The notes beneath the pieces were generated by a model that did not search any database, had not been told where the DNA came from, and was given only the letters and a program-made list of their open reading frames with translations. Positions 1-64,000 of a stretch of DNA of 64,000 nt are shown in pieces. The stretch comes from an uncultured Gammaproteobacteria bacterium. Its GTDB lineage: Bacteria > Patescibacteriota > Patescibacteriia > UBA1558 > 2-01-FULL-52-15. Where the stretch lies: positions 160,079 to 224,078 of the forward strand of contig CAYOCJ010000001.1 in the NCBI GenBank assembly GCA_964402565.1, written 5' to 3'. Position 1 is the first letter of the stretch; the number at the start of each line of letters is the position of its first letter. The position numbers and the translations under genes were made by a program.

Positions 1-1
1 A

Positions 2-157
2 AATACGAAGCCATTAGTGGATGAGAATATTACCGAAGCTCTGCAGAATGGCGTAACAGTCGTACCGTATGTAAAGATAGGGGATGCGACATATGAGGGG
101 CCTCAGACATTAGCAGTATATCGAGCAGCAGTTGATGCAGTGCTAGCCAATAAGTGA
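2..157 (+). CDS. C-terminal fragment of a gene that starts upstream of the window (hypothetical)
   Basis: Open frame from the window edge to TGA at 155-157. Its stop is 1 nt from the ATG at 159, which suggests operon coupling. No recognisable motif. Confidence 0.3.
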   Translation, partial: NTKPLVDENITEALQNGVTVVPYVKIGDATYEGPQTLAVYRAAVDAVLANK

Positions 158-158
158 T

Positions 159-905
159 ATGAAGAAAAAATTTTTCATTGTATTGATCATACTAAGCCTG
201 ACGGCGACCTTCACAGCTCTGACACCAGCTTATGGAGCTGATGGTGATTGCAACTTTACATCGGCATCGGGCATTTTAGAAGGAAAAAGCGTTTTTAAGT
301 CGCCAGATTGCTCAGCGGCTGATCTTGCGAGGTTTATCAACGATCTCAACACCTTCTTCTACCGCCTTGCGATAGTTCTTGCAGTCCTCATGATCACCAT
401 CGGAGGTCTCCAATGGCTCATGGCCATCGGCAACTCCGGCAAGATCTCAAATGCGAAGGATACGATTCAGCAGGCAGTCATAGGCCTTATTCTAGCCCTC
501 ACCGCAATCCTTCTCTTCAACCAGATAGACACGAGCTTTACGAATTTGAATATCGGCACCATTAATTTGGTACCGCCGAAAGACGCGCCTTGTGAAGCAC
601 GAATGACCGCAGCATTGTGCAATTTTTCATCGCAGTATACTTGTTATTGGGAGCCAAAGGACAAAGATAATTATTTAGGAGCGGGGACCTGCAAACCGAT
701 TAACTGTAATGAAATTACGAAGTGTGAGGATTATCCGCGCAATGAAGCCATTTGCGTTGCAAATAATAACATGGGTATTTGTAACTTAAAACTTCATCAG
801 CAGCGATGTTTGTATACGTTTAAGACCGGCCTGACCTGGACCGATGTATGCCGGACCTACCCATGTTCGACCGCACACCCGGATGACAAACCATGCCCCA
901 AATAG
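159..905 (+). CDS. TrbC/VirB2-like pilin family protein with Cys-rich C-terminal extension
   Basis: Signal peptide, then two adjacent hydrophobic helices (FYRLAIVLAVLMITIGGLQWLMAIG...AVIGLILALTAILLF) typical of T4SS pilins. Cys-rich tail of about 110 aa. Confidence 0.5.
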   Translation: MKKKFFIVLIILSLTATFTALTPAYGADGDCNFTSASGILEGKSVFKSPDCSAADLARFINDLNTFFYRLAIVLAVLMITIGGLQWLMAIGNSGKISNAKDTIQQAVIGLILALTAILLFNQIDTSFTNLNIGTINLVPPKDAPCEARMTAALCNFSSQYTCYWEPKDKDNYLGAGTCKPINCNEITKCEDYPRNEAICVANNNMGICNLKLHQQRCLYTFKTGLTWTDVCRTYPCSTAHPDDKPCPK

Positions 906-914
906 TAATAGCGC

Positions 915-1976
915 ATGCTGATGAAACGAAACATTTTACTTTTCGCAGTCTTACTCACGATTTTTTTCAGCGTTTCTCAAAACGCGTTCGCGGCTGACTC
1001 GAATAAGCCCTGCTTCAGTTCGGCCTCAGGCCTTATTACATCAGGCGGTACGTCGGTCTTCACCAGTGAAAAATGTGATCCGACGGACCTTGTTTCATTC
1101 ATTAATACTCTCAACACCTTCTTCTACCGCCTTGCGATAGTTCTTGCAGTCCTCATGATCACCATCGGAGGTCTCCAATGGCTCATGGCCATCGGCAACT
1201 CCGGCAAGATCTCAAATGCGAAGGATACGATTCAGCAGGCAGTCATAGGCCTTATTCTAGCCCTCACCGCAATCCTTCTCTTCAACCAGATAGACACGAG
1301 CTTTACGAATTTGAAAGCGCCGGCGCTCTCGAGCGATTATGACTTTGTATGCAGTGATATCAAGGACCCTACGACTTGCACTTCGCATCCTGCGCCGGCA
1401 TTCTGTGTATGGTCATGCACTGACCCGGAAGAAATGAAAAAATTAGTTAAGCCGCCGAATAAACCTTGGAGTCCGAAATGGCAGAATCCAAACTGCATTC
1501 CCGGCGTCTGTAATTCATTAGCTGCAGGGGCAAGCCGCGTTTGCACCGAAGGGCTTGCAAAGGCGCAAAATAACCACGGCAGCAATGCGCCGGAACTGAA
1601 TACACTCATCGATTGTGTGAAAAAGACGGCAGTCTGGAGCCTTGTTGATGAGAATAAATTATTCACCTTCGATCAAGATCATAATCTGTGCAACTTTACG
1701 CGCGGAGACGCGACATGCGGTGAAGCCTGCTCGCACAAAAAAAATTCCTGCCATTACGGAGGTAAAACCGGGATCTCAGGCAGCTTAGCGGTCGACTTTA
1801 ATGCCAAAGACTCTACATTGACCGGCGAAAGCATACTGTATCGCAAATTGAATGACATTTCGCAGCAATGCAATTTCGGCTTTATTGTATTTGAGAATTA
1901 TGCAGGCGCGATTCACACCCATGTCAGTACGCAAAATTGCGATTCGGACGGTGAAGCTGACACCAACAAAGGCTAA
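915..1976 (+). CDS. TrbC/VirB2-like pilin paralog with longer Cys-rich C-terminal domain
   Basis: Same core as the 159-905 gene. About 203 nt (1115-1317) are 100% identical to 348-550. Divergent N-terminus and a tail of about 215 aa with many Cys. Confidence 0.5.
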   Translation: MLMKRNILLFAVLLTIFFSVSQNAFAADSNKPCFSSASGLITSGGTSVFTSEKCDPTDLVSFINTLNTFFYRLAIVLAVLMITIGGLQWLMAIGNSGKISNAKDTIQQAVIGLILALTAILLFNQIDTSFTNLKAPALSSDYDFVCSDIKDPTTCTSHPAPAFCVWSCTDPEEMKKLVKPPNKPWSPKWQNPNCIPGVCNSLAAGASRVCTEGLAKAQNNHGSNAPELNTLIDCVKKTAVWSLVDENKLFTFDQDHNLCNFTRGDATCGEACSHKKNSCHYGGKTGISGSLAVDFNAKDSTLTGESILYRKLNDISQQCNFGFIVFENYAGAIHTHVSTQNCDSDGEADTNKG

Positions 1977-1977
1977 G

Positions 1978-3357
1978 ATGCAAAAAAATACCATGTATGT
2001 CTGTTCGAACTGCGACGCCCAAGCTCCGAAATGGTCTGGGCGCTGTTTAGAATGCGGCAAATGGGGAACTTTGGCTGAGCATGCAAAGCCATTGGCGGCT
2101 GCAAAAGCTGCCCGCGGCGGAATCGCCGCGGGCGGAAAGTCTCGAACAGCCTTTTCCGCGGCTCCTGCCAAAGTGGTCAAGTTCTCTGACCTTGAGCAGG
2201 GGTCCGTGCAGCGTATTTCAGCCAAAGGATTTCCATTCGATGAGATTTTTCCGAACGGTATTGCCTTAGGCAGCCTCACCTTATTGACTGGTGAGCCCGG
2301 ATCGGGTAAATCAACACTTGCCTTGCAGTTGATGCGAACTGTGAGCTCGGAACATCAGGCACTATATGTTTCAGCAGAGGAGTCAGCAGTACAGGTAAAG
2401 GAACGAGCTAACCGCGTAGGTGCATTTGGCCAGCATTTTAGCATTACGGAAAGCACCGATCTTGAAGAGATCATTGCGACATTGCATGTGCAGAGGCCGA
2501 AAGTCGTTTGCATCGATTCATTACAAGCCATTGTGAGTGCAGAAGTCACCGGCGATGCAGGTTCTCTGAATCAAATCCGAGCCGTGACCGCACAACTGTT
2601 AGAACTTGCACGCAGAGAGCAGATTGCGGTTTTATTGATAGGGCATGTGACGAAAGATGGGACGCTTGCAGGGCCAAAATCGCTCGAACATTTGGTTGAC
2701 GCAGTGTATTACCTTGAGGCTGACCATCATAGTGCTTATCGTCTCCTGCGTGTATATAAGAACCGTTACGGCGCTTCAGGGGCGGTCCTGGTTATGCAAA
2801 TGGGCGGGGGAGGCATGACAGCCGTTGCCAATCCTGCAACGATTTTCATTCATAATTTTAGCCCTAAGCCAGGTTCAACACTGACGGTCACTGAAATTGA
2901 TGATCAATTTTTCTTTCTCGAAGTACAAGCCTTGGTCGCGAAAAGCGGCTTTGGTTATGCCAAGCGCACTGCGTCTGGTTTTTCAAAATCGCGTCTAGAG
3001 TTGCTACTCGCGATAATCAAAAAACAATTGCACCTCGATACAGACTTGTATGATATCTATATCAATATTGCCGGAGGCTTTTCAGTGCACGAACCAGCGC
3101 TTGATCTTGCGGTACTGATGAGCATACTCTCAAGCATGAAAGAGCAATCCTTGCCTCCAAAAACAGTAGTCTTTGGTGAGCTTGGTCTTTCAGGAGAGCT
3201 TCGTGTCGTGAAAGACACAGGCGCACGTTTGAAGACCATAGCAGAACATGGATTTAGCACAGTCTACTTCCCGCCGCTTGAGCAGAAAGTACAGAGCAAA
3301 TTAAGTTTACATTCATTTGCCTCTATTACCGAGCTGGTGAAGAAGTTGGGGTGGTAG
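1978..3357 (+). CDS. radA: DNA repair protein RadA/Sms
   Basis: N-terminal C4 zinc finger (CSNCDAQ...CLECGKWG), Walker A GEPGSGKST, RecA-like core, Lon-like C-terminal domain. ATG at 1978 lies just after the upstream stop. Confidence 0.9.
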   Translation: MQKNTMYVCSNCDAQAPKWSGRCLECGKWGTLAEHAKPLAAAKAARGGIAAGGKSRTAFSAAPAKVVKFSDLEQGSVQRISAKGFPFDEIFPNGIALGSLTLLTGEPGSGKSTLALQLMRTVSSEHQALYVSAEESAVQVKERANRVGAFGQHFSITESTDLEEIIATLHVQRPKVVCIDSLQAIVSAEVTGDAGSLNQIRAVTAQLLELARREQIAVLLIGHVTKDGTLAGPKSLEHLVDAVYYLEADHHSAYRLLRVYKNRYGASGAVLVMQMGGGGMTAVANPATIFIHNFSPKPGSTLTVTEIDDQFFFLEVQALVAKSGFGYAKRTASGFSKSRLELLLAIIKKQLHLDTDLYDIYINIAGGFSVHEPALDLAVLMSILSSMKEQSLPPKTVVFGELGLSGELRVVKDTGARLKTIAEHGFSTVYFPPLEQKVQSKLSLHSFASITELVKKLGW

Positions 3358-3382
3358 TTGTTTGTCGCTTGTGAACACTAAG

Positions 3383-3411
3383 CATCCTTGCAAAGGATTG
3401 GTTTTTAGCGT
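3383..3411 (+). terminator. Putative rho-independent terminator after radA
   Basis: Hairpin ATCCTTGCAAAGGAT followed by a T-run. Confidence 0.45.
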
Positions 3412-3440
3412 ATAAGGAAAAGCTATTTGTTCTTACACAT

Positions 3441-4211
3441 TTGAGAAAGGAGAAATCCGTGAAACCTCCGTATATCGGCATCACCGGATTCATGCAGAGA
3501 AGCGAAGTTCAGGAGATCCTGAGCGTCGTACCGCCGAAATCGTTGAGCAAGGTGATGATCGGCGTCCTCGCAAGCTCGAAAACGATCCTGGGTCTTCCGA
3601 ACAAATGGCCCAACCGCTATCCCAAACCTGAGGCTTTGGGAGAGATCTTCGTCGACCATCGATCAGCGTTAAATTTGGTGCATTTCAACACAAAGGAACC
3701 AGAACAGCTCTATAGCCAATTGCTCCGAACGCGAGAACTTGCCGGGCCGAATTGTCATGGATTTCAGCTCAACATCGAATGGCCTGACCCAGCTGTTCTC
3801 GAACGGCTACTCAATGAACCGAATCCGCCGGCCATCGTTTTACAGGTTGGTGCCAGTGCTTTCGAAAGTGTTCAGGAATCGCCGATCCTTCTGGCACAGC
3901 GGATCGCACACCAGTACGATCACCTCATCGACTATGTGCTCTTTGACCCGAGTGGCGGATATGGCATGCCGTTCGATCCGGAAGTAGCCATGCACTGTTT
4001 CCGTGAGTTCAAAAAATTCGGCCTGTCGGCAGGCATCGGCGTTGCCGGCGGCTTGAGCCCGGCGACCCTGCACTTGCTTGCGCCTCTGCTCGAGTATTAT
4101 CCGTACATCAGCATCGATGCTGAAGGCCGTTTGCGTGACGAAAGCGATAGTCTCAAGATCGCCCTGTCACAGCGCTACCTGACAGCAGCATTTGCTCTCC
4201 TTGGTCGGTAA
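3441..4211 (+). CDS. TIM-barrel protein resembling phosphoribosylanthranilate isomerase (TrpF-like)
   Basis: IGITGF start, LFDPSGGYGMPFD and GIGVAGGLSP motifs that parallel the TrpF LLDSGxGGTGxxFDW and ILAGGLNPENV motifs. No other trp genes nearby. Confidence 0.35.
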   Translation: MRKEKSVKPPYIGITGFMQRSEVQEILSVVPPKSLSKVMIGVLASSKTILGLPNKWPNRYPKPEALGEIFVDHRSALNLVHFNTKEPEQLYSQLLRTRELAGPNCHGFQLNIEWPDPAVLERLLNEPNPPAIVLQVGASAFESVQESPILLAQRIAHQYDHLIDYVLFDPSGGYGMPFDPEVAMHCFREFKKFGLSAGIGVAGGLSPATLHLLAPLLEYYPYISIDAEGRLRDESDSLKIALSQRYLTAAFALLGR

Positions 4212-4215
4212 ACGT

Positions 4216-4266
4216 ATGCCGCACCCTGAATTTCCTTTGAGAAGGAGGACGGGGTGCGGTGTTTTT
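4216..4266 (+). terminator. Rho-independent terminator
   Basis: GCCGCACCC...GGGTGCGGT stem followed by T8. Confidence 0.5.
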
Positions 4267-4267
4267 T

Positions 4268-6349
4268 TTATTCCCAGTGCAACCCTACTCGTTCATCAAG
4301 CTTATGGGTTATTGAGTTGTAATATTCTAAATTCGTATCATCTTGCACCAGCTGATCAACATACTTTTTTGCTTTCTCGATCAAGTCAGTATCGCGCAAA
4401 GTCGCTATTTTGAAATTTACGATACCGGATTGTCGACTGCCAAAGACCTCGCCTTCGCCGCGTAGCTTCAGATCAGCCTCAGCGAGCTCAAAGCCATCAT
4501 TACTTTTTGTCAGCAGCTCAAGTCGTTGTTTGGTTGTTTCATTTTTGCTGTCAGTAAAAAGCAAACAATAGGACTGTAAATCATTTCTTCCCACGCGACC
4601 GCGGAATTGATGTAACTGAGCAATGCCGAATCTGTCGGCGCCTTCGATGATCATGACCGTTGCCTGTGGTATATCAATGCCCACTTCGATAACCGAGGTC
4701 GTGACGAGGATGGGGAAGGCGCCGTTCTTGAAATCTTCGAGGATTTTTTTCTTCTGATCTGTTTTTAGCTTACCGTGTAAGTAGCGAAGCTCAAGCTCAG
4801 GGAAAATATCTTTCTGCAGGCGTTCATATTCTGCAAGCACTGACTTGCTTTCACTTCTATCGTTTTCGTTAATGAGAGGACACAGGATAAAAACCTGTTG
4901 TCCTTTTTTGATAAGTCCCTGAATAAAGGTATAGGCTTTTGGCCGATTGGTTTCATCGACAATTTTTGTAATGATTGGTTTTCTGCCCTGCGGCCGCTCT
5001 TTAATATTGGAAACAGCAAGCTCACCATAGAGCGTGAGCGCAAGCGTGCGGGGGATTGGCGTTGCCGTGAGTGAGAGCAGATGCGGCACTATGCTGTCTC
5101 TGCGCATTGAAGTGAGGGTTTTCCGCTGCCCAACGCCGAACCGGTGCTGTTCGTCAACGATCACCAGTCCCAAATTCGGCACATGCAGATCTTTTTGTAT
5201 CAAACTATGTGTTCCGATGGCCAGAAGTATCGTTTCATCGGATAATCCCTCGAGAATTTTTTTGCGGGTCGTTTTTTTGTTTTTATATACGGCGTATTTT
5301 GAGCTTAATAAAGCAATGGGAAGGTTCGGAAGGAGTTTTCGCAGCGTTTCATAATGCTGTAATGCCAAAACCTCGGTGGGCGCCATGAGCGCGCTTTGAT
5401 AGCCCGCAAGTGCTGTGCTTAAAATGCCCATGGCAGCGACGACGGTCTTGCCCGAGCCTACATCGCCTTGTATCAGGCGGTTCATTGGCTCGCTTTTCTC
5501 TAGATCTTGAACAATCTGGTAGCCAGCCTTTCTTTGGTCATCAGTAAGTGTGAAGGGAAGTGTTTTAACCCAATCAGAAATATCCTCTTGTTTGAAGGGG
5601 ATTTGCGGCGCATCATGCTGCTGATAGAAACGTTTGGCATAGCCAACGCCTAATTGAAGCCAGAACAGTTCCTCAAATTTTAAGCGTCGTATCGCCTTCT
5701 CAAGCTTCTCAGGATCATCAGGGAAATGCACTTGTTTCAGGGCATCTGCGAGAAGCGACAGTTTTTCTTTTTGTATCGTTGTGCTCGGAATTTCTTCAGA
5801 AGGGAGTTCAGCGCTTTTGAGAGCTGTCTGTATCAGGAAACGTAGTTGCTTATGGCTGATACCCTCAGTTAATGAATAGTAGGGGATAATGTGAGCAGTG
5901 TGCAGCTGTTCTTCTCTCACTTTTTCATACACCGGATTCGTGAATTCCGGTCCTACTAAACTTATTTTTGCTTTGCCAGAAAGGTATATCTCATCACCAA
6001 CTTTTAATGTCTTACTGATATACGATTGTCCAAACCACACTGCTTTGAGTTCCCCAGTGTCATCTTCCATGCGCAAGTCGGTGATGAACATTCTTTTTTT
6101 GAATGATCGAAATGCTTTCACCGCGATAATTTTTCCACGGACAGTAACGATGGTGTCCGCAGGCACATCCGCGATATGTACGACATTGCGCATGTCTTCA
6201 TAGCGCATGGGTACATACCAAAGCAGGTCAGCAATAGTCTCTATGCCGAGCTTACTCAACCTTGGAGCAGTTTTGCTGCCGATATGATGCAAATTTTTGA
6301 CCGGAGATTCGAGAGGAAGCATAGCAGTATTGTACCAGAAGAAATACAA
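4268..6349 (-). CDS. recG: ATP-dependent DNA helicase RecG
   Basis: Wedge/OB N-terminal domain, Walker A GDVGSGKT, DEQHRFG (DEAH) box, helicase C domain. The true start may be M10 at 6322. Confidence 0.9.
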   Translation of the reverse strand: MYFFWYNTAMLPLESPVKNLHHIGSKTAPRLSKLGIETIADLLWYVPMRYEDMRNVVHIADVPADTIVTVRGKIIAVKAFRSFKKRMFITDLRMEDDTGELKAVWFGQSYISKTLKVGDEIYLSGKAKISLVGPEFTNPVYEKVREEQLHTAHIIPYYSLTEGISHKQLRFLIQTALKSAELPSEEIPSTTIQKEKLSLLADALKQVHFPDDPEKLEKAIRRLKFEELFWLQLGVGYAKRFYQQHDAPQIPFKQEDISDWVKTLPFTLTDDQRKAGYQIVQDLEKSEPMNRLIQGDVGSGKTVVAAMGILSTALAGYQSALMAPTEVLALQHYETLRKLLPNLPIALLSSKYAVYKNKKTTRKKILEGLSDETILLAIGTHSLIQKDLHVPNLGLVIVDEQHRFGVGQRKTLTSMRRDSIVPHLLSLTATPIPRTLALTLYGELAVSNIKERPQGRKPIITKIVDETNRPKAYTFIQGLIKKGQQVFILCPLINENDRSESKSVLAEYERLQKDIFPELELRYLHGKLKTDQKKKILEDFKNGAFPILVTTSVIEVGIDIPQATVMIIEGADRFGIAQLHQFRGRVGRNDLQSYCLLFTDSKNETTKQRLELLTKSNDGFELAEADLKLRGEGEVFGSRQSGIVNFKIATLRDTDLIEKAKKYVDQLVQDDTNLEYYNSITHKLDERVGLHWE

Positions 6350-6560
6350 AAGAGCTCTTTGGTAAGAGCCCTTTTGTAAACGTCTACTTATTTGTCGTGA
6401 GTGCAGGTTTCCCCCAAGTATGCGCTTAAGGAATGCCCAAACCCTTTTATTAACTTAGACAAATAGGTAACTTATACGAATATAAGTTGTTTAGAGTATA
6501 GCATAACTGCTGGGTCTGTGCAACGTCATGAACGGTGTAGCTGTGCATAACTATTCAGAC

Positions 6561-7757
6561 TTAGTCTTGCTCTTTGTCCTTACCTTTCAGATCAAGTCCT
6601 ATATCGTTCAACTGCATATTTTCCGGCAAAAGTCTGCGGATTCTTGAGCCGCGCCCCTTATTACCATGACCTGATCCTGAGCCCTCAGTGCTGAGTACTT
6701 CAATAGAAACCTCGGGGTCGTCAGTTGTTACGCTGACTTTCGAGGATTCGTCAGGGACAGTTTGCAGCTCAGGCTTTAGTTGAATATGCGTCTTCGTTTT
6801 AAGTTCTTTTTTTGCGCTGATGACGGTCTTAGCTTCTATCGCCTTTCTCTGTGCTTCCTGGAATAAGACAAATGCGTCGCTGTAATGATCTGTCTTGGTT
6901 GCTTGTTGTGCCTGATCTCGCAATGAGTCTACCTGTTTGAGGTATTGGTCGAGCTGCTGTTTGCTTGAATCGTCTAGTTTTCGATCAGATCGATCGAAGA
7001 GCTTATGCGCTTCTGAAATGGTCTGGTCAGCTTCATGCGCGATCGCATTCGCGGCATTCTTCGTATCTGGCGAAGCGTCATCCGAGACATCATTTGCGAT
7101 CGATTCAATCTCATCGTGGCTGGTCTCGGTGTTTAGTTCTATGGTCGTGAGCAGCTGCTGTGCGTTATCCGGATTCTTGGACTTCTTTGCAAGCTCTTGC
7201 AAGAGGTCAGCATGCGCCTGCAGTGCTGCGGTGAAGCCATTGCTGACGCTTGCGGCCGCTGCGATATTGTCCTGCGCTTTAAGCTCGGTTATGCCTTGAG
7301 CTATGGCGTTCGAATGGTCCTGAATCTGTTCGGAAAGGTCGGTTCCTGCTTCGGCTGTGAAAGAACCCTTGCCGAGCATTTGCTCTGCTTCATTGAGCCT
7401 GCGCTCTACCTTGGCGACTTCCCATTGAGTTTTTGCTTCAGGAGAAACAGCAAGAGCTCCGCGAATCGGCTCCAAGACATTGATCTTGACCGGATAGAGG
7501 ATTCCGCCAGGCAAAGAGTTTTCTGCTGCATAGCTGATGCCGCTGCCAGAAAGTACCAAGAGGATCGCCAGGGCGCCTATCGCGAACGATCTCCGCAGCA
7601 TAATGCTATTGAAGAATAGAAAATCTCCCCGGGAAACGCTTGGCGAGGGGTGGTTTGCTATAAAATCTACGAGTTGTTCACGCAAGGCCAACTGTTCGTG
7701 CTTGGACAAGCTAGCTTCTCGTAATGTTTTTCTGAATTGTCTGAATGAGATCTTCAT
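6561..7757 (-). CDS. Putative membrane-anchored anti-sigma factor
   Basis: Overlaps the upstream ECF sigma gene by 4 nt. Short cytoplasmic N-terminus, single TM (IGALAILLVLSGSGISYAA), long coiled-coil-rich extracytoplasmic domain. Confidence 0.4.
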   Translation of the reverse strand: MKISFRQFRKTLREASLSKHEQLALREQLVDFIANHPSPSVSRGDFLFFNSIMLRRSFAIGALAILLVLSGSGISYAAENSLPGGILYPVKINVLEPIRGALAVSPEAKTQWEVAKVERRLNEAEQMLGKGSFTAEAGTDLSEQIQDHSNAIAQGITELKAQDNIAAAASVSNGFTAALQAHADLLQELAKKSKNPDNAQQLLTTIELNTETSHDEIESIANDVSDDASPDTKNAANAIAHEADQTISEAHKLFDRSDRKLDDSSKQQLDQYLKQVDSLRDQAQQATKTDHYSDAFVLFQEAQRKAIEAKTVISAKKELKTKTHIQLKPELQTVPDESSKVSVTTDDPEVSIEVLSTEGSGSGHGNKGRGSRIRRLLPENMQLNDIGLDLKGKDKEQD

Positions 7758-8332
7758 ATATTTCCTTTCGGCTTTTCTTGGGATTCGATCGATTCTTGAA
7801 TTTTTTGTTTGGCTCTGTGTATGCGTACTGATATTACGTTTTGGCTCTCTCCGAGGATCTCAGCAATTTCTTTCGGCTTCAGGTCGTTAACATATCTTAG
7901 GATGAATACGTCTTTGTGCTTGTCGTCTAGTTCTTCGATGATCTCGAGTGCTGCCTTGGCATCGATCGATGCGATCATTTTTTCTGAATCATCGCTGGGC
8001 GGGTCGAATCCCTGCTCTTCATGCATCTCGTCAAGCGAGACGGTTTGCCGCTTTCTTGATTCGTCGATGATGAGATTGCGGGCAACCTGGTACAGGAACG
8101 CACGAAGATTTTTTACTTTTTTCCCTTCTATGAGGTATTGCCATGTCCTGGTAAAGATCTCTTGCGTATAGTCCCGTGCGCGTTCATGATTAAAAACCCG
8201 GTAGTACACATATCGAAAGAGTGCACCTGAATACTGGTCATAGGCCTTCAGATAGGCTTTTTCATCAAACATGTGTCGCATACTAGAAGACGGGGGTTTG
8301 ATTATTTTCTTACCGTTAGTGGTCCAAAACAA
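7754..8332 (-). CDS. ECF-type RNA polymerase sigma-70 family factor
   Basis: Sigma region 2 (FRYVYYRV...ARDYTQEIFTRTW) and region 4 HTH (LKPKEIAEILGESQNVISVRIHRAKQKI). The start may be at 8281. Confidence 0.8.
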   Translation of the reverse strand: MFWTTNGKKIIKPPSSSMRHMFDEKAYLKAYDQYSGALFRYVYYRVFNHERARDYTQEIFTRTWQYLIEGKKVKNLRAFLYQVARNLIIDESRKRQTVSLDEMHEEQGFDPPSDDSEKMIASIDAKAALEIIEELDDKHKDVFILRYVNDLKPKEIAEILGESQNVISVRIHRAKQKIQESIESQEKPKGNI

Positions 8333-8469
8333 TGTAACTACAGGTCAAATACTTGCGTTTGTCAACCTGAATTACCGGATGCGGAGATTTTCGATGTTTA
8401 TGTTAACCCTTTTGAAAATATGCTATACTTTTTACATTACTTTTAATAAAAAATAAATAGAGCTACAGT

Positions 8470-8907
8470 ATGGTCAAAAAGAAACAGAAGCAGGTGCGCG
8501 CAGTAAAGCCAGTAGTGCCAGCCTTGCATTACTCGATCATCATTGCGCTCGTTATATCTAATATCACCAGTCTTGGCCTTGCATTTCTGATGGCTCAATT
8601 ACTGGGCGTGAGCATGGGCAATATCGCGATCATCGGAGCAACGCAAGGTGTTAATCAGGCGAATGCTCAGGTATTGAGCATGAAACAGAATCAAATGGCG
8701 TATCCTGTCCCGGGTGGGCCTTCCTGTGATGCTCGCTGGGCAGTGTGTTCACAAGCATGTGATGATCAGTATACTGCGGGTATTTATACACCAGGAGGCT
8801 GGAATCGTTGCGAAAAGGACTGCGACCTTCGTTTGCTCAATTGTAATGTAACCGGACAGTGGATGGATGAGATAAAGGTACGAGATACGAAGTTTAAGCC
8901 TGAGTAA
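8470..8907 (+). CDS. Hypothetical small membrane-anchored Cys-rich protein
   Basis: N-terminal TM, C-terminal region with 6 Cys. Divergent from the ECF sigma gene. Confidence 0.4.
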   Translation: MVKKKQKQVRAVKPVVPALHYSIIIALVISNITSLGLAFLMAQLLGVSMGNIAIIGATQGVNQANAQVLSMKQNQMAYPVPGGPSCDARWAVCSQACDDQYTAGIYTPGGWNRCEKDCDLRLLNCNVTGQWMDEIKVRDTKFKPE

Positions 8908-8982
8908 AATTTTTAGTGTATATACAAAGCCGGCCCCGTCCTTTGGACGTGGCCGGCTATTACATTCTAAATAGCTGTGTCC

Positions 8983-9402
8983 CTATTGTCTTGCGTCAAA
9001 CTCCACTGTCCACTCGATACCATACTTATCCCTGAACATCGCAAAATAGGTACCCCAGGGGCTTTGATCCATAGGCATTTCAACCGTGCCTCCTTCCGAA
9101 AGGCCCTTGAAGAGTGTATCGGCTTCTTCTTTAGTTTCTGTGACGATTGCTATCTTGGACCTGTTTTCATTTACACGCCCCATGCTTTCCGGAACATCAT
9201 TGGCAATTAAAATGTTTTTGCCAATAGGTAGCTCAATATGCATAATCTTATTTGCTTCATTTTCTGCTACTTGAAATTCGGGGCTTGCAAGGTCTTTGAA
9301 ACGAATGATCTTCGTAAACTCTCCGCCGAACACTGATTTGTAGAAAGTAAATGCCTCCTCGGCATTTCCATTGAAGTTAATATAGGGATTGATCGTCGCC
9401 AT
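8983..9402 (-). CDS. VOC/glyoxalase-fold family protein (PhnB-like)
   Basis: MATINPYINFNGNAEEAFTFYKSVFGG signature of the PhnB / 3-demethylubiquinone methyltransferase-like VOC family. Confidence 0.7.
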   Translation of the reverse strand: MATINPYINFNGNAEEAFTFYKSVFGGEFTKIIRFKDLASPEFQVAENEANKIMHIELPIGKNILIANDVPESMGRVNENRSKIAIVTETKEEADTLFKGLSEGGTVEMPMDQSPWGTYFAMFRDKYGIEWTVEFDARQ

Positions 9403-9482
9403 AGTTAGTATTTAATGATAGCTCTACTAATTACTTCTGGCGGACCGCCCTTTGGGCGAGTCTCGCCTGAGCAAAGCTCAAT

Positions 9483-9572
9483 GGCGGAAGGGGCGAGATT
9501 CGAACTCGCGATACCGTTTTGCGGTATGACAGTTTTCAAGACTGTTGCCTTAAACCACTCGGCCACCCTTCC
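9483..9572 (-). tRNA. tRNA-Ser (anticodon TGA)
   Basis: Reverse complement reads GGAAGGGTGGCCGAGTGGTTTAAGGC...CTTGAAAAC...long variable arm...GGTTCGAATCTCGCCCCTTCCGCCA. Class II tRNA. Confidence 0.8.
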
Positions 9573-9724
9573 TCAAGCCACTATATGTATCAGAAATGAA
9601 AAAATAGTTCAAGCCTTGTCAGTTAGCAGTATGCGCGATAATAGTACACTGTTCTGTATGAAAATACTATGCATATCGTCGTCTTTGTTTACCAGGCATG
9701 TATTTAAAAAACTAAGAAAAATAT

Positions 9725-9946
9725 ATGAGTAAATATGTTTTTACCTGTCCATGCGGCGAAAGCATGTCGGTCAATGAGGAATCAAGAAAAGATGCGATTG
9801 TGAAAATGAAAGCTCTCATGGATAAAGAGCGCGCGAAAGAGCACATTAAAGCTAAACATTCTCATGATGCAGATGGTATGACGGTAGGCCATATCTACGC
9901 CTTGATCGAACAGCGCTTAGCGCCAACATCAAAGGTGCCGGCATAG
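9725..9946 (+). CDS. Small metal-binding protein (DUF1059-like)
   Basis: 73 aa with a CPCGESMSV...HIKAKH pattern. Confidence 0.35.
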   Translation: MSKYVFTCPCGESMSVNEESRKDAIVKMKALMDKERAKEHIKAKHSHDADGMTVGHIYALIEQRLAPTSKVPA

Positions 9947-9948
9947 GG

Positions 9949-10623
9949 TTACCGTCTCCTGTCAGAGGTAATAGCACCGTCTTTGAGGGAAATGACTCTG
10001 CCGGCACGTGCGGCATACTCTTCTTCATGGGTGACCATCACGATGGTTTGTCCTTCTCGATGTAGGTCGAGGAATGCATCCATGACAACGCGGGAGTTTT
10101 CTGAGTCCAGGTTTGCAGTTGGTTCATCGGCGAAGAGAACTTTCGGATGATGAGCGATGGCTCGCGCGATAGATACGCGCTGCTGCTGGCCGCCGGATAA
10201 TTGACTCGGAAGATTCTGCTTCTTATCAGCCAGGCCAAGGCGTTCTAATGCGATGAGCGCCTGCGCCTCGGCTGTTTTGCGCGAGTGTCCTTGCATCAGG
10301 ATAGGCAGAGCTACGTTTTCAACTGCCGTTAACTCAGGGAGGAGAGCATAATCTTGAAAGACGAAGCCCATTTTATGCAGTCGCAGTAATGTTTTGTCTG
10401 CCTGGCTGAGATGAGTTACTGATGAGCCGTCGAAATAAATTTCTCCTGAGTTCGGCTGGTCCAGAAGCGACATTTGGTACAGCAAGGTCGATTTTCCTGC
10501 GCCGGAAGGACCGATGATGGCCACGAATTCCCCGTCTGTTATTTCCACAGTAAGACTCTTCAGGACGATAAGTTCAAGTTCACCGCTGCCGTATTTTTTT
10601 AATAGTTCTTTGACCTGTAACAT
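9949..10623 (-). CDS. ABC transporter ATP-binding protein (LolD/MacB-type)
   Basis: Walker A GPSGAGKST, signature LSGGQQQRVSIARA, Walker B LFADEPT. Start chosen at MLQVKELLKKY. Confidence 0.85.
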   Translation of the reverse strand: MLQVKELLKKYGSGELELIVLKSLTVEITDGEFVAIIGPSGAGKSTLLYQMSLLDQPNSGEIYFDGSSVTHLSQADKTLLRLHKMGFVFQDYALLPELTAVENVALPILMQGHSRKTAEAQALIALERLGLADKKQNLPSQLSGGQQQRVSIARAIAHHPKVLFADEPTANLDSENSRVVMDAFLDLHREGQTIVMVTHEEEYAARAGRVISLKDGAITSDRRR

Positions 10624-10627
10624 AGTA

Positions 10628-11926
10628 TTATCGCCCCAAAATAGCATCCAGTGTATTTTTACGTACAATGAGTTTTGCCGGCACATAGCCTGCGATGAGC
10701 GTGACGGTAATCAGGATCACAATGCGCAATGCTGCACCCTGCGGTGTGACAACCAAGATCCCATCTGAGAACGGAAAGTCGATAGGATGGGCGGCAAAGA
10801 AGGGTTTCAGAAAACCGAAAGTCAGGAGCGCGCCGATCCCTGATCCGATGATGCCATAGAATAATGCCTGCAAGATATATGAGAATTGTACAGCGCGCGG
10901 GCTGATGCCTACGCCTTTCATGATGCCGATGAATTTACGCTTGGTGACTGCATTGATAAAGACAACGATAAAGATGGTGATCGTCGCAACGACGAGAGCG
11001 ATAGAGGACAGTGCATTGCCGAGTACACCCATGGTCGTTTCTATATCCCGCAGGAATGAAGGAACTGCCTGTGCAGATGTTTGAACGCGCGCCGCATGCG
11101 TACCCATAAACGATTTGATCTCAGCGACCAGCTGCGGTGCATATGCCTCGTCGGTGCGAATGGCTATTTCCTGCAAATCCAGCTTATTCGCTGGCAATAG
11201 ACGCTTCACTTCCTGATCAACGGTGAAGGCCCGGGTTGAAACTTGGTCTACCTTTGTTTTTACGATGCCCTTAATAGTGAAATCCTTGCTTACTGGCAAT
11301 CCGTCTTTTTGAGGCAAGGTAACGCGGACGCGGCTTCCCACATCGACATTGTCGAGAAGCGTAATACCGGGGATATTAGCATCTGCGAATGAAGAGTACT
11401 TTTTCAGCATATTCGCTCCGATCAGGATATAACCCTCATCACCCGGCTCCAGAGTTTTGCCGTGGATGATGAATCGGGAGAATCCAGTGACTGCTTCTTC
11501 TTTCAATGGATCAAATCCGACCAGAGCGAGATTTGCCCGGTTAGCGGTTTCATTTTTTTTCGGCAGCTCATTCAGCGTGCCCAGAATATCAACGCCTACT
11601 GCATAGCGCGGTGAGAGCGAAGTGACATGCGGATGGTGCTCGAGGAACGTTACAAGATTTTGAGAGTCTTCTATATAATCATGGCCGTCGGCAGACGTGA
11701 CTATCACTTCACCGCTATAGCTGGTCCTGAATTGAACGAAAGAGCCGGTGATAAGGCCGAGGAGTAGACCCGATACGACGACCAAATTGAGAAAGGTAAG
11801 GACCATAATGAAAATAATAAGAGCCGTCGTGCCTTTATTCGAGCGCCGCAATTGGCGAATGGCTAAAAACCAGCCGACTCGCATGGCATTGATATATTCG
11901 GTTCTCAATTGACGCAGTTTTTTCAT
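10628..11926 (-). CDS. ABC transporter permease, FtsX/MacB/LolCE family
   Basis: TM1, then a large periplasmic domain, then 3 C-terminal TMs. Adjacent to the ATPase. Confidence 0.8.
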   Translation of the reverse strand: MKKLRQLRTEYINAMRVGWFLAIRQLRRSNKGTTALIIFIMVLTFLNLVVVSGLLLGLITGSFVQFRTSYSGEVIVTSADGHDYIEDSQNLVTFLEHHPHVTSLSPRYAVGVDILGTLNELPKKNETANRANLALVGFDPLKEEAVTGFSRFIIHGKTLEPGDEGYILIGANMLKKYSSFADANIPGITLLDNVDVGSRVRVTLPQKDGLPVSKDFTIKGIVKTKVDQVSTRAFTVDQEVKRLLPANKLDLQEIAIRTDEAYAPQLVAEIKSFMGTHAARVQTSAQAVPSFLRDIETTMGVLGNALSSIALVVATITIFIVVFINAVTKRKFIGIMKGVGISPRAVQFSYILQALFYGIIGSGIGALLTFGFLKPFFAAHPIDFPFSDGILVVTPQGAALRIVILITVTLIAGYVPAKLIVRKNTLDAILGR

Positions 11927-12063
11927 GATTTTTTGAGGAAACTAGGCAGTAGAAGGAGTATAGAGAATTATTAGATTTTTGCCTAGTTCTAGACTTTTTT
12001 GTAAGAACGGGGATTATGTTGCGTCATCTTGATCTGTACATAACTAAATAATCCAAAAAAAAT

Positions 12064-14067
12064 ATGGAAAAACTGAGAGTTTTCTCACAAATGAGCAGGG
12101 CTACCAAAGCCTTGGTAGCCGGCATTACCTTGGGTATCACTGCCTTATCAATAACATGGGCGGCAGTTACCGTTACGTCTGGTCCTACGGCGCTCTTCGC
12201 ATCAGCACAAACCGTGCCTGCTATGAGCCAGCCGCTAGGGCTTTTTAAATTAGATTTGAAACAGGATGCTGGCGAGAATCTCGGCTCAGTCACGGTACAT
12301 GTGAATAATGTTGCGCCTGCCGGAGTTGTCTCATCAGATATTGCAAATGTTTCGGTCTATAAAGATAATGGCGACGGTGATTTCAATCCGGCATCTGATG
12401 TGCTTGCTGGGTCGCAGACCGCAGTGGCAATTGATGGAGACACCACGATCACCACAGCAGCAAATAATAGTGTCAGCACAAGCACGACAGTTTTCTTTGT
12501 CAGTATGCAAACTGGCAGTACCTGGAGCAGCACCACGACTCCTGATATGATCACGGTCACCTTCCCGGCAAATGGCTTGAACATGGATAATCCGACCTCG
12601 ACTCCTGCCGTGACCGCAGCGACAACGCCGGTCATCCAGGCTGATAGCGCAGGTCCGGTGCTGACGAGCGTCATTGCTGCAGATACGGCAGTAACGCCTA
12701 CTAAAACAGCCGGTGACACCTTAGTATTTACTTTCAACGAAGCAACGAACAAGCCTGCGATCACCACTGCAAATGTTGATACCGTACTTTCAGTGAATAA
12801 TGGTCACTCATTGAAGAATGGCGGAGCGGTGCTTGGCGCCACTGCATGGAATGCTGGCGGTACCGAACTCACTCTCACATTGAATGATAATGGATTCGGT
12901 GTTCCGACTGTCCTGGTCGGAGATATGGTGGCAAGCATGGGTACAATGATCACTGATGCTGTGGGCAATCCAGCAACCGGATCAGCGACGATTACCGGAA
13001 CATTCGGTGATATGTTCGGCTCGACTGTTTCGACTCAAGTTCGTAATGGAAGCAATGCGGATGTCACGAATACAGCCCTCTCCTTCGGCACAGCGGTCCA
13101 TGATTACGCTACCGTTAACGGAGTAGGATCCACGACAACGGCAACAGGAACGGTCACCTTCAACTTGTATGGTATGAGCAATTGCACAGGCTCAGCACTG
13201 AGTAGCGAACAGATGGCTCTTTCAGGCGGCAATGCATCATCGAATGCAACAACGACACTCGCCGCGGGAAGCTATGGCTATAAAGCAAGCTATGCTGGCA
13301 ATGAGATGTATTCTGCATCGAACGGTGTCTGTGAACCCTTCAGCGTGGTTGGCCCTACAACGAATCTGACGCCTACCATACAGTCGAACATTCAGAACTC
13401 AAGCAATACAAACATCGCTGGTCAAACAGTGACGACAGGCACCGTTGTGCATGACTATGCAGTAGTATCCGGCAGCAATGGAACGCCGACTGGATCTGTG
13501 GACTTCATGCGCTATGCGAACGGCACGTGCTCAGGAGATCCTTCAGTCACAGAAAGCAATATCGCTTTGAACGGCATTGGGGCTGCAGCTTCGGGAACCT
13601 ATACGACGGTGGCAGGCATGCTCTCATATCGCGTACATTATGATGGCAATGGCACATACTTGCCGGGAGACGGAGCTTGCCAATCATTGACTGTTCAGGA
13701 TGTGGTACCGCCAACTCCGACGACACAGTGCGAGAACGGATTGATCAATGGGAGATTGTATATGGTCATGGGCAAGAGCAAGATATGGTTAGCAGCGGAT
13801 TGTCGATTGAAAGAATTTAGAGGCAATGCAATCGGCCATGCGAAGGGTAAGAAGTTCCAGGATATCATTCCATTACCGACCCAGGGCGTCGATGATAACG
13901 GAAATATCGTTCAAACCTTCACCATTATCATGCTCGATCATAAGCCAGTAACCATTCATTCTGATAGTGAGATCAGGGAGAAACACGAGAAGACAGAAAA
14001 GCACGAGAATGAAGGCCATGGGAATAAAGGCAATGGCAATAAGCATGAGGATGGCAATGATGATTAA
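12064..14067 (+). CDS. Large secreted surface protein with Thr/Ser-rich Ig-like repeats and His/Lys/Glu-rich tail
   Basis: Signal peptide. Repeated segments (TGTVTFNLYG...; GSVDFMRYANGTC...). C-terminal low-complexity HEKTEKHENEGHGNKGNGNKHEDGNDD. The start may be 12091. Confidence 0.55.
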   Translation: MEKLRVFSQMSRATKALVAGITLGITALSITWAAVTVTSGPTALFASAQTVPAMSQPLGLFKLDLKQDAGENLGSVTVHVNNVAPAGVVSSDIANVSVYKDNGDGDFNPASDVLAGSQTAVAIDGDTTITTAANNSVSTSTTVFFVSMQTGSTWSSTTTPDMITVTFPANGLNMDNPTSTPAVTAATTPVIQADSAGPVLTSVIAADTAVTPTKTAGDTLVFTFNEATNKPAITTANVDTVLSVNNGHSLKNGGAVLGATAWNAGGTELTLTLNDNGFGVPTVLVGDMVASMGTMITDAVGNPATGSATITGTFGDMFGSTVSTQVRNGSNADVTNTALSFGTAVHDYATVNGVGSTTTATGTVTFNLYGMSNCTGSALSSEQMALSGGNASSNATTTLAAGSYGYKASYAGNEMYSASNGVCEPFSVVGPTTNLTPTIQSNIQNSSNTNIAGQTVTTGTVVHDYAVVSGSNGTPTGSVDFMRYANGTCSGDPSVTESNIALNGIGAAASGTYTTVAGMLSYRVHYDGNGTYLPGDGACQSLTVQDVVPPTPTTQCENGLINGRLYMVMGKSKIWLAADCRLKEFRGNAIGHAKGKKFQDIIPLPTQGVDDNGNIVQTFTIIMLDHKPVTIHSDSEIREKHEKTEKHENEGHGNKGNGNKHEDGNDD

Positions 14068-14094
14068 TAAGAAAGTAGACGTGTAATCAAAAGC

Positions 14095-14128
14095 AAAAAC
14101 CGCTTCGGGCAGCCGAAGCGGTTTTTGT
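14095..14128. terminator. Bidirectional rho-independent terminator
   Basis: AAAAACCGCTTCGGGCAGCCGAAGCGGTTTTT perfect hairpin between the surface protein gene and tRNA-Arg. Confidence 0.65.
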
Positions 14129-14150
14129 AATTGATAGTTTTGAAATGGAG

Positions 14151-14226
14151 TGGTGCGCCCGGCAGGAATCGAACCTACGACCTCATGGACCGCAACCATG
14201 CGCTCTATCCCCTGAGCTACGGGCGC
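14151..14226 (-). tRNA. tRNA-Arg with apparent anticodon GCG
   Basis: Reverse complement GCGCCCGTAGCTCAGGGGATAGAGCGCATGGTTGCGGTCCATGAGGTCGTAGGTTCGATTCCTGCCGGGCGCACCA. 76 nt cloverleaf. Loop TTGCGGT. Confidence 0.7.
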
Positions 14227-14318
14227 AAACCTATTGATATGTAAGCGGTAATTAAAACGGACCTCGACGAGGCAGGACCACCATATACTATTTTGTTGAC
14301 TTTGACAATGATTGTCAA

Positions 14319-14843
14319 CTAAAATTTGAATAGCCGCCCAAAAAAGTCACTGGTCGGCTCTTCTTCTTTCTCAAGATCTTCGGGAAGGAAGTTCAATAAA
14401 ATTTCACGGATTTCGTTCGGATTGACATCGCCCAGTGGCACGCCGATATGCGGGCTGAAAACGCTTTTAGGATCAAAGTAAAGAGTCTTCACCACGGGCG
14501 GCTCATAGATAATAAAAAAGTTATTGAGCTCGGTATACGCATAGAAATCCGGACCAGCGATAAGCCCATCCTCGGTAATCGCAAAGTTATGAAAACCTGG
14601 TCCGCGCATTTCGCTGACGACGAATATGAGTATGGTGAGGGCAACGATGACTGCCAGCAAGTAATTTTGGTCGAAGAACGAATACCCGAGCAACAGGATC
14701 ACAATAATCGCCGCTAGAATATACCACCATCTGCCGCGTTCATGTTCATCATGTGAATAAAAATCCCATTCGGCCAATACTTCGCCGTATTTTTTCGATA
14801 TCTCGGGTGCGCTTTCACCTGGTCTATTCTTATCTTCTGCCAT
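14319..14843 (-). CDS. Hypothetical membrane protein (2 TM)
   Basis: ORF with two hydrophobic helices. No recognisable motif. Confidence 0.4.
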   Translation of the reverse strand: MAEDKNRPGESAPEISKKYGEVLAEWDFYSHDEHERGRWWYILAAIIVILLLGYSFFDQNYLLAVIVALTILIFVVSEMRGPGFHNFAITEDGLIAGPDFYAYTELNNFFIIYEPPVVKTLYFDPKSVFSPHIGVPLGDVNPNEIREILLNFLPEDLEKEEEPTSDFFGRLFKF

Positions 14844-14942
14844 GGAAACAGTATAGCATATTTTTCCTATAAAATCATTGACATCGAGCCATGCGTATTG
14901 TATTGTAAGTAAGCTTTTTCCTTGTAAAATCGAGGAAATTTA

Positions 14943-14957
14943 CACGGAGAGGTGGCT
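14943..14957 (+). repeat. 15-nt direct repeat of the tRNA-Ser(GCT) 5' end (CACGGAGAGGTGGCT)
   Basis: Exact match to 15280-15294. Lies upstream of the GIY-YIG gene. Confidence 0.55.
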
Positions 14958-15019
14958 TGCGCCCAAGGCGCACCCGCCTCGGGCGGGGAGTTTAGTCAGA
15001 AAGGCAATGAAAAGCGATT

Positions 15020-15277
15020 ATGTACTATGTCTATATCCTCCATAGCAAAAAGATAGGGAAACGATACATTGGCCAGACATCAAATCTGAAAAATAGAGTG
15101 AAGCAGCATAAAAATGGTAACGCTTCATTCACAAGCAAAAATGATGACTGGAAACTCATTTATTACGAAGTGTTCCTATCAAAACGTGATGCGCTCGAGG
15201 AAGAAAAATTCTTAAAAAGTGGTAAAGGTCGAGAAAGATTGTCCTTTTTACTTCAAAATACAATTGATATCATATAG
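15020..15277 (+). CDS. GIY-YIG nuclease superfamily protein (YhbQ-like)
   Basis: YYVYILHSKKIGKRYIGQTSNLKNRVKQHKNG matches the GIY-YIG core. 85 aa. Confidence 0.75.
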   Translation: MYYVYILHSKKIGKRYIGQTSNLKNRVKQHKNGNASFTSKNDDWKLIYYEVFLSKRDALEEEKFLKSGKGRERLSFLLQNTIDII

Positions 15278-15282
15278 TTCAC

Positions 15283-15373
15283 GGAGAGGTGGCTGAGTGG
15301 TCGAAAGCACCTCACTGCTAACGAGGCAGGGCGTAAAAAACCCTCGCGGGTTCGAATCCCGCCCTCTCCGCCA
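15283..15373 (+). tRNA. tRNA-Ser (anticodon GCT)
   Basis: GGAGAGGTGGCTGAGTGGTCGAAAGC...CTGCTAA loop...long variable arm...GGGTTCGAATCCCGCCCTCTCCGCCA. Confidence 0.85.
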
Positions 15374-15425
15374 GATATGTTTTTATCGGGCTACTCAAAT
15401 GCTATAAATCAATAAAACAATATTT

Positions 15426-16028
15426 ATGCAAACATTTTTTAATTCAAATCTCTTTGTTGGCTTGGCTACCATCATCACCGGAGCAGTGGCTATACTGGTT
15501 TACTTTAAACAGAAAAAAGATTTCAAAGTTCAGGCCGCAAGAGTCCTTCTGATGGAAATCAGAACTGCGGAGGAGCGAATTGCTCAGATAAAAGATAAAA
15601 TCCAGAATAATTTCACTAATGATTTCCCTTCAGTTTTCCCAACAAAGAATTGGAAGACTTATTCCCATTTATTTATTAGTGATTTTGATCAAGACGAAAT
15701 TAAAGCGATAAGCTCTTTCTACGATTATGGTGATTTGATCGAGGAATTTGCAAAAAGAAATAATGATTTCTTCTGGGTAACGACTGAAGAGCGCGCTCGT
15801 GTCGTCCAACAGAAACTGGCTGATATAGTTTTTAAAGCAAAAGAGCCAGCAACGTCTCCTGTTGATATAAGCACTCGCAAGCAAACTCTAAACGAGTTTA
15901 CTAATGATCCGTATTCATACACTCCTCAAAAGACCTTGGAGGCAATAAAGAGTTACACAGAAAAAGTCGGCACAATAACCACCACAAGTGCTGGTATTAA
16001 GTTAAAAAAAATAGCGAAGTTGAAATAA
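15426..16028 (+). CDS. Hypothetical protein (N-terminal TM, coiled-coil-rich)
   Basis: ORF between tRNA-Ser and the repeat of its 3' end. Confidence 0.4.
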   Translation: MQTFFNSNLFVGLATIITGAVAILVYFKQKKDFKVQAARVLLMEIRTAEERIAQIKDKIQNNFTNDFPSVFPTKNWKTYSHLFISDFDQDEIKAISSFYDYGDLIEEFAKRNNDFFWVTTEERARVVQQKLADIVFKAKEPATSPVDISTRKQTLNEFTNDPYSYTPQKTLEAIKSYTEKVGTITTTSAGIKLKKIAKLK

Positions 16029-16045
16029 ACTTGTCGCGAGGCGAT

Positions 16046-16064
16046 AATCCCGCCCTCTCCGCCA
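16046..16064 (+). repeat. 19-nt direct repeat of the tRNA-Ser(GCT) 3' end (AATCCCGCCCTCTCCGCCA), att-like
   Basis: Exact match to 15355-15373. Confidence 0.6.
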
Positions 16065-16096
16065 TTAGTAAATTCATAGGAATTTTTTTTAAAATC

Positions 16097-16714
16097 ATGC
16101 AGCGTCCCTGGGAATCATTTTTTAATGCAAAGATTAAGAAAATTTTTTCTGAAAAAAAATCGATCATCGATATAGGGGGAGGCCTCCGGGTGCTGCAAGA
16201 CAGAGGAAACCGCTACAACCCTGATCGCGAATGGATACGGCCATTTCTTTCGCAGGTCGATTACAAAATTCTTGATCCAGTCCCTGATTTCAAGCCAGAT
16301 ATCATCGGCGACATTCATAAGCTGCCTCTTGAGAGCAACTCAGTTGATGCCTTGATCTGTATTGCAGTCTTAGAACATGTCGAAAATCCGATCCAGTCGG
16401 TCGCAGAAATGCATCGCGTTTTGAAGCCGGGCGGCTACTGTTTCATCTATGTGCCGTTCCTTTTTTATTATCATGCAGAACAGGGCTACTACAAGGACTA
16501 TTGGCGGTTCACCAAGGATGCCATGCAGTACCTTGGCAAAGATTTTCAGCACGCTGAGGTTCAGAATGTCCGGGGAGCGCTGGAAACATGGTTAAAAAAC
16601 AGTCCGTTAGGAAAGATACAGCTATTGTCTCATGGGGCTTTTTTGCTCGATCGCTTGACGCATAAAGTCCAAAGCAAACAAACAAGCGGCTATCATGCTT
16701 TTTTCATAAAATAG
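16097..16714 (+). CDS. Class I SAM-dependent methyltransferase
   Basis: LDPVPDF...DIHKLPLESNSVDALICIAVLEHVENP...LKPGGYCFIYVPF (Methyltransf_11-like). Start taken at MQRPWESFF. Confidence 0.7.
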   Translation: MQRPWESFFNAKIKKIFSEKKSIIDIGGGLRVLQDRGNRYNPDREWIRPFLSQVDYKILDPVPDFKPDIIGDIHKLPLESNSVDALICIAVLEHVENPIQSVAEMHRVLKPGGYCFIYVPFLFYYHAEQGYYKDYWRFTKDAMQYLGKDFQHAEVQNVRGALETWLKNSPLGKIQLLSHGAFLLDRLTHKVQSKQTSGYHAFFIK

Positions 16715-16743
16715 GCCGAGACCGTTCGTGAAAGGAAGAGTAT

Positions 16744-18306
16744 ATGGAAGCTATTACGCCAAAAACTATCTTGATCACCGGGGGAGCTGGGTTCATAGGC
16801 TCACATCTGTGTCGAAAATACGTTACCGCCGGGCACAAGGTCATTTGTGTCGATAATTTACAAACGACAAACTCAACGGATACCATCAGCGATCTGCTCT
16901 TGCGCAGAAATTTTACCTTCATCAAGCATGATATTATCAAGCCGATACCCGTCAGAGAACATATTGATTGGATCTTTAATTTGGCCTGCGCAGGATCCTA
17001 TACAAGCTATCAATTCGATCCGGTGCATACGGTGAAGACCAATACCGTAGGCATGCTGAATGCGCTGGATCTTGCCCGCGTGAACAATGCACGGATCATG
17101 CAGTTCTCAACGTCAGAAATTTACGGTGATCCGCTTGAAAGCCCGCAGCGTGAGGAGTATCGCGGGAATGTAAATACGCTGGGGCCGCGCGCTTGCTACG
17201 ACGAAGGCAAACGGGTCGCTGAGACCTTATGCATGGATTATCATCGCGAGTATGGCGTTGATGCAAAGATCATTCGCATTTTCAATACCTATGGGCCAAG
17301 CCAGGATCCAAATGACGGCAGAGTAGTGACCAATTTCATCCTGAAAGCGCTGAGCAATGAAAATCTTATTGTCTACGGTGATGGCGGCCAAACCAGGAGC
17401 TTTCAGTATATAGATGACCTGATAGAAGCTGTGGATCGGATGATGCGGAAAGATAATTTCCAGGGACCGGTGAATCTTGGCAATCCCGGAGAGATAACGA
17501 TGAAGGAGTTAGCAGAGAAAGTGATCAAGCTCACGAGAACGAAGTCAAAATTAGAATTTACTGATCAGGCGACCGATGATCCGAAGCGGCGCTGTCCGGA
17601 TATTACTTTGGCAAAGAAAGAGCTTGGATGGGAACCGAAGGTTGCTCTTGAGGAGGGTTTGAAGAAAACGATCGAGTATTTCAAGGCCGTGAAATTGCCG
17701 GAACGAAAAATTCTGGTGGTCGCGACAACATACTATCCCGAGATCGGGCCTGCTGAGCAGGCATTGCATGAATTGACGCAGGCTATGCCGGGCACGGAGT
17801 TTCATATCATCACTACAAAACTGGCAAAGGACAGACAGGCTATAGAGCAGATGGGCAATGTGACTATTTATCGCATTGGCCTTGGCACCAAGCAAGATAA
17901 GTATCTGTTGCCGGCATTGGGACTGAAACAAGCCCTGAAGCTGTATCAGGAACATGAGTACCGATTCGTGTGGTCGGTCATGGCAAGCTATGCTGCCATG
18001 GTCGCCTGGGGGTTAAAAACGATACATCGAGATATCAATTTTCTGATGACGTTCGATGGGAGCGAAGTAGCGACCAAAACATCGTTTAAGAAAAAGTTTC
18101 TGCTGCCGTTATCGAAAAGGTTGCTTCGTAAGGCAGATTCTGTATATTTATCAGATGTGACGCAGGAACAGCAAAGCTCGGTCTTTACAGAAGATACAGA
18201 GACCTCGGTCATCTCCAAGGAAAGCACCAGTTTCGTCAATCAGGTGCGCTATACCTATGCCAACCTGCTCAATAAGCAGCAAAAAAAATTAGCCAGACCA
18301 AAATAA
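16744..18306 (+). CDS. UDP-glucuronate decarboxylase (UXS-like NAD-dependent epimerase/dehydratase) fused to a C-terminal GT4-type N-domain
   Basis: Rossmann ILITGGAGFIGSHL, catalytic YDEGKR, UXS-like to about aa 315. Residues about 320-520 resemble the N-terminal half of the downstream GT4 (18868-20073). Confidence 0.75.
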   Translation: MEAITPKTILITGGAGFIGSHLCRKYVTAGHKVICVDNLQTTNSTDTISDLLLRRNFTFIKHDIIKPIPVREHIDWIFNLACAGSYTSYQFDPVHTVKTNTVGMLNALDLARVNNARIMQFSTSEIYGDPLESPQREEYRGNVNTLGPRACYDEGKRVAETLCMDYHREYGVDAKIIRIFNTYGPSQDPNDGRVVTNFILKALSNENLIVYGDGGQTRSFQYIDDLIEAVDRMMRKDNFQGPVNLGNPGEITMKELAEKVIKLTRTKSKLEFTDQATDDPKRRCPDITLAKKELGWEPKVALEEGLKKTIEYFKAVKLPERKILVVATTYYPEIGPAEQALHELTQAMPGTEFHIITTKLAKDRQAIEQMGNVTIYRIGLGTKQDKYLLPALGLKQALKLYQEHEYRFVWSVMASYAAMVAWGLKTIHRDINFLMTFDGSEVATKTSFKKKFLLPLSKRLLRKADSVYLSDVTQEQQSSVFTEDTETSVISKESTSFVNQVRYTYANLLNKQQKKLARPK

Positions 18307-18307
18307 T

Positions 18308-18871
18308 ATGCCAGGATCAAGACAAGTAAAAAGAGAAGTGCTCTGGGAGGGGGATTTTATCCGCGTCATCGCAAAGCATTTCAAAGATCAGCATGGCGGT
18401 GATCATGTCTGGGAATGCGTAGAACGCAAGCGGACGAGAGAGATCGTAGTCATCTTCGCAGTAACAAAAGATAGGGAGGTTGTGCTTTGCAAGCAATATC
18501 GGTATCCGCTGGATGCAGACATTGTGGAATTACCGGCAGGTTTGAGTGATAAAGAAGGCGAACCATTGGAGGAGACCGCAAAGCGCGAGCTGAAGGAAGA
18601 AACCGGGTATCTGGCTGATGAAATACATCTGGTCCAGGAAGGTCCTTATAATTCCGGGCTCTCGGCTGATAAACTCGCCATTTTCTACGCGCCAAACGTT
18701 ACCTTTGTCGGCAAGAAAGAGGGCGATGGTGATGCAACAGAAGAGATCGATGTCATGACCTTGCCTCTGGATGAACTGGTAGATTTCTGCACCAAGAAAC
18801 ATGCTGACTATATGGTCGATATCAAGATTCCGTCCACGCTCAAAATACTTGAACATCGAGGTGTACTATGA
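18308..18871 (+). CDS. NUDIX hydrolase
   Basis: Nudix box GLSDKEGEPLEETAKRELKEETGY. Confidence 0.75.
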   Translation: MPGSRQVKREVLWEGDFIRVIAKHFKDQHGGDHVWECVERKRTREIVVIFAVTKDREVVLCKQYRYPLDADIVELPAGLSDKEGEPLEETAKRELKEETGYLADEIHLVQEGPYNSGLSADKLAIFYAPNVTFVGKKEGDGDATEEIDVMTLPLDELVDFCTKKHADYMVDIKIPSTLKILEHRGVL

Positions 18872-20073
18872 AACGCATTTTGATTTTTTCAATCGCCTAT
18901 CAGCCTTTCATTGGCGGCGCTGAGGTTGCTATTAAAGAGATAACGGATCGGATCTCGCAGTCAGAGATTGAGTTCGATATGATCACCTTGCGCTTCGATG
19001 CTGCATTGCCGCGCTTCGAGAAAATAAGGAATGTGAATGTCCATCGCATTGGTTTCACGTCACAGAAGCCGACCATGGGAGATTTAGTTCGTTTTCCGCT
19101 GTCGTTCAATAAGTACCTTTTCCCATTCCTTGCTCTGAAAAAAGCCTCACAGCTTCATGCGCAGAAGCCGTATGATGCCACCTGGGCTATGATGGCAAAT
19201 TATGCCGGTTTCGGAGCGGTCTTTTTCAAAATGAAATTTTCGAAGATCCCGTTCCTGCTCACCTTGCAGGAAGGCGACCCGATCGACTATATCAAACGCC
19301 GAGTCCGTTTCGTGTATCCGCTATTTATTCAGATCTTCAAACGTGCAGATCATATTCAAGTTATCTCTCAGTACCTTGCAGACCTGGCTCGCAGCATGGG
19401 TTATACGGGCTCACTGAACGTCATTCCGAATGGTGTTGACCTGCAATTATTTTCACAATCCTTTCATCAGGGAGAACTAGATGCCGTAAAAAAGAAACTT
19501 GGTAAAAAAGACGGTGATGTATTCCTGATCACGACATCGCGGCTTGTCCTGAAAAATGCAGTGGATGACAGCATAAAGGCTATGGGGTTTTTGCCCAAAA
19601 ATTTTCATCTCCTTATTATCGGCACTGGTCCGGATGAGGATGCATTGAAAAAGTTGAGTGCGCGAAGCGGTCTTTCTGATCGTGTACATCTCCTCGGAGA
19701 AGTAAGCAATACTGAAGTTCCAAAATATTTGAAAGTGTCGGACATTTTTATCCGGCCCTCGCTTTCTGAAGGCATGGGCATTTCATTTATTGAAGCTATG
19801 GCTGCCGGCATTCCTATCATTACCACGCCAGTCGGCGGCATCGTAGATTTTCTTTTTGACCCTGAGAAGAACCCTGACAAACCCGCTACTGGTCTTTTCT
19901 GCGAGGTGCGAAATCCTGAAAGCATTGCGCGCCAGGCAAAACGATTGATGGAACAAGCTGACCTTCGCAGCAGCATCATAAAAAATGCACACGTTTTGGT
20001 CGCTGAGAAATATGACTGGAAGCTCCTGGCAGAACGCATGCGAGAAGAAGTTTTCAAAAAAGTTCTTGCATGA
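18868..20073 (+). CDS. Glycosyltransferase family 4 (GT-B)
   Basis: C-terminal EGMGISFIEAMAAGIPIITTPVGG motif. Overlaps neighbours by 4 nt. Confidence 0.8.
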   Translation: MKRILIFSIAYQPFIGGAEVAIKEITDRISQSEIEFDMITLRFDAALPRFEKIRNVNVHRIGFTSQKPTMGDLVRFPLSFNKYLFPFLALKKASQLHAQKPYDATWAMMANYAGFGAVFFKMKFSKIPFLLTLQEGDPIDYIKRRVRFVYPLFIQIFKRADHIQVISQYLADLARSMGYTGSLNVIPNGVDLQLFSQSFHQGELDAVKKKLGKKDGDVFLITTSRLVLKNAVDDSIKAMGFLPKNFHLLIIGTGPDEDALKKLSARSGLSDRVHLLGEVSNTEVPKYLKVSDIFIRPSLSEGMGISFIEAMAAGIPIITTPVGGIVDFLFDPEKNPDKPATGLFCEVRNPESIARQAKRLMEQADLRSSIIKNAHVLVAEKYDWKLLAERMREEVFKKVLA

Positions 20074-20801
20074 TCATACGTCCGCTTACAACCAGAGTCT
20101 TCAAAGAAGGGGAGGATCTATTCGCGTTTATTGTTTCCTATATCCCAAAGCTCAAGAATAAAAGTGTCATTGTGATAACCTCGAAGATCGTAGCGCTTTC
20201 TGAAAAACGCACATCGACGAACACCGGCAGGCGAGCGAAAATACGGCTGATAAAATCGGAGAGCCAATGGGCTATGCGAACCAAATGGACCTGGCTCACC
20301 ATCAAAGACAATGCCGTCATGTCCGCGGCAGGCATTGATGAATCGAACGCGAATGGCAAGCTGATCTTATTGCCTAAGGATAGCTTCAAAGCGGCGGCGG
20401 TTTTGCGGCAAAAACTCAAGCGTTTTTATAAAGTCAATCAATTGGGTATACTTATTACTGACAGCAGGCTATTGCCATTGCGGGCCGGCGTCGTAGGCAT
20501 AGCTCTTGGCTATGCAGGTTTCAAAGGCGTACGGGACGATCGCGGCACGAAAGACATTTTCGGAAGGAAATTGAAGCTCACACGCGTCGATATCGCTGAT
20601 GCTGTAGCCACTGCAGCAGTGCTGACCATGGGCGAGGCTGCTGAGAAGCGGCCGCTGGCTATCGTGGAGGATTCGCCCGCGGTATTTACTGAGACAGTGA
20701 AAAAGAATGAATTGATCATGGATTTTCGCGACGATGTGTTCGCTCCGCTATTCAAAAAAGTTCAGCATATCAAATTAAAAAAAATCAAAAATCCGCATTA
20801 A
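20070..20801 (+). CDS. CofE-like protein (F420-0:gamma-glutamyl ligase family, PF01996)
   Basis: VIVITSKIVALSE, AAGIDESN, GILITDSRLLPLRAGVVGIALGYAGF and DIADAVATAAVLTMGEA align with CofE signature blocks. Confidence 0.7.
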   Translation: MIIRPLTTRVFKEGEDLFAFIVSYIPKLKNKSVIVITSKIVALSEKRTSTNTGRRAKIRLIKSESQWAMRTKWTWLTIKDNAVMSAAGIDESNANGKLILLPKDSFKAAAVLRQKLKRFYKVNQLGILITDSRLLPLRAGVVGIALGYAGFKGVRDDRGTKDIFGRKLKLTRVDIADAVATAAVLTMGEAAEKRPLAIVEDSPAVFTETVKKNELIMDFRDDVFAPLFKKVQHIKLKKIKNPH

Positions 20802-20802
20802 C

Positions 20803-21519
20803 ATGCAATTCAGCATTATTATCCCGGCGAAAAACGAACTTGAGAATTTCAAACGCAACTTGAAGCAATTCGATGCGTTGCGAGGAAAGTTTACCTTTGA
20901 AATTATTATCGCTGATGGCGGTTCGAAGGACGGCAGCATTGAGTATGCGCGTCCTTTGACCGATAAAATTGAAATTAATTATGATAAAGAAACGATAGCT
21001 GAAGGGAGGAATAGAGGTGCCAGGGTGGCTACCGGAGATATTTTTGCTTTTTTTGATGCCGCAGTGCAGATAGACAAGGTGCCAGATTTTTTTGAATATG
21101 TTCTGAAACGATTTGAAGATCCGAACATTGTCGCGGTAATCCCCAATGTCGGCATTTATCCTGATGAAGCAACGCGCATGGATACTATCGTGAGTGGTTT
21201 TATCAACCGACTGATACGTTTTTGCAATGCCATGGGTTGGGGAGCGGGAAAAGGCGAGGCACAGATCATGCGTCGTTCAGCCTTTGAGAAAATTCATGGA
21301 TACAACGAAACCTTGGTCGCTGCAGAAGATAATGATCTGATGCGGAGACTAGCTAAAGTCGGTAAGGTTATTTCAGCGCCAAATTTGAATGTGTATGATG
21401 ATCCGCGCCGCTACCGTAAGCTTGGCTATCCGCGTGTTATCATGCAGTGGATATTGAATCAGCTTTCAGTCATTTTTTTCGGGCATTCGTATAGTAAGGA
21501 ATGGAAGAGGGTGGACTAG
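20803..21519 (+). CDS. Glycosyltransferase family 2
   Basis: FSIIIPAKNE...IIIADGGSKDGS...DAAVQ motifs of GT-A fold GT2. Confidence 0.75.
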   Translation: MQFSIIIPAKNELENFKRNLKQFDALRGKFTFEIIIADGGSKDGSIEYARPLTDKIEINYDKETIAEGRNRGARVATGDIFAFFDAAVQIDKVPDFFEYVLKRFEDPNIVAVIPNVGIYPDEATRMDTIVSGFINRLIRFCNAMGWGAGKGEAQIMRRSAFEKIHGYNETLVAAEDNDLMRRLAKVGKVISAPNLNVYDDPRRYRKLGYPRVIMQWILNQLSVIFFGHSYSKEWKRVD

Positions 21520-21560
21520 GCGCTGTTTGCACATACCCATTCGCTCAGCTGCGGAAACTC

Positions 21561-21588
21561 AGCCCGCCTATATGGAGGCGGGCTTTTT
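21561..21588 (+). terminator. Rho-independent terminator ending the glycosylation operon
   Basis: AGCCCGCCTATATGGAGGCGGGCTTTTT. Confidence 0.6.
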
Positions 21589-21684
21589 CGTGAGGTCCTC
21601 TCTTCGCTCATGGCTATGTGCAAACAGCAGCAATGTTTTTTGAGGGGGGATGGGCAGGGTATTTGCGCTGACAAGCTAAAATCC

Positions 21685-21894
21685 TCAAAGACCATTTTGC
21701 TCAAGGCACCTGCTATAAGTAAAATTGTAGTGATTTTCGAAATCAGACGCAGATAAATTGTCCGTTTGAAATAATTTTTGCGCCAAACTCGAGCAGTTTC
21801 TTTTTATTTCAGCAGGCCTTAATGCAAACCAATAGAAGCTAACTCCTAGAATTACCAGAGCTAAAGCAATGCTGAAATAAATTTGTTTTTTCAT
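21685..21894 (-). CDS. Hypothetical small membrane protein
   Basis: 69 aa with an N-terminal TM helix. Co-directional with comFC. Confidence 0.3.
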   Translation of the reverse strand: MKKQIYFSIALALVILGVSFYWFALRPAEIKRNCSSLAQKLFQTDNLSASDFENHYNFTYSRCLEQNGL

Positions 21895-22239
21895 ATTTTT
21901 TAAGTTGAGAACCGGATACGTAGTATTAGATTATGCGTTTTTTTGTTTACTCTCAACTCTGATAGCATCACCACCAGTGTTATCTATCCTGTTATTCATA
22001 ATGGCGTTACCACCCACAGTGTTAATTTTTTGTTTTATAAAATTTGTTTCGATTTTTATTTCGCGCAATTTCTTTAGAGCGAGGATAGAAGTAATCACAG
22101 TGATTATAGCAGCGATCGCTGAAATCCATGACGTTATCCACATACATTAGAAGAATTAAATAAAAAATTTAACCAATACTTCATTTACGAACTTGCCCCA
22201 ATCGTACTCTTTTCACAATACCATTGCAAGAAGCTTGGA

Positions 22240-22872
22240 TTAAGGCTGGTTTTTCGCCACAACCAAGGCGTGCACGGTTTTTGTCCCATGCTTTTTGAGT
22301 TCTGATGCAGCTTCATCGAGGGTAGAGAAGGTTGTAGTGATATCGTCTATCAAGAGTACATGAGCGGGCGCGGCACCGTTATAGGAAAACGCTCCTTTCA
22401 GATTTTCCAGCCGTTCAGCTCTATTCAATGTATGCTGCGGTCGCCGCGCCCGAATACGTTTCAATTGGGTATCGAGAGGCAAGCCTGTAGTCTTTGCAAG
22501 TTCCTGCGCAAGCAATGCGCTTTGATTGAAACCGCGATTTCTCTCACGCCTGCGATGCAAGGGGATAGGGATAATCGCAGTGTCAGAGTGCAGCGCTGGC
22601 ATTGCGGTTTGCAATATGTTTCCTAATGACACAGATAATCCCTTCAAACCATTGAATTTAAAAGCAAAGATCAGTTTTTGTATTCGCTGTTCTTCATAAT
22701 TGGCACAAATAGTGATGCTGGCGAGATGCGGAGTCGGGCTGGAAAGGCGCGTCAGCTGCAGCGGCAGTTTTGATTCGCATACAGCGCAGAGCAGCGCTCC
22801 TGGATCGCTGCAGAGCACGCAGGAGATAGGGAACAGGGCGTCGAGAATGAGTTGTGTAGTTTTTTCAAACAT
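22240..22872 (-). CDS. comFC: ComF family competence protein (ComFC, phosphoribosyltransferase fold)
   Basis: N-terminal C4 finger CVLCSD...CAVCES, C-terminal PRTase-like LLIDDITTTFSTL motif. Confidence 0.7.
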   Translation of the reverse strand: MFEKTTQLILDALFPISCVLCSDPGALLCAVCESKLPLQLTRLSSPTPHLASITICANYEEQRIQKLIFAFKFNGLKGLSVSLGNILQTAMPALHSDTAIIPIPLHRRRERNRGFNQSALLAQELAKTTGLPLDTQLKRIRARRPQHTLNRAERLENLKGAFSYNGAAPAHVLLIDDITTTFSTLDEAASELKKHGTKTVHALVVAKNQP

Positions 22873-22913
22873 ATAAACAGGGTTATGATGCCCTGTTTAT
22901 GATGTAAAAAATG

Positions 22914-25409
22914 TTATTCGAATCGAATAGCGCCTTGCTTCAGTATCGCATTGATCGTTGATTTTTCTGTTTTGATCTCGCCGCTCAGTAATTTCAAAGC
23001 GAGCTGGTCAATGATGTGGCGCTGTACTGCACGCTTCAGTGAACGCGCGCCTTCTTGCGGCTTGAATTCTTCGACCAGTTTTTTGATGACTTCATTGTCT
23101 ATCGCAAGCTTCTGGCCTCGGAGTGATAAGCGCTCTTCAACGTCTTTCAGTTCGCGGAGTACGATCTTCTTTGCTACTGCTTCGGTCAGGTGGTTGAAGA
23201 TAACTATATTATCCAGGCGATTCAGGAATTCAGGGCGGAAATGCTCTTTCAAGGACTTCATGATATGCTCTTCCATATCTCGACGCAGCGGCATGTTATC
23301 CCCTTCCTCGAGCGAGAAACCGACCGTCGCCTGATTCGTGAATTCTTTCAGCCCAATATTCGAGGTCATGATGATGATCGTATTCTTGAAATTCACCTGC
23401 TTGCCGGTAGCATCGGTCATATAGCCGTCTTCAAGCACCGGCAATAGAATGTTGAATACATCAGGATGCGCTTTCTCTATCTCGTCGAAGAGCACCACGC
23501 TGTACGGTTTTTTGCGCACTGAATCAGTCAGTAAATTGCCGTCCTTGTAACCGATATATCCGGCAGGAGCGCCGATAAGCTTCGAGACATTGAAGCGTTC
23601 CGAGAATTCTGACATATCGATGCGGATCAGTGCATTTTCTCTATTGAAGAGCATGCGGGAGAGCAGTCTTGCCATCTCGGTTTTGCCTACGCCTGAAGGG
23701 CCAAGGAACATGAATGAACCCAGGGGTTTTCGCGGATCAGAGAGTCCTGAGCGCGAGCGGCGGATCGTTTCTGCCACGCGTGCTATTGCTTCGTTTTGGC
23801 CGAAGAGATGTTTCTGCAAATAATGTTCAAGATTCGTCAATTGCTTCTTTTCTGAAGCCTCGATCTCATGCAATGGTATACCCGTGGACTGTGATACGAC
23901 CGCTGCAATGTCATGCGCCGTGATCTGGCCCAGAAGCTCAGGGTCAGATTTTGCTTTGATAGCCTTCAGATTGTTCAATTCCTGCAATACAATATCTTCC
24001 TGATCCTTGATATGCAGGGCTTGGGTGTAGTTTTCGTTCAAAATAAAGTTGCGCTTGGTTTCCTGGATAGATTTCAGGCTGCGTTCAAGTTCTTTGATGC
24101 GCTTGGTTTGCGATGAATACTTTCGCGCGACCTTGATATGCGATGCTGCTTCGTCGATAAGGTCGATTGCTTTGTCCGGGAATTTTTTATCCGGCAAATA
24201 GCGCTTGCTCAATGAAACGGCAGCATGCAGCGCTTCTTGTGTGATCGCGACCGAATGGTATTTCTCATAGTTTTCTTTGACGCCCTGCAAAATGTCAGCT
24301 GTTTCCGTTTCGCTTGCCTCGTCGACCATGATGACCTGGAAACGCCGCTCAAGAGCTTTGTCATTTTCGATGAATTTTTTGTACTCCTCATGCGTCGTTG
24401 CTCCGATGCAGCGCAATTGTCCCCGTGCCAGAGCCGGCTTCAGGATATTAGCAGCATCCAGAGACCCGGCAGAGGAGCCGGTGCCGATGATATTATGAAT
24501 CTCGTCAATAAAGAGGATGATATTCTCATCGCGTTTTACTTCATCGATGATCTGCTTCAAACGATTTTCGAATTCGCCGCGGTACATAGTGCCGGCAACG
24601 ATGGCTGACAGGTCGAGTGAAAGGATCTTCTTATCGCTCAGCACATCCGGCACATCGCCATGGAGTATTTTCTTCGCAAGGCCTTCGATGATAGCTGTCT
24701 TACCTACGCCCGGATCGCCCAGGAGCACTGGATTGTTCTTTGTGCGGCGTGAAAGTATCTGTATGAGCCTGTTAATTTCGTCTTTACGCCCGATGACCGG
24801 GTCGATGTTCTTTTGCACGGCATCGGTTGTGAGATTGGTGGAATAGAGCTCGAGCATGCTTGGCGGATTTTCCGATGCATCCATGAGCGCATCCATATCC
24901 TGATTTTTCCCCTGTGATTCTGATGGTTGCATATGATTAAAACGTGAAGTGCCGTGTAGCACATTTTCTAGCTGGCTGATAAGCGCCTGCATATTGACGC
25001 TGTGTTCCGAAAAAATACCTTTAATTTTCGAATCCGGGATCTTCACCATGCCGCTCAGGAGGTGTTCGCTGCCGATGTATTTATGGTGATGCTCGAATGA
25101 TGTTTTGACCGCTAATTCAATGATGCGCTGGCTCTTCGCAGATGGCTGCGGAAGATTCCAAAAATCCGTTGCCTGTTCCCGAAGCGGCGTGATATTCAGT
25201 CGTTCAGGGGACCGGAAAGCAGTATTATTCAGGGTGATATTCTGTTTCTGCATGATTTCAAAGCCCAGACAGCCCTGCTGCTGCAGCATTGCCTCAAAAA
25301 GGTGCACGGGCTCGATAGCAGAACTTTCTTCCTGCCATGCAATATTTTGAGCCTGAATCAGGATATTCTTGAAATGAGACGTGAATTTGTCGAGGAGGTT
25401 GTCCATCAT
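22914..25409 (-). CDS. clpC: ATP-dependent Clp protease ATP-binding subunit ClpC-like (class I AAA+)
   Basis: Clp N domain. AAA1 Walker [10 protein letters not shown], short M-domain, AAA2 Walker [10 protein letters not shown]. Confidence 0.85.
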
Positions 25410-26299
25410 GTTGTTTCGCGTAAGCGCCGAATGCGTTCTTCGATCGGCGGATGTGTCGAAAAGAGATTGGCTACTGATTTCATAGTATCACTTTTGAATG
25501 GGTTCGCAATATAGAGATGCGCCGTCGCTCTGTTCACATTGCGAAGCGGAGGACCGGCGGCTATTTTCTCGAGCGCCCTGGCCAGGCCTTCAGGGTACCT
25601 GGTAATAAGCGCACCTGACGCATCAGCCAAAAACTCTCTTTTCCTCGATATTGCAAGCTGGATAAGCTGCGATATGAGCGGCGCAATAATGATAAGAATT
25701 AAACCGACTAAGGCAAGTATGCCGCCTAAACCGCCTTCTTCCCTGTCATCTCGCCTCCGCATGCCGCCCCAAAACATGCTGCGGGTCGTATAATCAGCAA
25801 CAAGAGCGATGATGCCAACGCAAATAATGACGACGGTCATCAAACGTATATCGTAATTTTTTATATGTGACAGCTCATGCGCAGCAACGCCTTCCAGTTC
25901 TTCATTTTCAAGTGCTTCGACGATGCCGGTTGTAAATGCGATAGAGGCATGCTGCGGATCGCGGCCCGTAGCAAAAGCATTCAAAGCCGGATCAGGTATC
26001 AAATACACTTTTGGCATCTGCATGCCCATGGTGATGCAAAGGTTTTCCACAATGTGATATAGGTAGGGGTTATCTTTTTCCTCTATCTGCTGTGCTTTGG
26101 CGATGCCAAGGGCTACGGCATCTCCTTTAAAGTAGCTCGCAAGCGACATGACAGTCGCGATGATCACGGATACAACAAGGAATGTTTCTCCGTTTTGGAA
26201 GTAATAGCTAGCCCAATAGCCGATACCGACAATTATCAGAAAGAAGAGGCAGAGGAGCAATGCGCTTTTTCTTTTGTTCGATGCTATCTGATCATACAT
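25406..26299 (-). CDS. htpX: Protease HtpX (M48 zinc metalloprotease)
   Basis: HELSHIKNYD HExxH motif, 4 TM. Confidence 0.85.
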   Translation of the reverse strand: MYDQIASNKRKSALLLCLFFLIIVGIGYWASYYFQNGETFLVVSVIIATVMSLASYFKGDAVALGIAKAQQIEEKDNPYLYHIVENLCITMGMQMPKVYLIPDPALNAFATGRDPQHASIAFTTGIVEALENEELEGVAAHELSHIKNYDIRLMTVVIICVGIIALVADYTTRSMFWGGMRRRDDREEGGLGGILALVGLILIIIAPLISQLIQLAISRKREFLADASGALITRYPEGLARALEKIAAGPPLRNVNRATAHLYIANPFKSDTMKSVANLFSTHPPIEERIRRLRETT

Positions 26300-26378
26300 A
26301 GATTTTTGTACTATAGCTCAATTTAGCACTCATTGCAATAGAGTGCCAAAATGCCTATGTATAAGGCTTTTTTGTGTT

Positions 26379-26939
26379 TTAGGAGAAGGAAACCTTGACG
26401 TTTTCCCGTTCTGTCTCATTCCCAACCTCAAAGTATGCATATTGCTTGAAGCTCAGAGTCTGAGCCACCAGATTATTTGGGAACTTTTGAATTTTAATAT
26501 TGAAGTCGCGGACCTGGCCATTGTAGAAGCGTCGGGCTGCCTGGATCTTGTTCTCAGTATCAGAAAGCTCATCCTGCAATTTCGCGAAGTTACCGGCAGC
26601 CTTCAAATCAGGGTAATTTTCCGCAACAGCGAATAAACTTTTCAGAGCTCCGGTCAGCAAATCTTCAGCTTTTGCCCTCGTAGGCGCTGCTTCTGCATTC
26701 ATTGCCAGGGCTCGCGCGTCAGTAACGGCCTGCAGAGTCTTTGCTTCGTGCTGCATATACCCCTTCACTGACTCGACGAGGTTTGGGATCAGATCATAAC
26801 GTCTTTTCAGCTGGACATCGATGTCAGAATAGGCTTCTTCGACTCTATTTTTTGATGTGGTAAGCGCATTGAATAGAGCAATGAGCCACAAAACGAGTAC
26901 TACTACGGCAATTGCTGGTAAAATGACAAACAAATTCAT
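26379..26939 (-). CDS. lemA: LemA family protein
   Basis: N-terminal TM followed by the LemA core (RVEEAYSDIDVQLKRRYDLIPNLVE). Confidence 0.8.
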   Translation of the reverse strand: MNLFVILPAIAVVVLVLWLIALFNALTTSKNRVEEAYSDIDVQLKRRYDLIPNLVESVKGYMQHEAKTLQAVTDARALAMNAEAAPTRAKAEDLLTGALKSLFAVAENYPDLKAAGNFAKLQDELSDTENKIQAARRFYNGQVRDFNIKIQKFPNNLVAQTLSFKQYAYFEVGNETERENVKVSFS

Positions 26940-27258
26940 ATTATTTTCTGGATAGTTGGTTAATTGGAAAATACCTCCAAACACCCATAGTATATAAGCA
27001 TTGCGCGGCTTTGGTCAATCACCAGATTTGGGACAAGGCTTCGCTCGAAAAGAGGGTGTAGAGGTCAGATTGAGACTTTGGAATGAAGTGCTTTCAGCCA
27101 TTCACTCATATCCACAGTTGTACTTCCTCGACAGCTGAATTTTATGGTATAATCATATGGAAATTTAAGAGATATATTGCCCTAGCGTAGCCAACACTTG
27201 AAAAAGTGAGATCGTTGGATGCTTCAGCGTTATATCATTAATAAAAATAGAATATTCC

Positions 27259-28419
27259 ATGGCCAAAAAGAGCTATTTGGGCATCGATATCGGTACATCC
27301 GGCATCAAAGTTACCCAGCTTGAGAATTTCAAAGGTCAACCGAAGCTTGTTACCTATGGTTATGCGGAAGCGAAGTTCGATATTATCCGCGATCAGTCCA
27401 AAGAACTGCAGACAACCGTAGCGAATTTGATCGGCCAGGTATTGCAGCGGTCGAGGGTCACGACAACGGCAGCTATCGCTGCACTTCCGACCTTCTCGGT
27501 TTTTAACTCGATCATCAGCTTGCCGCGCATGTCCAGAAGGGACCTTGATACGGCTATCAAATGGGAAGCAAAAAAGTTCATACCGCTGCCTATCGATGAG
27601 ATGATCCTTTCGCACAAGATCCTGGAAGGCGCGCAGTCGAGCTTTGCAGAGAAGCTCTTCATGCTGAATATGAGTTCATTGATGAAGAAAAAGGGCGATG
27701 CAGGGAAAGATGCGCCCGGACTGGCTGCTGGAGCGCCTCCGGTCCAGCCTGGCGGCAAAGAGGATGGCGATGATGCGAAGAAAAACGTACGCATACTTCT
27801 CACGGCGGCTCCAAAAAATCTGGTATCAAGGTATGTCGAAATCTTCAAGGCTGCAAACCTGCATTTATTGAGCCTTGAAACAGAAGCGCTGGCCCTTTCC
27901 CAGTCGCTCATCGGCAGCGAGAATGCAAGCGTCATGGTCATCGACATTGGCTCAGCCGCGACCAATATTTGCATGGTCGAAAAGGGCGTACCGGTCCTGA
28001 ATCGGGGACTGGATATCGGCGGTTACCATATTACGAAATCAATCAGCAATAGTTTAAACGTCAATTTTGAGCGGGCCGAGCAATTCAAACTGGATTTCGG
28101 TATCCGCATGCAGGATCAGCGCGGCGGTATTCCGGATGCGATCAAAGATAGCTTGCAGCCGATCATCAATGAAATCCAGTATGTATTTGAACTCTATCAA
28201 AATCAGGGGAGCATTACCGTCGATCGGATCTTGCTTTCCGGCGGCTCAGCATTCCTGCCGAACCTGACCAATTACTTGTCGCAACTCCTGAAGATCCCGG
28301 TCTATATCGGAAATCCCTGGGACCGCGTCGTGTACCCGGTAGATCTGAAACCGGTGCTCGAGAGCATTGGCCCGCAAATGGCTGTGTCTATCGGCTTGGC
28401 AATGAAATATATCGGCTAG
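27259..28419 (+). CDS. pilM: Type IV pilus assembly protein PilM
   Basis: Actin-like ATPase fold. Starts YLGIDIGTSGIKV. Confidence 0.85.
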   Translation: MAKKSYLGIDIGTSGIKVTQLENFKGQPKLVTYGYAEAKFDIIRDQSKELQTTVANLIGQVLQRSRVTTTAAIAALPTFSVFNSIISLPRMSRRDLDTAIKWEAKKFIPLPIDEMILSHKILEGAQSSFAEKLFMLNMSSLMKKKGDAGKDAPGLAAGAPPVQPGGKEDGDDAKKNVRILLTAAPKNLVSRYVEIFKAANLHLLSLETEALALSQSLIGSENASVMVIDIGSAATNICMVEKGVPVLNRGLDIGGYHITKSISNSLNVNFERAEQFKLDFGIRMQDQRGGIPDAIKDSLQPIINEIQYVFELYQNQGSITVDRILLSGGSAFLPNLTNYLSQLLKIPVYIGNPWDRVVYPVDLKPVLESIGPQMAVSIGLAMKYIG

Positions 28420-28440
28420 CAAAAGAGCGTATCGAAATTC

Positions 28441-30813
28441 ATGTTTGATAAAAAATCAAAAGATCAGAACGACTTGGATCTTGGCGAGATCAATCTTCTT
28501 CCTGAAGATCTGAGGGGCTCAGCTGAGAAGTATAAGAAAGCAAAGAATACCAAAGAGGCTCTTTATCAGCTTCGCGCTCCAAAAAAAGTAAAAAAGCGCC
28601 GCCGCGTCCTTGCATGGCTGCCGTTTTTCGGCGGAGAGCATTGGGAGGTTACGCCTGACGCCGCTGGTAAACCGCGGCCCGCAGGACCGAAGATCCCTGA
28701 TGCCGTCGCTGTTGAAACAAATGCTCCGAAAGCTCCCGAAGATGTCGGCCGATCCGCAACACCGAATGAGTTCGGGATCATTGCTCCTGTGTTCGGTACT
28801 AAGACAGGCAATGGGCCTCTGTCGCCGAAGACAAAGCGATCATTCAAGCAGGGCCTATCGCTGGCATCATTTTTTGGAAAAAAACGGCCAGGCGCTCCTG
28901 CCCACTCTGGTGCCGTGCCGGTGGCACAGAATGTACAGGAACAGCGTCCGGTGCACACCTTTACGACGCCGCCCCGGCACTACAGTTTGTTGTCAGACAC
29001 TGCATTGACGGAAAAAGAGCAATCGAGCGTTTCAGCGCCGCATGGGAAGCCGATGGACGGTAGTGAGAGCGTGAGTCACGGTATGCGTCCGGCGATGATC
29101 CAAACCATGCGCCCGGCGCCTGCCGAGCAAAGTGCGAAGGCTTCCCGCAAATGGCATTTGCCGAAATGGCTGGACATCTTTTCACTGCTGGCACTATTTT
29201 CCGGACCAGGAAAAGCTCGATCGCAATCTCAGAAGCGACCTATCGAGCCCGGTTCTCAATTGGCTGCGGCGCGCGAACCAATGCCTTCTCAGGGCCCGCG
29301 GCCTATCGAGCCAATTCATTTACATGCTTCACCCGCGAAGCCAGAGATGGATCGTATGCCATCGCGCGCTCCGATAACGCCCGTTGCGGTGCCAAAAACG
29401 ATCGAAGCGGTGAATACGTTCACCGGCGTCATGCAAAGAACTCCATCACCGATGTCGAAAGCGCCGAAGGTTCCCGGGAAATGGCATTTGCCGAAATGGC
29501 TGGATATATTCTATTGGCTCGACCTATTCACGCGTACTGACAAACAGCATCCTATGCCGCCGAAAAGATCTTCCATTGTTCCGCCGGCGCCGCCGAAACC
29601 ATTGGGCTTCACGCCGCCTGCACCTGCTCCTCAACCTTTGCAACCGGTCATTACTCCTATCCAGCCGGCGATCAAGCCTGTTGAGATGAAAAAAGAACAG
29701 ATGCCGGTAACGCCGATTACGCCTATCGCTTTTCCGAAACCCATCGAACCTATGAAAGCGCCTTTGCCCAGTATTCAGAAAACGCCGATGCCTCAGCCAA
29801 AGGCACCGAAACTTCATACAGAATGGCATATGCCGAAATGGCTGACCATGGCTTTTTGGCTCCATTTATTCCGACGGCAGCATACGTCTTTGCCAATGCC
29901 TAACAAGCATGCAGCGCCAGCACCTCCGGCTCCGAAACCGATGCTGACGCCAATGCCTGCAAAAACGCCTGTGACGCCTCCTCCTATGCCTATGCCCAAA
30001 GCACCTGCTCCGGCCATGCAAAGCGTACCAGGCATGCCTTCTCTTGCATCGGCAGCCGGCTCTGTGCACCCCGCGCAGCCGGTCACACCGGCAGCAGCGC
30101 CACGTCCGGTTTCAAATGATATTGTAGCTATCAAAGATGACGGGGATCATTCAAAAGAAAAAAAGCAAAAAGGACATCGCGGCATGCTATTCCATATGCC
30201 GACGAAAAATGCTTTTGCCAATGCATCGAAAGAGCTGCGGGAGATCAATCTTATTCCGGGCACGTATTTTGCACCGAAAGGCTGGAAGCAAATTAGCCTC
30301 AGCATCGGCATCGCGGTTTTTGTATCAGCAGGCCTGATAGGGCTTGCATTTGGCGGCCTGCATCTCTGGAGGATACAGCTCGATAAGCAAACAGCGGCGA
30401 TCGACACGCAGATAGAGTCGGTCAAGAACCGCATCTTGCTCTATAATGACCAAGAACCTGAAATGAGCGCTTTGGGAAATCGTGTGGAACTGGTGGCGCA
30501 ATTGCTGAATAAGCATGTGTACCTCACGAATTTCTTCAAACTACTTGAAAAGTATACATTGCCGGACGTGTATTACGATGGCGCTTCTGTTTCAGCTTCG
30601 GCAACTTCGATCACATTGAGCGCGCATGGCTCTAGTTTTGAAACCATTTCTCGCGAACTGCAATTAATGGGTTTGCCTGAAGCACAGGAATTCGTGACGA
30701 AGGCAACTATATCCAATGCGCAGTTGACGAAAAATGAAGATGGCGTTGATCAGGTCAACTTTAATATTGAATTGAATTTGAATCCAAATTTGTTCTACTA
30801 CCATGCTGGGTAA
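28441..30813 (+). CDS. PilN-like protein with a roughly 580-aa Pro-rich N-terminal insertion
   Basis: INLLP PilM-binding motif at aa 17-21 and again (INLIP) just before the single TM. The C-terminal coiled-coil resembles PilN. Three cytoplasmic repeats of about 110 aa, each with a WH(L/M)PKWL motif. Confidence 0.55.
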   Translation: MFDKKSKDQNDLDLGEINLLPEDLRGSAEKYKKAKNTKEALYQLRAPKKVKKRRRVLAWLPFFGGEHWEVTPDAAGKPRPAGPKIPDAVAVETNAPKAPEDVGRSATPNEFGIIAPVFGTKTGNGPLSPKTKRSFKQGLSLASFFGKKRPGAPAHSGAVPVAQNVQEQRPVHTFTTPPRHYSLLSDTALTEKEQSSVSAPHGKPMDGSESVSHGMRPAMIQTMRPAPAEQSAKASRKWHLPKWLDIFSLLALFSGPGKARSQSQKRPIEPGSQLAAAREPMPSQGPRPIEPIHLHASPAKPEMDRMPSRAPITPVAVPKTIEAVNTFTGVMQRTPSPMSKAPKVPGKWHLPKWLDIFYWLDLFTRTDKQHPMPPKRSSIVPPAPPKPLGFTPPAPAPQPLQPVITPIQPAIKPVEMKKEQMPVTPITPIAFPKPIEPMKAPLPSIQKTPMPQPKAPKLHTEWHMPKWLTMAFWLHLFRRQHTSLPMPNKHAAPAPPAPKPMLTPMPAKTPVTPPPMPMPKAPAPAMQSVPGMPSLASAAGSVHPAQPVTPAAAPRPVSNDIVAIKDDGDHSKEKKQKGHRGMLFHMPTKNAFANASKELREINLIPGTYFAPKGWKQISLSIGIAVFVSAGLIGLAFGGLHLWRIQLDKQTAAIDTQIESVKNRILLYNDQEPEMSALGNRVELVAQLLNKHVYLTNFFKLLEKYTLPDVYYDGASVSASATSITLSAHGSSFETISRELQLMGLPEAQEFVTKATISNAQLTKNEDGVDQVNFNIELNLNPNLFYYHAG

Positions 30814-31498
30814 ATCTAAAAAGAAAAAAGAAGCATCAGGACAGGCTCAAAAGAAAGAGCAGTCTTCCCTCGCGCTTCAGATTGTGAATCGTTATTTGCG
30901 GTGGGTTTTGTTCTTGGTCGTCTGCATCATGCTCTTCATCGGTTATACCTTCATCCTCCAGCAGCAGATCAGCGAAGCTCAAAGTGCCGCTAAGGAAAGT
31001 TTGCCGCTCAAACAAGAGGTGCTTGATGATCTGAAAACGATCGAGACTAAGCTTGACCAGGCATCCTCGGATTATGACCGTATTTTGAGAGAGAAGAAGC
31101 CGGCACTCGATCGTATTGCATTGTTGCTTCCTCGACATTCAGAATACGGGGAGCTCTTCCCATTGCTCAATAAAATAACACAGGCGAGCGGTTTCACATT
31201 GCAATCGATGAATCTGACATTGCCAGCCGATGCTGATGCGCCACCGGCATCTACGTCAGACACTTCGGTTTCTGATCCGATCACATCAGGTTTAGTGCAT
31301 GCCATCAATATACGCTTGAGCGTCCAAGGTGGTGACTATGAGGGCATTAAGAATTACTTGAAAAATCTTGAGCGAAATGTGCGCCTGTTCGATATTTCGT
31401 CAGTGACGGTAAGCGGGTCCGTTTTCATTCAGCAAAATAACGGAGTTACCACAACGCCGGCCTATGATCTGGAGCTCAAAACATACTATCAGCCTTAG
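30803..31498 (+). CDS. PilO-like pilus assembly protein
   Basis: Lys-rich N-terminus, single TM, coiled-coil, periplasmic domain. Sits between the PilN-like gene and pilB. Confidence 0.5.
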   Translation: MLGKSKKKKEASGQAQKKEQSSLALQIVNRYLRWVLFLVVCIMLFIGYTFILQQQISEAQSAAKESLPLKQEVLDDLKTIETKLDQASSDYDRILREKKPALDRIALLLPRHSEYGELFPLLNKITQASGFTLQSMNLTLPADADAPPASTSDTSVSDPITSGLVHAINIRLSVQGGDYEGIKNYLKNLERNVRLFDISSVTVSGSVFIQQNNGVTTTPAYDLELKTYYQP

Positions 31499-31501
31499 CA
31501 T

Positions 31502-31879
31502 ATGAAAAAGGATAAAATTTTGATCATTGTTTTTCTGCTGCTGCTTGCGTCATCCGGCTTAGTATTGTTCCGCGGATTCAGATCAGAAACTTTCAGCTCG
31601 GTGGAAACGCCGACAAGCTCGAATGATGATGTGGCTAAAACACAGGCTGAGGCAGTAAAGTCGAAGATCACGAACGCCATAAACAAGATCGATACAGGCG
31701 GATCCCTCGATACGCTTATTCAGAGTCAGCAATTCAAAGATCTGTTTCTGGTCGAAGGTCAGGGTGAGACCGATCTGCCGGTGCAGGTAGTTACGACCAC
31801 GACGATCGGTGATTATGGACGGCCGAATCCGTTCCTGGTGCCGACACTCCTGGCAACAACGACAAAACCAAAGAAATAA
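31502..31879 (+). CDS. Hypothetical secreted protein in pilus operon (PilP-like?)
   Basis: Signal/TM then a Thr-rich tail. Operon position only. Confidence 0.3.
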   Translation: MKKDKILIIVFLLLLASSGLVLFRGFRSETFSSVETPTSSNDDVAKTQAEAVKSKITNAINKIDTGGSLDTLIQSQQFKDLFLVEGQGETDLPVQVVTTTTIGDYGRPNPFLVPTLLATTTKPKK

Positions 31880-31894
31880 AAGGAGAGCTGAGAT

Positions 31895-33646
31895 ATGGTG
31901 AAGGCTATTGTAAAACAATATATCGATTTGCTGCGCGAGAAGCAGCTGATCGGTGACGCTGACCAGAGCGAGACGCTTGCGCAGGATTTTGCTGCAATTG
32001 CAGACGTTGATACCTTTCTTGCCCGCCGCCAGGTCATCAATGAAGAAGAGATCACCAAAGCAAAAGCTGAACTCTATAACTTTGAGTACATCAACCTCAT
32101 CGGCAAATCTATCAGCTCAGGCTTATTGAATCTCCTGCCGCGGGATCTGTCAGATAATTATAAGATCGTCGTGTTTGACCGGGAGGGTACGGTCATTAAA
32201 GTAGGTATGGTCGATCCGGGTAATTTCAAGGCTATCGAAGCTGTTGATTTCATGGCGCTCAAGAACGGGCTGCAGGTCAAATACTTCGCCATATCGACAG
32301 ACAGTTACCGCGCAGCTTCGAAGCAGTACGAGAATATCCACGAAGAGGTAGGGGAGGCTCTCGACACCGCAGAAAGCATCTTTGCGCCGAAAGAAGAGGT
32401 CGGCCTTGAAACCGACGGCAAAAAGACGCTCGATGAAATGATCAAGAGCGCGCCGGTGACGAAGATTGTTTCCGTCGTTTTGCGCCACGCGATCGAGGGG
32501 CGGGCATCAGATATTCATATTGAGCCTGTCGGCAACCAGAGCCGTATTCGCTACCGCATCGATGGCATTTTGCATACGACCATCGTATTGCCGATCTATG
32601 TGCATGCTGCGCTCGTGTCGCGCGTCAAAGTTATGGCAAATCTAAAGATCGATGAAACAAGAATACCCCAAGACGGCCGTATTCGCTTGAATATTTTCAA
32701 TAAAGACGTGGACTTCCGCGTTTCGACCATTCCGTTGATGAATTCTGAGAAGGTCGTGATGAGAATTCTGACCACTCCGGAAAAAGCCCCGACCTTGGAA
32801 GATCTCGGTTTCCAGGGCCTCCAGCTTGCAAAGATGCAGCGGAATATCAAGAAGCCGAACGGCATGTTCCTGGTCACGGGTCCTACGGGAAGCGGTAAAT
32901 CAACAACACTCTTCGCTGTTCTCTCTATTTTGAATGCAGAATCAGTGAATATCACGACATTGGAAGATCCGGTAGAATATTTCATCTCAGGCGTGAACCA
33001 AAGCGCTATTCGACCGGAAGTCGGTTTTACCTTTGCGAACGGCCTTCGCGCTCTGCTGCGGCAAGACCCGAATATCATCATGGTCGGCGAAATCCGCGAT
33101 AATGAAACAGCATCCCTTGGTATTCAGGCGAGCTTGACCGGACACTTCCTGCTCTCGACCCTGCACACCAATAGCGCAGTGGGCGCCATCCCGCGTTTGT
33201 ATGATATGAAAGTCGAGCCATTCCTGCTTTCCAATACGTTGAATATCGTGGTCGCGCAGCGCCTTGTCCGAAAAATTTGCACGTTCTGCAAGCGTCCGAC
33301 CGACGTTGCGCCTGATGTATTGGAACGCGTGAAATCTGACTTTGCAGTTATACCGCCGAATGCTATGTATGGAGGCGTCACGCCTACATCGCCGCTTACT
33401 TTTTTCAGAGGAGCTGGCTGCCCGCGCTGCGGCCACTCAGGCTATTCAGGCCGGTCGACGATCGTTGAGGCCATCGAAGTCACCAAGAGCATGAAAGATC
33501 TGATTACGACCGGCTTTCGGCGGAAAGAGGTCGATGAAGAGTTGAAAAAACAGGATTATATCACTATGAAGCAGGATGGCATTATCAAAGCCTTGCTCGG
33601 CTCTACCACCTTGGAAGAGGTTATGATGGCGAGCGAGGAAAAATAA
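31895..33646 (+). CDS. pilB: Type IV pilus assembly ATPase PilB (GspE family)
   Basis: Walker A VTGPTGSGKSTTL, GspE N-domain, tetracysteine CTFC...CPRCGHSG. Confidence 0.9.
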   Translation: MVKAIVKQYIDLLREKQLIGDADQSETLAQDFAAIADVDTFLARRQVINEEEITKAKAELYNFEYINLIGKSISSGLLNLLPRDLSDNYKIVVFDREGTVIKVGMVDPGNFKAIEAVDFMALKNGLQVKYFAISTDSYRAASKQYENIHEEVGEALDTAESIFAPKEEVGLETDGKKTLDEMIKSAPVTKIVSVVLRHAIEGRASDIHIEPVGNQSRIRYRIDGILHTTIVLPIYVHAALVSRVKVMANLKIDETRIPQDGRIRLNIFNKDVDFRVSTIPLMNSEKVVMRILTTPEKAPTLEDLGFQGLQLAKMQRNIKKPNGMFLVTGPTGSGKSTTLFAVLSILNAESVNITTLEDPVEYFISGVNQSAIRPEVGFTFANGLRALLRQDPNIIMVGEIRDNETASLGIQASLTGHFLLSTLHTNSAVGAIPRLYDMKVEPFLLSNTLNIVVAQRLVRKICTFCKRPTDVAPDVLERVKSDFAVIPPNAMYGGVTPTSPLTFFRGAGCPRCGHSGYSGRSTIVEAIEVTKSMKDLITTGFRRKEVDEELKKQDYITMKQDGIIKALLGSTTLEEVMMASEEK

Positions 33647-33679
33647 CCCGGCATCCTATAACAATTAACAGCTCTACCT

Positions 33680-34045
33680 ATGCAAAAGAAAATAATGATC
33701 GTAGAAGATGACGAGTTCTTGGTGCAGATGTACGCAACAAAGCTCGAATTGCAGGATTATCTGGTCACCACGGCCGGGGACGGCAAGCAGGCGATGAAGC
33801 TCATTCGAAAAGACAAGCCGGATCTGATTTTGCTGGACCTGAACCTGCCGGTGATGGACGGCTTTCAGGTGCTTGAAGAATTAAAGAAAGATGCGGCGCT
33901 CAAGAGCATTCCGGTGCTGGTACTGACGAACTATGGGCAGAAAGAACATATCGACAAGTGCCTGGCGCTTGGTGCCGTGGATTATCTTATCAAAGCTCAT
34001 TTCGTCCCGTCCGAGGTTGTCGATAAAATAAAAGTCCTTATTTAA
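33680..34045 (+). CDS. Response regulator, REC domain only (CheY-like)
   Basis: IMIVEDDEFLV...DLILLDLNLPVMDG. Phospho-acceptor Asp context. No output domain. Confidence 0.8.
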   Translation: MQKKIMIVEDDEFLVQMYATKLELQDYLVTTAGDGKQAMKLIRKDKPDLILLDLNLPVMDGFQVLEELKKDAALKSIPVLVLTNYGQKEHIDKCLALGAVDYLIKAHFVPSEVVDKIKVLI

Positions 34046-34059
34046 TCTGAATCGAGATC

Positions 34060-35127
34060 ATGCCGGCATCCAGCGTCGAAACTCTTTCACTGAATTCAAT
34101 TTTCAGCACCGCTTTGGAAAAAAAAGCGACTGATATTCATTTGATTGCGGGAAATTACCCGGTGTTGCGGCTGGACAGTAAGCTATTCGTCCTGGCAGAT
34201 GAGAAAGTGCTGAGCGTCGATATCATCATGTCCCTGATAGACGCCTGGCTGACCCCCGAAGAAAAAGAACGACTCAATAAAGAAAAAGAGATCAGGACAA
34301 TTTACACGTGGGCTGATCGGGCGCGCTTCAGAGCCTCGATTTTTTATCAGCAAGGGTATCCGGCCATTTCATTGCGGGCTATTCCGCGAGACATTCCTGA
34401 TCCGAAGATCTTGGGCATTCCAGACCTCTTGCTTGACCGCATCACGAACAGGCAGGGCTTGATCATACTCTGCGGGCCTTTTAACTCTGGCCGCACAACG
34501 ACTATGGCTAGTTTGTTGCAATATGTGAATATGAGCCATAGCAGGCGCATTGTGACGCTTGAGCGGCCTATCGAGTATATGATCATCAATAATAAATCGA
34601 TCATCAATCAGCGTGAAGTAGGCCGCGATACCCCTTCATTCATCCAGGGCTCGAAAGATCTGCTCGACGAGGACGCTGATATCGTTGCGATCAGCGAAGC
34701 TTCAGAGCAAGGCATCCAGGAACTTGTCTTGACGCTTGCAGAGAGCGGCAAATTAGTGATCATGATCATGAACGCTGCATCAAGTATTTCGGCAATCGAA
34801 CATTTCATTGACTCCATTCCGAAAGAACGCAGGCAATGGGCGAAAGACGCTTTATCGCATGTTCTGATCGCCATTGCAGCACAGCGCCTGGTGCCGGGCG
34901 CCGGAGGAGGCCGTGTGCTGGCGGTAGAAGTGCTCACGATGAATGCCGCAGTGACATCGATCTTGCAGGAGGATAACTTCGCACAGCTCGGCACTGTTCT
35001 GCAGACATCTCGCGATGAAGGAATGATCAGTCTGGATTATCGTTTAGTAGAGCTGGTGCGCACCGGCAAGATATCTGCGGAAGAGGCGAAAAGATATGCG
35101 GTCGACCCAAGCTCAATTAGGTCATAA
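34060..35127 (+). CDS. pilT: PilT-like retraction-ATPase homolog with degenerate Walker A
   Basis: PilT N-domain and fold. Walker A reads GPFNSGRTT instead of GPTGSGKST. Confidence 0.7.
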   Translation: MPASSVETLSLNSIFSTALEKKATDIHLIAGNYPVLRLDSKLFVLADEKVLSVDIIMSLIDAWLTPEEKERLNKEKEIRTIYTWADRARFRASIFYQQGYPAISLRAIPRDIPDPKILGIPDLLLDRITNRQGLIILCGPFNSGRTTTMASLLQYVNMSHSRRIVTLERPIEYMIINNKSIINQREVGRDTPSFIQGSKDLLDEDADIVAISEASEQGIQELVLTLAESGKLVIMIMNAASSISAIEHFIDSIPKERRQWAKDALSHVLIAIAAQRLVPGAGGGRVLAVEVLTMNAAVTSILQEDNFAQLGTVLQTSRDEGMISLDYRLVELVRTGKISAEEAKRYAVDPSSIRS

Positions 35128-35144
35128 GCAGGGAACATCAATAC

Positions 35145-36356
35145 ATGCCAATTTTTAAATACAGAGCACTGAACTCATTACGACAGCTTCAAAAAGGGCT
35201 GGTTGAAGCAGCAACCATAGAAGCTGTTGCTGAACTATTGGTCGAAAGAAAATTGACCATTGTTTCCATCGAAGAAGGGAATCAGGGCGGCTTTTCATTG
35301 GCTGCGATCCCGTTTTTTGGCAAAGCAAAACGAAAAAATGTAGTCATTTTTTCGCGGCAGCTTGCGGTGATGATGGCAGCGACCGTGCCTATTGTACAGG
35401 CGCTGCGCATCCTCATCGTACAGACAGACGATAAGGTGCTCAAACAGATCATTTCCAGCATGGCCAATGACATTGATGGCGGTATGAAACTTTCTTCAGC
35501 ATTCGCGAAACATCCTGAAACATTCAGCAATTTCTATGTCGCGATGTTGCGGTCCGGTGAAACAAGCGGACGATTGGAAAAGGTTCTGAATTACCTTGCA
35601 ACTCAGATGGAGAAAGACTATGACCTGGTCAGCCGCATCAAGGGGGCGATGATCTATCCGGCCTTTATTATTACCTCGCTTGTTGGCGTAGGAGCCGCCA
35701 TGCTTATCTTCGTTGTTCCAAAAATGACGGCATTGCTTCAGGAAAATGGCGCAGAGCTGCCGTTCATGACTAAAATGCTGATTGCAGTCAGTAATTTTCT
35801 TACGCATTTCTGGTGGGCACTTCTGTTGGGGTTCATTGTCTTTATTACGGGCGTTCGCGTAGCCTTGCGCTCAAAAGTAGGCCGCGAGACATGGGACAAT
35901 AGCAAGCTGCATATTCCGATCTTCGGCGTCCTCTTCAAAAGGATCATTTTGTCGCGCTTTGCAACGGGTCTTTCTACGCTTATCAAAGGAGGCGTGCCTA
36001 TCAGCCGCGCATTGAAGATAACCTCGGACGTCGTATCGAATCAGGCATTCAAGGCGCTGATAGAGGAGACCGTGAAAGAAGTGGAGGACGGAAATTCGAT
36101 TACCACGATTTTTTCGCAGAATAAATTGGTGCCGGCGATCGTTTCTCAGATGATGGGAGTCGGTGAACGTACCGGCCGCATGGACGAGGTCCTGGATCGT
36201 TTAGGCGATTTCTATTCGAGGGAAGTAGATACTATGATCGGAAGCCTTACGTCGCTCATCGAGCCGGTCATTATGATCATTCTTGGTGTTGGCGTAGGCC
36301 TTATGGTTTCAGCAATTATTTTGCCGATTTTTCAGGTCGCAAATAGCATTTCTTAA
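35145..36356 (+). CDS. pilC: Type IV pilus platform protein PilC (GspF family)
   Basis: Two GspF repeats, 3 TM. Confidence 0.85.
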   Translation: MPIFKYRALNSLRQLQKGLVEAATIEAVAELLVERKLTIVSIEEGNQGGFSLAAIPFFGKAKRKNVVIFSRQLAVMMAATVPIVQALRILIVQTDDKVLKQIISSMANDIDGGMKLSSAFAKHPETFSNFYVAMLRSGETSGRLEKVLNYLATQMEKDYDLVSRIKGAMIYPAFIITSLVGVGAAMLIFVVPKMTALLQENGAELPFMTKMLIAVSNFLTHFWWALLLGFIVFITGVRVALRSKVGRETWDNSKLHIPIFGVLFKRIILSRFATGLSTLIKGGVPISRALKITSDVVSNQAFKALIEETVKEVEDGNSITTIFSQNKLVPAIVSQMMGVGERTGRMDEVLDRLGDFYSREVDTMIGSLTSLIEPVIMIILGVGVGLMVSAIILPIFQVANSIS

Positions 36357-36363
36357 TATTGTA

Positions 36364-36372
36364 TGCTACAAT
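36364..36372 (+). promoter_or_regulatory. Possible extended -10 element (TGcTACAAT) upstream of pilin gene 1
   Basis: Sequence motif only. Confidence 0.25.
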
Positions 36373-36459
36373 ATCATAACTACAATCATCATGCTGAAAG
36401 ATACTTTTTCTGATTATCTGGAAAATAAATCCTGGCAGTATCATGCACTGAACCACAGT

Positions 36460-36918
36460 ATGAACGTACTGTCTAAGAGCAGAGGATTTACGCTCATCGA
36501 ATTGCTCGTCGTGATCGCAATCATTGGCCTTCTCGCGTCTATCGCCATGGTTAACCTGAACAGTGCCCGAGGTAAGGCAAAGATCGCCTCAGCGAAGTCA
36601 ACCATGCATTCCATTCAGTCAGCCGCGGTGCTTTGTCAGGATGGATACAGCAGTAATATTGCCTGGAACACTATTGGAAACCTGTGCGCAAGCACTGGCG
36701 TTAACACCGTAGCAGGTAATAAGCCTGCGAATGGTACCACGGTCTGTAACTCGAACGGTGCAGCTGGTTCGATCAACTGGCCAGACCTGCCAACCGGCTG
36801 GAACTACCAAAACGGCTGTAACCAAGTTTCTGCAAATAGCAGCTTTACGTATAGCGCTACAGATCAAACCTGTATTATCACCTGTACACAAATAGCCTGC
36901 ACATACGCAGGTTGTTAG
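36460..36918 (+). CDS. pilA: Type IV major pilin (prepilin with class III signal peptide), copy 1
   Basis: Leader then G/FTLIELLVVIAIIG with Glu+5. The C-terminus has paired Cys. The alternative upstream start at 36391 has no SD. Confidence 0.75.
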   Translation: MNVLSKSRGFTLIELLVVIAIIGLLASIAMVNLNSARGKAKIASAKSTMHSIQSAAVLCQDGYSSNIAWNTIGNLCASTGVNTVAGNKPANGTTVCNSNGAAGSINWPDLPTGWNYQNGCNQVSANSSFTYSATDQTCIITCTQIACTYAGC

Positions 36919-36957
36919 GCTGTTGGCAACGTATAGATAGAATTTATCGAGAAAATG

Positions 36958-36966
36958 TGGTATAAT
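36958..36966 (+). promoter_or_regulatory. Extended -10 promoter element TGgTATAAT upstream of pilin gene 2
   Basis: Consensus extended -10. A GGAGGTGA Shine-Dalgarno lies 8 nt before the ATG at 37069. Inverted repeat TTAAGAGGAA..TTTTCTCTTAA lies between them. Confidence 0.35.
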
Positions 36967-37068
36967 GTTTAGTACTGGTCGATATGTGGATAGTTTATAA
37001 TTTAAATATCTGTTAAGAGGAAGACACGAGCTCGTTTTCTCTTAACCACAATGAATGGAGGTGACAGA

Positions 37069-37518
37069 ATGAACAAAAACAAAGGATTTACGCTCATCGA
37101 ATTGCTCGTCGTGATCGCTATTATCGGTATTTTGGCTGCGATCGCCATGGTTAACCTGAACAGTGCCCGAGGTAAGGCAAAGATCGCCTCAGCGAAGTCA
37201 ACCATGCATTCCATTCAGTCAGCCGCGGTGCTTTGTCAGGATGGATACAGCAGTAATATTGCCTGGAACACTATTGGAAACCTGTGCGCAAGCACTGGCG
37301 TTAACACCGTAGCAGGTAATAAGCCTGCGAATGGTACCACGGTCTGTAACTCGAACGGTGCAGCTGGTTCGATCAACTGGCCAGACCTGCCAACCGGCTG
37401 GAACTACCAAAACGGCTGTAACCAAGTTTCTGCAAATAGCAGCTTTACGTATAGCGCTACAGATCAAACCTGTATTATCACCTGTACGGAGACTGCTTGT
37501 ACGTATACCTCTTGTTGA
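37069..37518 (+). CDS. pilA: Type IV major pilin, copy 2 (near-identical to copy 1)
   Basis: MNKNKG/FTLIELLVV prepilin motif. About 420 nt (37081-37495) identical to 36481-36895. Diverges only in the last roughly 8 codons. Confidence 0.8.
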   Translation: MNKNKGFTLIELLVVIAIIGILAAIAMVNLNSARGKAKIASAKSTMHSIQSAAVLCQDGYSSNIAWNTIGNLCASTGVNTVAGNKPANGTTVCNSNGAAGSINWPDLPTGWNYQNGCNQVSANSSFTYSATDQTCIITCTETACTYTSC

Positions 37519-37539
37519 CCTGATAGTAAGTGGTTATCA

Positions 37540-37570
37540 AAAACAGTCCTTTGCTTGGGACTGTTTTTGT
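37540..37570. terminator. Bidirectional rho-independent terminator between convergent pilin and TPR-membrane operons
   Basis: AAAAACAGTCCTTTGCTTGGGACTGTTTTT. Confidence 0.65.
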
Positions 37571-37583
37571 ATTTAGTAAATAA

Positions 37584-39779
37584 TTATTTGGATTTTTCTA
37601 GATACTGTGCAGCAAGATCTGGTTGGCCGTTATCTGCATAGGCGCGGCTGAGATCCAGGTAATCTTGCGGAGTAATTTTTTCCGGATCGATAAGCGCCAG
37701 ATAATGGTGCATGAGTTCTATTGATTTCTGATTATGATCGAGTTGATAACTTGTTCTGGCATATGTCTGATAGTATTCATTCGGTGCCTGGCCAGGCAAG
37801 AATGGTACCTTACTGAATACGGCATCCGCTTTTTTGTATAGGCCGAGGTTATAGAGAGCGATACCGAGGCCGGTCATGCTTTGTTTATTTTTTTCGATTG
37901 CTATGGATTGTTTGAACGTGTCTGCTGCTGCACTGTTCTCATCCCGGTCGATCTGTATCATGCCCAGCATGTCCAGATAGGTATTGTTGCCGTTCTGTAA
38001 CAGCATGACCTCATGCATGAGTTGCTCTGCTATCTTGAGATCATCTTGTGTATGCCCATCACATTCGTGAAGTAATTTTGCGGCAACGGTCATCGCATAA
38101 AGCGGGTGTTCGAGTTCGTGCATATTTCGACTGATCTCCGCAAAAAGATTGGCCTTTGCTTTTGGTTCTTTACAAAATGGGAGGTATCTATCCAATGCTT
38201 TTCCTGGGTTGAGGATCGCATAGGTATGATTTTTGATGATATCGTCATTTGTCTTGGACGCGGTCATATACACAGATTCATAGTTATCGAAGAAAACAAG
38301 CGACCACTCCTTCGATTCGCTTAACATATTTGCAAATGAAGAGGTGGCGGGGAAGACAATAAAGGAAATGTCGTATTTTTTTACAGCCTTTTGGAATGTC
38401 TTGCTGTCCGCAATGGCGCGATAGTACCAAAAGAAATAACTGTCATACAGGTTCGCCGCGCGACCGTCGATAAACACTTTGTACTGCGGATAGAGTTGCC
38501 AGATCAAAGAACTGCCGTCAGCATACTCATTCAGCATATTGCCTTGTAGATTGGCTTTTTTGAGAAAGGCGATGCTTTCTCTTGCCTCAATGATGCTCGA
38601 GGGTCCGATATTGAGAGATGATATCGATCCGGCAAAAAAAATGATAAAAAATAATGCCGCAAAAAATGCGACTTGAGCAAGAATTTCCTTTTTTTTGAGC
38701 TGTGTAACAATGGTAACATTTTTTGCAGTAATCAATGCAGCGATCAATACGAATATGTACATGCCGCGATTGTATTTGAATGCAGATAGCAAAAAGATGA
38801 TAAATAATAAAGTATCCTCGAAAAAAAATGTTTCAATGATACTGAGCAATTTGTATTTTTTTGATCTGCAGAGAAGGACGAGTTTATACGCGAGCACAAC
38901 CGCTGCGATCCATGCAAGAACAGGCACGGGAGTTGACGCATTCGAAGGAAAACTGACGAGATTCGCAAGTGGTGTCGAAAACCATTCTGTAATATTATTC
39001 AGAGTGTCAGTATCATTAAGCATTTTGCTCACGAAGCCGTATACATCATAGCCATAGGGAGTTACCAAGGTGACGGCACATACCAAAACAAGAATTATGC
39101 CATAGGTCCTTGCAAGTGTGTTTCGCGAAAATGTGCGAATAATATTTTTGTGTCTGATGAATGATCGCAATACTTCGCTGCCAAAGAATATCCCAACAAG
39201 CAATATGCCAAGCTCAAAACTACCATGCGCATTTGACCAAATTATCTCAACAAGCGGTAACGCGTAGATGAACTTTAAATGTCGATATTTGTATGCATAG
39301 AGTGCAAAAAGAAAGTAGCCCGCGAATAATGGAGAGGCGATCTCGGGTCTGATAAAGTTTCTGAGCAATGGAAGTGTGAAAAGAAACAGAGCTAGTGTGA
39401 GCACTAGATGTTCGTTCTTTTTTATCAACGCTGTTTTTATGAAAAAATAATATCCAGCGGAGATCAGTACAAAGCGTAAGGCATTGAGCCCGATATGTGC
39501 ACTATAGAGATAGATCAGGTATACCATGCCATCAAAAAGCCATGTATTGTTCAGCCAATAACCGCCCGCGAATGTATATGAAAATACATCGTGCGTCATG
39601 ATCGCATGGTTTTGAAACATCCATTTACCAAGAGAAAGGTGCCACCAAAAATCGTTATACGAAACTTGACCGAAACTGATGAGAGCGAGAACACAAACGA
39701 AAATCGCAATGCATAACACATTCACTTTGTTCCGGGAGGAAGTGAAATCAATCATTTTTTTAAGGGAAGTAGGTATCAT
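37584..39779 (-). CDS. Polytopic membrane protein with C-terminal TPR domain (putative GT-C-type glycosyltransferase)
   Basis: About 12-14 TM in the N-terminal 500 aa. The first loop carries YNDFWWHLSLGKW. C-terminal roughly 200 aa are TPR-like. Confidence 0.45.
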   Translation of the reverse strand: MIPTSLKKMIDFTSSRNKVNVLCIAIFVCVLALISFGQVSYNDFWWHLSLGKWMFQNHAIMTHDVFSYTFAGGYWLNNTWLFDGMVYLIYLYSAHIGLNALRFVLISAGYYFFIKTALIKKNEHLVLTLALFLFTLPLLRNFIRPEIASPLFAGYFLFALYAYKYRHLKFIYALPLVEIIWSNAHGSFELGILLVGIFFGSEVLRSFIRHKNIIRTFSRNTLARTYGIILVLVCAVTLVTPYGYDVYGFVSKMLNDTDTLNNITEWFSTPLANLVSFPSNASTPVPVLAWIAAVVLAYKLVLLCRSKKYKLLSIIETFFFEDTLLFIIFLLSAFKYNRGMYIFVLIAALITAKNVTIVTQLKKKEILAQVAFFAALFFIIFFAGSISSLNIGPSSIIEARESIAFLKKANLQGNMLNEYADGSSLIWQLYPQYKVFIDGRAANLYDSYFFWYYRAIADSKTFQKAVKKYDISFIVFPATSSFANMLSESKEWSLVFFDNYESVYMTASKTNDDIIKNHTYAILNPGKALDRYLPFCKEPKAKANLFAEISRNMHELEHPLYAMTVAAKLLHECDGHTQDDLKIAEQLMHEVMLLQNGNNTYLDMLGMIQIDRDENSAAADTFKQSIAIEKNKQSMTGLGIALYNLGLYKKADAVFSKVPFLPGQAPNEYYQTYARTSYQLDHNQKSIELMHHYLALIDPEKITPQDYLDLSRAYADNGQPDLAAQYLEKSK

Positions 39780-41992
39780 AATGCTGGTGTGGTTGTTGGA
39801 TGTGTGAGTGTCTTTGATTTTTCAATATAGTTGTCAGCAGAAGCAGTATCGCCGGCGTCACGATATGCATTTGCAATATCGATATAATCTTGTTGGGTAA
39901 TCTCATTTTCATCAGCAACGTCAAGATATTTTTTAAAAAATTCAATAGCACGATCATTGTAATCGAGCTGATAACTTACGCGTCCATATACCTGATAAAA
40001 TTCATTTGGAATTGGTGCGGGTAAAGCCGGAATTTGTTTGAGTACTTTTTCGGCCTCTGCATACCTGCCTAGGTTATGTAGTGCGATGCCTAAGCCGGTC
40101 ATATTTTGAGCATTTTTTTTGATCTGGATCGATTTTTTAAATTCATCTACAGCTTCTTGTTCTCTGCCGAGATCGATAAGGTCGGTGCCCAGGTTAGCAT
40201 GTGCGTCCATGTCGTCCGGCTGATACGATATGATGGAGCGCAGTATGGTTTCTGCCTGTCGACTATTCTCAACAGTTTTGCCTTCGCAGTTCATAAGCAA
40301 GTAGGCAAGCACCGAAAGACTGTACACTGGTTCTTTAATTTCCGAGAGGTTTCTTTGAATTTCCTTTTTGAGTGTTTGCTGATCGGCGTTGTTCTGACAA
40401 TATTTTTTATAACCGCGTACCTCCGTAGCAGGATTAAGTATAGTGTACTGATTCGTATCTATGATTGCATCATTGCCAACGCCTTGCTTCATCACCACTG
40501 CGCTGGAGCCATCAAAAAAAACTAGCTTCCAATCTTTGCGAGTGATAATAGCGCTGTACAGTCTTGAATTATTTGGAACAATTGCGAAGCCTATCAAGAA
40601 CTGGTTTATGGCAGCTCCGAGGACATTGGTGTCGCCCATATTGCGATAGTACCAATAGTAATCATTGTCGTAGACATTTGGCGTCCTGCCGTCAATGAAT
40701 ATCTTATATGCGGGGAACAGTTGCCAGGACAATTCGCTGCCATTGCCATAATCATTCAGGAGGTTACCTTTTGGCTTTTCGTTTAGTACAAATGCGATGC
40801 TTTCGTGCGCCATGCTCGCATACGCTGGTCCGGTATTGAGTGTAAAGTCGTGTGCCCCACTCGTATAAATGATGATAAACATTAAACCGAGCGCCGCTTG
40901 GAGATAGAGCAATGTTGATCCGTTCGTTTGAACCCGAGCAAATCTCACGATGATGAGTGCGGAGATAAGTATCAGCGTGATCAGATAGCGATTATACTCA
41001 TGCGCCATATAGAAGTAAAAAGAAAAGATAGTTACTTCCTCATAGGGAACATTTCTTAAAAATGCAAACGTAGTAATTTTGTTCGTCCACAGGACCTTCA
41101 TTTTTTTGAGTAAGACGCCAACGGCTATGAAAAGGTACAGAGGATGGGCCACCGATGCGTTGAGTGGGAATGTAAACATTGATGAAAAAGGAATTTTCGA
41201 CCATTCCTGGATATTTCGAAGGCTTTCCTGATCACTTAAAATTTGATGCGTCAGAATGTAAATATAGTATCCATACGGATTGGCTAATGACGCTAGGCAG
41301 GTGAGAACGAGAACGATGCCATAGGCTCTGACGTATTTGTTGAACTTAAAACTCTGTATGATGAAACAGCGATGACGTAACATCGTACGCCATAGTTCTG
41401 CGCCGAAAAAAAAGGCAATCAAAACGATACCCATGGTAAACGTGCCATGAGTATTTACCCAGATGACCTCAAGGATTGGTAATAGGTAGAGATATTTTTT
41501 GTGTTCGTATTTAAAACTATACAGACTGAACAGGAATATACCGATGAATAAATTTTGCATGATTTCGGGTCTGACTAGGTTTCGCGTTTGCGGTATGCAC
41601 AGTAAAAAAACAATCACAGCAAACAAGAGACCCTTTGTGCCCTGTTTGATAAGGCTCGCACGTATGAAGAAGAAATAGGTTGCTCCAAATACCAGAAATC
41701 TCAGAATAGTAAGCCCCGCGAAGGAGGTTTTGCTGAACAGAAGGTAGAGTAAACCGTCGAACAGCCACGTTCCATTTAGCCAAAGCTTTCCGGAAAAATG
41801 TTGAGAAAAAATATCATGGGTGAGAAATGATTTCGACGCCAGCATCCATTTTCCTAATGCAAGATGCCACCAAAAGTCATTGTAGGAGAACTGGCCGAAA
41901 CTTAGCAATGCGATTAGTATCACAAAAACTGCGACCGCTACGGCAGTCGCAGTTCGAGATGAGCCTAAGACATCAGTCAATCTTTTTTGCAT
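39776..41992 (-). CDS. Paralogous polytopic membrane + TPR protein (putative GT-C-type glycosyltransferase)
   Basis: Same architecture and conserved blocks (FGQFSYNDFWWHLALGKWM; NEYADGS/NDYGNGS; FIDGR) as 37584-39779. Overlaps it by 4 nt. Confidence 0.45.
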   Translation of the reverse strand: MQKRLTDVLGSSRTATAVAVAVFVILIALLSFGQFSYNDFWWHLALGKWMLASKSFLTHDIFSQHFSGKLWLNGTWLFDGLLYLLFSKTSFAGLTILRFLVFGATYFFFIRASLIKQGTKGLLFAVIVFLLCIPQTRNLVRPEIMQNLFIGIFLFSLYSFKYEHKKYLYLLPILEVIWVNTHGTFTMGIVLIAFFFGAELWRTMLRHRCFIIQSFKFNKYVRAYGIVLVLTCLASLANPYGYYIYILTHQILSDQESLRNIQEWSKIPFSSMFTFPLNASVAHPLYLFIAVGVLLKKMKVLWTNKITTFAFLRNVPYEEVTIFSFYFYMAHEYNRYLITLILISALIIVRFARVQTNGSTLLYLQAALGLMFIIIYTSGAHDFTLNTGPAYASMAHESIAFVLNEKPKGNLLNDYGNGSELSWQLFPAYKIFIDGRTPNVYDNDYYWYYRNMGDTNVLGAAINQFLIGFAIVPNNSRLYSAIITRKDWKLVFFDGSSAVVMKQGVGNDAIIDTNQYTILNPATEVRGYKKYCQNNADQQTLKKEIQRNLSEIKEPVYSLSVLAYLLMNCEGKTVENSRQAETILRSIISYQPDDMDAHANLGTDLIDLGREQEAVDEFKKSIQIKKNAQNMTGLGIALHNLGRYAEAEKVLKQIPALPAPIPNEFYQVYGRVSYQLDYNDRAIEFFKKYLDVADENEITQQDYIDIANAYRDAGDTASADNYIEKSKTLTHPTTTPAL

Positions 41993-42558
41993 AGGAGCTC
42001 GAACTCTATCTCCTCAAAGCCGCCGACCCAGAAGCACCAGATCCTGCTGCAAAAATTTTGACCCATATTTGCAAGTCCCGTGATAACGAAATTAACTCCG
42101 CGCAAAACAGTCACCGTGATCGGCGAGACGCCCATGTGTTTCATAAGGTGAAAGAAGGTCATCCAATGCAGTTCGGTTTTCTTGTGGACGAACTCCACTC
42201 CATAGAAACCTGATTTCGTGAAATTCTTATTGAAGTAATACGGGAAGATGACATCAAAACCTGACTTGTGTTCTGAATGGGTCATGCCGCGGCTGAAATG
42301 GGGGACTTTGATATGCAATGTGCCGCCCGGCTTCAATATACGATGCAATTCCTGCATGACAGAAAAAGGTCGGTCCAGGTGCTCGAGTATGTGAAAGGCC
42401 TCGATAAGTTCAAATGAATTATCCGGGAAAGGATAGGGGAGGTCATTCAGGTTATGTACGACATCTGGTTTTACATGATCGTGAAAATCGAGGTTGACAT
42501 AACCTTCTTTCTTATCCTCACCGCAACCGAGGTTCAATTTAGGGTGTTTTGGCTCCAT
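41977..42558 (-). CDS. Class I SAM-dependent methyltransferase
   Basis: LNLGCGEDKKEGYVNLD...ILEHLDRPFSVMQELHRILKPGGTLHIKVP. Confidence 0.7.
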   Translation of the reverse strand: MEPKHPKLNLGCGEDKKEGYVNLDFHDHVKPDVVHNLNDLPYPFPDNSFELIEAFHILEHLDRPFSVMQELHRILKPGGTLHIKVPHFSRGMTHSEHKSGFDVIFPYYFNKNFTKSGFYGVEFVHKKTELHWMTFFHLMKHMGVSPITVTVLRGVNFVITGLANMGQNFCSRIWCFWVGGFEEIEFELLCKKD

Positions 42559-42566
42559 AATAGGCT

Positions 42567-44429
42567 TTACTTATACCACCTATCATACCACATCTGGAAG
42601 ACCATTAATGTCCACAGCTCTTTTCGATTATCTTGTTTCCCAGCGAGGTGATCCGATTGCAGTTTAGAGATCGTGGCATAGTTGAACAGTCCCTGTTTTT
42701 TTATTCGTTCCTGGGAGAGCAGTGAGTCAGTAAGGGGTTTCAATTCATGTTTGAGCCAGCGCGTGAGCGGTATGCCAAAGCCTTTTTTTGGCCTTGTCAC
42801 CACTGCAGCGGGCAGTTTATCCTTCATGAGCTCTTTCAATATATATTTCATGGTGAAACCGTGAATTTTGTAGTCGCTGGGCAACGATAAAGCGAATTGG
42901 GCCAGCTCATGATCGAGGAATGGCGCCCGGACTTCCAGAGCATTATACATGCTTGCGCGGTCGACCTTGGTCAAAATGTCTCCCTCCATGTATGTCCGGA
43001 CGAATGTATATGATAATTGATTCAATGGTTCAATGCTGGGGTCGTCCTTGAGGAGGTCGTCTATGATCTGATATTCATTGCGCTGCAGAGCGTCTTTGTT
43101 CAGGAGCAGTTCGTGCTGTGCATCGAGGCTAAAGCTCGATAGCCATCGCTGGTTTCTATAGGGAACTGAAACCTTCATGCCATCCAGCATGCGTCGGATA
43201 CGGAAACCCAGCGACATATTTTTTTCACCCTCAGGGAAGAGATGTGCAAGAGGTTCGCCGAGCGTACGCAGAAAAGTCGGGATCTTTTGATAGAGAAGCG
43301 AAAGTTTCAATGCCTGGAACGTATCATAGCCGGCGAGCAACTCATCTCCGCCATCACCCCCGAGCGCGACGGTCACGTGTGACCGCGTATAGCGCGATAA
43401 GAGATAGGTCGGCAGCAATGATGCATCCGCCAGCGGCTCGTCGAGAAGATCGGCAATAGTCGGAATGATATCCAAAGATTCATTTGCAGCGAAGATATGC
43501 TCGTGATGCTCGGTTCCGAGATGCTGCGCGACTAAACGTGCATAATTTGATTCATCGAAGGACGATTCTTTGAATCCGATAGAGAATGTCTGTATCTTTT
43601 GCTGCGAGGCTTGTTGTGCATAGTAAGCGACCGTTGAACTATCGATACCCCCGCTCAAAAAAATTCCCAATGGCACATCGGAGATCAGGCGGAGCTTGGT
43701 GCTGCGGGCAAGGTGTCCGTCGAGCTCCTGGACTGCTTCCGGAAATGTTACCGTGGACTGTTTTTTTTCAAATGCCCAATAGCTCTGATGAGACAGCTGC
43801 GTACCGTCCCAGACCGCATACTCTGAAGGTTTCAATTTTGAGATGCCTTTATAGATGGAATGCGGTGTCGGTACATATTCATACTGGAGGTAGAGGCTCA
43901 TCGAATGCAGATCGAGTTCCCTGCGGGCACTCGGGTGTTTGAACAATGCTTTCGGTTCGGATGCAAACATCAAGGTCGAATCGAAGATCCCATAGTACAG
44001 GGGTTTTTTACCGAACCGATCGCGTGCGAGCACGACGATGTCTTTTTTCTGGTCGTAGATCGCGAGCGCGAACATTCCATTCAGCTTGCTGAACATGTTG
44101 ACGCCGTAGTTTTTATAGAGGGCGAGCAGCACCTCAGTGTCGCTATTGGTCCTGAAAGCATATCGGTTGCCTGCGACCAGATCTTTTTTCAGCTCGCGAT
44201 AATTGTATATTTCTCCGTTGAAGGTGATGTGGATGCTGTCATCATCGCTGGACATAGGCTGATGCCCGCCAGGGGAGAGGTCAATGATAGCGAGGCGTGC
44301 CTGCGCCAGTGCAGTTTTGCCACGAAAAAAAACCCCGGTATCATCAGGTCCGCGGTGATGCAGCGCGGCGATCATTTCCGTGACCGTTGCCTTGTCTCCT
44401 TTGCCTGAAAATCCAGCAATTCCGCACAT
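42567..44429 (-). CDS. asnB: Asparagine synthetase B (glutamine-hydrolysing) family amidotransferase
   Basis: N-terminal MCGIAG Ntn nucleophile, PP-loop SGGIDSS, about 620 aa. Confidence 0.85.
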   Translation of the reverse strand: MCGIAGFSGKGDKATVTEMIAALHHRGPDDTGVFFRGKTALAQARLAIIDLSPGGHQPMSSDDDSIHITFNGEIYNYRELKKDLVAGNRYAFRTNSDTEVLLALYKNYGVNMFSKLNGMFALAIYDQKKDIVVLARDRFGKKPLYYGIFDSTLMFASEPKALFKHPSARRELDLHSMSLYLQYEYVPTPHSIYKGISKLKPSEYAVWDGTQLSHQSYWAFEKKQSTVTFPEAVQELDGHLARSTKLRLISDVPLGIFLSGGIDSSTVAYYAQQASQQKIQTFSIGFKESSFDESNYARLVAQHLGTEHHEHIFAANESLDIIPTIADLLDEPLADASLLPTYLLSRYTRSHVTVALGGDGGDELLAGYDTFQALKLSLLYQKIPTFLRTLGEPLAHLFPEGEKNMSLGFRIRRMLDGMKVSVPYRNQRWLSSFSLDAQHELLLNKDALQRNEYQIIDDLLKDDPSIEPLNQLSYTFVRTYMEGDILTKVDRASMYNALEVRAPFLDHELAQFALSLPSDYKIHGFTMKYILKELMKDKLPAAVVTRPKKGFGIPLTRWLKHELKPLTDSLLSQERIKKQGLFNYATISKLQSDHLAGKQDNRKELWTLMVFQMWYDRWYK

Positions 44430-44505
44430 AGGTTACCAAAACAATACTTGACAACTCATTAATATGAAATGATACTAACATAGCACCTACTCGATAGCAA
44501 CCACC

Positions 44506-44922
44506 ATGCTTACCAACATACAACGGATACGCGTTTACTCGTTATCCATCATTGTGGCTATTATTATTTTGGCGATCTTTTTTGGAATCTCAGACCGTCA
44601 GCGGCTCGCGGATATTCGTACGCTGGGGGAGGCGAGGACCTTTTCCTATGCACTAGAGCGATATCGCCAGGAGTATTGGCGGTACCCGCTGGGCAACCAT
44701 ATTGATATACGCACCGGGGTTAACCTGTCTGAGAACGGATTCGTGCCCGGCGTTCATTTATATTACCAAGGAGGCATACCGAGCTCGCATGCGGTAACGT
44801 ATGACGGCACTGATGCGTCCTATTCGATCAACTTTACGCTTCACAAAACGTGGCCGGAATTAGGCATCACCAGCACGAAGTGCACAGTCACCGAGAATTA
44901 CAGCCTGAAGTGCGTTAAATGA
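44506..44922 (+). CDS. Hypothetical protein with N-terminal hydrophobic helix (pilin-like fold?)
   Basis: N-terminal TM and amphipathic helix. Lacks the G/FxxxE prepilin motif. Lies upstream of pilD. Confidence 0.3.
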   Translation: MLTNIQRIRVYSLSIIVAIIILAIFFGISDRQRLADIRTLGEARTFSYALERYRQEYWRYPLGNHIDIRTGVNLSENGFVPGVHLYYQGGIPSSHAVTYDGTDASYSINFTLHKTWPELGITSTKCTVTENYSLKCVK

Positions 44923-44958
44923 CTTTTAAAACAGGCCTGAAAATGGTACACTATAGAC

Positions 44959-45735
44959 ATGGAATATAGTGTCGTTTTTGTTTTTGGGCTGATAGTTGGC
45001 AGTTTTTTAAATGCGATCATTTATCGCCTTTCAGTAGGCCAGTCAGTGACCGCGGGGCGGTCATATTGTCCTGAGTGCAAGCATGTGCTGGCGCCGCGGG
45101 ACCTTGTGCCGGTACTGAGCTTCATGGTTTTGCGAGCCAAATGCCGGTATTGCCGTACGCCGATATCATGGCAATATCCGATCGTCGAGCTCGCAACCGC
45201 ATTCGCATTTGTGCTGGCGTATATGCAGATCGCGCCGAATGGCCTAATGCTCGGGGACAATGGTCTTCGCCTCATGCTGTATTGGATTTATGCAGCTTTT
45301 TTGATCGTGATCTTTGTCTATGACCTGAAACATTATTTGATTCTCGATGCGGTGATTATTCCTGCAGCTATCATTGCATTGATCGGCGGCATAGCCTTGC
45401 ATCAGCCGGTCTTGAGCATGTTGCTCGCGGGTATTGTCGCGGCAGGGTTTTTTGGCGTTCAGTTCTTTGTTTCGCGAGGCCGCTGGATCGGAGGCGGGGA
45501 TATACGTTTAGGTTTTCTCATGGGGCTTATCCTGTCCTGGCCGCATGTCGTCATCGCATTAATGCTGGCCTATGTGCTTGGCAGTTGCATCGGTATCGCT
45601 TTGATCCTTGCCGGCAAGAAAAAATTTGGAAGCCAGCTCCCTTTCGGCACTTTTCTTACTATAGCGACCTATATCGTGCTTTTGTACGGCGATCAGATCT
45701 TTAATTGGTATTGGAGTTTTACCTATGGCGCGTAG
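44959..45735 (+). CDS. pilD: Prepilin peptidase PilD (A24 family)
   Basis: N-terminal CPEC...CRYC zinc finger, GGGDIRLGFLMG block, 6-8 TM. Confidence 0.8.
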   Translation: MEYSVVFVFGLIVGSFLNAIIYRLSVGQSVTAGRSYCPECKHVLAPRDLVPVLSFMVLRAKCRYCRTPISWQYPIVELATAFAFVLAYMQIAPNGLMLGDNGLRLMLYWIYAAFLIVIFVYDLKHYLILDAVIIPAAIIALIGGIALHQPVLSMLLAGIVAAGFFGVQFFVSRGRWIGGGDIRLGFLMGLILSWPHVVIALMLAYVLGSCIGIALILAGKKKFGSQLPFGTFLTIATYIVLLYGDQIFNWYWSFTYGA

Positions 45736-46570
45736 AGGATACACCTTGGTTGAAATGATGATCTCGATCGGCATCCTGACGTTGCTCCTTGGCGTTGTCG
45801 GGTTTAATTATAATAGCAGCAAGAACTTCGAAACGATGAAATTAGAAATTCAGAGATTAGCCTCTGCTATCCGTTCTGCACGAAGCCGCGATTTTAATAG
45901 TACGGCAAAACTAGCCTGCTATGATGACATCTCTGCCGGGTCCGTGGTCCACGCATGCAATAAAAGTTCAGACTGCACGACAGGCAGCTGCACTATGAAT
46001 TATCCGTACTATGGGTATGGTGTGCATATCGAACAGGTCTATAAAGTATGCAGCGGCGATACTACTCGCTCATGCTATGACAACCTTGATTGCACCGGCG
46101 CACAAGGCACGTGTACTACAAATAATCCGCAAGGCAGAAGCAGTTACGTCGTTTTCGCTGATTTCACCAATCCAACCAACCCGCATTTTAACGGCGGAAA
46201 AACTGGCGGAGAATTTGTCGAAGAATTTATCATGCCGAAGGATTTCCGGCCTTACTTTTTCAAGACAACAAATGGCTGCAATGATTGGGATGCGGCTGAG
46301 GTCCTGTTTGACAGCGGTGCACTTTCATTGAAAGATCGCGTGTCCAATTCCTGGTCAAGTGTGGCGATCTCAAATGATGACGGCTCATCGAAAGCAAATC
46401 AGATCGGGCTCATACTTGAACTTTGGTATGCGCCAGGTGGCACCAGGACCGATAGCGTTCAGACGCGCAGGCAGCATGGACGCATCACTATCGACCAGCC
46501 TACGTTGAGTACTGATGATAAGCTGATGTCAAATACTACCCCTGCGCCATCTTTTGTAACCTGCGGATAA
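45725..46570 (+). CDS. Minor pilin / pseudopilin (prepilin-type N-terminal domain)
   Basis: MARRG/YTLVEMMISIGIL with Glu+5. Cys-rich globular domain. Confidence 0.6.
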   Translation: MARRGYTLVEMMISIGILTLLLGVVGFNYNSSKNFETMKLEIQRLASAIRSARSRDFNSTAKLACYDDISAGSVVHACNKSSDCTTGSCTMNYPYYGYGVHIEQVYKVCSGDTTRSCYDNLDCTGAQGTCTTNNPQGRSSYVVFADFTNPTNPHFNGGKTGGEFVEEFIMPKDFRPYFFKTTNGCNDWDAAEVLFDSGALSLKDRVSNSWSSVAISNDDGSSKANQIGLILELWYAPGGTRTDSVQTRRQHGRITIDQPTLSTDDKLMSNTTPAPSFVTCG

Positions 46571-46571
46571 T

Positions 46572-47375
46572 ATGTTGCAACGTTTTTTCATGAACATTCG
46601 GAAGCAGCGTCGACGAGTTGCTATTCGCGCGACGGGTTTTTTGAGGCGCAGAAACGGATTCACTCTCATCGAAGGAATTATTGCTCTCGGCATCATCAGT
46701 ACAACCTTAGTCGTCGGCTTATCGCTGGCAGTATCGAATCTGACTGCAAGCCAGGATAATAGCGACCGCGTTATAGCCGGCAACTTAGCCCGCGAAGGCA
46801 TTGATTTGGTCCGCCAGCAGCGCGATTCAAATTGGATCCGGCGCATTGCAGGCATTTCTCCGAATAATTGGGACAATGGAATGTCATTTGGTTATGTCGA
46901 TCCGCGCATCGTCTACCCGAGCGGTTTTTTCGTATTCCCCCCTACTAATGGCTATTTTCAGCTTGTACTGGCGCAGCCGGTGAATTCAACGCAATATGAC
47001 CTGTCGAGCTGCATGCAAAGTCCGAGCGATGGTAATTCGATCCAATGTCAGGTCCGGAAGGGCACGGTTAACGGTACCACCGTGTATCATCAATACACTT
47101 CGGCGATCGCGAATACATTGCCGACCAGATTTTTTCGACGGCTCGTCATAAAATCAATTTGCTGGAACAGCTCGTCAAGCGTTGAGTATGTGCATCAGAT
47201 AGCACCCGCTGATGGGCCGATCACCTGGGGCAATTGCACCGGCGCAGACACGAGGATCGGGGTTCTCGTTACATCGGAGGTCATGTGGAAACGGGGGAGC
47301 AAGACCATTGATGTAACATTGAAAGACCGCTTGTACAATTGGGATAATGGGTATGCGGCGCGGAATAGTTTCTAA
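46572..47375 (+). CDS. Minor pilin / pseudopilin
   Basis: RRNG/FTLIEGIIALGII with Glu+5. Confidence 0.6.
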   Translation: MLQRFFMNIRKQRRRVAIRATGFLRRRNGFTLIEGIIALGIISTTLVVGLSLAVSNLTASQDNSDRVIAGNLAREGIDLVRQQRDSNWIRRIAGISPNNWDNGMSFGYVDPRIVYPSGFFVFPPTNGYFQLVLAQPVNSTQYDLSSCMQSPSDGNSIQCQVRKGTVNGTTVYHQYTSAIANTLPTRFFRRLVIKSICWNSSSSVEYVHQIAPADGPITWGNCTGADTRIGVLVTSEVMWKRGSKTIDVTLKDRLYNWDNGYAARNSF

Positions 47376-47389
47376 ACATTGCAGAGCAT

Positions 47390-48046
47390 ATGAACACGTA
47401 CGCAAACAAATCTGATCAGAAATTCATGCGAGATCGCAGCACACGCGGATATACCATCGTCGAGATGATCATATCGATCGGCCTTTTCTCTCTGGCATTC
47501 GGCGCTATCTCAACGATCTTCATCGGCTTTACCAATACGCAGACGAAAGCCTCGACATCTCAGAAACTTCTGAACGAAGCAAATTATATACTGACATCGC
47601 TTGCTTCTGATATCAGATCTAGTTCCATCGATTATACTTCTACAGGCTGCGGCGTAAGCGCCGGATCTTCGAATATTCTTTGCCTGAAGTCGTTCGACGG
47701 CAAGTATATCCGTTATGAGTATGCGAATGATACGGTGCAGTCAGCAGGCACGGTGCTGAAGATTTGTAAAAGTTATAACGACAGCCTGTGTGCTCTCAGC
47801 GTTTTTAATACTTCAAACCCGGCACTTTCGCTGTGGGCGATCAAGAAATCTGCTTTCATGACGGTTTCCGGCTTGAATTTTTATATTTATCCGGCTGCAA
47901 ACCCGAATACCTCGAATTCAGGAAACACCGGGCCGGCAGTGCAGCCGAGCGTTACCATTTTATTGAAGGCTTCTGCCGGCACAGCCAAGTCTGCGCAGTC
48001 CTATGATCTTCAGACTACGGTAACGTCCCGTCAATATACGTATTAG
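47390..48046 (+). CDS. Minor pilin / pseudopilin
   Basis: STRG/YTIVEMIISIGLF with Glu+5. Confidence 0.6.
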   Translation: MNTYANKSDQKFMRDRSTRGYTIVEMIISIGLFSLAFGAISTIFIGFTNTQTKASTSQKLLNEANYILTSLASDIRSSSIDYTSTGCGVSAGSSNILCLKSFDGKYIRYEYANDTVQSAGTVLKICKSYNDSLCALSVFNTSNPALSLWAIKKSAFMTVSGLNFYIYPAANPNTSNSGNTGPAVQPSVTILLKASAGTAKSAQSYDLQTTVTSRQYTY

Positions 48047-48047
48047 T

Positions 48048-51814
<3,767 letters not shown>

Positions 51815-51859
51815 TCCTCGGTTTGAAGAGAGTATTGCATTACGTTATACTAAGACTCT

Positions 51860-52171
51860 ATGGCACATCACCTGAATCAAGATGAAGTTCGGAAAGTGGC
51901 AAGGTTAGCCAGGCTGGATCTGACCGATGAAGAGCGGATCAAGGCCGCGGCTGACCTGGAAAGTATTCTGGCTTATATTGACCGGCTTTCAGCAGTCGAT
52001 ACAAAAGAAGTTACGCCGTATCAGAACGAACCGCAATCAGAGTCCCTGTTGCGCAGGGATGCTGCTGTTCCATTCAAAGATCGCGCGGCGCTGCTCGGAA
52101 AAGACCGGTTCAAAAATGACCTGCTGGTAACCAAAGGCGTATTTGCGAAAGGACAAGATGATGGAGCTTAA
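51860..52171 (+). CDS. gatC: Asp-tRNA(Asn)/Glu-tRNA(Gln) amidotransferase subunit C
   Basis: VRKVARLARLDLTDEE...ILAYIDRL. Confidence 0.8.
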   Translation: MAHHLNQDEVRKVARLARLDLTDEERIKAAADLESILAYIDRLSAVDTKEVTPYQNEPQSESLLRRDAAVPFKDRAALLGKDRFKNDLLVTKGVFAKGQDDGA

Positions 52172-53582
52172 ATCGGCAACCATAACTGAGCTGAAGGGTG
52201 CGCTGCACAATAAAAAGATCTCGTCTGTTGAGCTGACGAAGGAATATGTAGCAGCTATCAAAAAAGATCCATTCAATGCGTTCATCACGTTGAACGATGC
52301 TGCTTTAGAATCTGCGTCGACCGCAGATCGCATTCTCGCATCAGGCAAACCGACCGAGCTGACCGGCATACCGATCGCAGTCAAAGATGTGTTGGTGACT
52401 CAGGGATTGAAGTCGACCGCAGGGTCGAAGATATTGAGCAATTATGTGCCGCCCTATACTGCTACAGCAGCTCAGCGACTGCTTGACGCCGGCATGGTGC
52501 TGCTTGGCAAGACAAATTGCGATGAGTTTGCGATGGGATCTTCGAATGAAAATTCAGCTTTCGGTCCGGTAAAAAATCCGTATGACCCGGCCAGGGTTTC
52601 AGGCGGTTCGTCAGGTGGTAGTGCAGTTGCCGTTGCCGCAGGGTATGCGCCTGCGGCGCTCGGGACCGATACCGGAGGATCGGTTCGCGAACCTGCTTCA
52701 TTTTGCGGCGTGATCGGGTTCAAACCGACCTATGGGCGTATCTCGCGATATGGATTGATGGCAATGGCTTCATCGCTTGATCAAGTTGGTATCTTTGCGC
52801 ATGACGCACATGATGTGGGAACGTTATTGCATGCAATGTCAGGCTTTGATCCACACGATGCGACATCAAGCCGGGAGAATGTTCCGGATTATCGCAAACT
52901 GATAGCGGAAGAAAGGCCGGTCCGCATAGGCATACCAAAGGAATTCCGTGACGGTTTAGCTGGCGCTGCTTCTGAATGGTTTCAGGCTGCCATTGAGCGC
53001 TGCAAGAAAGCATCAGGCGTCACATTCGTCGATGTCACCTTGCCTCATATCGGAGATTCATTGGCTGTTTATTACATCATTATGCCGTCGGAAGTCAGCG
53101 CAAATATGGCACGGTATGATGGTTTGCGCTATGGCACCATGAGCGAGGCAGCAGGGGATCTCGAAACTCTGTATCGGCATAACCGTGCTGCTGGCTTAGG
53201 CGCTGAAGTAAAGCGCAGAGTATTGCTTGGCACCTATGCTCTCTCAGCAGGGTACTATGATGCGTACTATGCCCAGGCCGCTAAAGTCCGTAACTTGATT
53301 GCGCAGGATATGGACGCTGTATTTCAGAACGTCGACCTTGTCCTGGGTCCAACCTCGCCGACGCCGGCATTCAAGATCGGTGAAAAACAGTCAGACCCGC
53401 TCACCATGTATTTGTCAGATATTTATACGGTCGCAGCAAACCTGACCGGCGTTCCTGCGGTGTCTTTCCCGGCCGGCACGATAGAGGAGCTGCCCATGGG
53501 TTTGCAGTTGATGGGCCCGAAGTGGTCCGAGGGCCTGCTCTTGCAATTAGTGCGCCGCTTAAGCGTTAATGCAGATTCATAA
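52161..53582 (+). CDS. gatA: Glu-tRNA(Gln) amidotransferase subunit A (amidase)
   Basis: Amidase signature GGSSGGSAVAVAAG, Ser-cisSer-Lys triad context. Confidence 0.85.
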   Translation: MELKSATITELKGALHNKKISSVELTKEYVAAIKKDPFNAFITLNDAALESASTADRILASGKPTELTGIPIAVKDVLVTQGLKSTAGSKILSNYVPPYTATAAQRLLDAGMVLLGKTNCDEFAMGSSNENSAFGPVKNPYDPARVSGGSSGGSAVAVAAGYAPAALGTDTGGSVREPASFCGVIGFKPTYGRISRYGLMAMASSLDQVGIFAHDAHDVGTLLHAMSGFDPHDATSSRENVPDYRKLIAEERPVRIGIPKEFRDGLAGAASEWFQAAIERCKKASGVTFVDVTLPHIGDSLAVYYIIMPSEVSANMARYDGLRYGTMSEAAGDLETLYRHNRAAGLGAEVKRRVLLGTYALSAGYYDAYYAQAAKVRNLIAQDMDAVFQNVDLVLGPTSPTPAFKIGEKQSDPLTMYLSDIYTVAANLTGVPAVSFPAGTIEELPMGLQLMGPKWSEGLLLQLVRRLSVNADS

Positions 53583-53605
53583 GCGATTTGCTATACTAGT
53601 ACTAT

Positions 53606-54358
53606 ATGGCACGGTCAATTGAAGAAAGGATTCAAAATACCATTCGGGCAAAAAAACGCCGTCGATGGTACACCCGATGGTGGGGCACAACCTTGATCGT
53701 TCTAGGGGTGCTCGTGGTGATCTGGTCCGTGGCTGTAGTCGTTCAGACCATTCATTATTATCGCGAGTATACCAAAGCCGGCGGCAGTAATTCGATCGCT
53801 GAGTTTGCTCAGACGCGCCAGGATACGAAAATCGACCTGCTTCATAATAGCGACGATCCAAGCGTAGGACCTAAAACAGCGCCGGTAACTATTGTCGCAT
53901 TCGAAGATTTTCAATGCCCGTATTGCTTTCAGGCACAGCCATTCCTGAAGAAATTGCTTGCGGCGCACCCCGGAGATGTACGGCTGATCTATAAGGATTT
54001 CCCTTTAAGCTCCATACACCCTGATGCTCAGGCAGCCGCTGAAGCTGCACAATGTGCGTTCCAGCAGGGTAAGTTCTGGGAGTATCATGATGAGCTTTTT
54101 GCCAATCAAAGCCGTTTTGCAGAGGCATTTTATAGGGCTACAGCAAAGAAGGTCGGGTTGAATATCAATACCTTCAACGAATGCCTGGCAACGGCAAAAA
54201 CGAAACAAAGTATCTCCCAGGATGTAGAACTAGGCAGGACCCTCGGCGTACTGGGGACTCCGACCTTTTTCATCAATGGCGAGTTATTCGCTCAAGGCTA
54301 TAGCCCGGAGATCGATTCTCAGTTCGAAAAGGCTATTGAGTACATCCGGTCTTTGTGA
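53606..54358 (+). CDS. DsbA-family thiol:disulfide oxidoreductase, membrane-anchored
   Basis: N-terminal TM. CxxC FQCPYC. Conserved LIYKDFPLSSIHPDAQ and GKFWEYHDELF. Confidence 0.7.
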   Translation: MARSIEERIQNTIRAKKRRRWYTRWWGTTLIVLGVLVVIWSVAVVVQTIHYYREYTKAGGSNSIAEFAQTRQDTKIDLLHNSDDPSVGPKTAPVTIVAFEDFQCPYCFQAQPFLKKLLAAHPGDVRLIYKDFPLSSIHPDAQAAAEAAQCAFQQGKFWEYHDELFANQSRFAEAFYRATAKKVGLNINTFNECLATAKTKQSISQDVELGRTLGVLGTPTFFINGELFAQGYSPEIDSQFEKAIEYIRSL

Positions 54359-54414
54359 TAGACTCTGTTTACTTTATTAACCTAGTGTATTAAACAATAA
54401 TTAATCTAAGTAGT

Positions 54415-55155
54415 ATGGATACTGAAAACATGACTCAACAGGGCAAAAAGAGCTTCATGATGGGGCTGATAACCGGTCTCGGCATTTGTATTGTCGTGGG
54501 CGGAGCATTTATGATGGGACGCTATGGCACACCAGGCGGATTAGGCGGCGGATCGAACCCTCCGGCAGCTCAACAGCCGACGGCACAGCAGCCGACACAG
54601 CCATCCGGACCTGAAGGCGATGCAACAAAGATTGCAGCAGTATCGAAGGACGACCATATTCGCGGTGATGCAAATGCACCGATCACCATGATCGAATACA
54701 GCGATTTTGAATGCCCATTCTGCTTGCGATTCCACGAAACTTTGACCCAGGTATTCGCTGATTATAAGGGCAAGGTCCGACTCGTATACCGACAATTCCC
54801 ATTACGATCTATCCACCCACAGGCTCAGAAAGCTGCTGAGGCATCTGAATGCGCTTCTGCTCAGGGTAAATTCTGGGAAATGCATGACAAGCTTTTCGAG
54901 CTTAACAAGGCTCAGAATCTGAACGTAGACTCTATGAAGACAGGCGCGAAGGACATTGGCCTCAATACGACCCAATTCAACACTTGTCTTGATAAAGGCC
55001 AAATGGTTGATACAGTTGAAAAGGATTATCAGGACGGCTTGGCTGGAGGCATCGCAGGCACGCCTGGCACCTTCGTCAATGGACAGTACCTGGCAGGAGC
55101 ATTGCCATACTCTGACGTAAAGACAATTCTCGACGGTATCCTCAACAAGAGCTAA
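54415..55155 (+). CDS. DsbA-family thiol:disulfide oxidoreductase, paralog 2
   Basis: TM. FECPFC. LVYRQFPLRSIHPQAQ and GKFWEMHDKLF. Confidence 0.7.
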   Translation: MDTENMTQQGKKSFMMGLITGLGICIVVGGAFMMGRYGTPGGLGGGSNPPAAQQPTAQQPTQPSGPEGDATKIAAVSKDDHIRGDANAPITMIEYSDFECPFCLRFHETLTQVFADYKGKVRLVYRQFPLRSIHPQAQKAAEASECASAQGKFWEMHDKLFELNKAQNLNVDSMKTGAKDIGLNTTQFNTCLDKGQMVDTVEKDYQDGLAGGIAGTPGTFVNGQYLAGALPYSDVKTILDGILNKS

Positions 55156-55185
55156 TTCTAACGTCTCTCTGAAAGAAAACCGATC

Positions 55186-55785
55186 ATGAAACGCATATTG
55201 GCACTTGCGTTGCTCGGGATCATCGTGACCGGATGCACGCCGAAGTATGATGATCCGAAGCCGGAACGCGCAACCAAAGGAAGCCCTCAGGCACAAGTAA
55301 CGGTAGAGGAATTTGCTGACTATCAATGTCCAGCCTGTGGTAGTGCGCATCCGATGATCAAAAAATTGATGGAGAAGTACGGAAACCGTGTTTTGTGGAA
55401 ATTCATCAATTATCCATTGACCTCTATCCACCCATACGCATTCAATGCGGCACTCGCTGCTGAATGCGCCAACGACCAAGGTAAGTTCTGGGAATACCAC
55501 GACAAGCTTTTTGAGAACCAGGCGAACCTCGGGAAGAGCAGTCTCTATACATATGCCGGGGATCTCGGTATGAATGTTGATACCTTCAAAGCATGTGTGC
55601 AGTCACGCGCGAAGTCCTCGCTGGTGCAGCAAGATATGGCCTTGGGCGACAGCCGCAAAGTCGATCAGACGCCAACTCTTTTCATCAATGGAGAAATGTT
55701 GACGAACTGGACTACTCTTGAATCTAAACTGGATACATTTTTCCCGGATCTGCCTGACGTTGCCACGACAACCCCAGCTAATTAA
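55186..55785 (+). CDS. DsbA-family thiol:disulfide oxidoreductase lipoprotein, paralog 3
   Basis: Lipobox IVTGC. YQCPACG. INYPLTSIHPYAF and GKFWEYHDKLF. Confidence 0.7.
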   Translation: MKRILALALLGIIVTGCTPKYDDPKPERATKGSPQAQVTVEEFADYQCPACGSAHPMIKKLMEKYGNRVLWKFINYPLTSIHPYAFNAALAAECANDQGKFWEYHDKLFENQANLGKSSLYTYAGDLGMNVDTFKACVQSRAKSSLVQQDMALGDSRKVDQTPTLFINGEMLTNWTTLESKLDTFFPDLPDVATTTPAN

Positions 55786-55799
55786 GTGATTTCATCGCC

Positions 55800-56603
55800 A
55801 TGCCGGACGCATACTGGTTTGGTTCATATGCACCGGATCGTACCCTTCTTGATCTTCAGTTTCTCCATATTTATTGGTACAGCGTCCTGGTGACGCTCGG
55901 GATCGCTCTTGCAGTCCTCATTGCCCGTAAACAATACATTCGGAATAAAGGCAAAGAGCAGGACATGCTTGATCTCGCATTTTACGTCGTGCTCGGCGGA
56001 CTCCTGGGAGCGCGCGTATGGCATGTGTTCATCTTTCAATGGAGCTACTACTCTCAACATCTCATTGAAATTCCGAAAATTTGGGAAGGCGGCATAGCGA
56101 TACAAGGCGCTTTGCTGGGTGGCCTCGCGACCGCATTTTTCTATTGCCGCAAGAAAAAACTCGATCTTATTGCCTTGGCTGACAGCGGCGTTGTCGGCAT
56201 TCCCTTAGCGCAGGCGATCGGCCGCTGGGGGAATTTTTTTAACCAAGAGCTTTATGGCCTCCCCTCCAAATTGCCGTGGGCGATCTATATAGAGCCGCAG
56301 AATCGAGTATCGGGGTTCGAACGTTTTTCCCATTTTCACCCCACATTCCTGTATGAATCCATACTCGATGCGCTCTTGTTCGTTTTGCTTCTCAAACTTT
56401 CGAAGAAAAAACTCAAACCCGGGGTTCTCGCGGCGTGGTATTTCATCGGCTATAGCGCTATTCGGTTCATCGTCGATTTTGTACGCATCGATCCGATGTT
56501 AATGATCGGTTTTCTGCGGGCCTCACAGGTATTAAGCATCATGTTCATAGGCGCGGCTTCATATTTCTTGTATGCAATGAAAGCCCGCAGAGTTGCCAAG
56601 TAG
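55800..56603 (+). CDS. lgt: Prolipoprotein diacylglyceryl transferase
   Basis: Lgt signature IGRWGNFFNQELYG. 7 TM. Confidence 0.85.
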   Translation: MPDAYWFGSYAPDRTLLDLQFLHIYWYSVLVTLGIALAVLIARKQYIRNKGKEQDMLDLAFYVVLGGLLGARVWHVFIFQWSYYSQHLIEIPKIWEGGIAIQGALLGGLATAFFYCRKKKLDLIALADSGVVGIPLAQAIGRWGNFFNQELYGLPSKLPWAIYIEPQNRVSGFERFSHFHPTFLYESILDALLFVLLLKLSKKKLKPGVLAAWYFIGYSAIRFIVDFVRIDPMLMIGFLRASQVLSIMFIGAASYFLYAMKARRVAK

Positions 56604-56637
56604 GTTTCTATTGTGTATAGTAATCCCGTTCACTTTT

Positions 56638-56714
56638 GGGGTGGTAGTTCAGTTGGCTAGAACGCTTCCCTGTCACGGAAGAGGTCGCGGGTTCGAGTCC
56701 CGTCCATCCCGCCA
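56638..56714 (+). tRNA. tRNA-Asp (anticodon GTC)
   Basis: GGGGTGGTAGTTCAGTTGGCTAGAACGCTTCCCTGTCACGGAAGAGGTCGCGGGTTCGAGTCCCGTCCATCCCGCCA. Confidence 0.85.
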
Positions 56715-56728
56715 GAATTGAATAGTGA

Positions 56729-56753
56729 TAAACCGCCGCTGTGGCGGTTTTTG
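56729..56753 (+). terminator. Rho-independent terminator after tRNA-Asp
   Basis: AAACCGCCGCTGTGGCGGTTTTT. Confidence 0.6.
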
Positions 56754-56795
56754 TGCTATACTTATTATTCGTTTACCGGAAAATTAAGCAAAATA

Positions 56796-58579
56796 TGATG
56801 AAGGAGAAGGGAAGCTATGCGTTTGTCAGGCAAACGCTAAAGATTTTTTGGCAACATGCGATTCGTTACCATTGGCAGGTAGCCGCTCTTTTATTTGGGA
56901 TCATCGTGGTGACCGCGGTCCAAACTTATATCCCGGTGCTCTATAGCGATCTCATAAATGTTGCTTCACTCGGCGCGTCGCCAGATACTGTGCACAAGGC
57001 TTTTGTTATCGTGTTCATGATTTTGATCGTGAATACTGCGCGTACTGCAACGTGGCGTTCGACGAACTTCATCAATAATTATTTCCAGCCGAAGGTGATG
57101 AGCGATCTCATGAATACCTGCTATCAGTATCTGCAGCAACATTCCCTTGGCTACTTCAATTCTAACTTCGTCGGAAGTTTGGTCACGAAGGTACGTCGGT
57201 ATGAACGGGCATTCGAATTGATCGCTGATCAGATAACCTTTGACCTGGGGCGCTCATTGCTCGATACTGGAGCGATCCTGACGGTACTGTTGTGGAACTA
57301 TCGCACCCTTGGCTTGATCGTGCTCGGTTGGTGTATCTTGTTTTTGGTCTTTTCATATGCATACTCGATCTACAAGCTACCTTATGATATCAAGCGAGCA
57401 GCTGCCGATACGCAAACGACCGCGCAACTGGCTGATAGTATAACGAATAACATTAATATCAAACTTTTTGCCAGTTACAAAGAAGAGAATGATCGTTTTT
57501 CCGACATTACACGTGAACAGTTTTTGATGCGGAAAAAAAGCTGGGACCTGTCGACATGGGGAGACGTTGTACAGGGTATTATGATGATACTTCTCGAGTT
57601 TCTGATCTTCTATCTTGCCATAGCTAAGTGGCAGCAGGGCACTTTGAATGTAGGAGATCTGGCGCTACTTCAGATGTTTTTGCTGCGTATTTTCGATAAA
57701 CTTTGGAATACCGGCAAGAACATTCGCAGCATCTATGAAGCCCTTGCGGACGCTAATGAAATGACCGAGATACTCTTGAATCCGCATGAAGTCCAGGATG
57801 TGCTGCATGCAGCACAGTTGCAAGTTAAGAACGGCGGTATCGAGTTTAAGGATGTTTCGTTCGTCTATCAGAATGGTGTCGAAGTCTATAAGCACTTTAA
57901 CCTGCGTATTGCACCAGGCGAGCACGTTGCCTTTATCGGCCCTTCTGGCGGCGGCAAGTCCACGATCGCGAAACTACTCTTCAGGTTCTATAATTTGAAT
58001 GGCGGTTCGATCAGCATCGATGGCCAAAATATCGATGCAGTCACACAGGATTCTCTGCGCTCGGCATTCGCGTTTGTGCCGCAGGAGCCGATACTTTTCC
58101 ATAGGACTCTTATGGAGAATATTCGCTACGCAAAGCCCGATGCTACGGACGAACAGGTCATCGAAGCAGCGAAGCTTGCTCATGCGCATGAATTCATTGC
58201 TTCTTTTCCTCAGCAGTATGACACGATGGTCGGTGAGCGCGGGATCAAACTTTCAGGAGGCGAACGTCAGCGCGTCGCGATCGCTCGCGCTATCTTGAAA
58301 GATGCGAAGATATTGGTATTGGATGAAGCGACATCATCTCTCGATAGCGAGAGTGAAATGTATATTCAGGATGCTCTGAAAAAATTAATGCATAATAAAA
58401 CGACGGTCGTCATTGCCCATCGCCTCTCAACGATCATGCAGATGGACAGGATCGTTGTCATTGATGACGGCGAAGTCATCGAGGAAGGGAAGCATCAAGA
58501 GCTTCTGAAAGCAAACCAAGGAATGTATCAAAAACTGTGGGGGATACAAGCAGGAAGCTTCGATGTTCAGGAAGGTTAG
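56796..58579 (+). CDS. ABC exporter, fused permease-ATPase (MsbA/type I exporter family)
   Basis: 6 TM then an NBD with GPSGGGKST, LSGGERQRVAIARA, LVLDEATS. Start chosen after the terminator. Confidence 0.8.
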
Positions 58580-58635
58580 TGTTCGGTTTTCTCTCTTTTT
58601 GGTATACTGCTTAGAGAATCATTAAGAAACTCACT

Positions 58636-59340
58636 ATGAATAAGACAACGATCAGTGTCGCAGTTGCGGTCATTCTTTTGCTAGGCGGAGGCTATATGGT
58701 CTACCAAGGGTCCAATGGTCCAAAAAAGGAGACCCCGAAGCAAGATACCAATACAGCTCAGGATACAGGGCAGTCAAAGCGATCATGGAAAAGTATTTTA
58801 GCAGACGGCAAGAGCGTCAAATGCACGTATACGCAAACGGTCGCCTCTGGCACTCAGAATGGCACTATGTATATAGCAAATGGCCACATGCGCGGTGATA
58901 TTATGATGTCCACCGCAAGTTCCGGAAACTATACCATGCATATGCTGAACGATGGGCAATGGAATTATACCTGGGGAGGGCCTATCGGCGAGTCGCAGGG
59001 CGTGAAAATGAAAATGATGTCAGAAACAAATGTGCATACGCAGGCGAATGCGCAGCAGGGAGTCGACCTGAATGAGCAGCTCGATGTGAATTGTTCGCCA
59101 TGGAGCGAAGATTCTTCTGAATTTGTAGTGCCGGCAGATATTCAATTCAGAGACCTTTCAGCAGGTACTATGATGAATGTCAATGTGAACAGCATGATGA
59201 ATACCAGTACGTCCGGTTCGGCATCAGCGAACGTGAACGCCAATGTGAAGGTGAAGGCTAAAGTAGACTGCTCGGTCTGCAATCAAGCGCCGGAAGGCAT
59301 GTCACGCGTACAGTGCATGCAGGCACTCGGCTGTTCATAG
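58636..59340 (+). CDS. Hypothetical secreted protein with Cys-rich C-terminus
   Basis: N-terminal TM/signal. C-terminal CSVCNQAPEGMSRVQCMQALGC. Confidence 0.35.
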   Translation: MNKTTISVAVAVILLLGGGYMVYQGSNGPKKETPKQDTNTAQDTGQSKRSWKSILADGKSVKCTYTQTVASGTQNGTMYIANGHMRGDIMMSTASSGNYTMHMLNDGQWNYTWGGPIGESQGVKMKMMSETNVHTQANAQQGVDLNEQLDVNCSPWSEDSSEFVVPADIQFRDLSAGTMMNVNVNSMMNTSTSGSASANVNANVKVKAKVDCSVCNQAPEGMSRVQCMQALGCS

Positions 59341-59353
59341 TAATGGTATCTTT

Positions 59354-59388
59354 AAAAAAAGAGCTCCCGAATGGGAGCTCTTTTTTGT
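59354..59388. terminator. Bidirectional terminator between convergent genes
   Basis: AAAAAAAGAGCTCCCGAATGGGAGCTCTTTTTT. Confidence 0.65.
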
Positions 59389-59396
59389 AGCACTGC

Positions 59397-59933
59397 TTAC
59401 GGATATACGGTCAGCATCGCCACATTGTATTGCATCGTATCTGCGGTCTGGCAGTTAACAGTGAATGTTTGAACTTTCTTTACCTGAGGCAGGTGTATCA
59501 AGACGAATGCATATCCGTCCAGGACAATTTTCCGATTATTGAGATAGACATATTGCGTATCGGGAGACGCGCCCTCTATCATCAATTCAGAACCGCTGGT
59601 ATAGGTACCGCCGACAAGCGGGGTAGTTACTGCACAGTTGTCGAATTGCAGACGTTTCGCGGAGTAATTTGCGACCGCTAACTGATAGGTATCAGGCTGT
59701 TTTTGGCTGAATGCCAGCACTGTCCGGCTAGACCCTGAAATTTTTTGACCGGTATTGCTTCCTGAGATATCAGCAGGCATCATCTCATTCTGAGATTGGG
59801 CAGGGGCCTGTACGAAATAGGCAGGACTTGGTTGATTCGACTTGAAATGCGATTTCACCATTAAGCCTGCCTGGATCGCGGCCGGAACTAAAATCGCTAT
59901 AAGGATTGCTTTTTTGAACGGACTCATACGCAT
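59397..59933 (-). CDS. Hypothetical secreted protein
   Basis: Signal peptide MRMSPFKKAILIAILVPAAIQAG. Confidence 0.35.
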   Translation of the reverse strand: MRMSPFKKAILIAILVPAAIQAGLMVKSHFKSNQPSPAYFVQAPAQSQNEMMPADISGSNTGQKISGSSRTVLAFSQKQPDTYQLAVANYSAKRLQFDNCAVTTPLVGGTYTSGSELMIEGASPDTQYVYLNNRKIVLDGYAFVLIHLPQVKKVQTFTVNCQTADTMQYNVAMLTVYP

Positions 59934-60051
59934 AATCGTGCAGATTAATTATTATGAGATTACCTGTACATAGTTGACGTCTGTTTCTCGTGTTTCTTAC
60001 GAATATAATATGTACATAAAGAATCAGGACCTGCCGGTATGACAGGTCCTG

Positions 60052-60540
60052 TTAGAACTTACGGAGATGAAACTTTTCAAAGTTGACGACTAACGTGATG
60101 CTTGCGCCCTTACTGGTCACTTGCAGCGCCCAGAGATGGTCGATTTTTGAATGGCGATTGAGCGGGAAAACGACAATAGAGCGCGAAAGCAGCTTGGTCT
60201 TGGTTGTGTCCGTCAGCCCGAATGAAGTGGTTGCATTGTTTTCAGTCGGGAATGGTGAAGGCAGCTTGATGTCCTCATGGCTTCGGTATGCACGTGCAGC
60301 GCCGCCTAGCCAGTATGCGAAGGTCAGCGTTTTGAACCACCGCTTCCCTTTGAATGCACGAATGCGGACCACATTCTCGAACTCGTACTGGATCTTGAAA
60401 TCATTTGAAGCATCAGATTTTTGCGGTGTGAAGGTCGCCAGACAATCAAGAAACGTCATGCCCTGACATGGTCGTTCACGTTCGTCTGCGTGACCTACCG
60501 AAGACACGCAGAGCACTATGAGTATTAGTACCCATCGTTT
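60052..60540 (-). CDS. Hypothetical secreted protein (shortened from the tracked ORF)
   Basis: The tracked ORF 60052-60801 overlaps the flavodoxin gene. A signal-peptide-like KRWVLILIVLCVSSVGHA follows an in-frame GTG at 60540. Confidence 0.3.
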   Translation of the reverse strand, partial: KRWVLILIVLCVSSVGHADERERPCQGMTFLDCLATFTPQKSDASNDFKIQYEFENVVRIRAFKGKRWFKTLTFAYWLGGAARAYRSHEDIKLPSPFPTENNATTSFGLTDTTKTKLLSRSIVVFPLNRHSKIDHLWALQVTSKGASITLVVNFEKFHLRKF

Positions 60541-60635
60541 CACTGTGCATCTCCTTTCTCGTAATGAACAACGACCGAATAGCATACTGTATTGCTTGTA
60601 TGTACGCAAGACCAGCAGAATGATATACTGGAGCC

Positions 60636-61112
60636 ATGCATGTACTCGTTGTCTATGGCACGAATTCAGGTGGCACCAAGGAGGTGGCAGAACTTGTCGC
60701 GCTTGATTTTGCAAAAGCAGGACATTCGGTATCCATGAAAAGCGCAGAATATACCGTACCTGCTGATTTAGATGGATATGACTGCGTGGTCCTCGGTTCA
60801 TGCACGTGGGAGAAGATCTTGCCTACGAAGCGATTCGAGGGGCAATTGCAGCAGCATATGGGCGCGTTGCGGGATAAACTTAAGGGCGTTGATCTATCAG
60901 GTAAAAAATTGGCAATTTTTGGCCTGGGCGATTCTAGCTATACCAATTTTTGCATCGCCGCAACTCATCTGGAAGTGCTCGTGAAAGAATCGAAAGCAAC
61001 GCAAGTAGGGCCTACATTGCGCGTGGACAGTTATTTTTTTGATCAGGAAGCAAATCGAAAGCGCATCAAGGACTGGGCCGATCAATTGCTTGCCGCATTA
61101 AAAGCCGCCTAA
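60636..61112 (+). CDS. Flavodoxin (short-chain)
   Basis: VLVVYGTNSGGTKEVAE FMN phosphate-binding loop. 158 aa. Confidence 0.7.
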   Translation: MHVLVVYGTNSGGTKEVAELVALDFAKAGHSVSMKSAEYTVPADLDGYDCVVLGSCTWEKILPTKRFEGQLQQHMGALRDKLKGVDLSGKKLAIFGLGDSSYTNFCIAATHLEVLVKESKATQVGPTLRVDSYFFDQEANRKRIKDWADQLLAALKAA

Positions 61113-61134
61113 ACAATACAATAGGGACGGTCGC

Positions 61135-61158
61135 GAGCCTGCATTGCGGGCTTTTTTA
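61135..61158 (+). terminator. Putative weak terminator after flavodoxin
   Basis: GCCTGCATTGCGGGC stem (one G-U) plus T6. Confidence 0.3.
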
Positions 61159-61283
61159 TATAGTCATAACGTGTCTAAATGGAACGCGGTAGGCTTGACA
61201 TTATTTGTAATATGTGAGATATTGTTCCGTCGTGTTTATTAATGGCTTAGCCATATTTAGCCCAAGAGTTAGCGAAAAGTTAG

Positions 61284-64000
61284 ATGGATAATCAAAGATC
61301 AATTTCAATCATAGTTCCTGCCCTCAATGAGGCTGGTAATATACCCCAGCTGGTTCAGCGTATTCATGACACGCTGACCGTTGCTCAGATCAGGTATGAA
61401 ATCATTCTGATCGACGACCATTCGACCGATGAGACTGTTTCAGTTGCTGAAAAATTTTCAACTTTTTATCCGGTCGTATGCTACTTGAAGCAAGGATTCC
61501 GCGGTAAAGCATATTCATTGATCGAAGGATTCGGTTATGCGAAGTACCCGCTACTCGCAATACTCGATGCTGATCTGCAGTATCCGCCAGAGGCTTTGCC
61601 GGGCATGATACAAAAAATAGTCGGCGGTGCGGATGTGGTCGTTGCAAACCGCGTTTCGCGTGATGAATCGATCTTGCGCACCGTGATCAGTCGGTCTTTC
61701 AATTTCGTTTTCGCCCGTCTGTTGCATGGATTGAATTGCGATGTGCAGTCTGGTATGAAAGTTTTCAGGAAAGAGATCCTCCGGGATGTCACGCTGAATC
61801 CGACGCCGTGGACTTTCGACATGGAATTTTTGATCGAGGCGCGCCAGCGTGCCTATACGATCGACACCGTGGTGATCCCATTTGCAGAGCGCTTAGAAGG
61901 GCAGTCGAAGATCAATATTTTCCGCGCAAGCTATGAGATCGGTTCGAATGCATTGCAATTGAAATTTAAACGCCGCAAACCGCGCCATACTGCGCCCATT
62001 CAGGACGCGTCAATGATAGGCGCGGGTGTGAAGCATAAAGGCAAGCATTTCATAACCCATTCGACATTGCATCACAGCTATTCTGCGATTGAAACATTCG
62101 CGCCATGGCAGCAGCGTTTTAGCATCGCGGCAATAGCGTTATTCGTTATTGGGATTGTTTTTGCACCGTTGGGCACAACTCAATTCGTGATCGCAGTATT
62201 AAGCGTTATTTATTTTATAGACGTCGTTTTTAATTTATTTTTGGTTCGCCGGAGCCTCCATACACCGCCGGAAATTCATTATACCGATGAAGAGCTGAGA
62301 CAAATCGATATCTCTTCACTGCCGGTCTACAGCATCTTGTGCCCGCTCTACAAAGAAGCGCATATTCTGCCCGGCTTCTTGGATGCAATTGCAAAACTTG
62401 ACTGGCCAAAAGAAAAACTGGATGTGCTGTTGCTGCTCGAAGAGAATGATCCTGATACGATTGCCGCTGCACACAGCATGGCCTTGCCCGAGTATGTGCG
62501 CGTTGTGGTCGTGCCGCATTCAATGCCGAAGACAAAACCGAAGGCATGCAATTACGGATTATCGATGGCCCGCGGTGAGTATCTGGTCGTCTATGATGCT
62601 GAAGATATTCCAGATCCGCTGCAGCTCAAGAAAGCTTATTTAGGCTTCCAGAATGTCGGACCTGAAGTGAAGTGCTTGCAGGCTAAGCTGAACTATTTTA
62701 ATCCTCGTCAAAATCTATTGACCAGATTGTTCACTGCAGAGTATTCCCTTTGGTTCGACGTTATATTGACTGGTCTTCAATCGCTCAACACTTATATTCC
62801 GCTCGGAGGAACCAGCAACCACTTTAGAACGAATGACCTGCGTAATCTTGCTGGCTGGGACCCATTCAATGTTACTGAGGATTGTGACCTTGGCATCAGG
62901 CTTTTCAAAGTTGGCTATAAAACGGCTGTCATCGATTCAACGACCCTTGAGGAAGCGAACAGCGATTTCAAAAATTGGCTCCGCCAGCGTTCACGCTGGA
63001 TCAAAGGCTATATGCAGACCTACCTCGTGCATATGCGGCGGCCGGTCCAGTTCAGCAAGGAGAGTAAGCATCATTCGCTTATTTTCCAGCTTGTCGTTGG
63101 CGGCAAAATAGCTTTCGCGCTGATTAATCCTATCCTATGGATAACCACCATCCTGTATTTTACCTTCCGGTCAATTATTGGTCCGTCGATCGAAGCGTTA
63201 TACCCGCCATTTGTTTTCACCATGGCAGGCATGTCGCTTATTTTCGGAAATTTCCTTTGCTTGTACTACTACATGGTCGGCTGTGCGAAACGCGAACAAT
63301 GGGGTTTGATAAAATACGTCTACCTTGTGCCTTTGTACTGGCTCGCGACAAGTATCGCTGCCTATATCGCGCTCTATGAGCTGATCGTTAAACCGCATTA
63401 CTGGCAAAAAACGAATCATGGCCTGCAAAAGGCGCAGCCGGTATTGGCGAACGGAGCTCCTGTGCTAGCTGTGCCGCGCAGATCACTCAGGGCATCAGTG
63501 GTTCGCCTGATCCCTGCCCGATTGCGCGAGCAGGTAGGCACGTCCGGAGGAATGCTTATCTCCGTGATGATGATCTCCAATTTTATCAACCTCTTATTCA
63601 ATGCCTATTTGGGCAGAGAGCTGAATTTTGAAGATTTCGGCGTATTAACCTTGGTGAATACCTTATGGTATTTAGGGTCGGTATTCATTAACGGCGTTAC
63701 CTCTACCATCAATGAACAGACTGCATTTCTCGTAGCGAAGGGTGATACGGCGTCATCAAATCGCTTATTGCACGGCGTTCGATCGAAAGTCATCATCATT
63801 GCTCTAGCCGTGTCTGTGGTATGGGTATTCGCAGTGAGAAGCGTTGCTGCCTTTTTCAATATCGCTGACTCGGAGTCGTTGTTCCTCTTCACGCCGTTGT
63901 TTACCGTCGGCCTCCTTGCCGCAACGAACCGCGGCTATCTGAACGGAACATTCGCGTTCCGTTCGCTTTCCCGCATCATGTTGATCGAAACCATTAGCAA
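61284..64000 (+). CDS. Partial fused glycan synthase (runs off the 3' end): DPM1-like GT2, then a TM segment, then a processive synthase-type GT2 (DxD, TED, QRSRW), then 4 TM, then a Wzx/MOP-flippase-like domain
   Basis: Manual translation shows no stop in this frame from the ATG at 61284 to the window end (more than 905 codons). Domain 1: IVPALNEAGNI...LIDDHSTDET...LDADLQYPPE. Domain 2: DAEDIP, NVTEDCDLGIRL, QRSRW. C-terminal LGRELNFEDFGVLTLVNTLWYLG resembles the Polysacc_synt N-terminus. Confidence 0.7.
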   Translation, partial: MDNQRSISIIVPALNEAGNIPQLVQRIHDTLTVAQIRYEIILIDDHSTDETVSVAEKFSTFYPVVCYLKQGFRGKAYSLIEGFGYAKYPLLAILDADLQYPPEALPGMIQKIVGGADVVVANRVSRDESILRTVISRSFNFVFARLLHGLNCDVQSGMKVFRKEILRDVTLNPTPWTFDMEFLIEARQRAYTIDTVVIPFAERLEGQSKINIFRASYEIGSNALQLKFKRRKPRHTAPIQDASMIGAGVKHKGKHFITHSTLHHSYSAIETFAPWQQRFSIAAIALFVIGIVFAPLGTTQFVIAVLSVIYFIDVVFNLFLVRRSLHTPPEIHYTDEELRQIDISSLPVYSILCPLYKEAHILPGFLDAIAKLDWPKEKLDVLLLLEENDPDTIAAAHSMALPEYVRVVVVPHSMPKTKPKACNYGLSMARGEYLVVYDAEDIPDPLQLKKAYLGFQNVGPEVKCLQAKLNYFNPRQNLLTRLFTAEYSLWFDVILTGLQSLNTYIPLGGTSNHFRTNDLRNLAGWDPFNVTEDCDLGIRLFKVGYKTAVIDSTTLEEANSDFKNWLRQRSRWIKGYMQTYLVHMRRPVQFSKESKHHSLIFQLVVGGKIAFALINPILWITTILYFTFRSIIGPSIEALYPPFVFTMAGMSLIFGNFLCLYYYMVGCAKREQWGLIKYVYLVPLYWLATSIAAYIALYELIVKPHYWQKTNHGLQKAQPVLANGAPVLAVPRRSLRASVVRLIPARLREQVGTSGGMLISVMMISNFINLLFNAYLGRELNFEDFGVLTLVNTLWYLGSVFINGVTSTINEQTAFLVAKGDTASSNRLLHGVRSKVIIIALAVSVVWVFAVRSVAAFFNIADSESLFLFTPLFTVGLLAATNRGYLNGTFAFRSLSRIMLIETIS

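Follow-up and report, generated by a model that had tools for sequence, protein, structure and literature searches.

Two tandem VirB2-like pilins with a nucleotide-identical core and different Cys-rich tails, one carrying a predicted LAS-type zinc hydrolase domain

In the reading that we consider likely as a whole, the first genes of the 64-kb window (the entire stretch of DNA analysed, 64,000 nucleotides) form the distal end of a T4SS-like cluster made up of a DsbA-like oxidoreductase gene, two pilin genes (p1 and p2) and radA (Table 1), in which the pilin cores are kept alike by gene conversion, p2 carries a LAS-like domain and the C-terminal heads of both proteins are displayed. The host of the locus would be a Patescibacteria/CPR-type bacterium and the cluster would be chromosomal; the genomes of the relatives used for comparison bear Patescibacteria labels.

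Table 1. Positions of genes, repeat copies and predicted active-site codons at the start of the window
Feature	Position	Strand	Description
DsbA-like oxidoreductase gene, 3' end	2..157	+	last 51 codons plus stop; start lies outside the 64-kb window
Pilin p1	159..905	+	248 aa; PF18895 35.9 bits; identical to database protein P0004
Conversion tract, copy 1	344..550	+	207 nt, encodes the p1 hairpin core; 100% identical to 1109-1315
Pilin p2	915..1976	+	353 aa from ATG 915; PF18895 33.9 bits
Conversion tract, copy 2	1109..1315	+	in p2; 100% identical to 344-550
LAS/Hedgehog-DD-peptidase-like putative zinc hydrolase domain	1578..1949	+	p2 residues 222-345
Predicted active-site residues of p2	H274 (1734-1736), H280 (1752-1754), D294 (1794-1796)	+	
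Predicted active-site residues of p2	E327 (1893-1895), H334 (1914-1916), H336 (1920-1922)	+	
radA/sms	1978..3357	+	Pfam AAA_25, KaiC-type ATPase, Zn_ribbon_LapB, ChlI

Both proteins are modular VirB2-like pilins, composed of a signal peptide, a small disulfide-containing N-segment, a hydrophobic two-helix hairpin and a Cys-rich extension. Membership in the VirB2-like pilin superfamily, proposed in the first-pass annotation, is borne out through PF18895 (T4SS_pilin), the VirB2-like pilin family of Patescibacteria, to which p1 and p2 align over profile positions 5-69 of 71 with scores above the cut-off of 26.6 bits. The check that had been recommended with this proposal, an HMM search against PF04956 (TrbC/VirB2), left both proteins below threshold (13.7 bits for p1 and 16.5 bits for p2; cut-off 27.9). 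When the family profile is compared with PDB sequences, Agrobacterium VirB2 ranks first, at a non-significant E-value of 0.26. p1 starts with a Sec-type signal peptide (about residues 1-27), followed by a short N-segment with two Cys, the VirB2-like hairpin and the Cys-rich tail; cleavage motifs of the AYG↓A and AFA↓A type are found in the p1/p2 sequences. The AF2 model of p2 (mean pLDDT 82.3) has a helix at residues 2-23 and hairpin helices at 56-91 and 96-126, the hairpin being modelled with a pLDDT of 86-97; a Cys-rich linker (134-221) leads from there to the C-terminal LAS-like domain. With C-terminal extensions of 118 and 220 aa, p1 and p2 fall outside the class of small pilins (mature length ~70-120 aa, no extra domains). 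LAS-pilins of other lineages stand beside small pilins of 110-122 aa that resemble major subunits more, and no pilin of this small type adjoins p1 and p2 here. Heads of 120-220 aa on every subunit may prevent packing into a VirB2-type filament.

The gene immediately upstream encodes a membrane-anchored protein of the DsbA-like thioredoxin fold. Its weak Thioredoxin_4 match covers the C-terminal end of the profile, and over 49 aa the product shares 73% identity with the C-terminal end of a Thioredoxin_4/DSBA protein with a CPAC motif that occupies this position in the related genome L001; the counterparts at that position in L002 and L003 are 54 and 43% identical. Linkage between DsbA and pilins is present in the window, in these three genomes and in the distant L023. 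The TGA of the DsbA-like gene (155-157) directly precedes the ATG of p1 (159), in agreement with the coupling of p1 to an upstream gene that had been noticed before. Downstream, radA starts 1 nt past the p2 stop codon, an adjacency repeated in relatives (L001, L023); no terminator-like site was found at the p2-radA junction, and radA is probably co-transcribed with p2. The database version of p2 (P0001; orthologues P0002, P0003 and P0005) is 351 aa long, counted from ATG 921. Past the pilins, the window and L001 have radA, recG, DUF5667 and sigma-70 in collinear order, and no further pilin copies were detected by tblastn in the 64-kb window.

A T4SS cluster upstream of the pilins had been envisaged in the first-pass annotation, and in syntenic relatives it is there, including PrgI, a VirB4-like ATPase and other genes; the immediate neighbour of p1 is the DsbA-like oxidoreductase, not a T4SS core gene. 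Neither VirB4 nor VirD4, nor any other T4SS core gene, was found within the 64-kb window, and it is synteny with relatives that points to linkage of the locus with a VirB4/T4SS-like cluster. In L001, the gene order is PrgI/VirB3 (PrgI, 32.7 bits), VirB4-like ATPase (98 bits, via P-loop_TraG), three uncharacterised genes, DsbA, two pilins, RadA and RecG. L003 shows the same order from VirB4 to pilin, and in these two syntenic genomes the pilins lie 3-4 kb downstream of the VirB4-like ATPase and PrgI.

On comparative sequence evidence, the hairpin DNA of p1 and p2 appears to be kept identical by ongoing intragenomic gene conversion, an interpretation that is strongly supported. The longest exact match at fixed offset measures 207 nt (offset 765; Table 1), for which a chance origin within 64 kb is impossible, and the repeat extends to 235 nt at 94% identity (316-550/1081-1315). 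The perfect repeat described earlier at 348-550 and 1115-1317 does exist, with a length of 207 instead of 203 nt and with the second interval off by 2 nt; read literally, the two intervals match at 40 of 203 positions. The tract encodes 68-69 identical residues (LNTFFYRLAIV...IDTSFTNL) spanning both long helices of the predicted hairpin, and corresponds to the two-helix hydrophobic pilin core recognised from the start. Likewise, the resemblance of the N-terminal flanks at the protein level was correctly seen: 5' of the tract, likeness between p1 and p2 lies mainly in the protein, the nucleotides being highly diverged.

Comparison with two other genomes lends strong support to the proposed recent conversion. 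For one and the same set of 68 codons, the core dS is 0 both in the window genome and in L001, the pilin pair of which is identical over 300 nt; between the two genomes it amounts to 1.23, with a dN of 0.053. In L002 the two copies are 88% identical and differ mostly in third codon positions (dS 0.87, dN 0.056), and they still have lineage-specific residues in common. Across the three genomes the cores differ by a dS of 1.2-2.5, and the core is the most conserved part of the protein, with 93% amino acid identity (dN 0.05) between genomes whose synonymous sites are saturated. In mismatch maps for the three genomes, the identical tract begins and stops abruptly within genes that have otherwise diverged. 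Tract length varies with the genome (207 or 300 nt) and the 3' boundary is common, located where homology to the tail of the other gene stops. The histories recorded in the two parts of the genes conflict, the core grouping by genome and the unconverted part by orthologue, with tails that are orthologous by position: the LAS tail belongs to the second gene in the window genome, L001 and L002, and the first-gene tails of L001 and L002 are alike. Given that the LAS tail is second in all three genomes, the duplication predates the genome split, with homogenisation of the cores coming later.

Two explanations without conversion have to be weighed against this evidence. According to the first, which we judge very improbable, a very recent tandem duplication was followed by tail replacement through domain shuffling, independently in each lineage. 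Perfect identity over 207 nt does look like a new duplicate, and the core-tail junction seems prone to recombination, as exemplified by L015 and L003, which have 688 nt in common before continuing into different tails. Fresh duplication is, however, difficult to reconcile with the same gene order, LAS-tailed pilin second, in three genomes whose cores are separated by such synonymous distances, with p1/p2 5' ends that are highly diverged in nucleotides within one genome, and with tracts of unequal length that nonetheless end at a common 3' boundary; the L002 pair, moreover, represents an older, partly decayed state. According to the second, of which we think equally little, the perfect identity is an artefact of assembly or polishing, with true cores that are similar only and reads cross-mapped in the consensus. 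Repeats of this kind do disturb assemblies, and three contigs of a related organism end in a repeat beside a pilin gene. Yet the independent MAG L001 exhibits the same phenomenon with another tract length and another core sequence, the divergent L002 pair demonstrates that assemblers resolve differing copies, and the two copies in the window keep the reading frame, have flanks of their own and lie on one contig of 633 kb; even with a few differences erased, the cores would be far more alike than orthologues. Consensus polishing could have removed a few true differences between near-identical cores. Candidate RNA-level causes of the identical tract were rejected: its fold energy is no better than that of shuffled sequences (z = +0.85), and promoter- or terminator-like sites occur at chance level. 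In our preferred reading, conversion would mark the part of the protein that needs compatibility between paralogues, and would thus be indirect evidence for co-assembly.

Beyond the core, p1 has a tail of 118 aa with 12 Cys and p2 one of 220 aa with 14 Cys, close to the Cys-rich extensions of ~110 and ~215 aa of the first-pass annotation. Both tails open with a C-x8-C-x7/8-C-x-W module (C146, C155, C164 and W166 in p2), which is invariant in 11 relatives, and no similarity between them is detectable beyond it, so that the earlier description of the tails as unrelated holds in part, for the stretch past this common start. For the p1 tail, no homologues past the first ~45 residues emerged in any search, while in the p2 tail conservation among orthologues extends from end to end (52% identity). 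Used alone as a query, the p2 tail returned no homologue, which reflects a word-index limit, as whole-protein searches do find homologues of the tail. To judge from these sequence patterns, it is the p1 tail alone that acts like a fast-evolving module, and the idea of tails diversifying as adhesins may hold for p1; it does not for p2, the tail of which is conserved and contains the LAS-like domain.

The C-terminal domain of p2 comprises ~125 aa with a near-invariant H..H..D..E..HxH pattern. We assign it as a remote homologue of the LAS zinc hydrolases in which all metal-binding and catalytic residues are predicted to be intact. In hhalign, an alignment of 148 representative sequences matched human ShhN (sequence checked as 6e1h_C) with an E-value of 1.7e-5, a probability of 78.7% and a score of 35.3, compared to a mean score of 10.7 (sd 1.85, maximum 18.2) for 200 shuffled ShhN sequences and 12.5 for reversed ShhN. 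Active-site-type residues are 95-100% conserved in the 148 representatives. The HxH motif H334-T-H336 (148/148 and 146/148, respectively) aligns with Shh H180/H182, the second His being the third zinc ligand, and E327 (141/148) and H274 (145/148) align with the catalytic E176/E177 and with H134/H135 of Shh. The canonical H-X6-D is absent; H280-X13-D294 of p2 is aligned to H140 and D147 of Shh (human numbering), seven extra residues being inserted in p2. The domain is modelled by AF2 with pLDDT >90 over most of its length, and the top Foldseek matches are Hedgehog-N, LdcB, DacB and phage M15A peptidases (E 0.04-0.4, TM 0.4-0.5). Searches with nine members gave no match in Pfam (E <= 10), NCBIfam or PHROGs (E <= 1), and the domain profile gave none among PDB sequences. 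The domain occurs in 677 representative protein clusters (50% identity), mostly fused to pilin cores, and PF18895 also matched 88 of the 120 domain-bearing representatives scanned.

Compared with established LAS hydrolases (Hedgehog-N and the M15A Hh-DD-peptidases; LdcB/DacB of M15B; PMC6027127, PMC4087270), for which the H-X6-D/H-X-H/E177 motif and the cell-wall role of M15 enzymes have been described (PMC6027127), the p2 domain shows the same residue order H..H(Zn)..D(Zn)..E(base)..H-x-H(Zn) and the same SxHYxG...AVD and HxHxS motifs, and the central sheet and helices appear to match in the fold searches. It differs in having H-X13-D in place of H-X6-D, in an N-terminal Cys-rich subdomain (CN[YF]TRG...C..C.H) with several conserved Cys, in the lack of a matching curated profile and in its fusion to a pilin hairpin. 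A pilin bearing an enzyme appears to be undescribed, and the C-terminal domain of p2 deserves a family model.

Both termini of VirB2-type pilins point outward, and the tails of p1 and p2 would therefore be extracytoplasmic. The co-encoded DsbA-like enzyme might oxidise them, and they might be exposed at the cell surface, or else along or at the end of the T4SS pilus. With identical cores, both proteins could enter one subunit lattice through a common assembly machinery, giving a mixed structure that would combine a fast-evolving Cys-knot head for contact or adhesion (p1) with a peptidoglycan-peptidase head (p2), the enzyme of which may locally cut peptide stems or cross-links of the cell wall, either the bacterium's own or that of its host. 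In other T4SSs this wall-opening role is filled by VirB1-type hydrolases; to our knowledge, VirB1 is absent from most Patescibacteria that have VirB2 homologues. VirB1-type hydrolases, including the bifunctional SLT + CHAP enzymes of Gram-positive systems, have the same proposed job of local peptidoglycan opening and are likewise encoded within or beside the secretion cluster, whereas their lytic transglycosylase/CHAP fold and chemistry are unrelated to a LAS metallopeptidase, and VirB1 is a separate soluble protein while the putative p2 enzyme is part of the pilin polypeptide.

The hairpin may instead be a membrane anchor only, an alternative that we regard as rather unlikely. p1 would then be a Cys-knot protein and p2 a wall peptidase at the surface, neither of which ever polymerises, and the LAS enzyme would remodel the cell's own wall, for example for passage of the T4SS or of a type IV pilus. 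Anchoring would suit tails that outsize the core, and it would suit family members of up to 1852 aa, many of which have an internal hairpin flanked by large domains (one example has its core at 394-452 and the LAS domain at 510-628). Furthermore, a pilus of any patescibacterial T4SS has not yet been seen, being treated as a possibility in PMC12857230, and no VirB4 gene is present within 10 kb of the LAS-pilins of L022, L023 and L024. A core that is the most conserved part and is actively homogenised is more easily understood as an interface for packing or assembly than as a passive anchor, however, and LAS-pilins head arrays of small canonical pilins in other lineages. Also against the anchor, T4SS and pilin array are together essential for epibiotic growth in Southlakia epibionticum (Wang et al. 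2023, PMC10633639).

Arrays of pilins in Patescibacteria and concerted evolution of VirB2 paralogues, as in Bartonella, are already known. The published patescibacterial VirB2-like arrays (PMC12102498, PMC10633639) agree with the present locus in PF18895 membership, tandem and chromosomal arrangement in a CPR-type genome, an adjoining VirB4/PrgI cluster (here in relatives) and a proposed role in host interaction. With a mean amino acid identity of 25% (maximum 54%), they were presented as highly divergent and treated as small pilins by Quinonero-Coronel et al. 2025 (PMC12102498), a paper in which we came across no reference to conversion, DsbA linkage or a LAS domain; p1 and p2, in contrast, share a nucleotide-identical core and have large Cys-rich C-terminal domains, one of them enzyme-like. 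Over the whole proteins, p1 and p2 have 95 identical residues, 38% of the 248 of p1, and whole-protein identity statistics thus conceal mosaic pilin pairs with an identical core. The Trw T4SS of Bartonella has amplified trwL (virB2) and trwJ paralogues under concerted evolution and diversifying selection (Nystedt et al. 2008, as summarised in PMC12102498), and Anaplasma has families of virB2 paralogues (PMC3556328). Common to these systems and ours are tandem VirB2 paralogues in which recombination homogenises parts and surface-exposed parts vary, the variable regions lying near the pilin N- and C-termini. Bartonella and Anaplasma are diderm animal pathogens with short pilins and short hypervariable segments, whereas here, in a monoderm-type episymbiont, whole domains are appended, one of which is conserved and not variable.

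It seems to us conceivable, if doubtful, that patescibacterial T4SS pili are mosaic enzyme-armed filaments with varied heads and a shared lattice-forming core held identical through gene conversion, whose zinc peptidase of the Hedgehog/DD-peptidase type would cut host peptidoglycan such that the host membrane is reached by the pilus or channel. If this were true, the LAS-pilin would take the place of the missing 'VirB1' in these essential systems and would also be a host-range determinant, and the 677 clusters (50% identity) would constitute a large bacterial branch of the Hedgehog-type peptidase fold that had so far gone unrecognised. Southlakia, the only genetically tractable patescibacterium, cannot live as an epibiont without its T4SS and pilin array, and a pilin with a predicted intact LAS-type site, its own disulfide oxidoreductase and occurrence in hundreds of lineages offers a concrete testable handle. 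A zinc-enzyme domain carried on a pilin may explain how CPR-type episymbionts pass a secretion pilus through the cell wall.

Based on the collective evidence, the tandem genes p1 and p2 near the start of the window are understood as two modular VirB2-like pilins that lie between radA and the gene for a thioredoxin-fold (DsbA-like) oxidoreductase, their cores homogenised by conversion and one of them equipped with a LAS-type active site. Both proteins match T4SS_pilin (PF18895) above its gathering threshold of 26.6 bits (p1, 35.9; p2, 33.9). Their first-pass annotation as TrbC/VirB2-like pilins thus holds for the family, but the model named for it, PF04956 (TrbC/VirB2), remains below its threshold of 27.9 bits for both (13.7 and 16.5). 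The sole NCBIfam match, a weak one, is to a mycoplasma ICE pilin-like family, and Agrobacterium VirB2 is the top PDB sequence for the 144-member family profile at a non-significant E of 0.26. The AlphaFold2 model of p2 from the 144-member alignment (mean pLDDT 82.3) has a signal helix, then a hairpin of two long helices (residues 56-91 and 96-126, pLDDT up to 97), followed by a Cys-rich linker at lower confidence and a confident C-terminal domain.

The longest exact repeat (207 nt, offset 765) pairs 344-550 with 1109-1315, and a repeat search lengthens the match to 235 nt with 94% identity. The identical core first reported at 348-550 and 1115-1317 is real and its first interval is right, but the second is 2 nt off; taken literally, these intervals match at 40 of 203 positions. 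The proteins share 71% identity across their first 130-133 residues, including a perfectly identical block from LNTFFY to SFTNL, past which their comparison gives no significant similarity. The tails of p1 (118 aa, 12 Cys) and p2 (220 aa, 14 Cys), earlier called unrelated, are so in this pairwise comparison, but both retain, right behind the core, a C-x8-C-x7/8-C-x-W module invariant in an alignment with nine relatives.

The proposal that gene conversion homogenised the core is borne out by related genomes. Over the same 68 core codons in every comparison, dS and dN are both 0 for p1 versus p2 and for the pilin pair of locus L001 (300 nt in common, 100% identity), whereas window versus L001 gives dS 1.23 and dN 0.053; window or L001 versus loci L002 or L003 gives dS 0.98 to saturated and dN 0.19-0.25. 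The L002 pair (dS 0.87, dN 0.056) has 211 nt in common at 88%, with differences chiefly at third codon positions. Core nucleotide identity is 100% within the window and L001 genomes (88% for L002) and 59-80% between genomes. Tails follow the opposite pattern and are orthologous by position: the second gene has one same tail type in the window, L001 and L002, and a different type is common to the first gene of L001 and that of L002. From core identity within genomes together with tail types by gene position, we infer that the duplication predates the split of these three genomes and that the cores were homogenised later, in concerted evolution by gene conversion. Perfect core identity as an assembly artefact is unlikely, considering that it recurs across independent assemblies and that the L002 pair shows an intermediate state. 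On its 3' side the tract stops at one and the same codon in the window and L001, after SFTNL, which is as far as homology to the other tail reaches; on the 5' side the two genomes have different borders. GC3 is 0.68 in the tract (344-550) versus 0.48 and 0.51 in the tails (overall window GC 0.47), compatible with biased conversion or with codon choice in membrane helices, and the tract gives no signal of RNA structure (z = +0.85).

Three independent contigs from a Hainich groundwater organism break off within an exact 55-nt repeat of dsbA 3' sequence that lies just past the LAS-pilin, and another contig, L015 (1-685), shows 94.9% identity over 688 nt, comprising the dsbA end and the 5' two-thirds of the pilin, and then a different tail. 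Probably this is one more tandem pair, homogenised over a far longer stretch on which assemblies break; failing that, tails may have been swapped between alleles.

The C-terminal domain of p2 is interpreted as a divergent, putative LAS-type zinc hydrolase, for which homology is fairly secure. Nine homologous p2-type tails have invariant H, S-C-H-x-G, D, E and H-x-H. The domain finds no match in Pfam, NCBIfam, PHROG or PDB sequences. For a model of the domain alone (pLDDT 76.6), all of the top 15 PDB matches are Hedgehog N-terminal domains (E 0.04-0.09, probability up to 0.95, TM about 0.4), with the LD-carboxypeptidases LdcB/DacB and VldE next; Hedgehog, LdcB and DacB are again on top for full-length p2, and viral models add phage 'Peptidase M15A, C-terminal' proteins (probability 0.93, TM 0.50), none of these fold-match E-values being significant by itself. 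In hhalign, a 148-sequence domain profile aligns to the N-domain of human Sonic hedgehog (Shh; query identical to PDB 6e1h_C) with probability 78.7%, E 1.7e-5 and score 35.3, against a mean of 10.7 (sd 1.85, maximum 18.2) for 200 shuffled versions of that N-domain. The alignment pairs p2 H274 with Shh H134 (human numbering; upstream catalytic histidine), H280 with H140 and D294 with D147 (zinc ligands), E327 with E176 (catalytic base), and H334/H336 with H180/H182 of the H-x-H motif, in which H182 is a zinc ligand. The paired p2 residues, 95-100% conserved across 148 representatives, are those described for LAS/Hh-DD-peptidases (PMC6027127). Unlike these canonical enzymes, with their H-X6-D, the p2 family has H-X13-D, a 7-residue insertion, and a Cys-rich N-terminal subdomain. 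Peptidoglycan-peptidase activity may be expected, because bacterial members of the fold have it.

Exhaustive HMMER search with the nine-tail alignment recovers the domain in 677 representative proteins (E <= 0.001; 83 to 1852 aa), nearly always C-terminal. Its fusion to pilins is widespread, since 88 of 120 scanned proteins also match PF18895. In other lineages, large LAS-pilins (555-579 aa) head PF18895 arrays: four further pilins follow in L022, three in L024, and some of these are small (110-122 aa). He_PIG and fn3-like repeats separate core from enzyme domain in these large proteins; the arrays lie downstream of a solute-binding protein gene, adjoin a VanW/PG_binding_4 gene and have no VirB4 within 10 kb.

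Coordinates of the features discussed
Feature	Sequence	Position	Remark
DsbA-like C-terminus	window	2-157	ORF cut by window start
p1	window	159-905	248-aa ORF, same strand as p2
p2	window	915-1976	353-aa ORF, same strand as p1
radA	window	1978-3357	begins 1 nt past p2 stop codon
256-aa ORF	window	3441-4211	TTG start; no Pfam match
recG	window	4268-6349	minus strand
PilM-like	window	27259-28419	
790-aa protein	window	28441-30813	no Pfam match
PilB-type ATPase	window	31895-33646	
PilT-like ATPase	window	34060-35127	
PilC/T2SSF	window	35145-36356	
410-423-aa protein (approximate size)	L001	7200-8432	precedes DsbA-like gene
410-423-aa protein (approximate size)	L003	3887-5116	precedes DsbA-like gene
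410-423-aa protein (approximate size)	L023	8040-9311	precedes DsbA-like gene
segment compared for DsbA/LAS-pilin/RadA linkage	L001	11073-14946	
segment compared for DsbA/LAS-pilin/RadA linkage	L023	9318-12671	
LAS-pilin array	L022	10001-14364	
LAS-pilin array	L024	10001-15000	
55-nt dsbA-3' repeat	L003	5556-5610 and 6960-7014	just downstream of LAS-pilin
55-nt dsbA-3' repeat	L004, L005	contig ends	

A T4SS cluster had been suspected upstream of p1. The gene directly upstream is DsbA-like, its ORF sharing 73% identity with the C-terminal 49 residues of a Thioredoxin_4/DSBA protein (CPAC motif) at the equivalent position in L001. There, a 438-aa unknown, PrgI (VirB3-like, above threshold), a TraC-like gene, a VirB4-like ATPase (P-loop_TraG, 98 bits) and three unknown genes precede the DsbA-like gene, which is followed by pilins of 301 and 370 aa, RadA, RecG, DUF5667 and sigma-70. 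The window is collinear past p2 (radA, recG, DUF5667, sigma-70), and this synteny suggests a comparable T4SS cluster upstream. In L003 the order is VirB4, three unknown genes, DsbA and one pilin; L002 has DsbA and two pilins. Relatives with a lineage in their records are mostly Patescibacteria (Komeilibacteria, Moraniibacteriota, Paceibacterota), the source contig measures 633 kb and the window includes a type IV pilus cluster, which together suggest that the DNA comes from a CPR/Patescibacteria bacterium. Elsewhere within the 64-kb window, neither VirB4 nor VirD4 is found; the type IV pilus cluster (27259-36356) is a filament system distinct from the T4SS pilins. L001 and the distant L023 both repeat the order DsbA-like, LAS-pilin, RadA; the L023 LAS-pilin is only about 38% identical to p2. 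Both RadA and RecG have roles in recombination and transformation, and DNA uptake through the T4SS is one possible meaning of the linkage. The radA-recG interval of L001 holds a 122-aa gene, unlike the window's 256-aa ORF in size. The 410-423-aa protein (approximate size), without Pfam match, always precedes the DsbA-like gene, in L023 as well, with no VirB4 close by; it could be a partner dedicated to the DsbA-pilin module. The closest relative, the L001/L006 MAG (GCA_964422585.1, CAYRBH010000005.1), carries the label 'uncultured Gammaproteobacteria bacterium', which looks wrong because its PF18895 pilins, PrgI/VirB4 cluster and synteny with the window match Patescibacteria-type genomes.

The two heads evolve differently. 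p2 aligns end to end with its orthologue (52% identity, 97% of query), whereas p1 and its closest relative, the first pilin of L001, share 58% identity over 175 aa, stopping about 45 residues into the tail, the rest of which has no other match in homology searches. So the p2 tail appears to be a conserved enzyme-like module and that of p1 a fast-changing disulfide-rich one, a contrast that replaces the earlier view of both as variable adhesins. The pair is a variation on a known theme: tandem arrays of 2-11 VirB2-like genes have been reported from 383 patescibacterial assemblies and are described as strongly divergent (mean identity 25%, maximum 54%; PMC12102498), Bartonella Trw virB2 paralogues, as cited there, combine concerted evolution with diversification, and Anaplasma VirB2 paralogues have variable termini (PMC3556328). 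Relative to the literature searched, three features appear new: a core identical at nucleotide level in genes that otherwise differ, a DsbA-pilin-radA linkage conserved as far as L023, and above all the fusion of a LAS/Hedgehog-like domain to pilins.

Lastly, a mechanism may be proposed. Because neither end of a VirB2-type pilin faces the cytoplasm, the Cys-rich tails of p1 and p2 would be located outside the cell, their disulfides formed by the co-encoded DsbA-like oxidoreductase. Identical cores would present identical interfaces to the assembly machinery and to neighbouring subunits, such that both pilins could enter one structure. The main rival has the hairpin as membrane anchor only, with no filament built; the size of the p1 and p2 heads and the small canonical pilins adjoining LAS-pilins in other lineages speak for it. 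The p2 head would cut cell-wall peptides locally, in the cell's own wall or the host's. VirB1 has the wall-opening function in other T4SSs, a job that the LAS head might supply here. VirB1 is absent in most Patescibacteria with VirB2 homologues (PMC12102498), and growth of Southlakia on its host requires both the T4SS and its pilins (PMC10633639).

Follow-up and report, generated by a model that had tools for sequence, protein, structure and literature searches.

A putative minimal GIY-YIG element with a double-hairpin module nested in the 5' part of a tRNA-Ser gene of Patescibacteria

The tRNA-Ser(GCT) locus described here probably, and on our part with considerable reserve, carries a minimal selfish element of about 320 nt, consisting of a 30-nt double-hairpin module (H) and a gene for an 85-aa GIY-YIG nuclease and nested in the 5' part of the tRNA gene; the 200-aa reading frame at the other end of the tRNA (ORF200) would have arrived in a second event. 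The locus lies in a 64-kb stretch of DNA, referred to as the window, and all coordinates are positions within it (Table 1). The order is promoter and leader, tRNA nt 1-12, H, tRNA nt 13-16, a short leader, the nuclease ORF and the complete tRNA, which follows the nuclease stop codon after a gap of 5 nt. Together with empty and filled sites in related genomes, the arrangement supports a homing-like element that uses the tRNA promoter and would keep the tRNA intact by partial duplication, and its recurrence in other genomes points to an element that is widespread and mobile across Patescibacteria.

Table 1. Features of the tRNA-Ser(GCT) locus, in window coordinates
Feature	Position	Strand	Basis or remark
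Sigma-70-like promoter	14878..14906	+	TTGACA, 17 nt, TATTGT; promoter scan 10/12
5' tRNA stub, first part (A)	14943..14957	+	CAC leader (3 nt) and tRNA-Ser(GCT) nt 1-12; exact copy of 15280-15294
H, hairpin 1	14958..14972	+	TGCGCC-CAA-GGCGCA, read from sequence
H, hairpin 2	14973..14987	+	CCCGCC-TCG-GGCGGG, read from sequence
5' tRNA stub, continuation (b)	14988..14991	+	GAGT = tRNA nt 13-16, from comparison with the tRNA
AT-rich leader of the GIY-YIG gene	14992..15019	+	H-to-ATG spacing within the family range
GIY-YIG nuclease gene	15020..15277	+	85 aa, catalytic domain only; Pfam PF01541, E=1.8e-16
Intact tRNA-Ser(GCT), including CCA	15283..15373	+	ARAGORN and Rfam; Rfam tRNA model 58.3 bits
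Insert between tRNA 3' end and duplicated 3' stub	15374..16045	+	672 nt, bounded by a 19-nt direct repeat
ORF200	15426..16028	+	200 aa; N-terminal transmembrane helix and helical domain
Small GC hairpin	16034..16044	+	TCGC-GAG-GCGA, 1 nt before the 3' stub; read from sequence
3' tRNA stub	16046..16064	+	tRNA nt 58-76, T loop to CCA; exact copy of 15355-15373

Both tRNA-derived repeats are real and non-random. The 15-nt string CACGGAGAGGTGGCT, composed of three leader nucleotides and tRNA nt 1-12, has exactly two copies in the window (14943-14957 and 15280-15294), and the 19-nt string AATCCCGCCCTCTCCGCCA, corresponding to tRNA nt 58-76 in standard numbering (T loop to CCA), has exact copies at 15355-15373 and 16046-16064. 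With up to two mismatches allowed, 0.07 matches to the 15-mer are expected in shuffled sequence, and two or more were reached in 0 of 100 shuffles. With up to three mismatches the 19-mer matches at three sites, one of them in the other tRNA-Ser, at 9482, against an expectation of 0.01, and three matches were likewise reached in 0 of 100 shuffles. A repeat search of the window recovered both pairs independently (D14 for the 15-nt and D6 for the 19-nt pair). Misassembly is unlikely because both junction regions recur in independent Logan assemblies built from two other read sets, one (L002) spanning the membrane protein gene, the GIY-YIG gene and the tRNA 5' end and the other (L001) spanning the tRNA 3' end, ORF200, the 3' fragment and the methyltransferase gene. 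An earlier, sequence-only reading of the window had already seen that the two strings bracket the nuclease gene and the 200-aa ORF, respectively, and had judged a chance origin very unlikely; our tests bear this out. Chance repeats or an assembly artefact, in favour of which only the shortness of the repeats can be named, are refuted by the shuffles, the independent assemblies and the recurrence of the architecture in dozens of genomes, and the probability left to them is negligible.

The 85-aa protein is a member of the GIY-YIG superfamily, with a Pfam PF01541 match of 60.6 bits (cut-off 22.6) covering residues 1-70 and with the catalytic residues of the superfamily in place. Across 34 family members, which are 78-100 aa long, Y5, G18, R26, H30, E61 and E62 are invariant and Y16 is nearly so. 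The nearest solved relatives by sequence are the UPF0213 proteins 1zg2 (8e-9) and 1ywl (2e-4) and SLX1 (7wme, 9e-4), and PHROG homing-endonuclease matches reach only about 5e-6. SLX1 is known as a structure-specific endonuclease. Sequence-specific homing is doubtful for this protein because it has no separate DNA-binding domain. The gene is free-standing in the manner of the Seg genes, lying between a tRNA stub and an intact tRNA with no match to an Rfam intron model. Its GC content is 34% compared with 47% for the window, and both it and ORF200 (37%) fall within the lowest 0.5% of windows. A search of species-representative genomes yielded 299 relatives, and small genes of this kind carry the annotation "GIY-YIG nuclease family protein" in the source records. 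A phage origin was considered and dropped, as viral contigs hold only one relative of the GIY-YIG protein and no relative of ORF200.

The comparison set comprised 80 Patescibacteria loci with 77 evaluable GIY-YIG genes. A tRNA gene on the same strand begins within 30 nt of the end of the GIY-YIG gene in 63 of the 77 and within 350 nt in 73, and the succession of 5' tRNA stub, GIY-YIG gene and intact tRNA was found in most of the 80 loci. The neighbouring tRNAs belong to the isotypes Ser (60), Tyr (5), Asp (4), Thr (3) and Cys (1), and in the cluster listing clusters of related GIY-YIG proteins mix isotypes. The 5' stubs are 90% identical to the local tRNA, and the duplication begins 0-1 nt from tRNA nt +1 in 45 of 53 mapped loci. 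In these loci 3-14 tRNA nucleotides follow H. The ATG lies 33 nt past the end of H here and 10-38 nt past it in the family. At its right end the element has 1-30 nt of unconserved sequence, hairpins being confined to the left end. Tandem units occur in L010 and L021 and a unit lacking the GIY-YIG gene in L100, and 8 of the 80 contigs terminate just after the GIY-YIG gene.

The sequence-only reading had missed the double hairpin that splits the 5' stub. H comprises 30 nt (14958-14987) and is inserted precisely between tRNA nt 12 and 13; it is the only double hairpin of its type in the 64-kb window. It is present upstream of 72 GIY-YIG genes, and the 8 further copies found in GIY-YIG loci all lie within tRNA fragments. 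H shows strong compensatory covariation: all six outer pairs are Watson-Crick in 54 of 58 sequences that had been selected by the core alone, 99.7% of cells are paired, and changes on both sides of a pair were seen in 100 cells compared with 26.6 +/- 7.5 in shuffles, the observed value being reached in 0 of 500. Pairing of the two hairpin loops into one long stem was rejected, the middle loop positions being without covariation. The same H is found in several tRNA species and at about ten different stub positions across loci, and 62 of 64 mapped insertions fall at unpaired cloverleaf positions or at a stem/loop edge, a count that overstates the number of independent events since insertions are related by descent. 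A strand comparison of G-U with A-C mismatches gave 3-5 versus 0, based on few cases. Because its consensus is dyad-symmetric and identical on both strands, H probably works as DNA, either forming a cruciform or binding a dimeric protein. With a permissive threshold the stub-and-hairpin leader and the small 3' inserts of the window region and 12 related loci had no Rfam match apart from tRNAs and chance hits.

A sign of mobility comes from orthologous tRNA-Ser(GCT) genes of a related lineage, which is not the species of the window: the site is empty in L104 and filled in L107 and L100, the identity being 84-93% in the flanks and 99% in the tRNA. This is the presence/absence polymorphism expected of Seg-like genes, and it agrees, as does the layout common to most of the 80 loci, with the suggestion in the sequence-only reading that the 5' repeat marks a homing-type insertion, for which that reading had named an empty-site comparison at this tRNA as the check. 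At strain level, look-ups with the exact GIY-YIG, ORF200 and membrane proteins returned short contigs of the same strain only, with no empty site among them. In the same related loci the orthologous promoter and leader stand directly before the intact tRNA in L104 and before the 5' stub in L107 and L100. Promoter-like sites (at least 9/12) were found upstream of 38% of stubs compared with 10% of controls. The promoter of the locus is thus probably the native tRNA-Ser promoter, which would now also drive the nuclease gene.

We propose the following model. The element would be promoterless and co-transcribed with the tRNA from the tRNA promoter, the tRNA being freed by RNase P. The nuclease would break tRNA genes where the cloverleaf has no pairing (nt 8/9, D loop, anticodon, T loop). 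Recombinational repair from an element-bearing copy would then bring in H together with the nuclease gene and a new 5' end for the tRNA, which would thereby remain functional, while the former 5' end would persist as a stub. H would be the cis site of the element and may block renewed cleavage of the stub or autoregulate the nuclease. Against this model, the presumed target persists in the adjoining intact tRNA, the 3-14 tRNA-derived nucleotides between H and the ORF are unaccounted for, and so is the presence of a matching stub after a move to a new tRNA species. A bolder version, which we offer tentatively and think rather unlikely, is that H and the GIY-YIG gene represent a new class of mobile element that targets shape instead of sequence, a Slx1/YhbQ-like nuclease entering at the unpaired cloverleaf positions; such entry would imply that the substrate is extruded single-stranded DNA or an RNA intermediate. 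In this version the edges of the duplications would fall exactly on +1 and CCA, where the mature tRNA begins and ends.

Two alternatives concern the 5' side. The small GIY-YIG protein may be a host enzyme with a function linked to tRNA-Ser, such as the processing of tRNA or DNA, with the stub and hairpins serving as a cis-regulatory leader. The strong conservation of the site upstream of Ser tRNAs in distant Patescibacteria, the intact ORFs with invariant catalytic residues, the covarying leader hairpins and the huge size of the family (4062 protein clusters at E<=1e-10) would all suit such an enzyme; the polymorphism at an orthologous site, the five tRNA isotypes mixed within GIY-YIG clusters, the tandem and GIY-less units, the roughly ten stub positions of H, the anomalous GC content and the 8 of 80 contigs ending right after the gene argue for mobility, and we consider a purely resident role improbable. 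It has also to be asked whether H is a short tRNA intron-like element acting as RNA, with the GIY-YIG protein as its associated endonuclease, as its near restriction to unpaired cloverleaf positions and the sharing of one short element by several tRNA species might suggest. There is precedent in archaeal tRNA genes, in which short introns transpose (Fujishima et al. 2010, as cited in PMC10714607) and, like H, appear as short conserved hairpin inserts at many positions of different tRNAs. The archaeal introns, however, sit in functional genes and are spliced, whereas copies of H are found only in truncated stubs, never in a functional tRNA and thus not interrupting a full-length one. When H was deleted in silico a tRNA was called in only 1 of 87 cases, in a copy that itself lacks nt 1-4, and a functional intron was rejected. 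A group I intron is also at odds with the locus, where no Rfam ribozyme matches and the functional tRNA is uninterrupted, and an RNA-only role would not require the same consensus on both strands. We therefore regard an intron-like nature of H as very unlikely.

On the 3' side, ORF200 had been taken for an orphan, which it is not: it has 120 homologues and represents a conserved Patescibacteria family of helical proteins anchored in the membrane. Its AlphaFold2 model is all helical (pLDDT 87), with nothing below E=0.3 in a Foldseek search of the PDB, and the protein has no Pfam, NCBIfam, PADLOC or informative PHROG match. The homologues are frequently located within restriction-modification operons, including the order hsdS-ORF200-hsdR, and mostly in operons without tRNAs, so that the idea of anti-phage cargo, put forward in the sequence-only reading, retains a hint from these positions and gains nothing from PADLOC. 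Nucleotide homology among ORF200 loci ends at the ORF borders, without conserved flanks that would mark a cassette, and neither an empty site nor a second link to a tRNA repeat was found among them. The neighbouring membrane protein led to relatives with only 35-50% identity and with unrelated sequence on the 3' side of the tRNA. The membrane protein itself (14319-14843), syntenic with tRNA-Arg(GCG) in 31 metagenome loci, is a resident gene and not cargo.

With its low GC content (37% compared with 47% for the window), ORF200 probably represents foreign DNA that was captured at a breakpoint in the T loop. The tRNA gene would have been broken in the T loop (nt 57/58) and healed with capture of the foreign gene, the old 3' end remaining as the stub, which would make the 3' repeat a second event of the same general kind as the 5' one. 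Stubs beginning in the T loop lie downstream of more than 12 other tRNAs in GIY-YIG loci. The small hairpin before the 3' stub may, as a weak suggestion, be a decayed half of H; its 4-bp stem is not significant alone, and full H modules abut comparable 3' stubs in L011, L019, L080 and L088. L080 offers a parallel with the same overall layout and a different cargo ORF, the order being tRNA nt 1-12, H, nt 13-26, GIY-YIG gene, intact tRNA, an unrelated ORF of about 240 aa, nt 5-12, H and nt 13-93.

Instead of two events, a single composite block of H, GIY-YIG gene, replacement tRNA-Ser(GCT) and ORF200 may have recombined into a resident tRNA gene. That gene would have lost its middle part, and its two ends would survive as the outer stubs (nt 1-16 at 14946-14991, nt 58-76 at 16046-16064). 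L080, with identical copies of H at both ends, resembles such a block, and the strongly reduced GC content of both genes and the small hairpin abutting the 3' stub would fit it. Against this, most GIY-YIG loci have the 5' stub only, with no cargo downstream, homologues of ORF200 are not otherwise linked to this GIY-YIG family (the exception, L007, has a different GIY-YIG type), and the outer stubs share no breakpoint, the 5' one ending at nt 16 and the 3' one starting at nt 58; a composite origin thus seems to us unlikely. The sequence-only reading had instead interpreted the 3' repeat as attL/attR, which would make the insert the remnant of a tyrosine-integrase island in the T loop or 3' end of the tRNA that has lost everything except ORF200. 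The part that concerns an inserted cassette is reasonable in view of the low GC content and the exact 19-nt direct repeat; origin by an integrase is unproven. The segment from T loop to CCA is the typical att core position for integrases that target tRNA genes, such islands likewise have a tRNA 3' direct repeat around foreign DNA with the tRNA left intact, and restriction-modification or other defence-type contexts are typical of island cargo. However, as had also been noted from the sequence, no integrase is present: ORF200 is the sole ORF of the 672-nt insert, and neither there nor in the following 6 kb or so, where genes for a methyltransferase, an epimerase, a NUDIX protein, glycosyltransferases and an F420-ligase-family protein (PF01996) are found, is there an integrase or a pseudogene of one. 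Shared island ends are lacking, ORF200 is absent from viral contigs, similar T-loop stubs next to many GIY-linked tRNAs bound inserts of only 80-185 nt without an integrase, and a duplicated tRNA 5' end, as seen here, is not something that islands yield. We give an integrase origin only a small chance.

Among known systems the free-standing GIY-YIG homing endonuclease SegB, from the tRNA gene cluster of phages T4 and T6 (PMC2330249; PMC13096335), is by analogy the closest counterpart of the GIY/H element. SegB is statistically linked to tRNA genes, cleaves inside them and drives recombination-dependent segmental amplification (PMC13096335). Both cases combine a free-standing GIY-YIG gene between other genes, association with tRNAs and duplication of tRNA segments, and by our reading the SegB motif RAWTSGAAC is the reverse complement of the T-loop sequence GTTCSAWTY. 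In contrast to phage-borne SegB, which we take to be about 220 aa long including a DNA-binding part, the protein described here is cellular and has the catalytic domain only, similarity between the two is confined to the GIY-YIG core, and neither a double-hairpin module nor a fixed order of stub, H, gene and tRNA has been reported for SegB. In CPR bacteria, GIY-YIG genes are encoded in inserts of rRNA genes that are neither group I nor group II introns and are located mostly at the tips or bases of stem-loops (PMC11270868). These share with our locus the bacterial group and the placement of GIY-YIG genes in genes for stable RNAs; there the rRNA is interrupted (tRNA is not mentioned in PMC11270868), whereas here the tRNA would be kept whole by partial duplication. 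An assignment to the IS200/IS605 elements does not fit, since the only ORF of the element encodes a GIY-YIG protein and no HUH transposase (TnpA) and hairpins are found at the left end only. The UPF0213/YhbQ proteins and Slx1, the best solved relatives, resemble the nuclease in size and in consisting of the catalytic domain alone; to our knowledge no tRNA linkage, hairpin module or mobility has been described for them. No account of the architecture of stub, H, GIY-YIG gene and tRNA was found in the literature searched, which covered GIY-YIG proteins in connection with tRNA, Patescibacteria, UPF0213 and related subjects, and no Rfam family corresponds to it.

If our favoured reading is correct, the link between GIY-YIG nucleases and tRNA genes would extend from phage SegB to cellular genomes, and an 85-aa nuclease with a 30-nt site would offer a compact system for testing structure-directed DNA targeting; should the shape-targeting version hold as well, the element, at about 320 nt, would be smaller than any other autonomous mobile unit known from bacteria. 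The element would account for the location of the small genes annotated as GIY-YIG nucleases, and could account for breaks of metagenome assemblies at tRNA loci and for the piling up of tRNA stubs and foreign genes there. The genomes of Patescibacteria, which are among the most streamlined known in bacteria, would contain a very small selfish element in thousands of copies. Colonising tRNA genes at their 5' side, it would hijack their promoters and spare the host gene by partial duplication, not by splicing.

Both tRNA repeats that the sequence-only reading had reported around tRNA-Ser(GCT) are real. The 15-mer CACGGAGAGGTGGCT occurs only at 14943 and 15280 in the whole window with up to two mismatches permitted (shuffle expectation 0.07 matches), and the 19-mer AATCCCGCCCTCTCCGCCA has exact copies at 15355 and 16046 (0.01 matches expected with up to three mismatches). 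A separate repeat search of the window recovered both pairs independently, and both junction regions were recovered in two independent Logan assemblies. Given the span of the intact tRNA gene, the 15-mer comprises three leader nucleotides plus tRNA nt 1-12, and the 19-mer extends from A58, in the T loop, through the CCA end. The GIY-YIG gene (GIY gene) between the 15-mers and the 200-aa ORF (ORF200) between the 19-mers are each present once in the window.

The 85-aa GIY protein belongs to the GIY-YIG superfamily and retains the catalytic residues of the family, its nearest solved relatives being UPF0213 proteins and the structure-specific Slx1. A search in one genome per species gave 299 confirmed relatives, nearly all titled as Patescibacteria (those few labelled otherwise are taken to be mislabelled bins), and 80 loci were kept for analysis. 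The family comprises 4062 clusters at 50% identity (E<=1e-10), some representatives being two fused GIY copies. A same-strand tRNA gene starts within 30 nt past the gene end in 63 of the 77 GIY genes with sufficient downstream sequence and within 350 nt in 73; in eight non-evaluable genes the contig stops just past the gene. The linked tRNAs include 60 tRNA-Ser, with all four anticodons, the remainder being Tyr, Asp, Thr and Cys.

Eight of the 80 genome contigs (L013, L028, L033, L044, L047, L061, L084 and L089) stop no more than about 110 nt past the GIY-YIG gene, and Logan contigs L001 and L002, from the window's own strain, break within the tRNA; the elements seem to fragment metagenome assemblies, via repeats or strain polymorphism. 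Two GIY-YIG stretches occur in predicted proteins P0246, P0251, P0253 and P0285, which, like the tandem gene copies in two loci, is consistent with unequal crossing-over between stub and tRNA. In L007 a different, 99-aa GIY-YIG gene sits on the downstream side of tRNA-Gln(CTG), not upstream of a tRNA, with three other GC-rich hairpins before it and an ORF200 homologue directly after; it may represent another GIY-YIG lineage linked to tRNAs.

When the region upstream of each GIY gene was aligned to its downstream tRNA, a copy of the tRNA 5' end (5' stub) was found 45-100 nt ahead of the start codon in most loci, and the window 15-mer is one instance of this family-wide trait. Directly after the stub, every stub-bearing locus has two 15-nt hairpins (together H), with the consensus NNNGCC-CNA-GGCNNN and NNNGCC-TNG-GGCNNN; the sequence-only reading had seen the 5' repeat and the GIY gene but overlooked this double hairpin. 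The four bases after H in the window are GAGT, tRNA nt 13-16, which together with the stub before it makes H an exact insertion of 30 nt within a tRNA 5' fragment. H lies no more than 150 nt upstream of 72 GIY genes, and the remaining eight copies in GIY loci are all inside a tRNA fragment. No second double hairpin of this type was found in the window, the three other matches of the scan, all single hairpins, being without the GCC/GGC core.

Pairing was assessed on a set of H sequences re-collected on the invariant cores alone, against circularity. All six variable outer pairs are Watson-Crick in 54 of 58 distinct sequences, 99.7% of cells are paired, and changes on both sides are present at all six variable pairs. 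Both-side changes affect 100 cells, against 26.6 +/- 7.5 in shuffled sets (none of 500 as high), and pairing falls to 41-50% when the 3' partner is shifted by a single column. Because its loops, CNA and TNG, are mutual reverse complements, H is identical on both strands, and in our view this symmetry would argue for recognition as DNA, as a cruciform or the site of a dimeric protein, over a purely RNA role.

H positions were also mapped on ARAGORN secondary structures. The insertion is at an unpaired position or a stem/loop edge in 62 of 64 mappable cases (nt 8/9, 7; D-stem/D-loop edge or D loop, 39; anticodon, 13; T loop, 3), counts that overstate independence because events share ancestry; about ten different tRNA positions are used notwithstanding. 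Among the 53 loci of a stricter subset, nt 12, 13, 14, 8 and 35/36 are the sites used most often, the tRNA continues for 3-14 nt past H (median 7), the duplication starts 0-1 nt from tRNA nt +1 in 45, and 10-38 nt separate the end of H from the ATG.

The locus adjoins a resident gene for a 174-aa membrane protein. In 31 metagenome loci its relatives are almost always followed by tRNA-Arg(GCG), as in the window, and often tRNA-Ser(GCT) upstream. This tRNA-Arg(GCG)/membrane protein pair, conserved in L090-L120 and often with tRNA-Ser(GCT) and tRNA-Ser(TGA) on its other side, is a stable syntenic anchor amid rearranged genomes.

An empty site was found within a mutually close trio of these 31 loci (flanks 84-93% identical, tRNA 99%). 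L104 is empty, with a promoter (TTGACA-17-TATATT), leader and intact tRNA, whereas in filled L107 the same promoter and leader run into tRNA nt 1-14 and nt 16-22 on either side of an H variant; an AT-rich leader and the GIY gene come next, and 19 unrelated nt separate that gene from the intact tRNA. L100 has this filled layout plus an extra GIY-less stub-H unit interposed between nuclease gene and tRNA. By these layouts, the stub at the native leader is the old 5' end, and the functional tRNA of filled loci has a new 5' flank. The variant hairpins of L107 and L100 have a CGC/GCG rather than a GCC/GGC core (TCCCGC-GGA-GCGGGA, then CCCCGC-CTT-GCGGGG) and, with the GIY-less unit, show module decay and diversification. 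Tandem units occur in L010 and L021, and two elements per genome or locus in L051, L025 and one bin (L018 and L046). Ser, Asp, Thr, Cys and Tyr neighbours are intermixed within clusters of related GIY proteins, and the GC content of the GIY gene (34% vs 47% for the window) is among the lowest 0.5% of windows. The proposed homing-type insertion of the GIY gene is thus borne out by recurrent stubs and empty and filled loci, and it extends to a large family.

Features of the tRNA-Ser(GCT) locus, related loci and other repeats
Feature	Location	Strand	Basis or context
tRNA-Arg(GCG)	window 14151-14226	minus	
174-aa membrane protein	window 14319-14843	minus	resident gene
Promoter-like site	window 14878-14906		
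H hairpin 1	window 14958-14972		TGCGCCCAAGGCGCA
H hairpin 2	window 14973-14987		CCCGCCTCGGGCGGG
GIY-YIG catalytic domain ORF	window 15020-15277		Pfam E=1.8e-16
Intact tRNA-Ser(GCT)	window 15283-15373		ARAGORN and Rfam tRNA model
300-nt direct repeat	window 36475-36774, 37075-37374		
Adjacent small ORFs holding this repeat	window 36391-36918, 37051-37518		175 aa, 155 aa
H variant loci	L100:1-640, L107:3150-4010	reverse	CGC/GCG core
Tandem GIY-YIG gene copies	L010:2501-3108, L021:575-1140		
Different GIY-YIG gene	L007:3359-3818		99 aa
Composite Nealsonbacteria locus	L080:2430-3735		
ORF200 homologue	L122:2501-3106		hsdS on one side, hsdR on other
ORF200 homologue	L125:2501-3100, L126:2501-3100		Dam-type methylase on one side, DUF6996/6997 and N6/N4 methylase on other
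ORF200 homologue	L007:4001-4618		adjoins MvaI/BcnI endonuclease system; directly after different GIY-YIG gene and tRNA-Gln
ORF200 homologue	L123		after dnaK
ORF200 homologue	L003		NUDIX gene and radical-SAM gene on either side
tRNA, 100-185-nt insert, 3' stub	L037:2866-2999, L085:2855-2990, L042:2859-2994, L065:2893-3026, L075:2929-3061, L079:2175-2307, L034:2908-3039, L045:4088-4221, L024:2566-2699, L029:2563-2696, L076:470-598		

Anatomy, recurrence, covariation, insertion polymorphism and intact catalytic residues are the established part of the H and GIY element; its working can be proposed as follows. The element would have no promoter of its own, the GIY gene and the tRNA sharing one transcript from which RNase P would free the tRNA; promoter-like sites of at least 9/12 lie upstream of stubs in 38%, compared with 10% for control windows. 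The putative nuclease would break tRNA genes, and cutting of unpaired or branched DNA fits its kinship with Slx1 and UPF0213 better than the reading of a long sequence, for which 85 aa would hardly suffice. Repair from an element-bearing copy would install the element, with a partial duplication that keeps the tRNA whole, and H may be a target block in the stub or a binding or regulatory site of the protein.

ORF200 had been called an orphan, which is wrong: it has 120 homologues (30-80% identity) in Nomurabacteria, Wolfebacteria, Gribaldobacteria, Magasanikbacteria and other groups. Its confident AlphaFold2 model (pLDDT 87) predicts a membrane helix at the N terminus together with a helical domain; a search of the PDB gave no fold match, and no family was found in Pfam, NCBIfam or PADLOC. 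The tight operon positions in L122, L125, L126 and L007 suggest that the family is an uncharacterised membrane-anchored accessory of restriction-modification systems, a hint of a defence-related role. Contexts vary, nucleotide homology among the loci ends at the ORF borders and GC content in the window is 37%, and ORF200 is therefore probably acquired DNA, so that its description as an inserted cassette is plausible in outline.

How the 3' repeat arose can be read in more than one way. A decayed integrase island is a live rival; no integrase is present in the ORF200 insert or in about 6 kb beyond it. Downstream stubs spanning T loop to tRNA 3' end accompany more than a dozen tRNAs in GIY loci, and full H abuts such 3' stubs in L011, L019, L080 and L088. 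L080 closely mirrors the window: tRNA nt 1-12, H, nt 13-26, GIY-YIG gene, intact tRNA-Ser(GCT), an unrelated ORF of about 240 aa and a second interrupted tRNA copy (nt 5-12, H, nt 13-93); the segment could loop out by recombination because its two H copies are identical. This likeness also speaks for the other live rival, in which H, GIY gene, tRNA and ORF200 form a single composite insertion. Taken with the missing integrase, the widespread T-loop stubs and those abutting H, L080 favours a nuclease-induced T-loop break that captured foreign DNA during repair.

Behind many tRNAs (Ser, Tyr, Asp, Leu, Arg) come a 100-185-nt insert and then a duplicate of the tRNA's 3' end from the T loop on. The inserts open with an inverted T-arm copy, e.g. 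GGGATTCGAA, so that a long stem with the 3' stub is possible around a structured core of about 90 nt with recurring motifs; they have no Rfam match and may represent another small element or RNA, unrelated to the first, aimed at tRNA T loops. Elsewhere in the window, a 300-nt direct repeat (96% identical, spacing 600 nt) looks like a recent tandem gene duplication.

Several known classes were rejected as the identity of the GIY element: a group I intron (no match to any Rfam model), an integrase island and an IS200/IS605-type element. A spliced tRNA intron was ruled out for H by an in-silico test. For CPR rRNA genes, one study reports GIY-YIG genes in non-intron inserts, mostly at stem-loop tips or bases, with no mention of tRNA (PMC11270868). 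No Rfam family covers a tRNA stub joined with a double hairpin, a mini-nuclease and an intact tRNA, and the literature searches gave no description of such an arrangement. The closest documented analogue is SegB, a phage GIY-YIG homing endonuclease whose co-location with tRNA genes is significant; it cleaves inside these genes at RAWTSGAAC and drives recombination-dependent amplification of tRNA-containing segments (PMC13096335). By our reading, RAWTSGAAC is the T-loop sequence on the opposite strand. The GIY gene resembles free-standing homing endonuclease genes in its position and presence/absence polymorphism, but its protein, for which cleavage is putative, is without the DNA-binding domain that defines characterised homing endonucleases. 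The observation holds up and is more interesting than the sequence-only reading had it, and we place the element among free-standing GIY-YIG endonuclease genes associated with tRNA genes.

Follow-up and report, generated by a model that had tools for sequence, protein, structure and literature searches.

The cytoplasmic side of the Patescibacteria pilus machine has so far been assumed to be canonical. Does this assumption fit a locus in which the gene at the pilN position encodes 790 residues? The open reading frame (ORF) in question occupies 28441–30813 (+) of the window, by which we mean the whole 64-kb stretch of DNA that was analysed. At issue are the reality of this gene, the identity of its product, and the role of its long cytoplasmic part. 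Type IV pili are central to the attachment of Patescibacteria to their hosts and to their movement on them (PMC11623550, PMC6744442).

A 790-residue PilN in a type IV pilus operon

The first-pass annotation had described a giant PilN-like protein encoded by a single gene, and this description stands. The region is odd in composition and repetitive, and on that ground only could one suspect that a frameshift or a misassembly joined a normal pilN to an INLLP-bearing gene upstream of it, or that repeats were collapsed or expanded; nothing was found in favor of such an artefact. The ORF is open, and the identical 790-aa protein occurs in two Logan assemblies from different SRA runs and in a record from an NCBI source (a 633-kb contig). 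Five homologues of 647–777 aa, 31–49% identical and separated from it by many in-frame indels, are also single ORFs, all between pilM and a pilO-like gene, and the order of the conserved islands is the same in these homologues, which come from five other assemblies. Both motifs described below lie in one ORF in 72 of 127 family members, and DNA-level repeats do not exceed 48 nt, which is too short to mislead an assembler. The chance that a missed frameshift or assembly error produced this gene is therefore negligible, and this explanation is effectively refuted already.

The unusual composition has a simple source. Residues 1–616 contain 102 prolines (~17%), and the GC content of 0.53–0.58 at 28.5–30.1 kb, against 0.41–0.50 in the flanks, is due to Pro and Ala codons; the GC skew at the ORF is C-rich. 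We rejected the idea that the GC-rich stretch was acquired horizontally, as these codons explain the composition and the region is collinear with the homologues. The spurious overlapping ORFs reported earlier are present (seven of at least 80 aa within the gene, ~2.9 per kb), but they are not specially enriched, their density being the same over pilB. We also dropped the idea of an internal start giving a short PilN isoform, because Met582 and Met586 are not conserved in the homologues.

Upstream, pilM (27259..28419, +) encodes a 386-aa actin-like partner of PilN (PF11104, 1.1e-37; TIGR01175, 1.2e-50), with a stop codon 21 nt before the pilN start; the two genes are read in the same frame. Its product matches the solved PilM chains 3jc8_Ma, 2ych_A, and 5eou_A and shares 91% and 89% identity with its counterparts in the L005 and L004 genomes, respectively. 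Downstream, a pilO-like gene (30803..31498, +; 231 aa) starts before the pilN stop, with an overlap of 11 nt. A profile built from five orthologues matches Myxococcus xanthus PilO (3jc8_Oa, E = 4.3e-5), and hhalign relates it to the PilN family with 88% probability. The remainder of the operon (31502..36356, +) encodes a 125-aa single-TM protein, followed by pilB (31895–33646, +), a stand-alone receiver (33680–34045, +), pilT (34060–35127, +), and pilC (35145–36356, +). Two tandem type IV pilin genes come next (36391..37518, +; 36391–36918 and 37051–37518), with the class III signal peptide/pilin N-terminus KGFTLIELLVVIAIIG and near-identical C-terminal parts. The order pilM, giant gene, pilO-like gene, small gene, pilB, receiver, pilT, and pilC is found in the window and in distant relatives; from pilM to pilT it is the same in six loci (L001–L004, L007, and L008), and pilC is next where the locus reaches that far.

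The C-terminal 180 aa have the architecture of a PilN, in line with the PilN-like assignment of the first-pass annotation. The only hydrophobic transmembrane (TM) segment of the protein (~aa 617–640), located by a hydropathy scan, runs into a periplasmic coiled-coil helix that extends to aa 690 (30289..30510, +), and AF2 models aa 612–690 as one helix with pLDDT >90. A ferredoxin-like extracytoplasmic domain of the PilN/GspL type follows at aa 695–785 (30523..30795, +; AF2 pLDDT 88–98). The best Foldseek matches of this outer domain are the periplasmic domains of the GspL proteins XcpY (5n7l), EpsL (2w7v), and PulL (5hl8), with TM(target) scores of 0.68–0.72, and the PilO fold is also among the matches of the C-terminal module. 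Structural homology between PilN and the periplasmic domain of GspL is already known (PMC4471445). The cytoplasmic side of the protein carries a net charge of +42 and the outer side one of −7.

Comparison with the PilN profile PF05137, proposed earlier as a check, gave matches for some relatives but none for the window protein itself. The Pfam search of the 790-aa protein gave no PF05137 match at E ≤ 0.01, and no Pfam domain was found in its cytoplasmic part (aa 39–580). Among the relatives, PF05137 is by far the commonest Pfam match (27 of 121, best E = 2.9e-6); in the three that were inspected, the matches fall below the gathering score and map to the ferredoxin-like region. TIGR01709 matches weakly around the TM helix (E = 0.004; 16 bits, where the cutoff is 65). 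Searches of a 134-member family profile and of the single sequence against solved PilN sequences returned only low-complexity and coiled-coil noise, and short-peptide searches for the N-termini of PilN proteins in the PDB gave nothing useful. Taken with its operon position, the architecture identifies the product as a divergent PilN, in an expanded form, that belongs to the type IV pilus machine of a Komeilibacteria-like member of the Patescibacteria (CPR).

Two motif classes joined by a long tether

The INLLP motif reported at residues 17–21 is indeed there (nt 28489). Together with a helix at aa 22–38 (pLDDT 69–86 for the motif region in AF2), it forms a canonical-type, putative PilM-docking peptide (28489..28554, +), and the family logo reads I97 N97 L83 L64 (L/M) P88 E D L R80 x K E. 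A preprint account (bioRxiv 10.1101/2022.09.21.508927, citing Karuppiah & Derrick 2011 and Georgiadou 2012) describes the N-terminal PhiNLLP of PilN as fitting a groove in PilM, with the Asn being critical. A WXG100-like match of aa 14–35 (E ~0.2) was treated as chance. Evolutionary rates are given as pN only, because dS is saturated (pS 0.7–0.95). Compared with the L005 homologue, aa 1–70 show the lowest pN of the protein (0.10), followed by a juxtamembrane module (0.175) and the periplasmic part (0.23), with the linkers reaching 0.39–0.51.

The juxtamembrane module, FHMP ... EINLIPG ... KGW, spans aa 584–616 (30190..30288, +). Its INLIP motif had been placed at about residue 607; the motif is present, but at aa 602–606 (nt 30244). 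Across the family, the module follows the pattern FHxP-x(10-20)-GG-V(N/D)LIP-x5-(R/K)SW, with the L 100% and the P 99% conserved, and the P lies a median of 9 aa from the TM helix. INLLP is 595 aa away from the TM start, and only INLIP, at 10 aa, has the canonical spacing. The earlier claim of a duplicated PilM-binding motif thus holds in that two PhiNLLP-like motifs exist. Judged by their conservation patterns, however, they are distinct, separately conserved classes: the PilM-contacting Asn is present in 97% of the N-terminal class but in 59% of the TM-proximal class, where 38% have Asp. For this reason, the second copy is only a candidate PilM-binding motif.

The stretch of ~580 Pro-rich residues reported between the two motifs measures ~585 aa and is strongly basic and predicted to be disordered: apart from short motif helices, AF2 gives pLDDT <50 for nearly all of aa 39–580. 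It holds five short conserved hydrophobic islands, of which two are basic and MinD-like and three are WH(L/M)PKWL helices. Island A (aa 45–68, RAPKKVKKRRRVLAWLPFFGGEHW; 28573..28644, +) opens with basic residues and continues into a short hydrophobic patch. It is invariant in homologue alignment A1 (YQLRAPKK..WLP.FGG.HW), and its HeliQuest-type D of 2.81 is the highest in the cytoplasmic region. Island B (aa 130–150, KTKRSFKQGLSLASFFGKKRP; 28828..28890, +) is conserved in five homologues and resembles a MinD-type membrane-targeting sequence (D = 2.22, z = +6); it was also caught by an aromatic/basic filter. Both islands have D values of 2.2–2.8 and a charge like that of MinD/FtsA, but a muH of only 0.18–0.26. 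A further conserved short linear motif, PPRHYSLL (aa 177–184; 28969..28992, +), lies in columns P177–S185 that are invariant in alignment A1; in the five-way alignment, its first Pro alone varies (APRHYSLL in L006).

The WHLPKWL motif occurs at aa 238 and 348 and as WHMPKWL at aa 462 (nt 29152, 29482, and 29824), with spacings of 110 and 114 aa; a six-frame translation of the 64-kb window contains only these three occurrences of WH[LM]PKWL. Unit 1 (aa 237–346; 29149..29478, +) comprises the motif KWHLPKWLDIFSLLALF (aa 237–253), for which AF2 support for a helix is weak, and a Pro-rich linker. Unit 2 (aa 347–460; 29479..29820, +) carries KWHLPKWLDIFYWLDLF and a Pro-rich linker, with an AF2 helix at aa 352–364 (pLDDT ~76), and unit 3 (aa 461–570; 29821..30150, +) carries EWHMPKWLTMAFWLHLF and a Pro/Ala-rich linker, with an AF2 helix at aa 466–478 (pLDDT ~64). 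What had been called three repeats of ~110 aa is only partly so: the three motif copies are real, but only the ~17-aa motif has been kept and the linkers have drifted. No tandem repeat was detected in the ORF at the DNA level, self-BLASTP of the protein gave no match, and DNA self-BLAST found only two matches, of 48 nt (89.6%, copies 1 and 2) and 23 nt, both at the motif. Once the motif is removed, linkers 1 and 2 remain collinear over ~65 aa, with a Smith-Waterman score of 117 where shuffles reach 48.7 ± 7.2 (z = 9.4); the linker pairs 2/3 and 1/3 give z = 3.7 and 2.0. From linker similarity, units 1 and 2 are therefore diverged duplicates; unit 3, apart from its motif, is a marginal case. 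Duplication gave rise to the three motif-bearing units, and one entire unit can be missing from relatives: unit 2 is absent from the L005 and L004 homologues, leaving a clean gap of ~110 aa.

This layout is not peculiar to the window gene. An exhaustive HMM search found at least 1005 clusters at 50% identity (E ≤ 1e-10), whereas a word-index search with the C-terminal part gave one match only; the hits for the family total 1675. Among the best matches, 127 members were scorable (complete start, TM beyond residue 80), and the 72 with both motifs have them 109–648 aa apart. As far as motif content can tell, the dual-motif, long-tether layout runs through a large Patescibacteria family, whose examined members are annotated as hypothetical wherever they are named. 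The long tether is kept in nearly all top members despite very small genomes, and its linker composition varies by clade, from Pro-rich in the window protein to Glu/Lys-rich in P0031 and P0058. Family tethers carry one to four basic amphipathic helices resembling the MinD/FtsA membrane-targeting sequences, and aromatic/basic helix segments are ~4-fold more frequent than in shuffles (110 observed, 29 expected). An HMM for these helices, with the consensus SGPSFWSKLKSLFKKKPK, matches 80 of 130 proteins with up to four copies each. The consensus has a muH of 0.52 and z of +6, values on a par with those of the membrane-targeting sequences of MinD and FtsA.

Possible roles of the tether

We lean, with modest confidence, towards a reading in which a disordered tether lies close along the membrane and offers the canonical N-terminal peptide to PilM. 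The peptide would dock in the PilM groove as in canonical PilM–PilN, but at the end of a long, flexible chain. Helped by the Lys/Arg residues that flank them, the hydrophobic or amphipathic islands would adhere to the inner leaflet, and the tether and its bound PilM would therefore be kept in a thin layer beneath the membrane, around the PilN–PilO platform. The FHxP...INLIP module may give PilM a second site close to the membrane, or it may contact a different component of the platform. In the former case, each PilN could hold two PilM, or PilM could be handed over from a loosely tethered to a tightly docked state.

The WLDIF helices of the window protein fit this picture less well. They had been described as amphipathic, but their cores are strongly hydrophobic (H 0.9–1.1) and only weakly amphipathic (muH 0.18–0.39), and two of the three have a net charge of zero. 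The family amphipathic-helix HMM did not detect them, so that their equivalence to the family-wide helices is one of position and chemistry only. Lipid-binding helices usually conserve composition, not sequence. The search for WHLPKWL in other homologues, suggested by the first-pass annotation, showed LPKWLDIF to be nearly invariant both in homologues that are 31–49% identical overall and among paralogous copies. The pattern (H 0.9–1.08, a conserved Asp inside the helix, and a near-invariant sequence) fits the binding of one particular protein better than that of lipid. It is possible, though we consider it distinctly less probable than membrane tethering, that the WH(L/M)PKWLDIF helices act as short linear motifs for protein binding, as PPRHYSLL and FHMP might also do, and that the extension is a multivalent scaffold with Pro-rich spacers. 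PilM subunits, the PilB/PilT ATPases, PilC, and the stand-alone receiver, which is kept between pilB and pilT in every locus reaching that far, could be the partners, but all are candidates only. However, the equivalent positions elsewhere in the family are basic amphipathic helices of variable sequence, which favors a generic membrane role, and the copy number is 2 or 3 among close relatives whose PilM proteins are ~90% identical.

More speculatively, the tether might be a multivalent organiser of the actin-like ATPase PilM, with at least two PilM protomers per PilN bound through INLLP, FHxP-INLIP, and possibly the WLDIF helices. We regard this as improbable. If true, it would resemble the Pro-rich tandem-helix actin nucleators, and the access of PilB/PilT to the platform, in an ultrasmall cell that lacks an outer membrane, could be gated by a PilM layer that is enlarged or doubled, or by a condensate at the membrane. 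Passing PilM from one motif to the other, distal and proximal, would in that case add a new step to the regulation of pilus extension and retraction across Patescibacteria.

One could also imagine that only the two ends matter and that the ~500-aa middle is a largely neutral, expandable spacer generated by duplication or slippage, its motifs persisting through recent duplication or gene conversion. The fast-evolving linkers, the whole-unit indels between close relatives, the range of tether lengths (109 to 648 aa), the clade-dependent linker composition, and the 48 nt shared by copies 1 and 2 would all agree with this. Yet a neutral spacer should hardly be retained in nearly all top members of a family with such small genomes, and the helix motifs exceed shuffles ~4-fold. 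Furthermore, motif copies correspond as orthologues from one lineage to another (copy 1 ...FSL[IL]A, copy 2 ...F[FY]WL), so that they are old and not recently converted. We think such neutrality quite unlikely, a shade more so than the PilM-organising role.

A large PilN group carries its putative PilM-docking peptide on a disordered tether of 100–650 aa with membrane-targeting-like helices and a second motif at the membrane. The long-tether layout alters the expected geometry and stoichiometry of the PilM–PilN interface. It offers concrete peptides and sites for point mutants (N18, N603, and the WLDIF helices), which could also be studied in the genetically tractable Saccharibacteria should their PilN have this layout, and the family is a natural series for the evolution of tether length and helix number.

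Comparison with known systems

PilN1/PilN2 of cultivated Saccharibacteria (TM7x) and the CPR-enriched PilN family fam000103 belong to PilM–PilN–PilO loci without PilQ (PMC11623550, PMC6744442) and are, like the window protein, Patescibacteria type IV pilus alignment proteins. Neither of these two papers, with which the comparison was by description only, reports an extended cytoplasmic part, a pair of motifs, or helices on a tether.

The tether helices may work like those of MinD/FtsA, a comparison by analogy in which no homology is claimed. The consensus SGPSFWSKLKSLFKKKPK, KKKGFFAMLFGGRKRK in P0129, and the window island B core SFKQGLSLASFFGKKR are short, aromatic, and Lys/Arg-flanked, with similar charge and, for the family helices, similar muH. 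The putative membrane binders of the tether are, however, internal and multiple rather than terminal and single, and the window WLDIF helices are more hydrophobic, uncharged in two of three cases, and fixed in sequence.

GspL (XcpY/EpsL/PulL) is the best structural match to the C-terminal domain, and the window protein is weakly matched by the GspL model TIGR01709 around the TM helix. In GspL, too, a single TM helix is preceded by a large cytoplasmic part. GspL is functionally equivalent to PilM plus PilN (PMC4471445). Its cytoplasmic part is a folded actin-like domain, whereas that of the window protein is predicted to be disordered and PilM is separate and highly conserved.

With the canonical PilN of the type IVa pilus machines of Thermus thermophilus, Pseudomonas aeruginosa, and M. 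xanthus (PF05137), the window protein shares the gene position between pilM and pilO, the N-terminal PhiNLLP, a single N-in TM helix, the coiled coil, and the ferredoxin-like outer domain, and its PhiNLIP ~10 aa before the TM helix has the canonical spacing. It is, however, ~4 times longer and too diverged in sequence for PF05137 to score, and ~585 disordered residues separate its PhiNLLP from the TM helix, where canonical proteins have ~15 (range ~10–20). To the canonical plan, it adds a second motif class with an FHxP element beside the membrane and a tether that carries repeated hydrophobic helices.

Identity and operon setting of the long PilN

The ORF at 28441-30813 (+), open over 790 aa, belongs to a Patescibacteria pilus operon, and context, fold and transitive profile evidence securely identify its product as a divergent PilN. 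A Pfam scan of the window protein returned no match, and near the TM helix there is a weak match to GspL (TIGR01709, E = 0.004). An exhaustive HMM search with a profile of three full-length homologues gathered 1675 representatives at E <= 1e-3 (1005 at E <= 1e-10). Although the window protein is not matched by PF05137 (PilN), with which the first-pass annotation had proposed to align it, 27 of 121 scanned relatives match this family, by far the commonest, on their C-terminal domain (best E 2.9e-6). In an AF2 model built from a 134-sequence alignment, a single long helix (aa 612-690, TM and coiled coil) is followed by an alpha/beta domain, with pLDDT >88 over almost the whole of aa 612-790 and ~80 at the extreme C-terminus. 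Foldseek against the PDB returned first the periplasmic domains of GspL (XcpY 5n7l, EpsL 2w7v, PulL 5hl8 and 8a9w; TM(target) 0.63-0.72) and then PilO (3jc8_Oa, 5uvr); the periplasmic domains of PilN and GspL are established structural homologues (PMC4471445). The sole TM-grade hydrophobic segment lies at ~aa 617-640, and the net charge is +42 before the TM helix and -7 after it, so the topology is N-in.

The gene order is pilM, the pilN-like ORF, genes for a 231-aa protein and a 125-aa single-TM protein, pilB, a stand-alone receiver, pilT, pilC and two tandem pilins. PilM matches PF11104 and TIGR01175, and a five-member profile of the 231-aa protein matches M. xanthus PilO (3jc8_Oa, E = 4.3e-5); hhalign of this PilO-like protein against the PilN family gives 88%. 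The pilN stop overlaps the pilO-like start by 11 nt (30803-30813), and pilM and pilN, in the same frame, are 21 nt apart; both features fit a tightly coupled translation of the three alignment genes. The 125-aa protein (31502-31879, +), unmatched in Pfam and NCBIfam, has counterparts of 108-267 aa in relatives (8765-9568 in locus L005, 5025-5351 in L006) and a conserved G(D/Q/S)YGR(P/Q/A)NPF close to where the shared region ends. The receiver (33680-34045, +, 121 aa) lies between pilB and pilT in every examined related locus that reaches that far (L003, L004, L007, L008), distant members included, which suggests that a conserved regulator of the PilG/PilH kind is an integral part of the operon. 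The pilins (36391-36918 and 37051-37518, +; 175 and 155 aa), directly 3' of pilC, share the N-terminus KGFTLIELLVVIAIIG and near-identical sequence beyond it, differ in leader length ahead of the processing site, and look like a recent tandem duplication.

PilM (27259-28419) carries at aa ~130-180 a low-complexity insertion of ~40 aa (KKKGDAGKDAPGLAAGAPPVQPGGKEDGDDAKK), preceded by an amphipathic-looking stretch, FAEKLFMLNMSSLMKKK. Homologues that are otherwise 55-91% identical differ in the length and sequence of this insertion, which their consensus (A4) shows as a stretch of x; it might be a loop facing the membrane or the PilN tether. The nearest named relatives of PilM are from Candidatus Komeilibacteria (77%), followed by other Patescibacteria; the PilN homologue P0010 is MBI4090721.1, "hypothetical protein [Candidatus Komeilibacteria bacterium]", and L006 is titled Patescibacteria group bacterium. 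L005 (CAYRBH010000013.1), with a PilM 91% identical to that of the window, is titled "uncultured Gammaproteobacteria bacterium", a bin label that is probably wrong given these nearest named relatives.

The first-pass annotation had named a missed frameshift or assembly-made repeats as what would undo the giant ORF. Logan assembled the identical protein from two different SRA runs, and an NCBI source with a contig of 633 kb also has it on record. Homologues of 647, 687, 770 and 777 aa, at 31-49% identity, are each encoded by one ORF and keep the conserved islands in the same order. Together with the conserved N-terminus, MF(D/E)KKSKDQNDLDLGEINLLP, which also fixes the start codon, these observations rule out such an artefact. 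GC reaches 0.53-0.58 with a C-rich skew at 28.5-30.1 kb, an outcome of Pro and Ala codons (102 Pro among 616 cytoplasmic aa). The overlapping ORFs described as many on both strands are present, counted here from 80 aa upwards, but their density equals that over pilB.

Two classes of PhiNLLP-like motif

Two PilM-binding motifs had been proposed, and both sequences are present: INLLP (aa 17-21) and INLIP (aa 602-606, against a claimed ~607). The best 150 representatives are mostly 300-944 aa with a C-terminal PilN domain. Where the start is complete and the TM helix lies beyond residue 80 (127 members), both motifs occur in 72, the first alone in 13 and the second alone in 34; the layout is a trait of the family. 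Their separation in dual-motif members has a median of 266 aa (range 109-648), and the 585 aa of the window protein is near the top. "Duplicated" describes the pair only in part, however, as the copies fall by sequence into different conserved classes: (M/K)K(D/N)-I97-N97-L-L/M-P88-E-D/E-L-R80-x-K-E at the N-terminus and GG(G/D)-V85-N59/D38-L100-I-P99-x5-(R/K)-S-W near the membrane. The Pro of the latter lies a median of 9 aa ahead of the TM helix, and FHxP lies ~31 aa ahead of it in 57 of 130 members.

The PilN PhiNLLP peptide sits in a PilM groove, where its Asn makes the main contact (T. thermophilus N5, N. meningitidis N8A; bioRxiv 10.1101/2022.09.21.508927). In the family this Asn is near-invariant in the N-terminal copy but frequently an Asp in the proximal one, a pattern that points to the N-terminal copy as the canonical ligand for PilM. 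The window protein evolves most slowly at residues 1-70 (pN 0.10 vs L005); pN is 0.175 in the juxtamembrane module, 0.23 in the TM and periplasmic part and 0.39 in the linkers, and PilM itself gives 0.05. One member, P0031 (944 aa; L009 4001-6835), has a receiver (PF00072) fused after the extracytoplasmic PilN domain. This arrangement is topologically odd and could either be genuine or stem from a fusion made in gene calling or assembly.

Duplicated units between the motifs

WHLPKWL occurs at aa 238 and aa 348 and WHMPKWL at aa 462. TRF found no tandem repeats in the pilN DNA and self-BLASTP no internal match in the protein; DNA self-BLAST gave just a 48-nt match (89.6%) between copies 1 and 2, with 23 nt common to copy 3. 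With the motif removed, linkers 1 and 2 are collinear (Smith-Waterman 117 vs 48.7 +/- 7.2 for shuffles, z = 9.4), and z is 3.7 for linkers 2 and 3 and 2.0 for 1 and 3. Because the linkers still align, the three ~110-aa repeats of the first-pass annotation read as old duplications, but the linkers have drifted and just the ~17-aa motif is conserved. In a five-way alignment, unit 2 is exactly absent from the closest relatives, L005 and L004, all three units are present in L003 and L006, and copy-specific motif signatures are common to different lineages; judged from these signatures and from L003 and L006, the three-copy state is ancestral to the clade and whole units were lost. The first 11 codons of copies 1 (29149-29181) and 2 (29479-29511), KWHLPKWLDIF, differ at 2 of 33 nt and share synonymous sites, while the remainder of both units is strongly diverged; local gene conversion or nucleotide-level constraint may be responsible.

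The tether and a proposed capture of PilM

AF2 gives pLDDT <50 over nearly all of aa 39-580; two helices stand out, one at motif 2 (aa 352-364, ~76) and one at motif 3 (aa 466-478, ~64). Tether composition varies, being Pro-rich in the window protein and Glu/Lys-rich in the members P0031 and P0058. In the family tethers, a short aromatic helix with Lys/Arg flanks occurs one to four times, for instance PSLWSRFLALFKCKAK (three strong copies, P0036), SWWDKIKAFFTGVFAPKAKK (one of four, P0031) and KKKGFFAMLFGGRKRK (P0129). A simple filter found 110 such segments vs 29 in shuffled tethers, and an iterated HMM (consensus SGPSFWSKLKSLFKKKPK) matches 80 of 130 proteins. Islands A (aa 45-68) and B (aa 130-150, SFKQGLSLASFFGKKR) of the window protein fit this basic aromatic type. 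The WLDIF cores do not match this HMM; they are nearly invariant, far more hydrophobic (H 0.86-1.08) and, having been called amphipathic, turn out to be weakly so (muH 0.18-0.39), and copies 1 and 2 have zero net charge and a conserved Asp. They may therefore insert more deeply into the membrane or may bind a specific protein ligand.

From the observed architecture, conservation and fold of the window PilN we infer the following binding steps. The N-terminal INLLP, borne at the tip of a ~585-aa disordered basic tether, would dock PilM in the canonical manner. General polymer scaling would give such a tether a random-coil end-to-end distance on the order of 20 nm. Five hydrophobic/basic islands would pin the tether to the inner leaflet, so that PilM would be caught and enriched in a thin layer beneath the membrane, round the PilN-PilO platform. 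The juxtamembrane FHxP-INLIP module, at the canonical PilN position, may tightly bind, beneath the platform, either a second PilM or the first one once it has been handed over; alternatively, it may be a contact for another component.

CPR pilus papers list PilM, PilN and PilO (PMC11623550, PMC6744442), and full-text searches on PilN in Patescibacteria/CPR, on proline-rich or INLLP PilN and on the N-terminal peptide and groove returned no account of a PilN with an extension, a second motif or helices in its tether. This Patescibacteria PilN architecture is large and apparently undescribed, and the window gene is one of its longest members and a clade-specific form. In muH (0.52) and z (+6), the family helix consensus is like the membrane-targeting sequences of MinD and FtsA.

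Follow-up and report, generated by a model that had tools for sequence, protein, structure and literature searches.

Candidate GT-C-type pilin glycosyltransferases encoded within a type IV pilus locus of a probable Patescibacteria bacterium

CPR/Patescibacteria have conserved type IV pili, by which they attach to host bacteria. Glycosylation of the pilins in this group is to date a prediction, and the enzymes have been described as unexplored (PMC11623550). The DNA analyzed here, a stretch of 64 kb that we call the window, comes from a probable CPR/Patescibacteria bacterium, probably one that lacks a secretin. In it, two near-identical pilin genes are separated from the pilD/minor-pilin block by four closely spaced genes on the minus strand (Table 1). 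The question raised by this locus is whether the four genes serve to modify the pilus beside which they lie. We think it likely that the two tandem proteins of about 735 aa are extracytoplasmic, lipid-donor-dependent GT-C protein glycosyltransferases that serve the type IV pilus specifically, with donor tailoring by the AsnB and methyltransferase (MTase) products and with exchange of the transferase genes as part of a cassette. The locus provides the first concrete candidates for pilin-glycosylation enzymes in CPR/Patescibacteria, namely two GT-C-TPR proteins with a putative catalytic Asp.

The four ORFs match exactly the genes listed in a preliminary description of this DNA, and the flanks agree with that description: pilB, a response regulator gene, pilT, pilC and the two pilin genes on one, and a 138-aa ORF, pilD, three minor pilin genes, a 586-aa ORF and ligA on the other. 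Within the set, an 8-nt gap is followed by overlaps of 16 nt and 4 nt, from which an operon organization is reasonably inferred. The operon promoter would lie in the divergent asnB/orf138 region; the TTGACA-17-GATACT match found there (44448-44476) is on the plus strand and would thus serve orf138, a gene that occupies the same place in related loci, with pilD on one side and asnB/GT-C genes on the other. At the opposite end, a terminator shared with the pilins had been proposed to act in both directions. A hairpin does occupy this gap, and its bidirectional action is presumptive, the scan having flagged the plus strand only. The ORF of pilin copy 1 opens at 36391, but translation probably starts at the Met codon at 36460, which gives the leader MNVLSKSRG/FTLIE and a mature protein of 143 aa with eight Cys residues, a Ser plus Thr content of 20%, and the sequons N82-G-T and N117-S-S.

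Table 1. Positions of the features discussed in the text (numbering of the window)
Feature	Position	Strand	Basis or remark
GT2 glycosyltransferase, 238 aa	20803..21519	+	Glycos_transf_2; ends sugar-nucleotide/GT operon 15426-21519
Type IV pilin copy 1	36391..36918	+	N_methyl/TIGR02532 matches
Hypervariable cassette (pilin variable parts and both GT-C-TPR genes)	36593..41972		blastn, per-gene identity, GC
Type IV pilin copy 2	37051..37518	+	N_methyl/TIGR02532 matches
Hairpin, candidate shared terminator	37538..37569		13-bp stem; 65-nt gap between convergent pilin 2 and GT-C-TPR A
GT-C-TPR paralog A, 731 aa	37584..39779	-	Predicted GT-C-fold glycosyltransferase, C-terminal TPR
GT-C-TPR paralog B, 738 aa	39776..41992	-	Predicted GT-C-fold glycosyltransferase, C-terminal TPR
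Small class I SAM-dependent MTase, 193 aa	41977..42558	-	Methyltransf_11, 42 bits (cut-off 21)
AsnB-family glutamine-dependent amidotransferase, 620 aa	42567..44429	-	Asn_synthase, 342 bits; GATase_7, 147 bits
Divergent intergenic region, 76 nt, asnB/orf138	44430..44505		Presumed operon promoter region, inferred
orf138, small protein, N-terminal TM helix	44506..44922	+	Family match: none
PilD prepilin peptidase, far boundary of module	44959..45735	+	A24_N_bact and Peptidase_A24 matches

The two membrane proteins are indeed TPR-bearing paralogs, as had been noted, and are 41% identical across 728 aa. In paralog A, about 11 TM helices (residues 15-387) are followed by an extracytoplasmic alpha/beta domain (approximately 400-518) and a TPR domain (approximately 529-730). 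The positive-inside rule holds, with Lys and Arg accounting for 19-21% of the inner loops versus 3-6.5% of the outer loops. In the predicted structure, the membrane domain superposes on solved GT-C enzymes and lies within their range of 8-13 TM helices, which, together with an acidic residue in the first extracytoplasmic loop, supports the GT-C fold suggested in the preliminary description. The acidic residue (D43 in A and D39 in B) is invariant or nearly so and is located 8 residues past TM1 on the outer side. It is accompanied by conserved H47, R144-P145, W181/N183/H185, P241, E265, R338 and D438-G-R440 in A, and by H43, R141-P142, W178/N180/H182, P239, E263, R335 and D434-G-R436 in B, where, according to the predicted topology, all of them are on the outer face. 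Each of the 18 residues conserved in the superfamily maps to an outer loop, an outer helix end or the outer C-terminal domain, and all 18 are kept in both paralogs. Distant members carry the motif DxDxxxH in the first outer loop, and the TPR-fused clade carries YNDFWWH, which includes D39 of paralog B; the first Asp of DxD is thus replaced by Asn, and this weighs against the reading that we favor.

According to that reading, the 11-helix membrane domain, with an Asp in its first outer loop, would accept a sugar from a polyprenyl-phosphate carrier on the outside of the cytoplasmic membrane, where the C-terminal TPR domain would bind the protein to be modified. This protein would most likely be the major pilin encoded by the neighboring gene, modified in the membrane ahead of assembly. 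AsnB and MTase, presumably co-transcribed upstream, would probably act on the donor sugar while it is still in the cytoplasm, AsnB amidating a carboxylate at the expense of ATP and glutamine and MTase adding a methyl group.

The superfamily of the catalytic domain comprises more than 24,000 clusters (at 50% identity), is covered by no Pfam or NCBIfam model and has no named member or source annotation; a GT-C superfamily of this size represents a gap in glycosyltransferase classification. The expected kinship with PF13231 or PF02366 was not borne out, as neither model matched the two paralogs or 10 superfamily representatives at E<=0.01, and hhalign against the bona fide PMT_2 protein of a related locus (L004; related loci are numbered with the prefix L) gave a probability of 2%. 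STT3/AglB/PglB, PMT and DPY19 differ from the paralogs in that sequence identity is 8-12% and none of those family HMMs match, and in the soluble part, which is alpha/beta plus TPR here and the periplasmic domain of PglB/STT3 or the MIR domain of PMT there. No Pfam match to Wzy_C (PF04932) and no structural match to an O-antigen-ligase fold was found in the paralogs. TfpO glycosylates pilin, as is proposed for the paralogs, from a gene that likewise adjoins pilA, and contributes to surface variation and to the evasion of phages, but TfpO/PilO and PglL are of another family (Wzy_C/O-antigen-ligase type).

TfpW, the pilin D-arabinofuranosyltransferase of P. aeruginosa group IV strains (Pa5196/PA7), combines GT-C and TPR domains and is encoded beside pilA (bioRxiv 10.1101/2020.04.19.049825). 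It has 11 predicted TM helices, and an acidic motif of its first periplasmic loop is needed for activity (bioRxiv 10.1101/2020.04.19.049825; PMC11841053). The proteins described here are like TfpW in combining a polytopic GT-C-type domain with a C-terminal TPR domain on the periplasmic side, in the proximity of the gene to pilin (pilin 2 is convergent and lies 65 nt away), and in being part of a pilin allele cassette. The likeness to TfpW that had been proposed does not extend to its published sequence motifs, which are missing from both paralogs: the first outer loop of neither contains the DD of the PL1 motif DDX, having N-D instead, and the PL4 motif Y-x6-PF-x7-P is absent from residues 1-540 of both in regular-expression searches that included relaxed forms. 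The paralogs, compared with TfpW through motifs and architecture, are therefore to be regarded as TfpW analogues and not as shown members of its family. In addition, the best template for TfpW is ArnT, which for the paralogs ranks below STT3, PMT and DPY19; the TfpW gene follows pilin on the same strand, whereas the genes here converge on it; two tandem paralogs with AsnB and MTase stand in place of the D-Araf genes; and the organism is a probable CPR bacterium rather than one of the Pseudomonadota. DprE1/DprE2 and polyprenyl-phosphoribose synthase, which are unlinked in P. aeruginosa, were not found among the Pfam-scanned ORFs of the 64 kb. TMTC1-4 and TMEM260 are eukaryotic protein O-mannosyltransferases, the TMTCs being GT-C proteins with TPR (PMC7801869; PMC10214176); there too a GT-C domain is fused to a lumenal/extracytoplasmic TPR domain and specific protein domains are glycosylated from a polyprenyl-phosphate sugar. 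They differ in being eukaryotic ER enzymes with other acceptors, and the paralogs gave no Pfam match to those families.

Where the donor might come from is suggested by the three-component systems in the model of Mann and Whitfield, in which a GT2 links a sugar to lipid phosphate, the product is flipped, and a GT-C carries out the transfer on the extracytoplasmic side (PMC11127046). Classical systems of this type (GtrA, a GtrB-type GT2 and a GT-C) modify O-antigen, not proteins. The operon differs from them in having no polyprenyl-phosphate-sugar synthase (GT2) and no flippase, a point against our hypothesis, and no GtrA-like gene was detected among the window ORFs scanned. The only GT2 of the window has TIGR04283 as its best NCBIfam match, under cut-off, and Dol-P-Man synthase 5mlz as its sole PDB sequence match (E 3e-7); to judge by these matches, it is a weak candidate for the missing synthase. 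A GT2 partner adjoins family members elsewhere. Those in L005, L006 and L014 score highest with AglJ, Dol-P-hexose transferase, PpgS, ArnC and PgfS, all of them models of polyprenyl-phosphate-sugar synthases, and in L075 a DPM1-like GT2 fused to an MTase lies directly upstream of the family member.

The link to pilin was assessed by comparison of loci. The TPR-fused clade (approximately 720-745 aa) adjoins pilin/T4P genes in every locus with enough flank, namely the window, L001, L003, L004/L013, L011, L012, L014 and L015, as does the 23%-identical member of a secretin-bearing organism (L006), so that the synteny anticipated in the preliminary description holds in all informative loci, with GT-C genes that co-diversify with the pilins. 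These loci include cases of about 30% and about 23% identity with different gene orders and comprise at least three gene arrangements, of which only about three are independent, most of the loci representing one lineage with conserved synteny. In approximately 70 loci of TPR-less relatives the prepilin motif is absent. Both of the distant TPR-bearing relatives checked (L091 and L092) are not pilin-linked, and TPR fusion alone therefore does not imply a pilin acceptor.

Comparison with the sister locus L001 delimited a hypervariable cassette. DNA similarity (blastn) ends within the segment for the pilin N-terminal helix (36592) and restarts at the MTase stop codon (41973); the GC content is 40-43% in between and 47-49% in the flanks. 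Identity is 99% for PilM, 90% for PilB, 86% for PilC, 81% for MTase, 78% for PilD, 77% for LigA and 74% for AsnB, compared with 48-49% for the pilins and 41-44% for the GT-C proteins. The variable region of pilin and the GT-C genes are thus probably inherited and exchanged as one cassette that diversifies the pilus surface, like the pilA-tfpO/tfpW alleles of P. aeruginosa, in which pilin and enzyme are exchanged together. The occurrence of such co-variation in a distant lineage suggests that glycan-based diversification of the pilus surface is a general strategy.

One could envision that the proteins are active but that their acceptor is something other than the major pilin, such as a minor pilin, the 586-aa or a 790-aa protein of the pilus locus, another surface protein, or a cell-envelope glycopolymer, and that they reside here because the locus is a general hot-spot of surface variation. 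Divergence from L001 is as high in the minor pilins and other genes of the pilus locus as in the major pilin, and hence another pilus component could be the acceptor. We consider this unlikely, as the GT-C genes are contiguous with the variable region of the major pilin and separate from the minor-pilin block, and as the GT-C gene directly abuts the major pilin gene, at 68-664 nt, in L014, L015, L003 and L006. Moreover, the TPR-fused GT-Cs of known function, TfpW and the TMTCs (PMC7801869), act on proteins. It is far less probable that the proteins are non-catalytic factors of pilus assembly or stability that have kept only the GT-C scaffold, comparable with TPR pilotins (PilF/PilW) or TfpY-like accessory proteins. 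The PilF likeness of the TPR domain is generic, and a loss of activity fits poorly with the retention of all the outward-facing residues across so large a superfamily or with the fact that EL1, the putative catalytic loop, is the best-conserved segment among alleles (61% versus approximately 40% overall). Catalysis by the GT-C-TPR proteins is a prediction.

The place of AsnB and MTase is less certain. AsnB has an intact catalytic Cys2 (MCGIAG) and PP-loop (SGGIDSS), and MTase has motif I (LNLGCG) at residues 8-13. Orthologs of both (those of MTase at E 1e-84 to 1e-93) are paired in three other CPR genomes (L093-L095), next to genes for GT2, a GtrA flippase, GT4s and sugar dehydrogenases/epimerases, with GtrA/GT2 beside the pair in L093 and L095. 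In CPR glycan clusters, AsnB and MTase thus form a conserved and recurrent pair, a candidate for donor tailoring, which agrees with the glycan-decorating role first proposed. AsnB is probably a glycan-tailoring amidotransferase. Its score with the EPS-associated model TIGR03108 (540 bits) is under the cut-off of 817, and with TIGR01536, a general model for asparagine synthase, it reaches 501 bits, over the cut-off of 267. The pair might instead serve a general CPR envelope pathway, for example a cell-wall glycopolymer or peptidoglycan amidation, and neighbor the GT-C genes by chance, so that the latter alone constitute the pilin module. This possibility, which we rate below a coupled system without dismissing it, draws on the position of the pair outside the cassette and its core-gene-like divergence, on the pilin-adjacent GT-C-TPR gene of L003, which has no nearby asnB and has the MTase gene elsewhere in the locus, on the lack of AsnB in L014 and L006, on the unrelated membrane proteins that accompany the pair in L093-L095, and on the TIGR01536 match of AsnB. 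Because AsnB and MTase diverge like housekeeping genes and have other partners elsewhere, their link to these GT-Cs rests on adjacency only. The gap and overlap nonetheless indicate co-transcription, L001 shows the same succession asnB-MTase-GT-C and L004 and L011 show asnB-GT-C, and in other CPR genomes the pair is surrounded by GT2 and GtrA, the components that supply the donor in GT-C systems. Donor-making genes would also be expected to be conserved and acceptor-specific transferases to vary.

A more tentative and decidedly less probable proposal than our main hypothesis joins these elements: a previously unrecognized, very large GT-C family, of which the TPR-fused clade would be the CPR/Patescibacteria pilin glycosyltransferase, with pilin and enzyme forming a swappable hypervariable cassette that sets the surface identity of the pilus with which these episymbionts find hosts, and so affects host range or phage evasion. 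The glycan would carry an AsnB-made amide and methyl decorations, and the two alleles might form a Pmt1-Pmt2-like heterodimer or transfer two different sugars. The pairing of two pilins with two GT-Cs, to which attention had been drawn, does not extend to L001, which has two pilins and one GT-C. In the window, the two pilin genes share approximately 350 nt of identical DNA, and between the mature pilins there are 6 residue differences, of which 4 fall within the final 9 aa; paralogs A and B are as different from each other as alleles from different genomes.

The ORF calls bear out the preliminary description of four minus-strand genes in a pilus locus (table below). In gene order, starting at asnB, the first two genes are 8 nt apart, the second and third overlap by 16 nt, and the third and fourth by 4 nt; because these distances are so small, co-transcription is the natural inference. 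In AsnB both the nucleophile Cys2 and the PP-loop SGGIDSS are present. Aligned end to end, the two membrane proteins, paralogs A and B, show 41% identity. The operon is set among type IV pilus genes: upstream, PilM is followed by three unknown ORFs, PilB, a response regulator, PilT, PilC and two pilins, and a conserved 138-aa ORF (orf138), PilD, three minor pilins, a 586-aa ORF (orf586) and LigA lie beyond the four genes. Pilin 2 and the convergent membrane gene are 65 nt apart, and a hairpin with a 13-bp stem fills this gap. Over about 350 nt the DNA of the two pilin genes is identical, and six residues distinguish the mature proteins.

Coordinates of the operon and of other features in the window and, where named, in related loci
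Feature	Coordinates	Strand	Remarks
AsnB-family amidotransferase	42567-44429	minus	620 aa; Asn_synthase 342 bits, GATase_7 147 bits
Class I SAM methyltransferase (MTase), minimal	41977-42558	minus	193 aa; Methyltransf_11 match, LNLGCG motif
GT-C-TPR paralog B	39776-41992	minus	738 aa
GT-C-TPR paralog A	37584-39779	minus	731 aa
orf138	44506-44922	plus	N-terminal TM helix, small domain with two C-terminal Cys
PF18895 (T4SS_pilin) genes, adjacent	159-905; 915-1976		
tRNA-Ser	15283-15373		alongside sugar operon
Sugar operon	15426-21519	plus	
GT2 of sugar operon	20803-21519	plus	last gene
210-aa ORF	22240-22872	minus	weak C-terminal phosphoribosyltransferase match
Three ORFs between pilM and pilB	28441-31879		790, 231 and 125 aa
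First DNA-similarity gap versus L001	36593-41972		
Second DNA-similarity gap versus L001	46054-49840		
DsbA-like thioredoxin genes, tandem	53606-54358; 54415-55155; 55186-55785		just downstream of gatC/gatA
lgt	55800-56603		after the DsbA-like genes
GT2-Methyltransf_11 fusion, locus L075	6636-7919		428 aa
GT2-Methyltransf_11 fusion, locus L043	75-683		truncated
PMT_2 GT-C, locus L004	5122-6528	minus	468 aa, no TPR

Searches of the membrane domain against Pfam, NCBIfam and PDB sequences returned TPR matches only. AlphaFold2 models built on family alignments, of very high confidence (pLDDT 93.2 and pTM 0.89 for B; 92.9 and 0.88 for A), predict for each paralog a membrane domain of 11 helices, then a small alpha/beta domain (about residues 396-514 in B) and a TPR superhelix (about 525-728). 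About 11 helices thus replace the 12-14 claimed previously, and the TPR domain, also claimed, is seen in both models, with a clear Pfam match in paralog B only. The structural matches of the models, with their paired values, were STT3B (18.8/19.5), Pmt4 (17.4/17.9), DPY19 (17.0/16.1), AglB (16.4/17.1), PglB (15.6/15.6), ALG12 (15.5/16.3), ArnT (15.0/14.3), AftA (14.5/14.5) and AftD (14.4/14.3); no transporter or O-antigen-ligase fold was among them. The models therefore agree with the GT-C fold that had been proposed for the membrane proteins.

A GT-C enzyme works outside the cytoplasm on a lipid-linked donor. With the model helices taken as TM segments, K and R make up 19-21% of the inner loops versus 3-6.5% of the outer loops, and this determines an N-in/C-out topology. 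Across an alignment of 54 sequences, the following residues (B numbering) are invariant or nearly so: D39, H43, W76, R141-P142, W178/N180/H182, P239, E263, R335, G418, D434-G-R436, W488 and D494; D39 sits in a first-loop motif that reads YNDFWWH in the window's clade and DxDxxxH in distant members. Given the N-in/C-out topology, each of the 18 conserved residues is at the outer face or within the C-terminal domain, which is outside too. In the models, both this placement and the topology are as would be expected of a GT-C enzyme.

Membership in the PMT_2-type families (PF13231/PF02366) found no support: there was no Pfam match, and profile-profile comparison with a genuine PMT_2 (ArnT-like) GT-C gave a probability of 2%. 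Pfam, structure comparison and hhalign together ruled out transporter, O-antigen ligase/polymerase and PMT_2 identities. A word-indexed search yielded no more than about 55 relatives; each was unnamed or a "hypothetical protein", and none had a precomputed Pfam domain covering the catalytic part. An exhaustive profile search recovered 72,882 cluster representatives at a cut-off of E<=1e-3, or 24,663 when the cut-off was E<=1e-30, and a Pfam scan of ten superfamily representatives gave nothing except TPR matches. From the profile counts, the Pfam results and the poor PMT_2 score, we infer that the window's proteins belong to a large GT-C superfamily undescribed by current family libraries. Most members lack TPR and have 480-550 aa; some carry TPR and have 640-920 aa. 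The TPR-less members of about 500 aa often occur as 2-5 tandem or convergent paralogs (L009/L010, L017, L018, L025, L036, L045 and other loci), with four to five in a row on a Binataceae contig, which hints at multi-enzyme or heteromeric use.

To survey gene neighborhoods, we scanned with alignment A2, A1 and A4 being too diverse; 185,579 species representatives gave just two loci, and metagenomes yielded 80 further loci. In a scripted survey, the close-relative clade (about 720-745 aa, at least 280 bits, 30-44% identical to the window's proteins) adjoins pilin or type IV pilus genes wherever the flank suffices, so the expected synteny with pilins holds for this clade. The arrangements vary. 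The sister locus L001 (CAYRBH010000013.1) has the gene order of the window with a single GT-C, and L003 has a GT-C alone between the pilD block and a pilin. In L014, pilC is followed by a GT-C on the opposite strand and then by pilin-GT2-MTase; in L015 a pilin is 198 nt away; L011 and L012 preserve only the pilD or orf138 side before the contig ends. L004/L013 carry asnB, GT-C, a PMT_2 GT-C and then pilin, and because the bona fide PMT_2 enzyme of L004 lies between the pilin and GT-C-TPR genes, two unrelated GT-C enzymes flank one pilin there. The more distant L006 encodes a 716-aa member, 23% identical and with a C-terminal helical extension, after two pilins and before a GT2, in an organism that has a secretin and a sigma-54 activator. 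The idea that two pilins are matched one-to-one to two GT-Cs fails, since two pilins go with a single GT-C in L001 and one pilin with one GT-C in L003. A TPR fusion is no constant mark of pilin linkage either: the distant TPR-bearing relatives P0039 and P0036 (loci L091 and L092) have no pilus genes nearby. In about 70 loci of TPR-less relatives, no prepilin motif was found. The pilin association is, therefore, a property of the clade and not of the TPR fusion.

Comparison with L001 separates conserved from variable genes. Protein identity is 99% for PilM, 93% for the response regulator, 90% for PilB, 86% for PilC, 82% for PilT, 81% for MTase, 78% for PilD, 77% for LigA, 76% for GatA and 74% for both AsnB and orf138; it is 48-49% for the major pilins, 41-44% for GT-C, 49-53% for the minor pilins and 45% for orf586. 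DNA similarity extends from pilB to position 36592, inside the conserved pilin N-terminal helix, and returns at 41973, the MTase stop codon; because it is absent in between, the pilin variable region and both GT-C genes form one contiguous hypervariable cassette (GC 40-43% versus 47-49% in the flanks). The second gap takes in most of the three minor pilins and orf586 (45-53% protein identity), with conserved pilD and ligA on either side. Most allele pairs in the clade, co-resident paralogs included, are about 35-45% identical in a star-like matrix, so the 41% identity of A and B, the same as for any two clade alleles, leads us to reject a recent tandem duplication. Nor is the TPR domain the fast-evolving part, as divergence is uniform at about 40% identity throughout; the first outer loop, putatively catalytic, is more conserved than the other domains (61%). 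In P. aeruginosa, pilin alleles are told apart by linked accessory genes, tfpO and tfpW included (PMC11841053). Co-diversification is the strongest evidence here that the enzymes may act on the pilus.

All 11 named AsnB relatives among the 120 matches listed come from Patescibacteria (CPR), and the relatives listed are 49-58% identical, the window's own protein and the 74% L001 ortholog set aside. These relatives, the two PF18895 genes, a family we take to be typical of CPR genomes, and the lack of a detected secretin gene in the window indicate that the window is probably from a CPR bacterium. L001 is labelled "uncultured Gammaproteobacteria", though its genes are 74-99% identical to those of the window; judged by sequence, this is probably an error of taxonomic assignment.

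In three other CPR genomes (L093-L095), AsnB orthologs lie inside large glycan clusters with GT4s, GT2s, epimerases, a UDP-sugar dehydrogenase, GtrA and many MTases. A GT2 of about 315 aa is immediately upstream of the AsnB ortholog (one gene further up in L094), and an ortholog of the window's MTase is just downstream (E 1e-84 to 1e-93), immediately so in L093 and L094. The 541-658-aa proteins without Pfam match beside AsnB-MTase in these other CPR genomes were rejected as members of the paralogs' family (no hmmsearch match; hhalign 0.7%), and the large membrane proteins at this place are not related among themselves either. The glycan-cluster context and the unrelated membrane partners suggest a conserved donor-tailoring pair joined to different transferases. 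AsnB-like enzymes occur in O-antigen and capsule pathways. By analogy, AsnB likely amidates a sugar carboxylate and MTase methylates; given the context of the three orthologs, a housekeeping asparagine synthetase seems less likely.

The synteny and co-diversification, with the predicted GT-C fold, support the original interpretation of the operon as a pilin-modification module. We consider it reasonably probable that the locus directs protein glycosylation of the pilus, in which the two GT-C-TPR enzymes would glycosylate a pilus protein outside the cytoplasm and AsnB and MTase would tailor the donor sugar. That AsnB and MTase are bystanders is doubtful to us, and it is rather improbable that the acceptor of the GT-C-TPR enzymes is something other than pilin; these are the chief rivals. 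The pilins carry N-x-S/T sequons at mature positions 82 and 117, of which the latter is mostly, not always, conserved among the clade's pilins, and they lack the bacterial D/E-x-N-x-S/T sequon; the sequons thus single out no acceptor site.

The main gap, and the weakest link of the model of pilus glycosylation, is the donor side. A GT-C enzyme needs a polyprenyl-phosphate sugar supplied by a GT2 and a flippase, a three-component logic (PMC11127046), and neither is in the window's four-gene operon. GT2 genes adjoin superfamily members in L006, L014 and L005 (best scores AglJ, Dol-P-hexose transferase, PpgS, ArnC and PgfS), and in L075 a fusion of a DPM1/ArnC-like GT2 with Methyltransf_11 is directly upstream of a member; the same fusion occurs in L043. 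The only GT2 in the 64-kb window ends the sugar operon, which also encodes an unknown 200-aa ORF, an MTase, a 520-aa NDP-sugar epimerase/dehydratase with a C-terminal extension of about 200 aa, a NUDIX protein, a GT4 and a CofE-like ligase. This GT2 is TIGR04283-like, not ArnC/AglJ-like, and would be a weak candidate for the donor synthase. The ligase, a CofE/folate-type gamma-glutamyl ligase homolog, is an odd member for a glycan operon.

By its described features, the closest known system is TfpW of P. aeruginosa, a 646-aa pilin glycosyltransferase in which 11 predicted TM helices precede a C-terminal TPR domain; its gene adjoins pilA, and its acidic first-loop motif is needed for pilin glycosylation (bioRxiv 10.1101/2020.04.19.049825). 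Architecture and genomic logic are alike; however, the window's paralogs lack the two motifs reported to be conserved among TfpW homologs, and the best structural relatives of our models are not those of TfpW. On this comparison of described features, we treat the paralogs as enzymes that would work like TfpW and do not class them as members. Eukaryotic TMTCs share the GT-C plus TPR design, for protein O-mannosylation (PMC7801869), and TfpO/PglL-type enzymes are functional analogues from a different family. Pilin glycosylation in CPR has only been predicted computationally, its machinery being called unexplored (PMC11623550). What is new here is a TfpW-like solution, with predicted enzymes, from an undescribed GT-C superfamily in another lineage, where the alleles stand in tandem and the hypervariable cassette has sharp borders.

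Several neighboring genes deserve mention. orf138 matched no family; it holds the same position, with pilD on one side and the asnB/GT-C genes on the other, in L001, L003, L004, L011 and L012 (43-74% identity) and may be a pilin-like or accessory protein. The three ORFs between pilM and pilB have no Pfam match, are only 49-58% identical to their L001 counterparts and probably serve this lineage as PilN/O-like proteins or as pilus components exposed at the surface. Because the pilins have 8 Cys each, the DsbA-like trio is a possible dedicated disulfide-forming set for pilus proteins. The 210-aa ORF is possibly a ComF-like competence protein.
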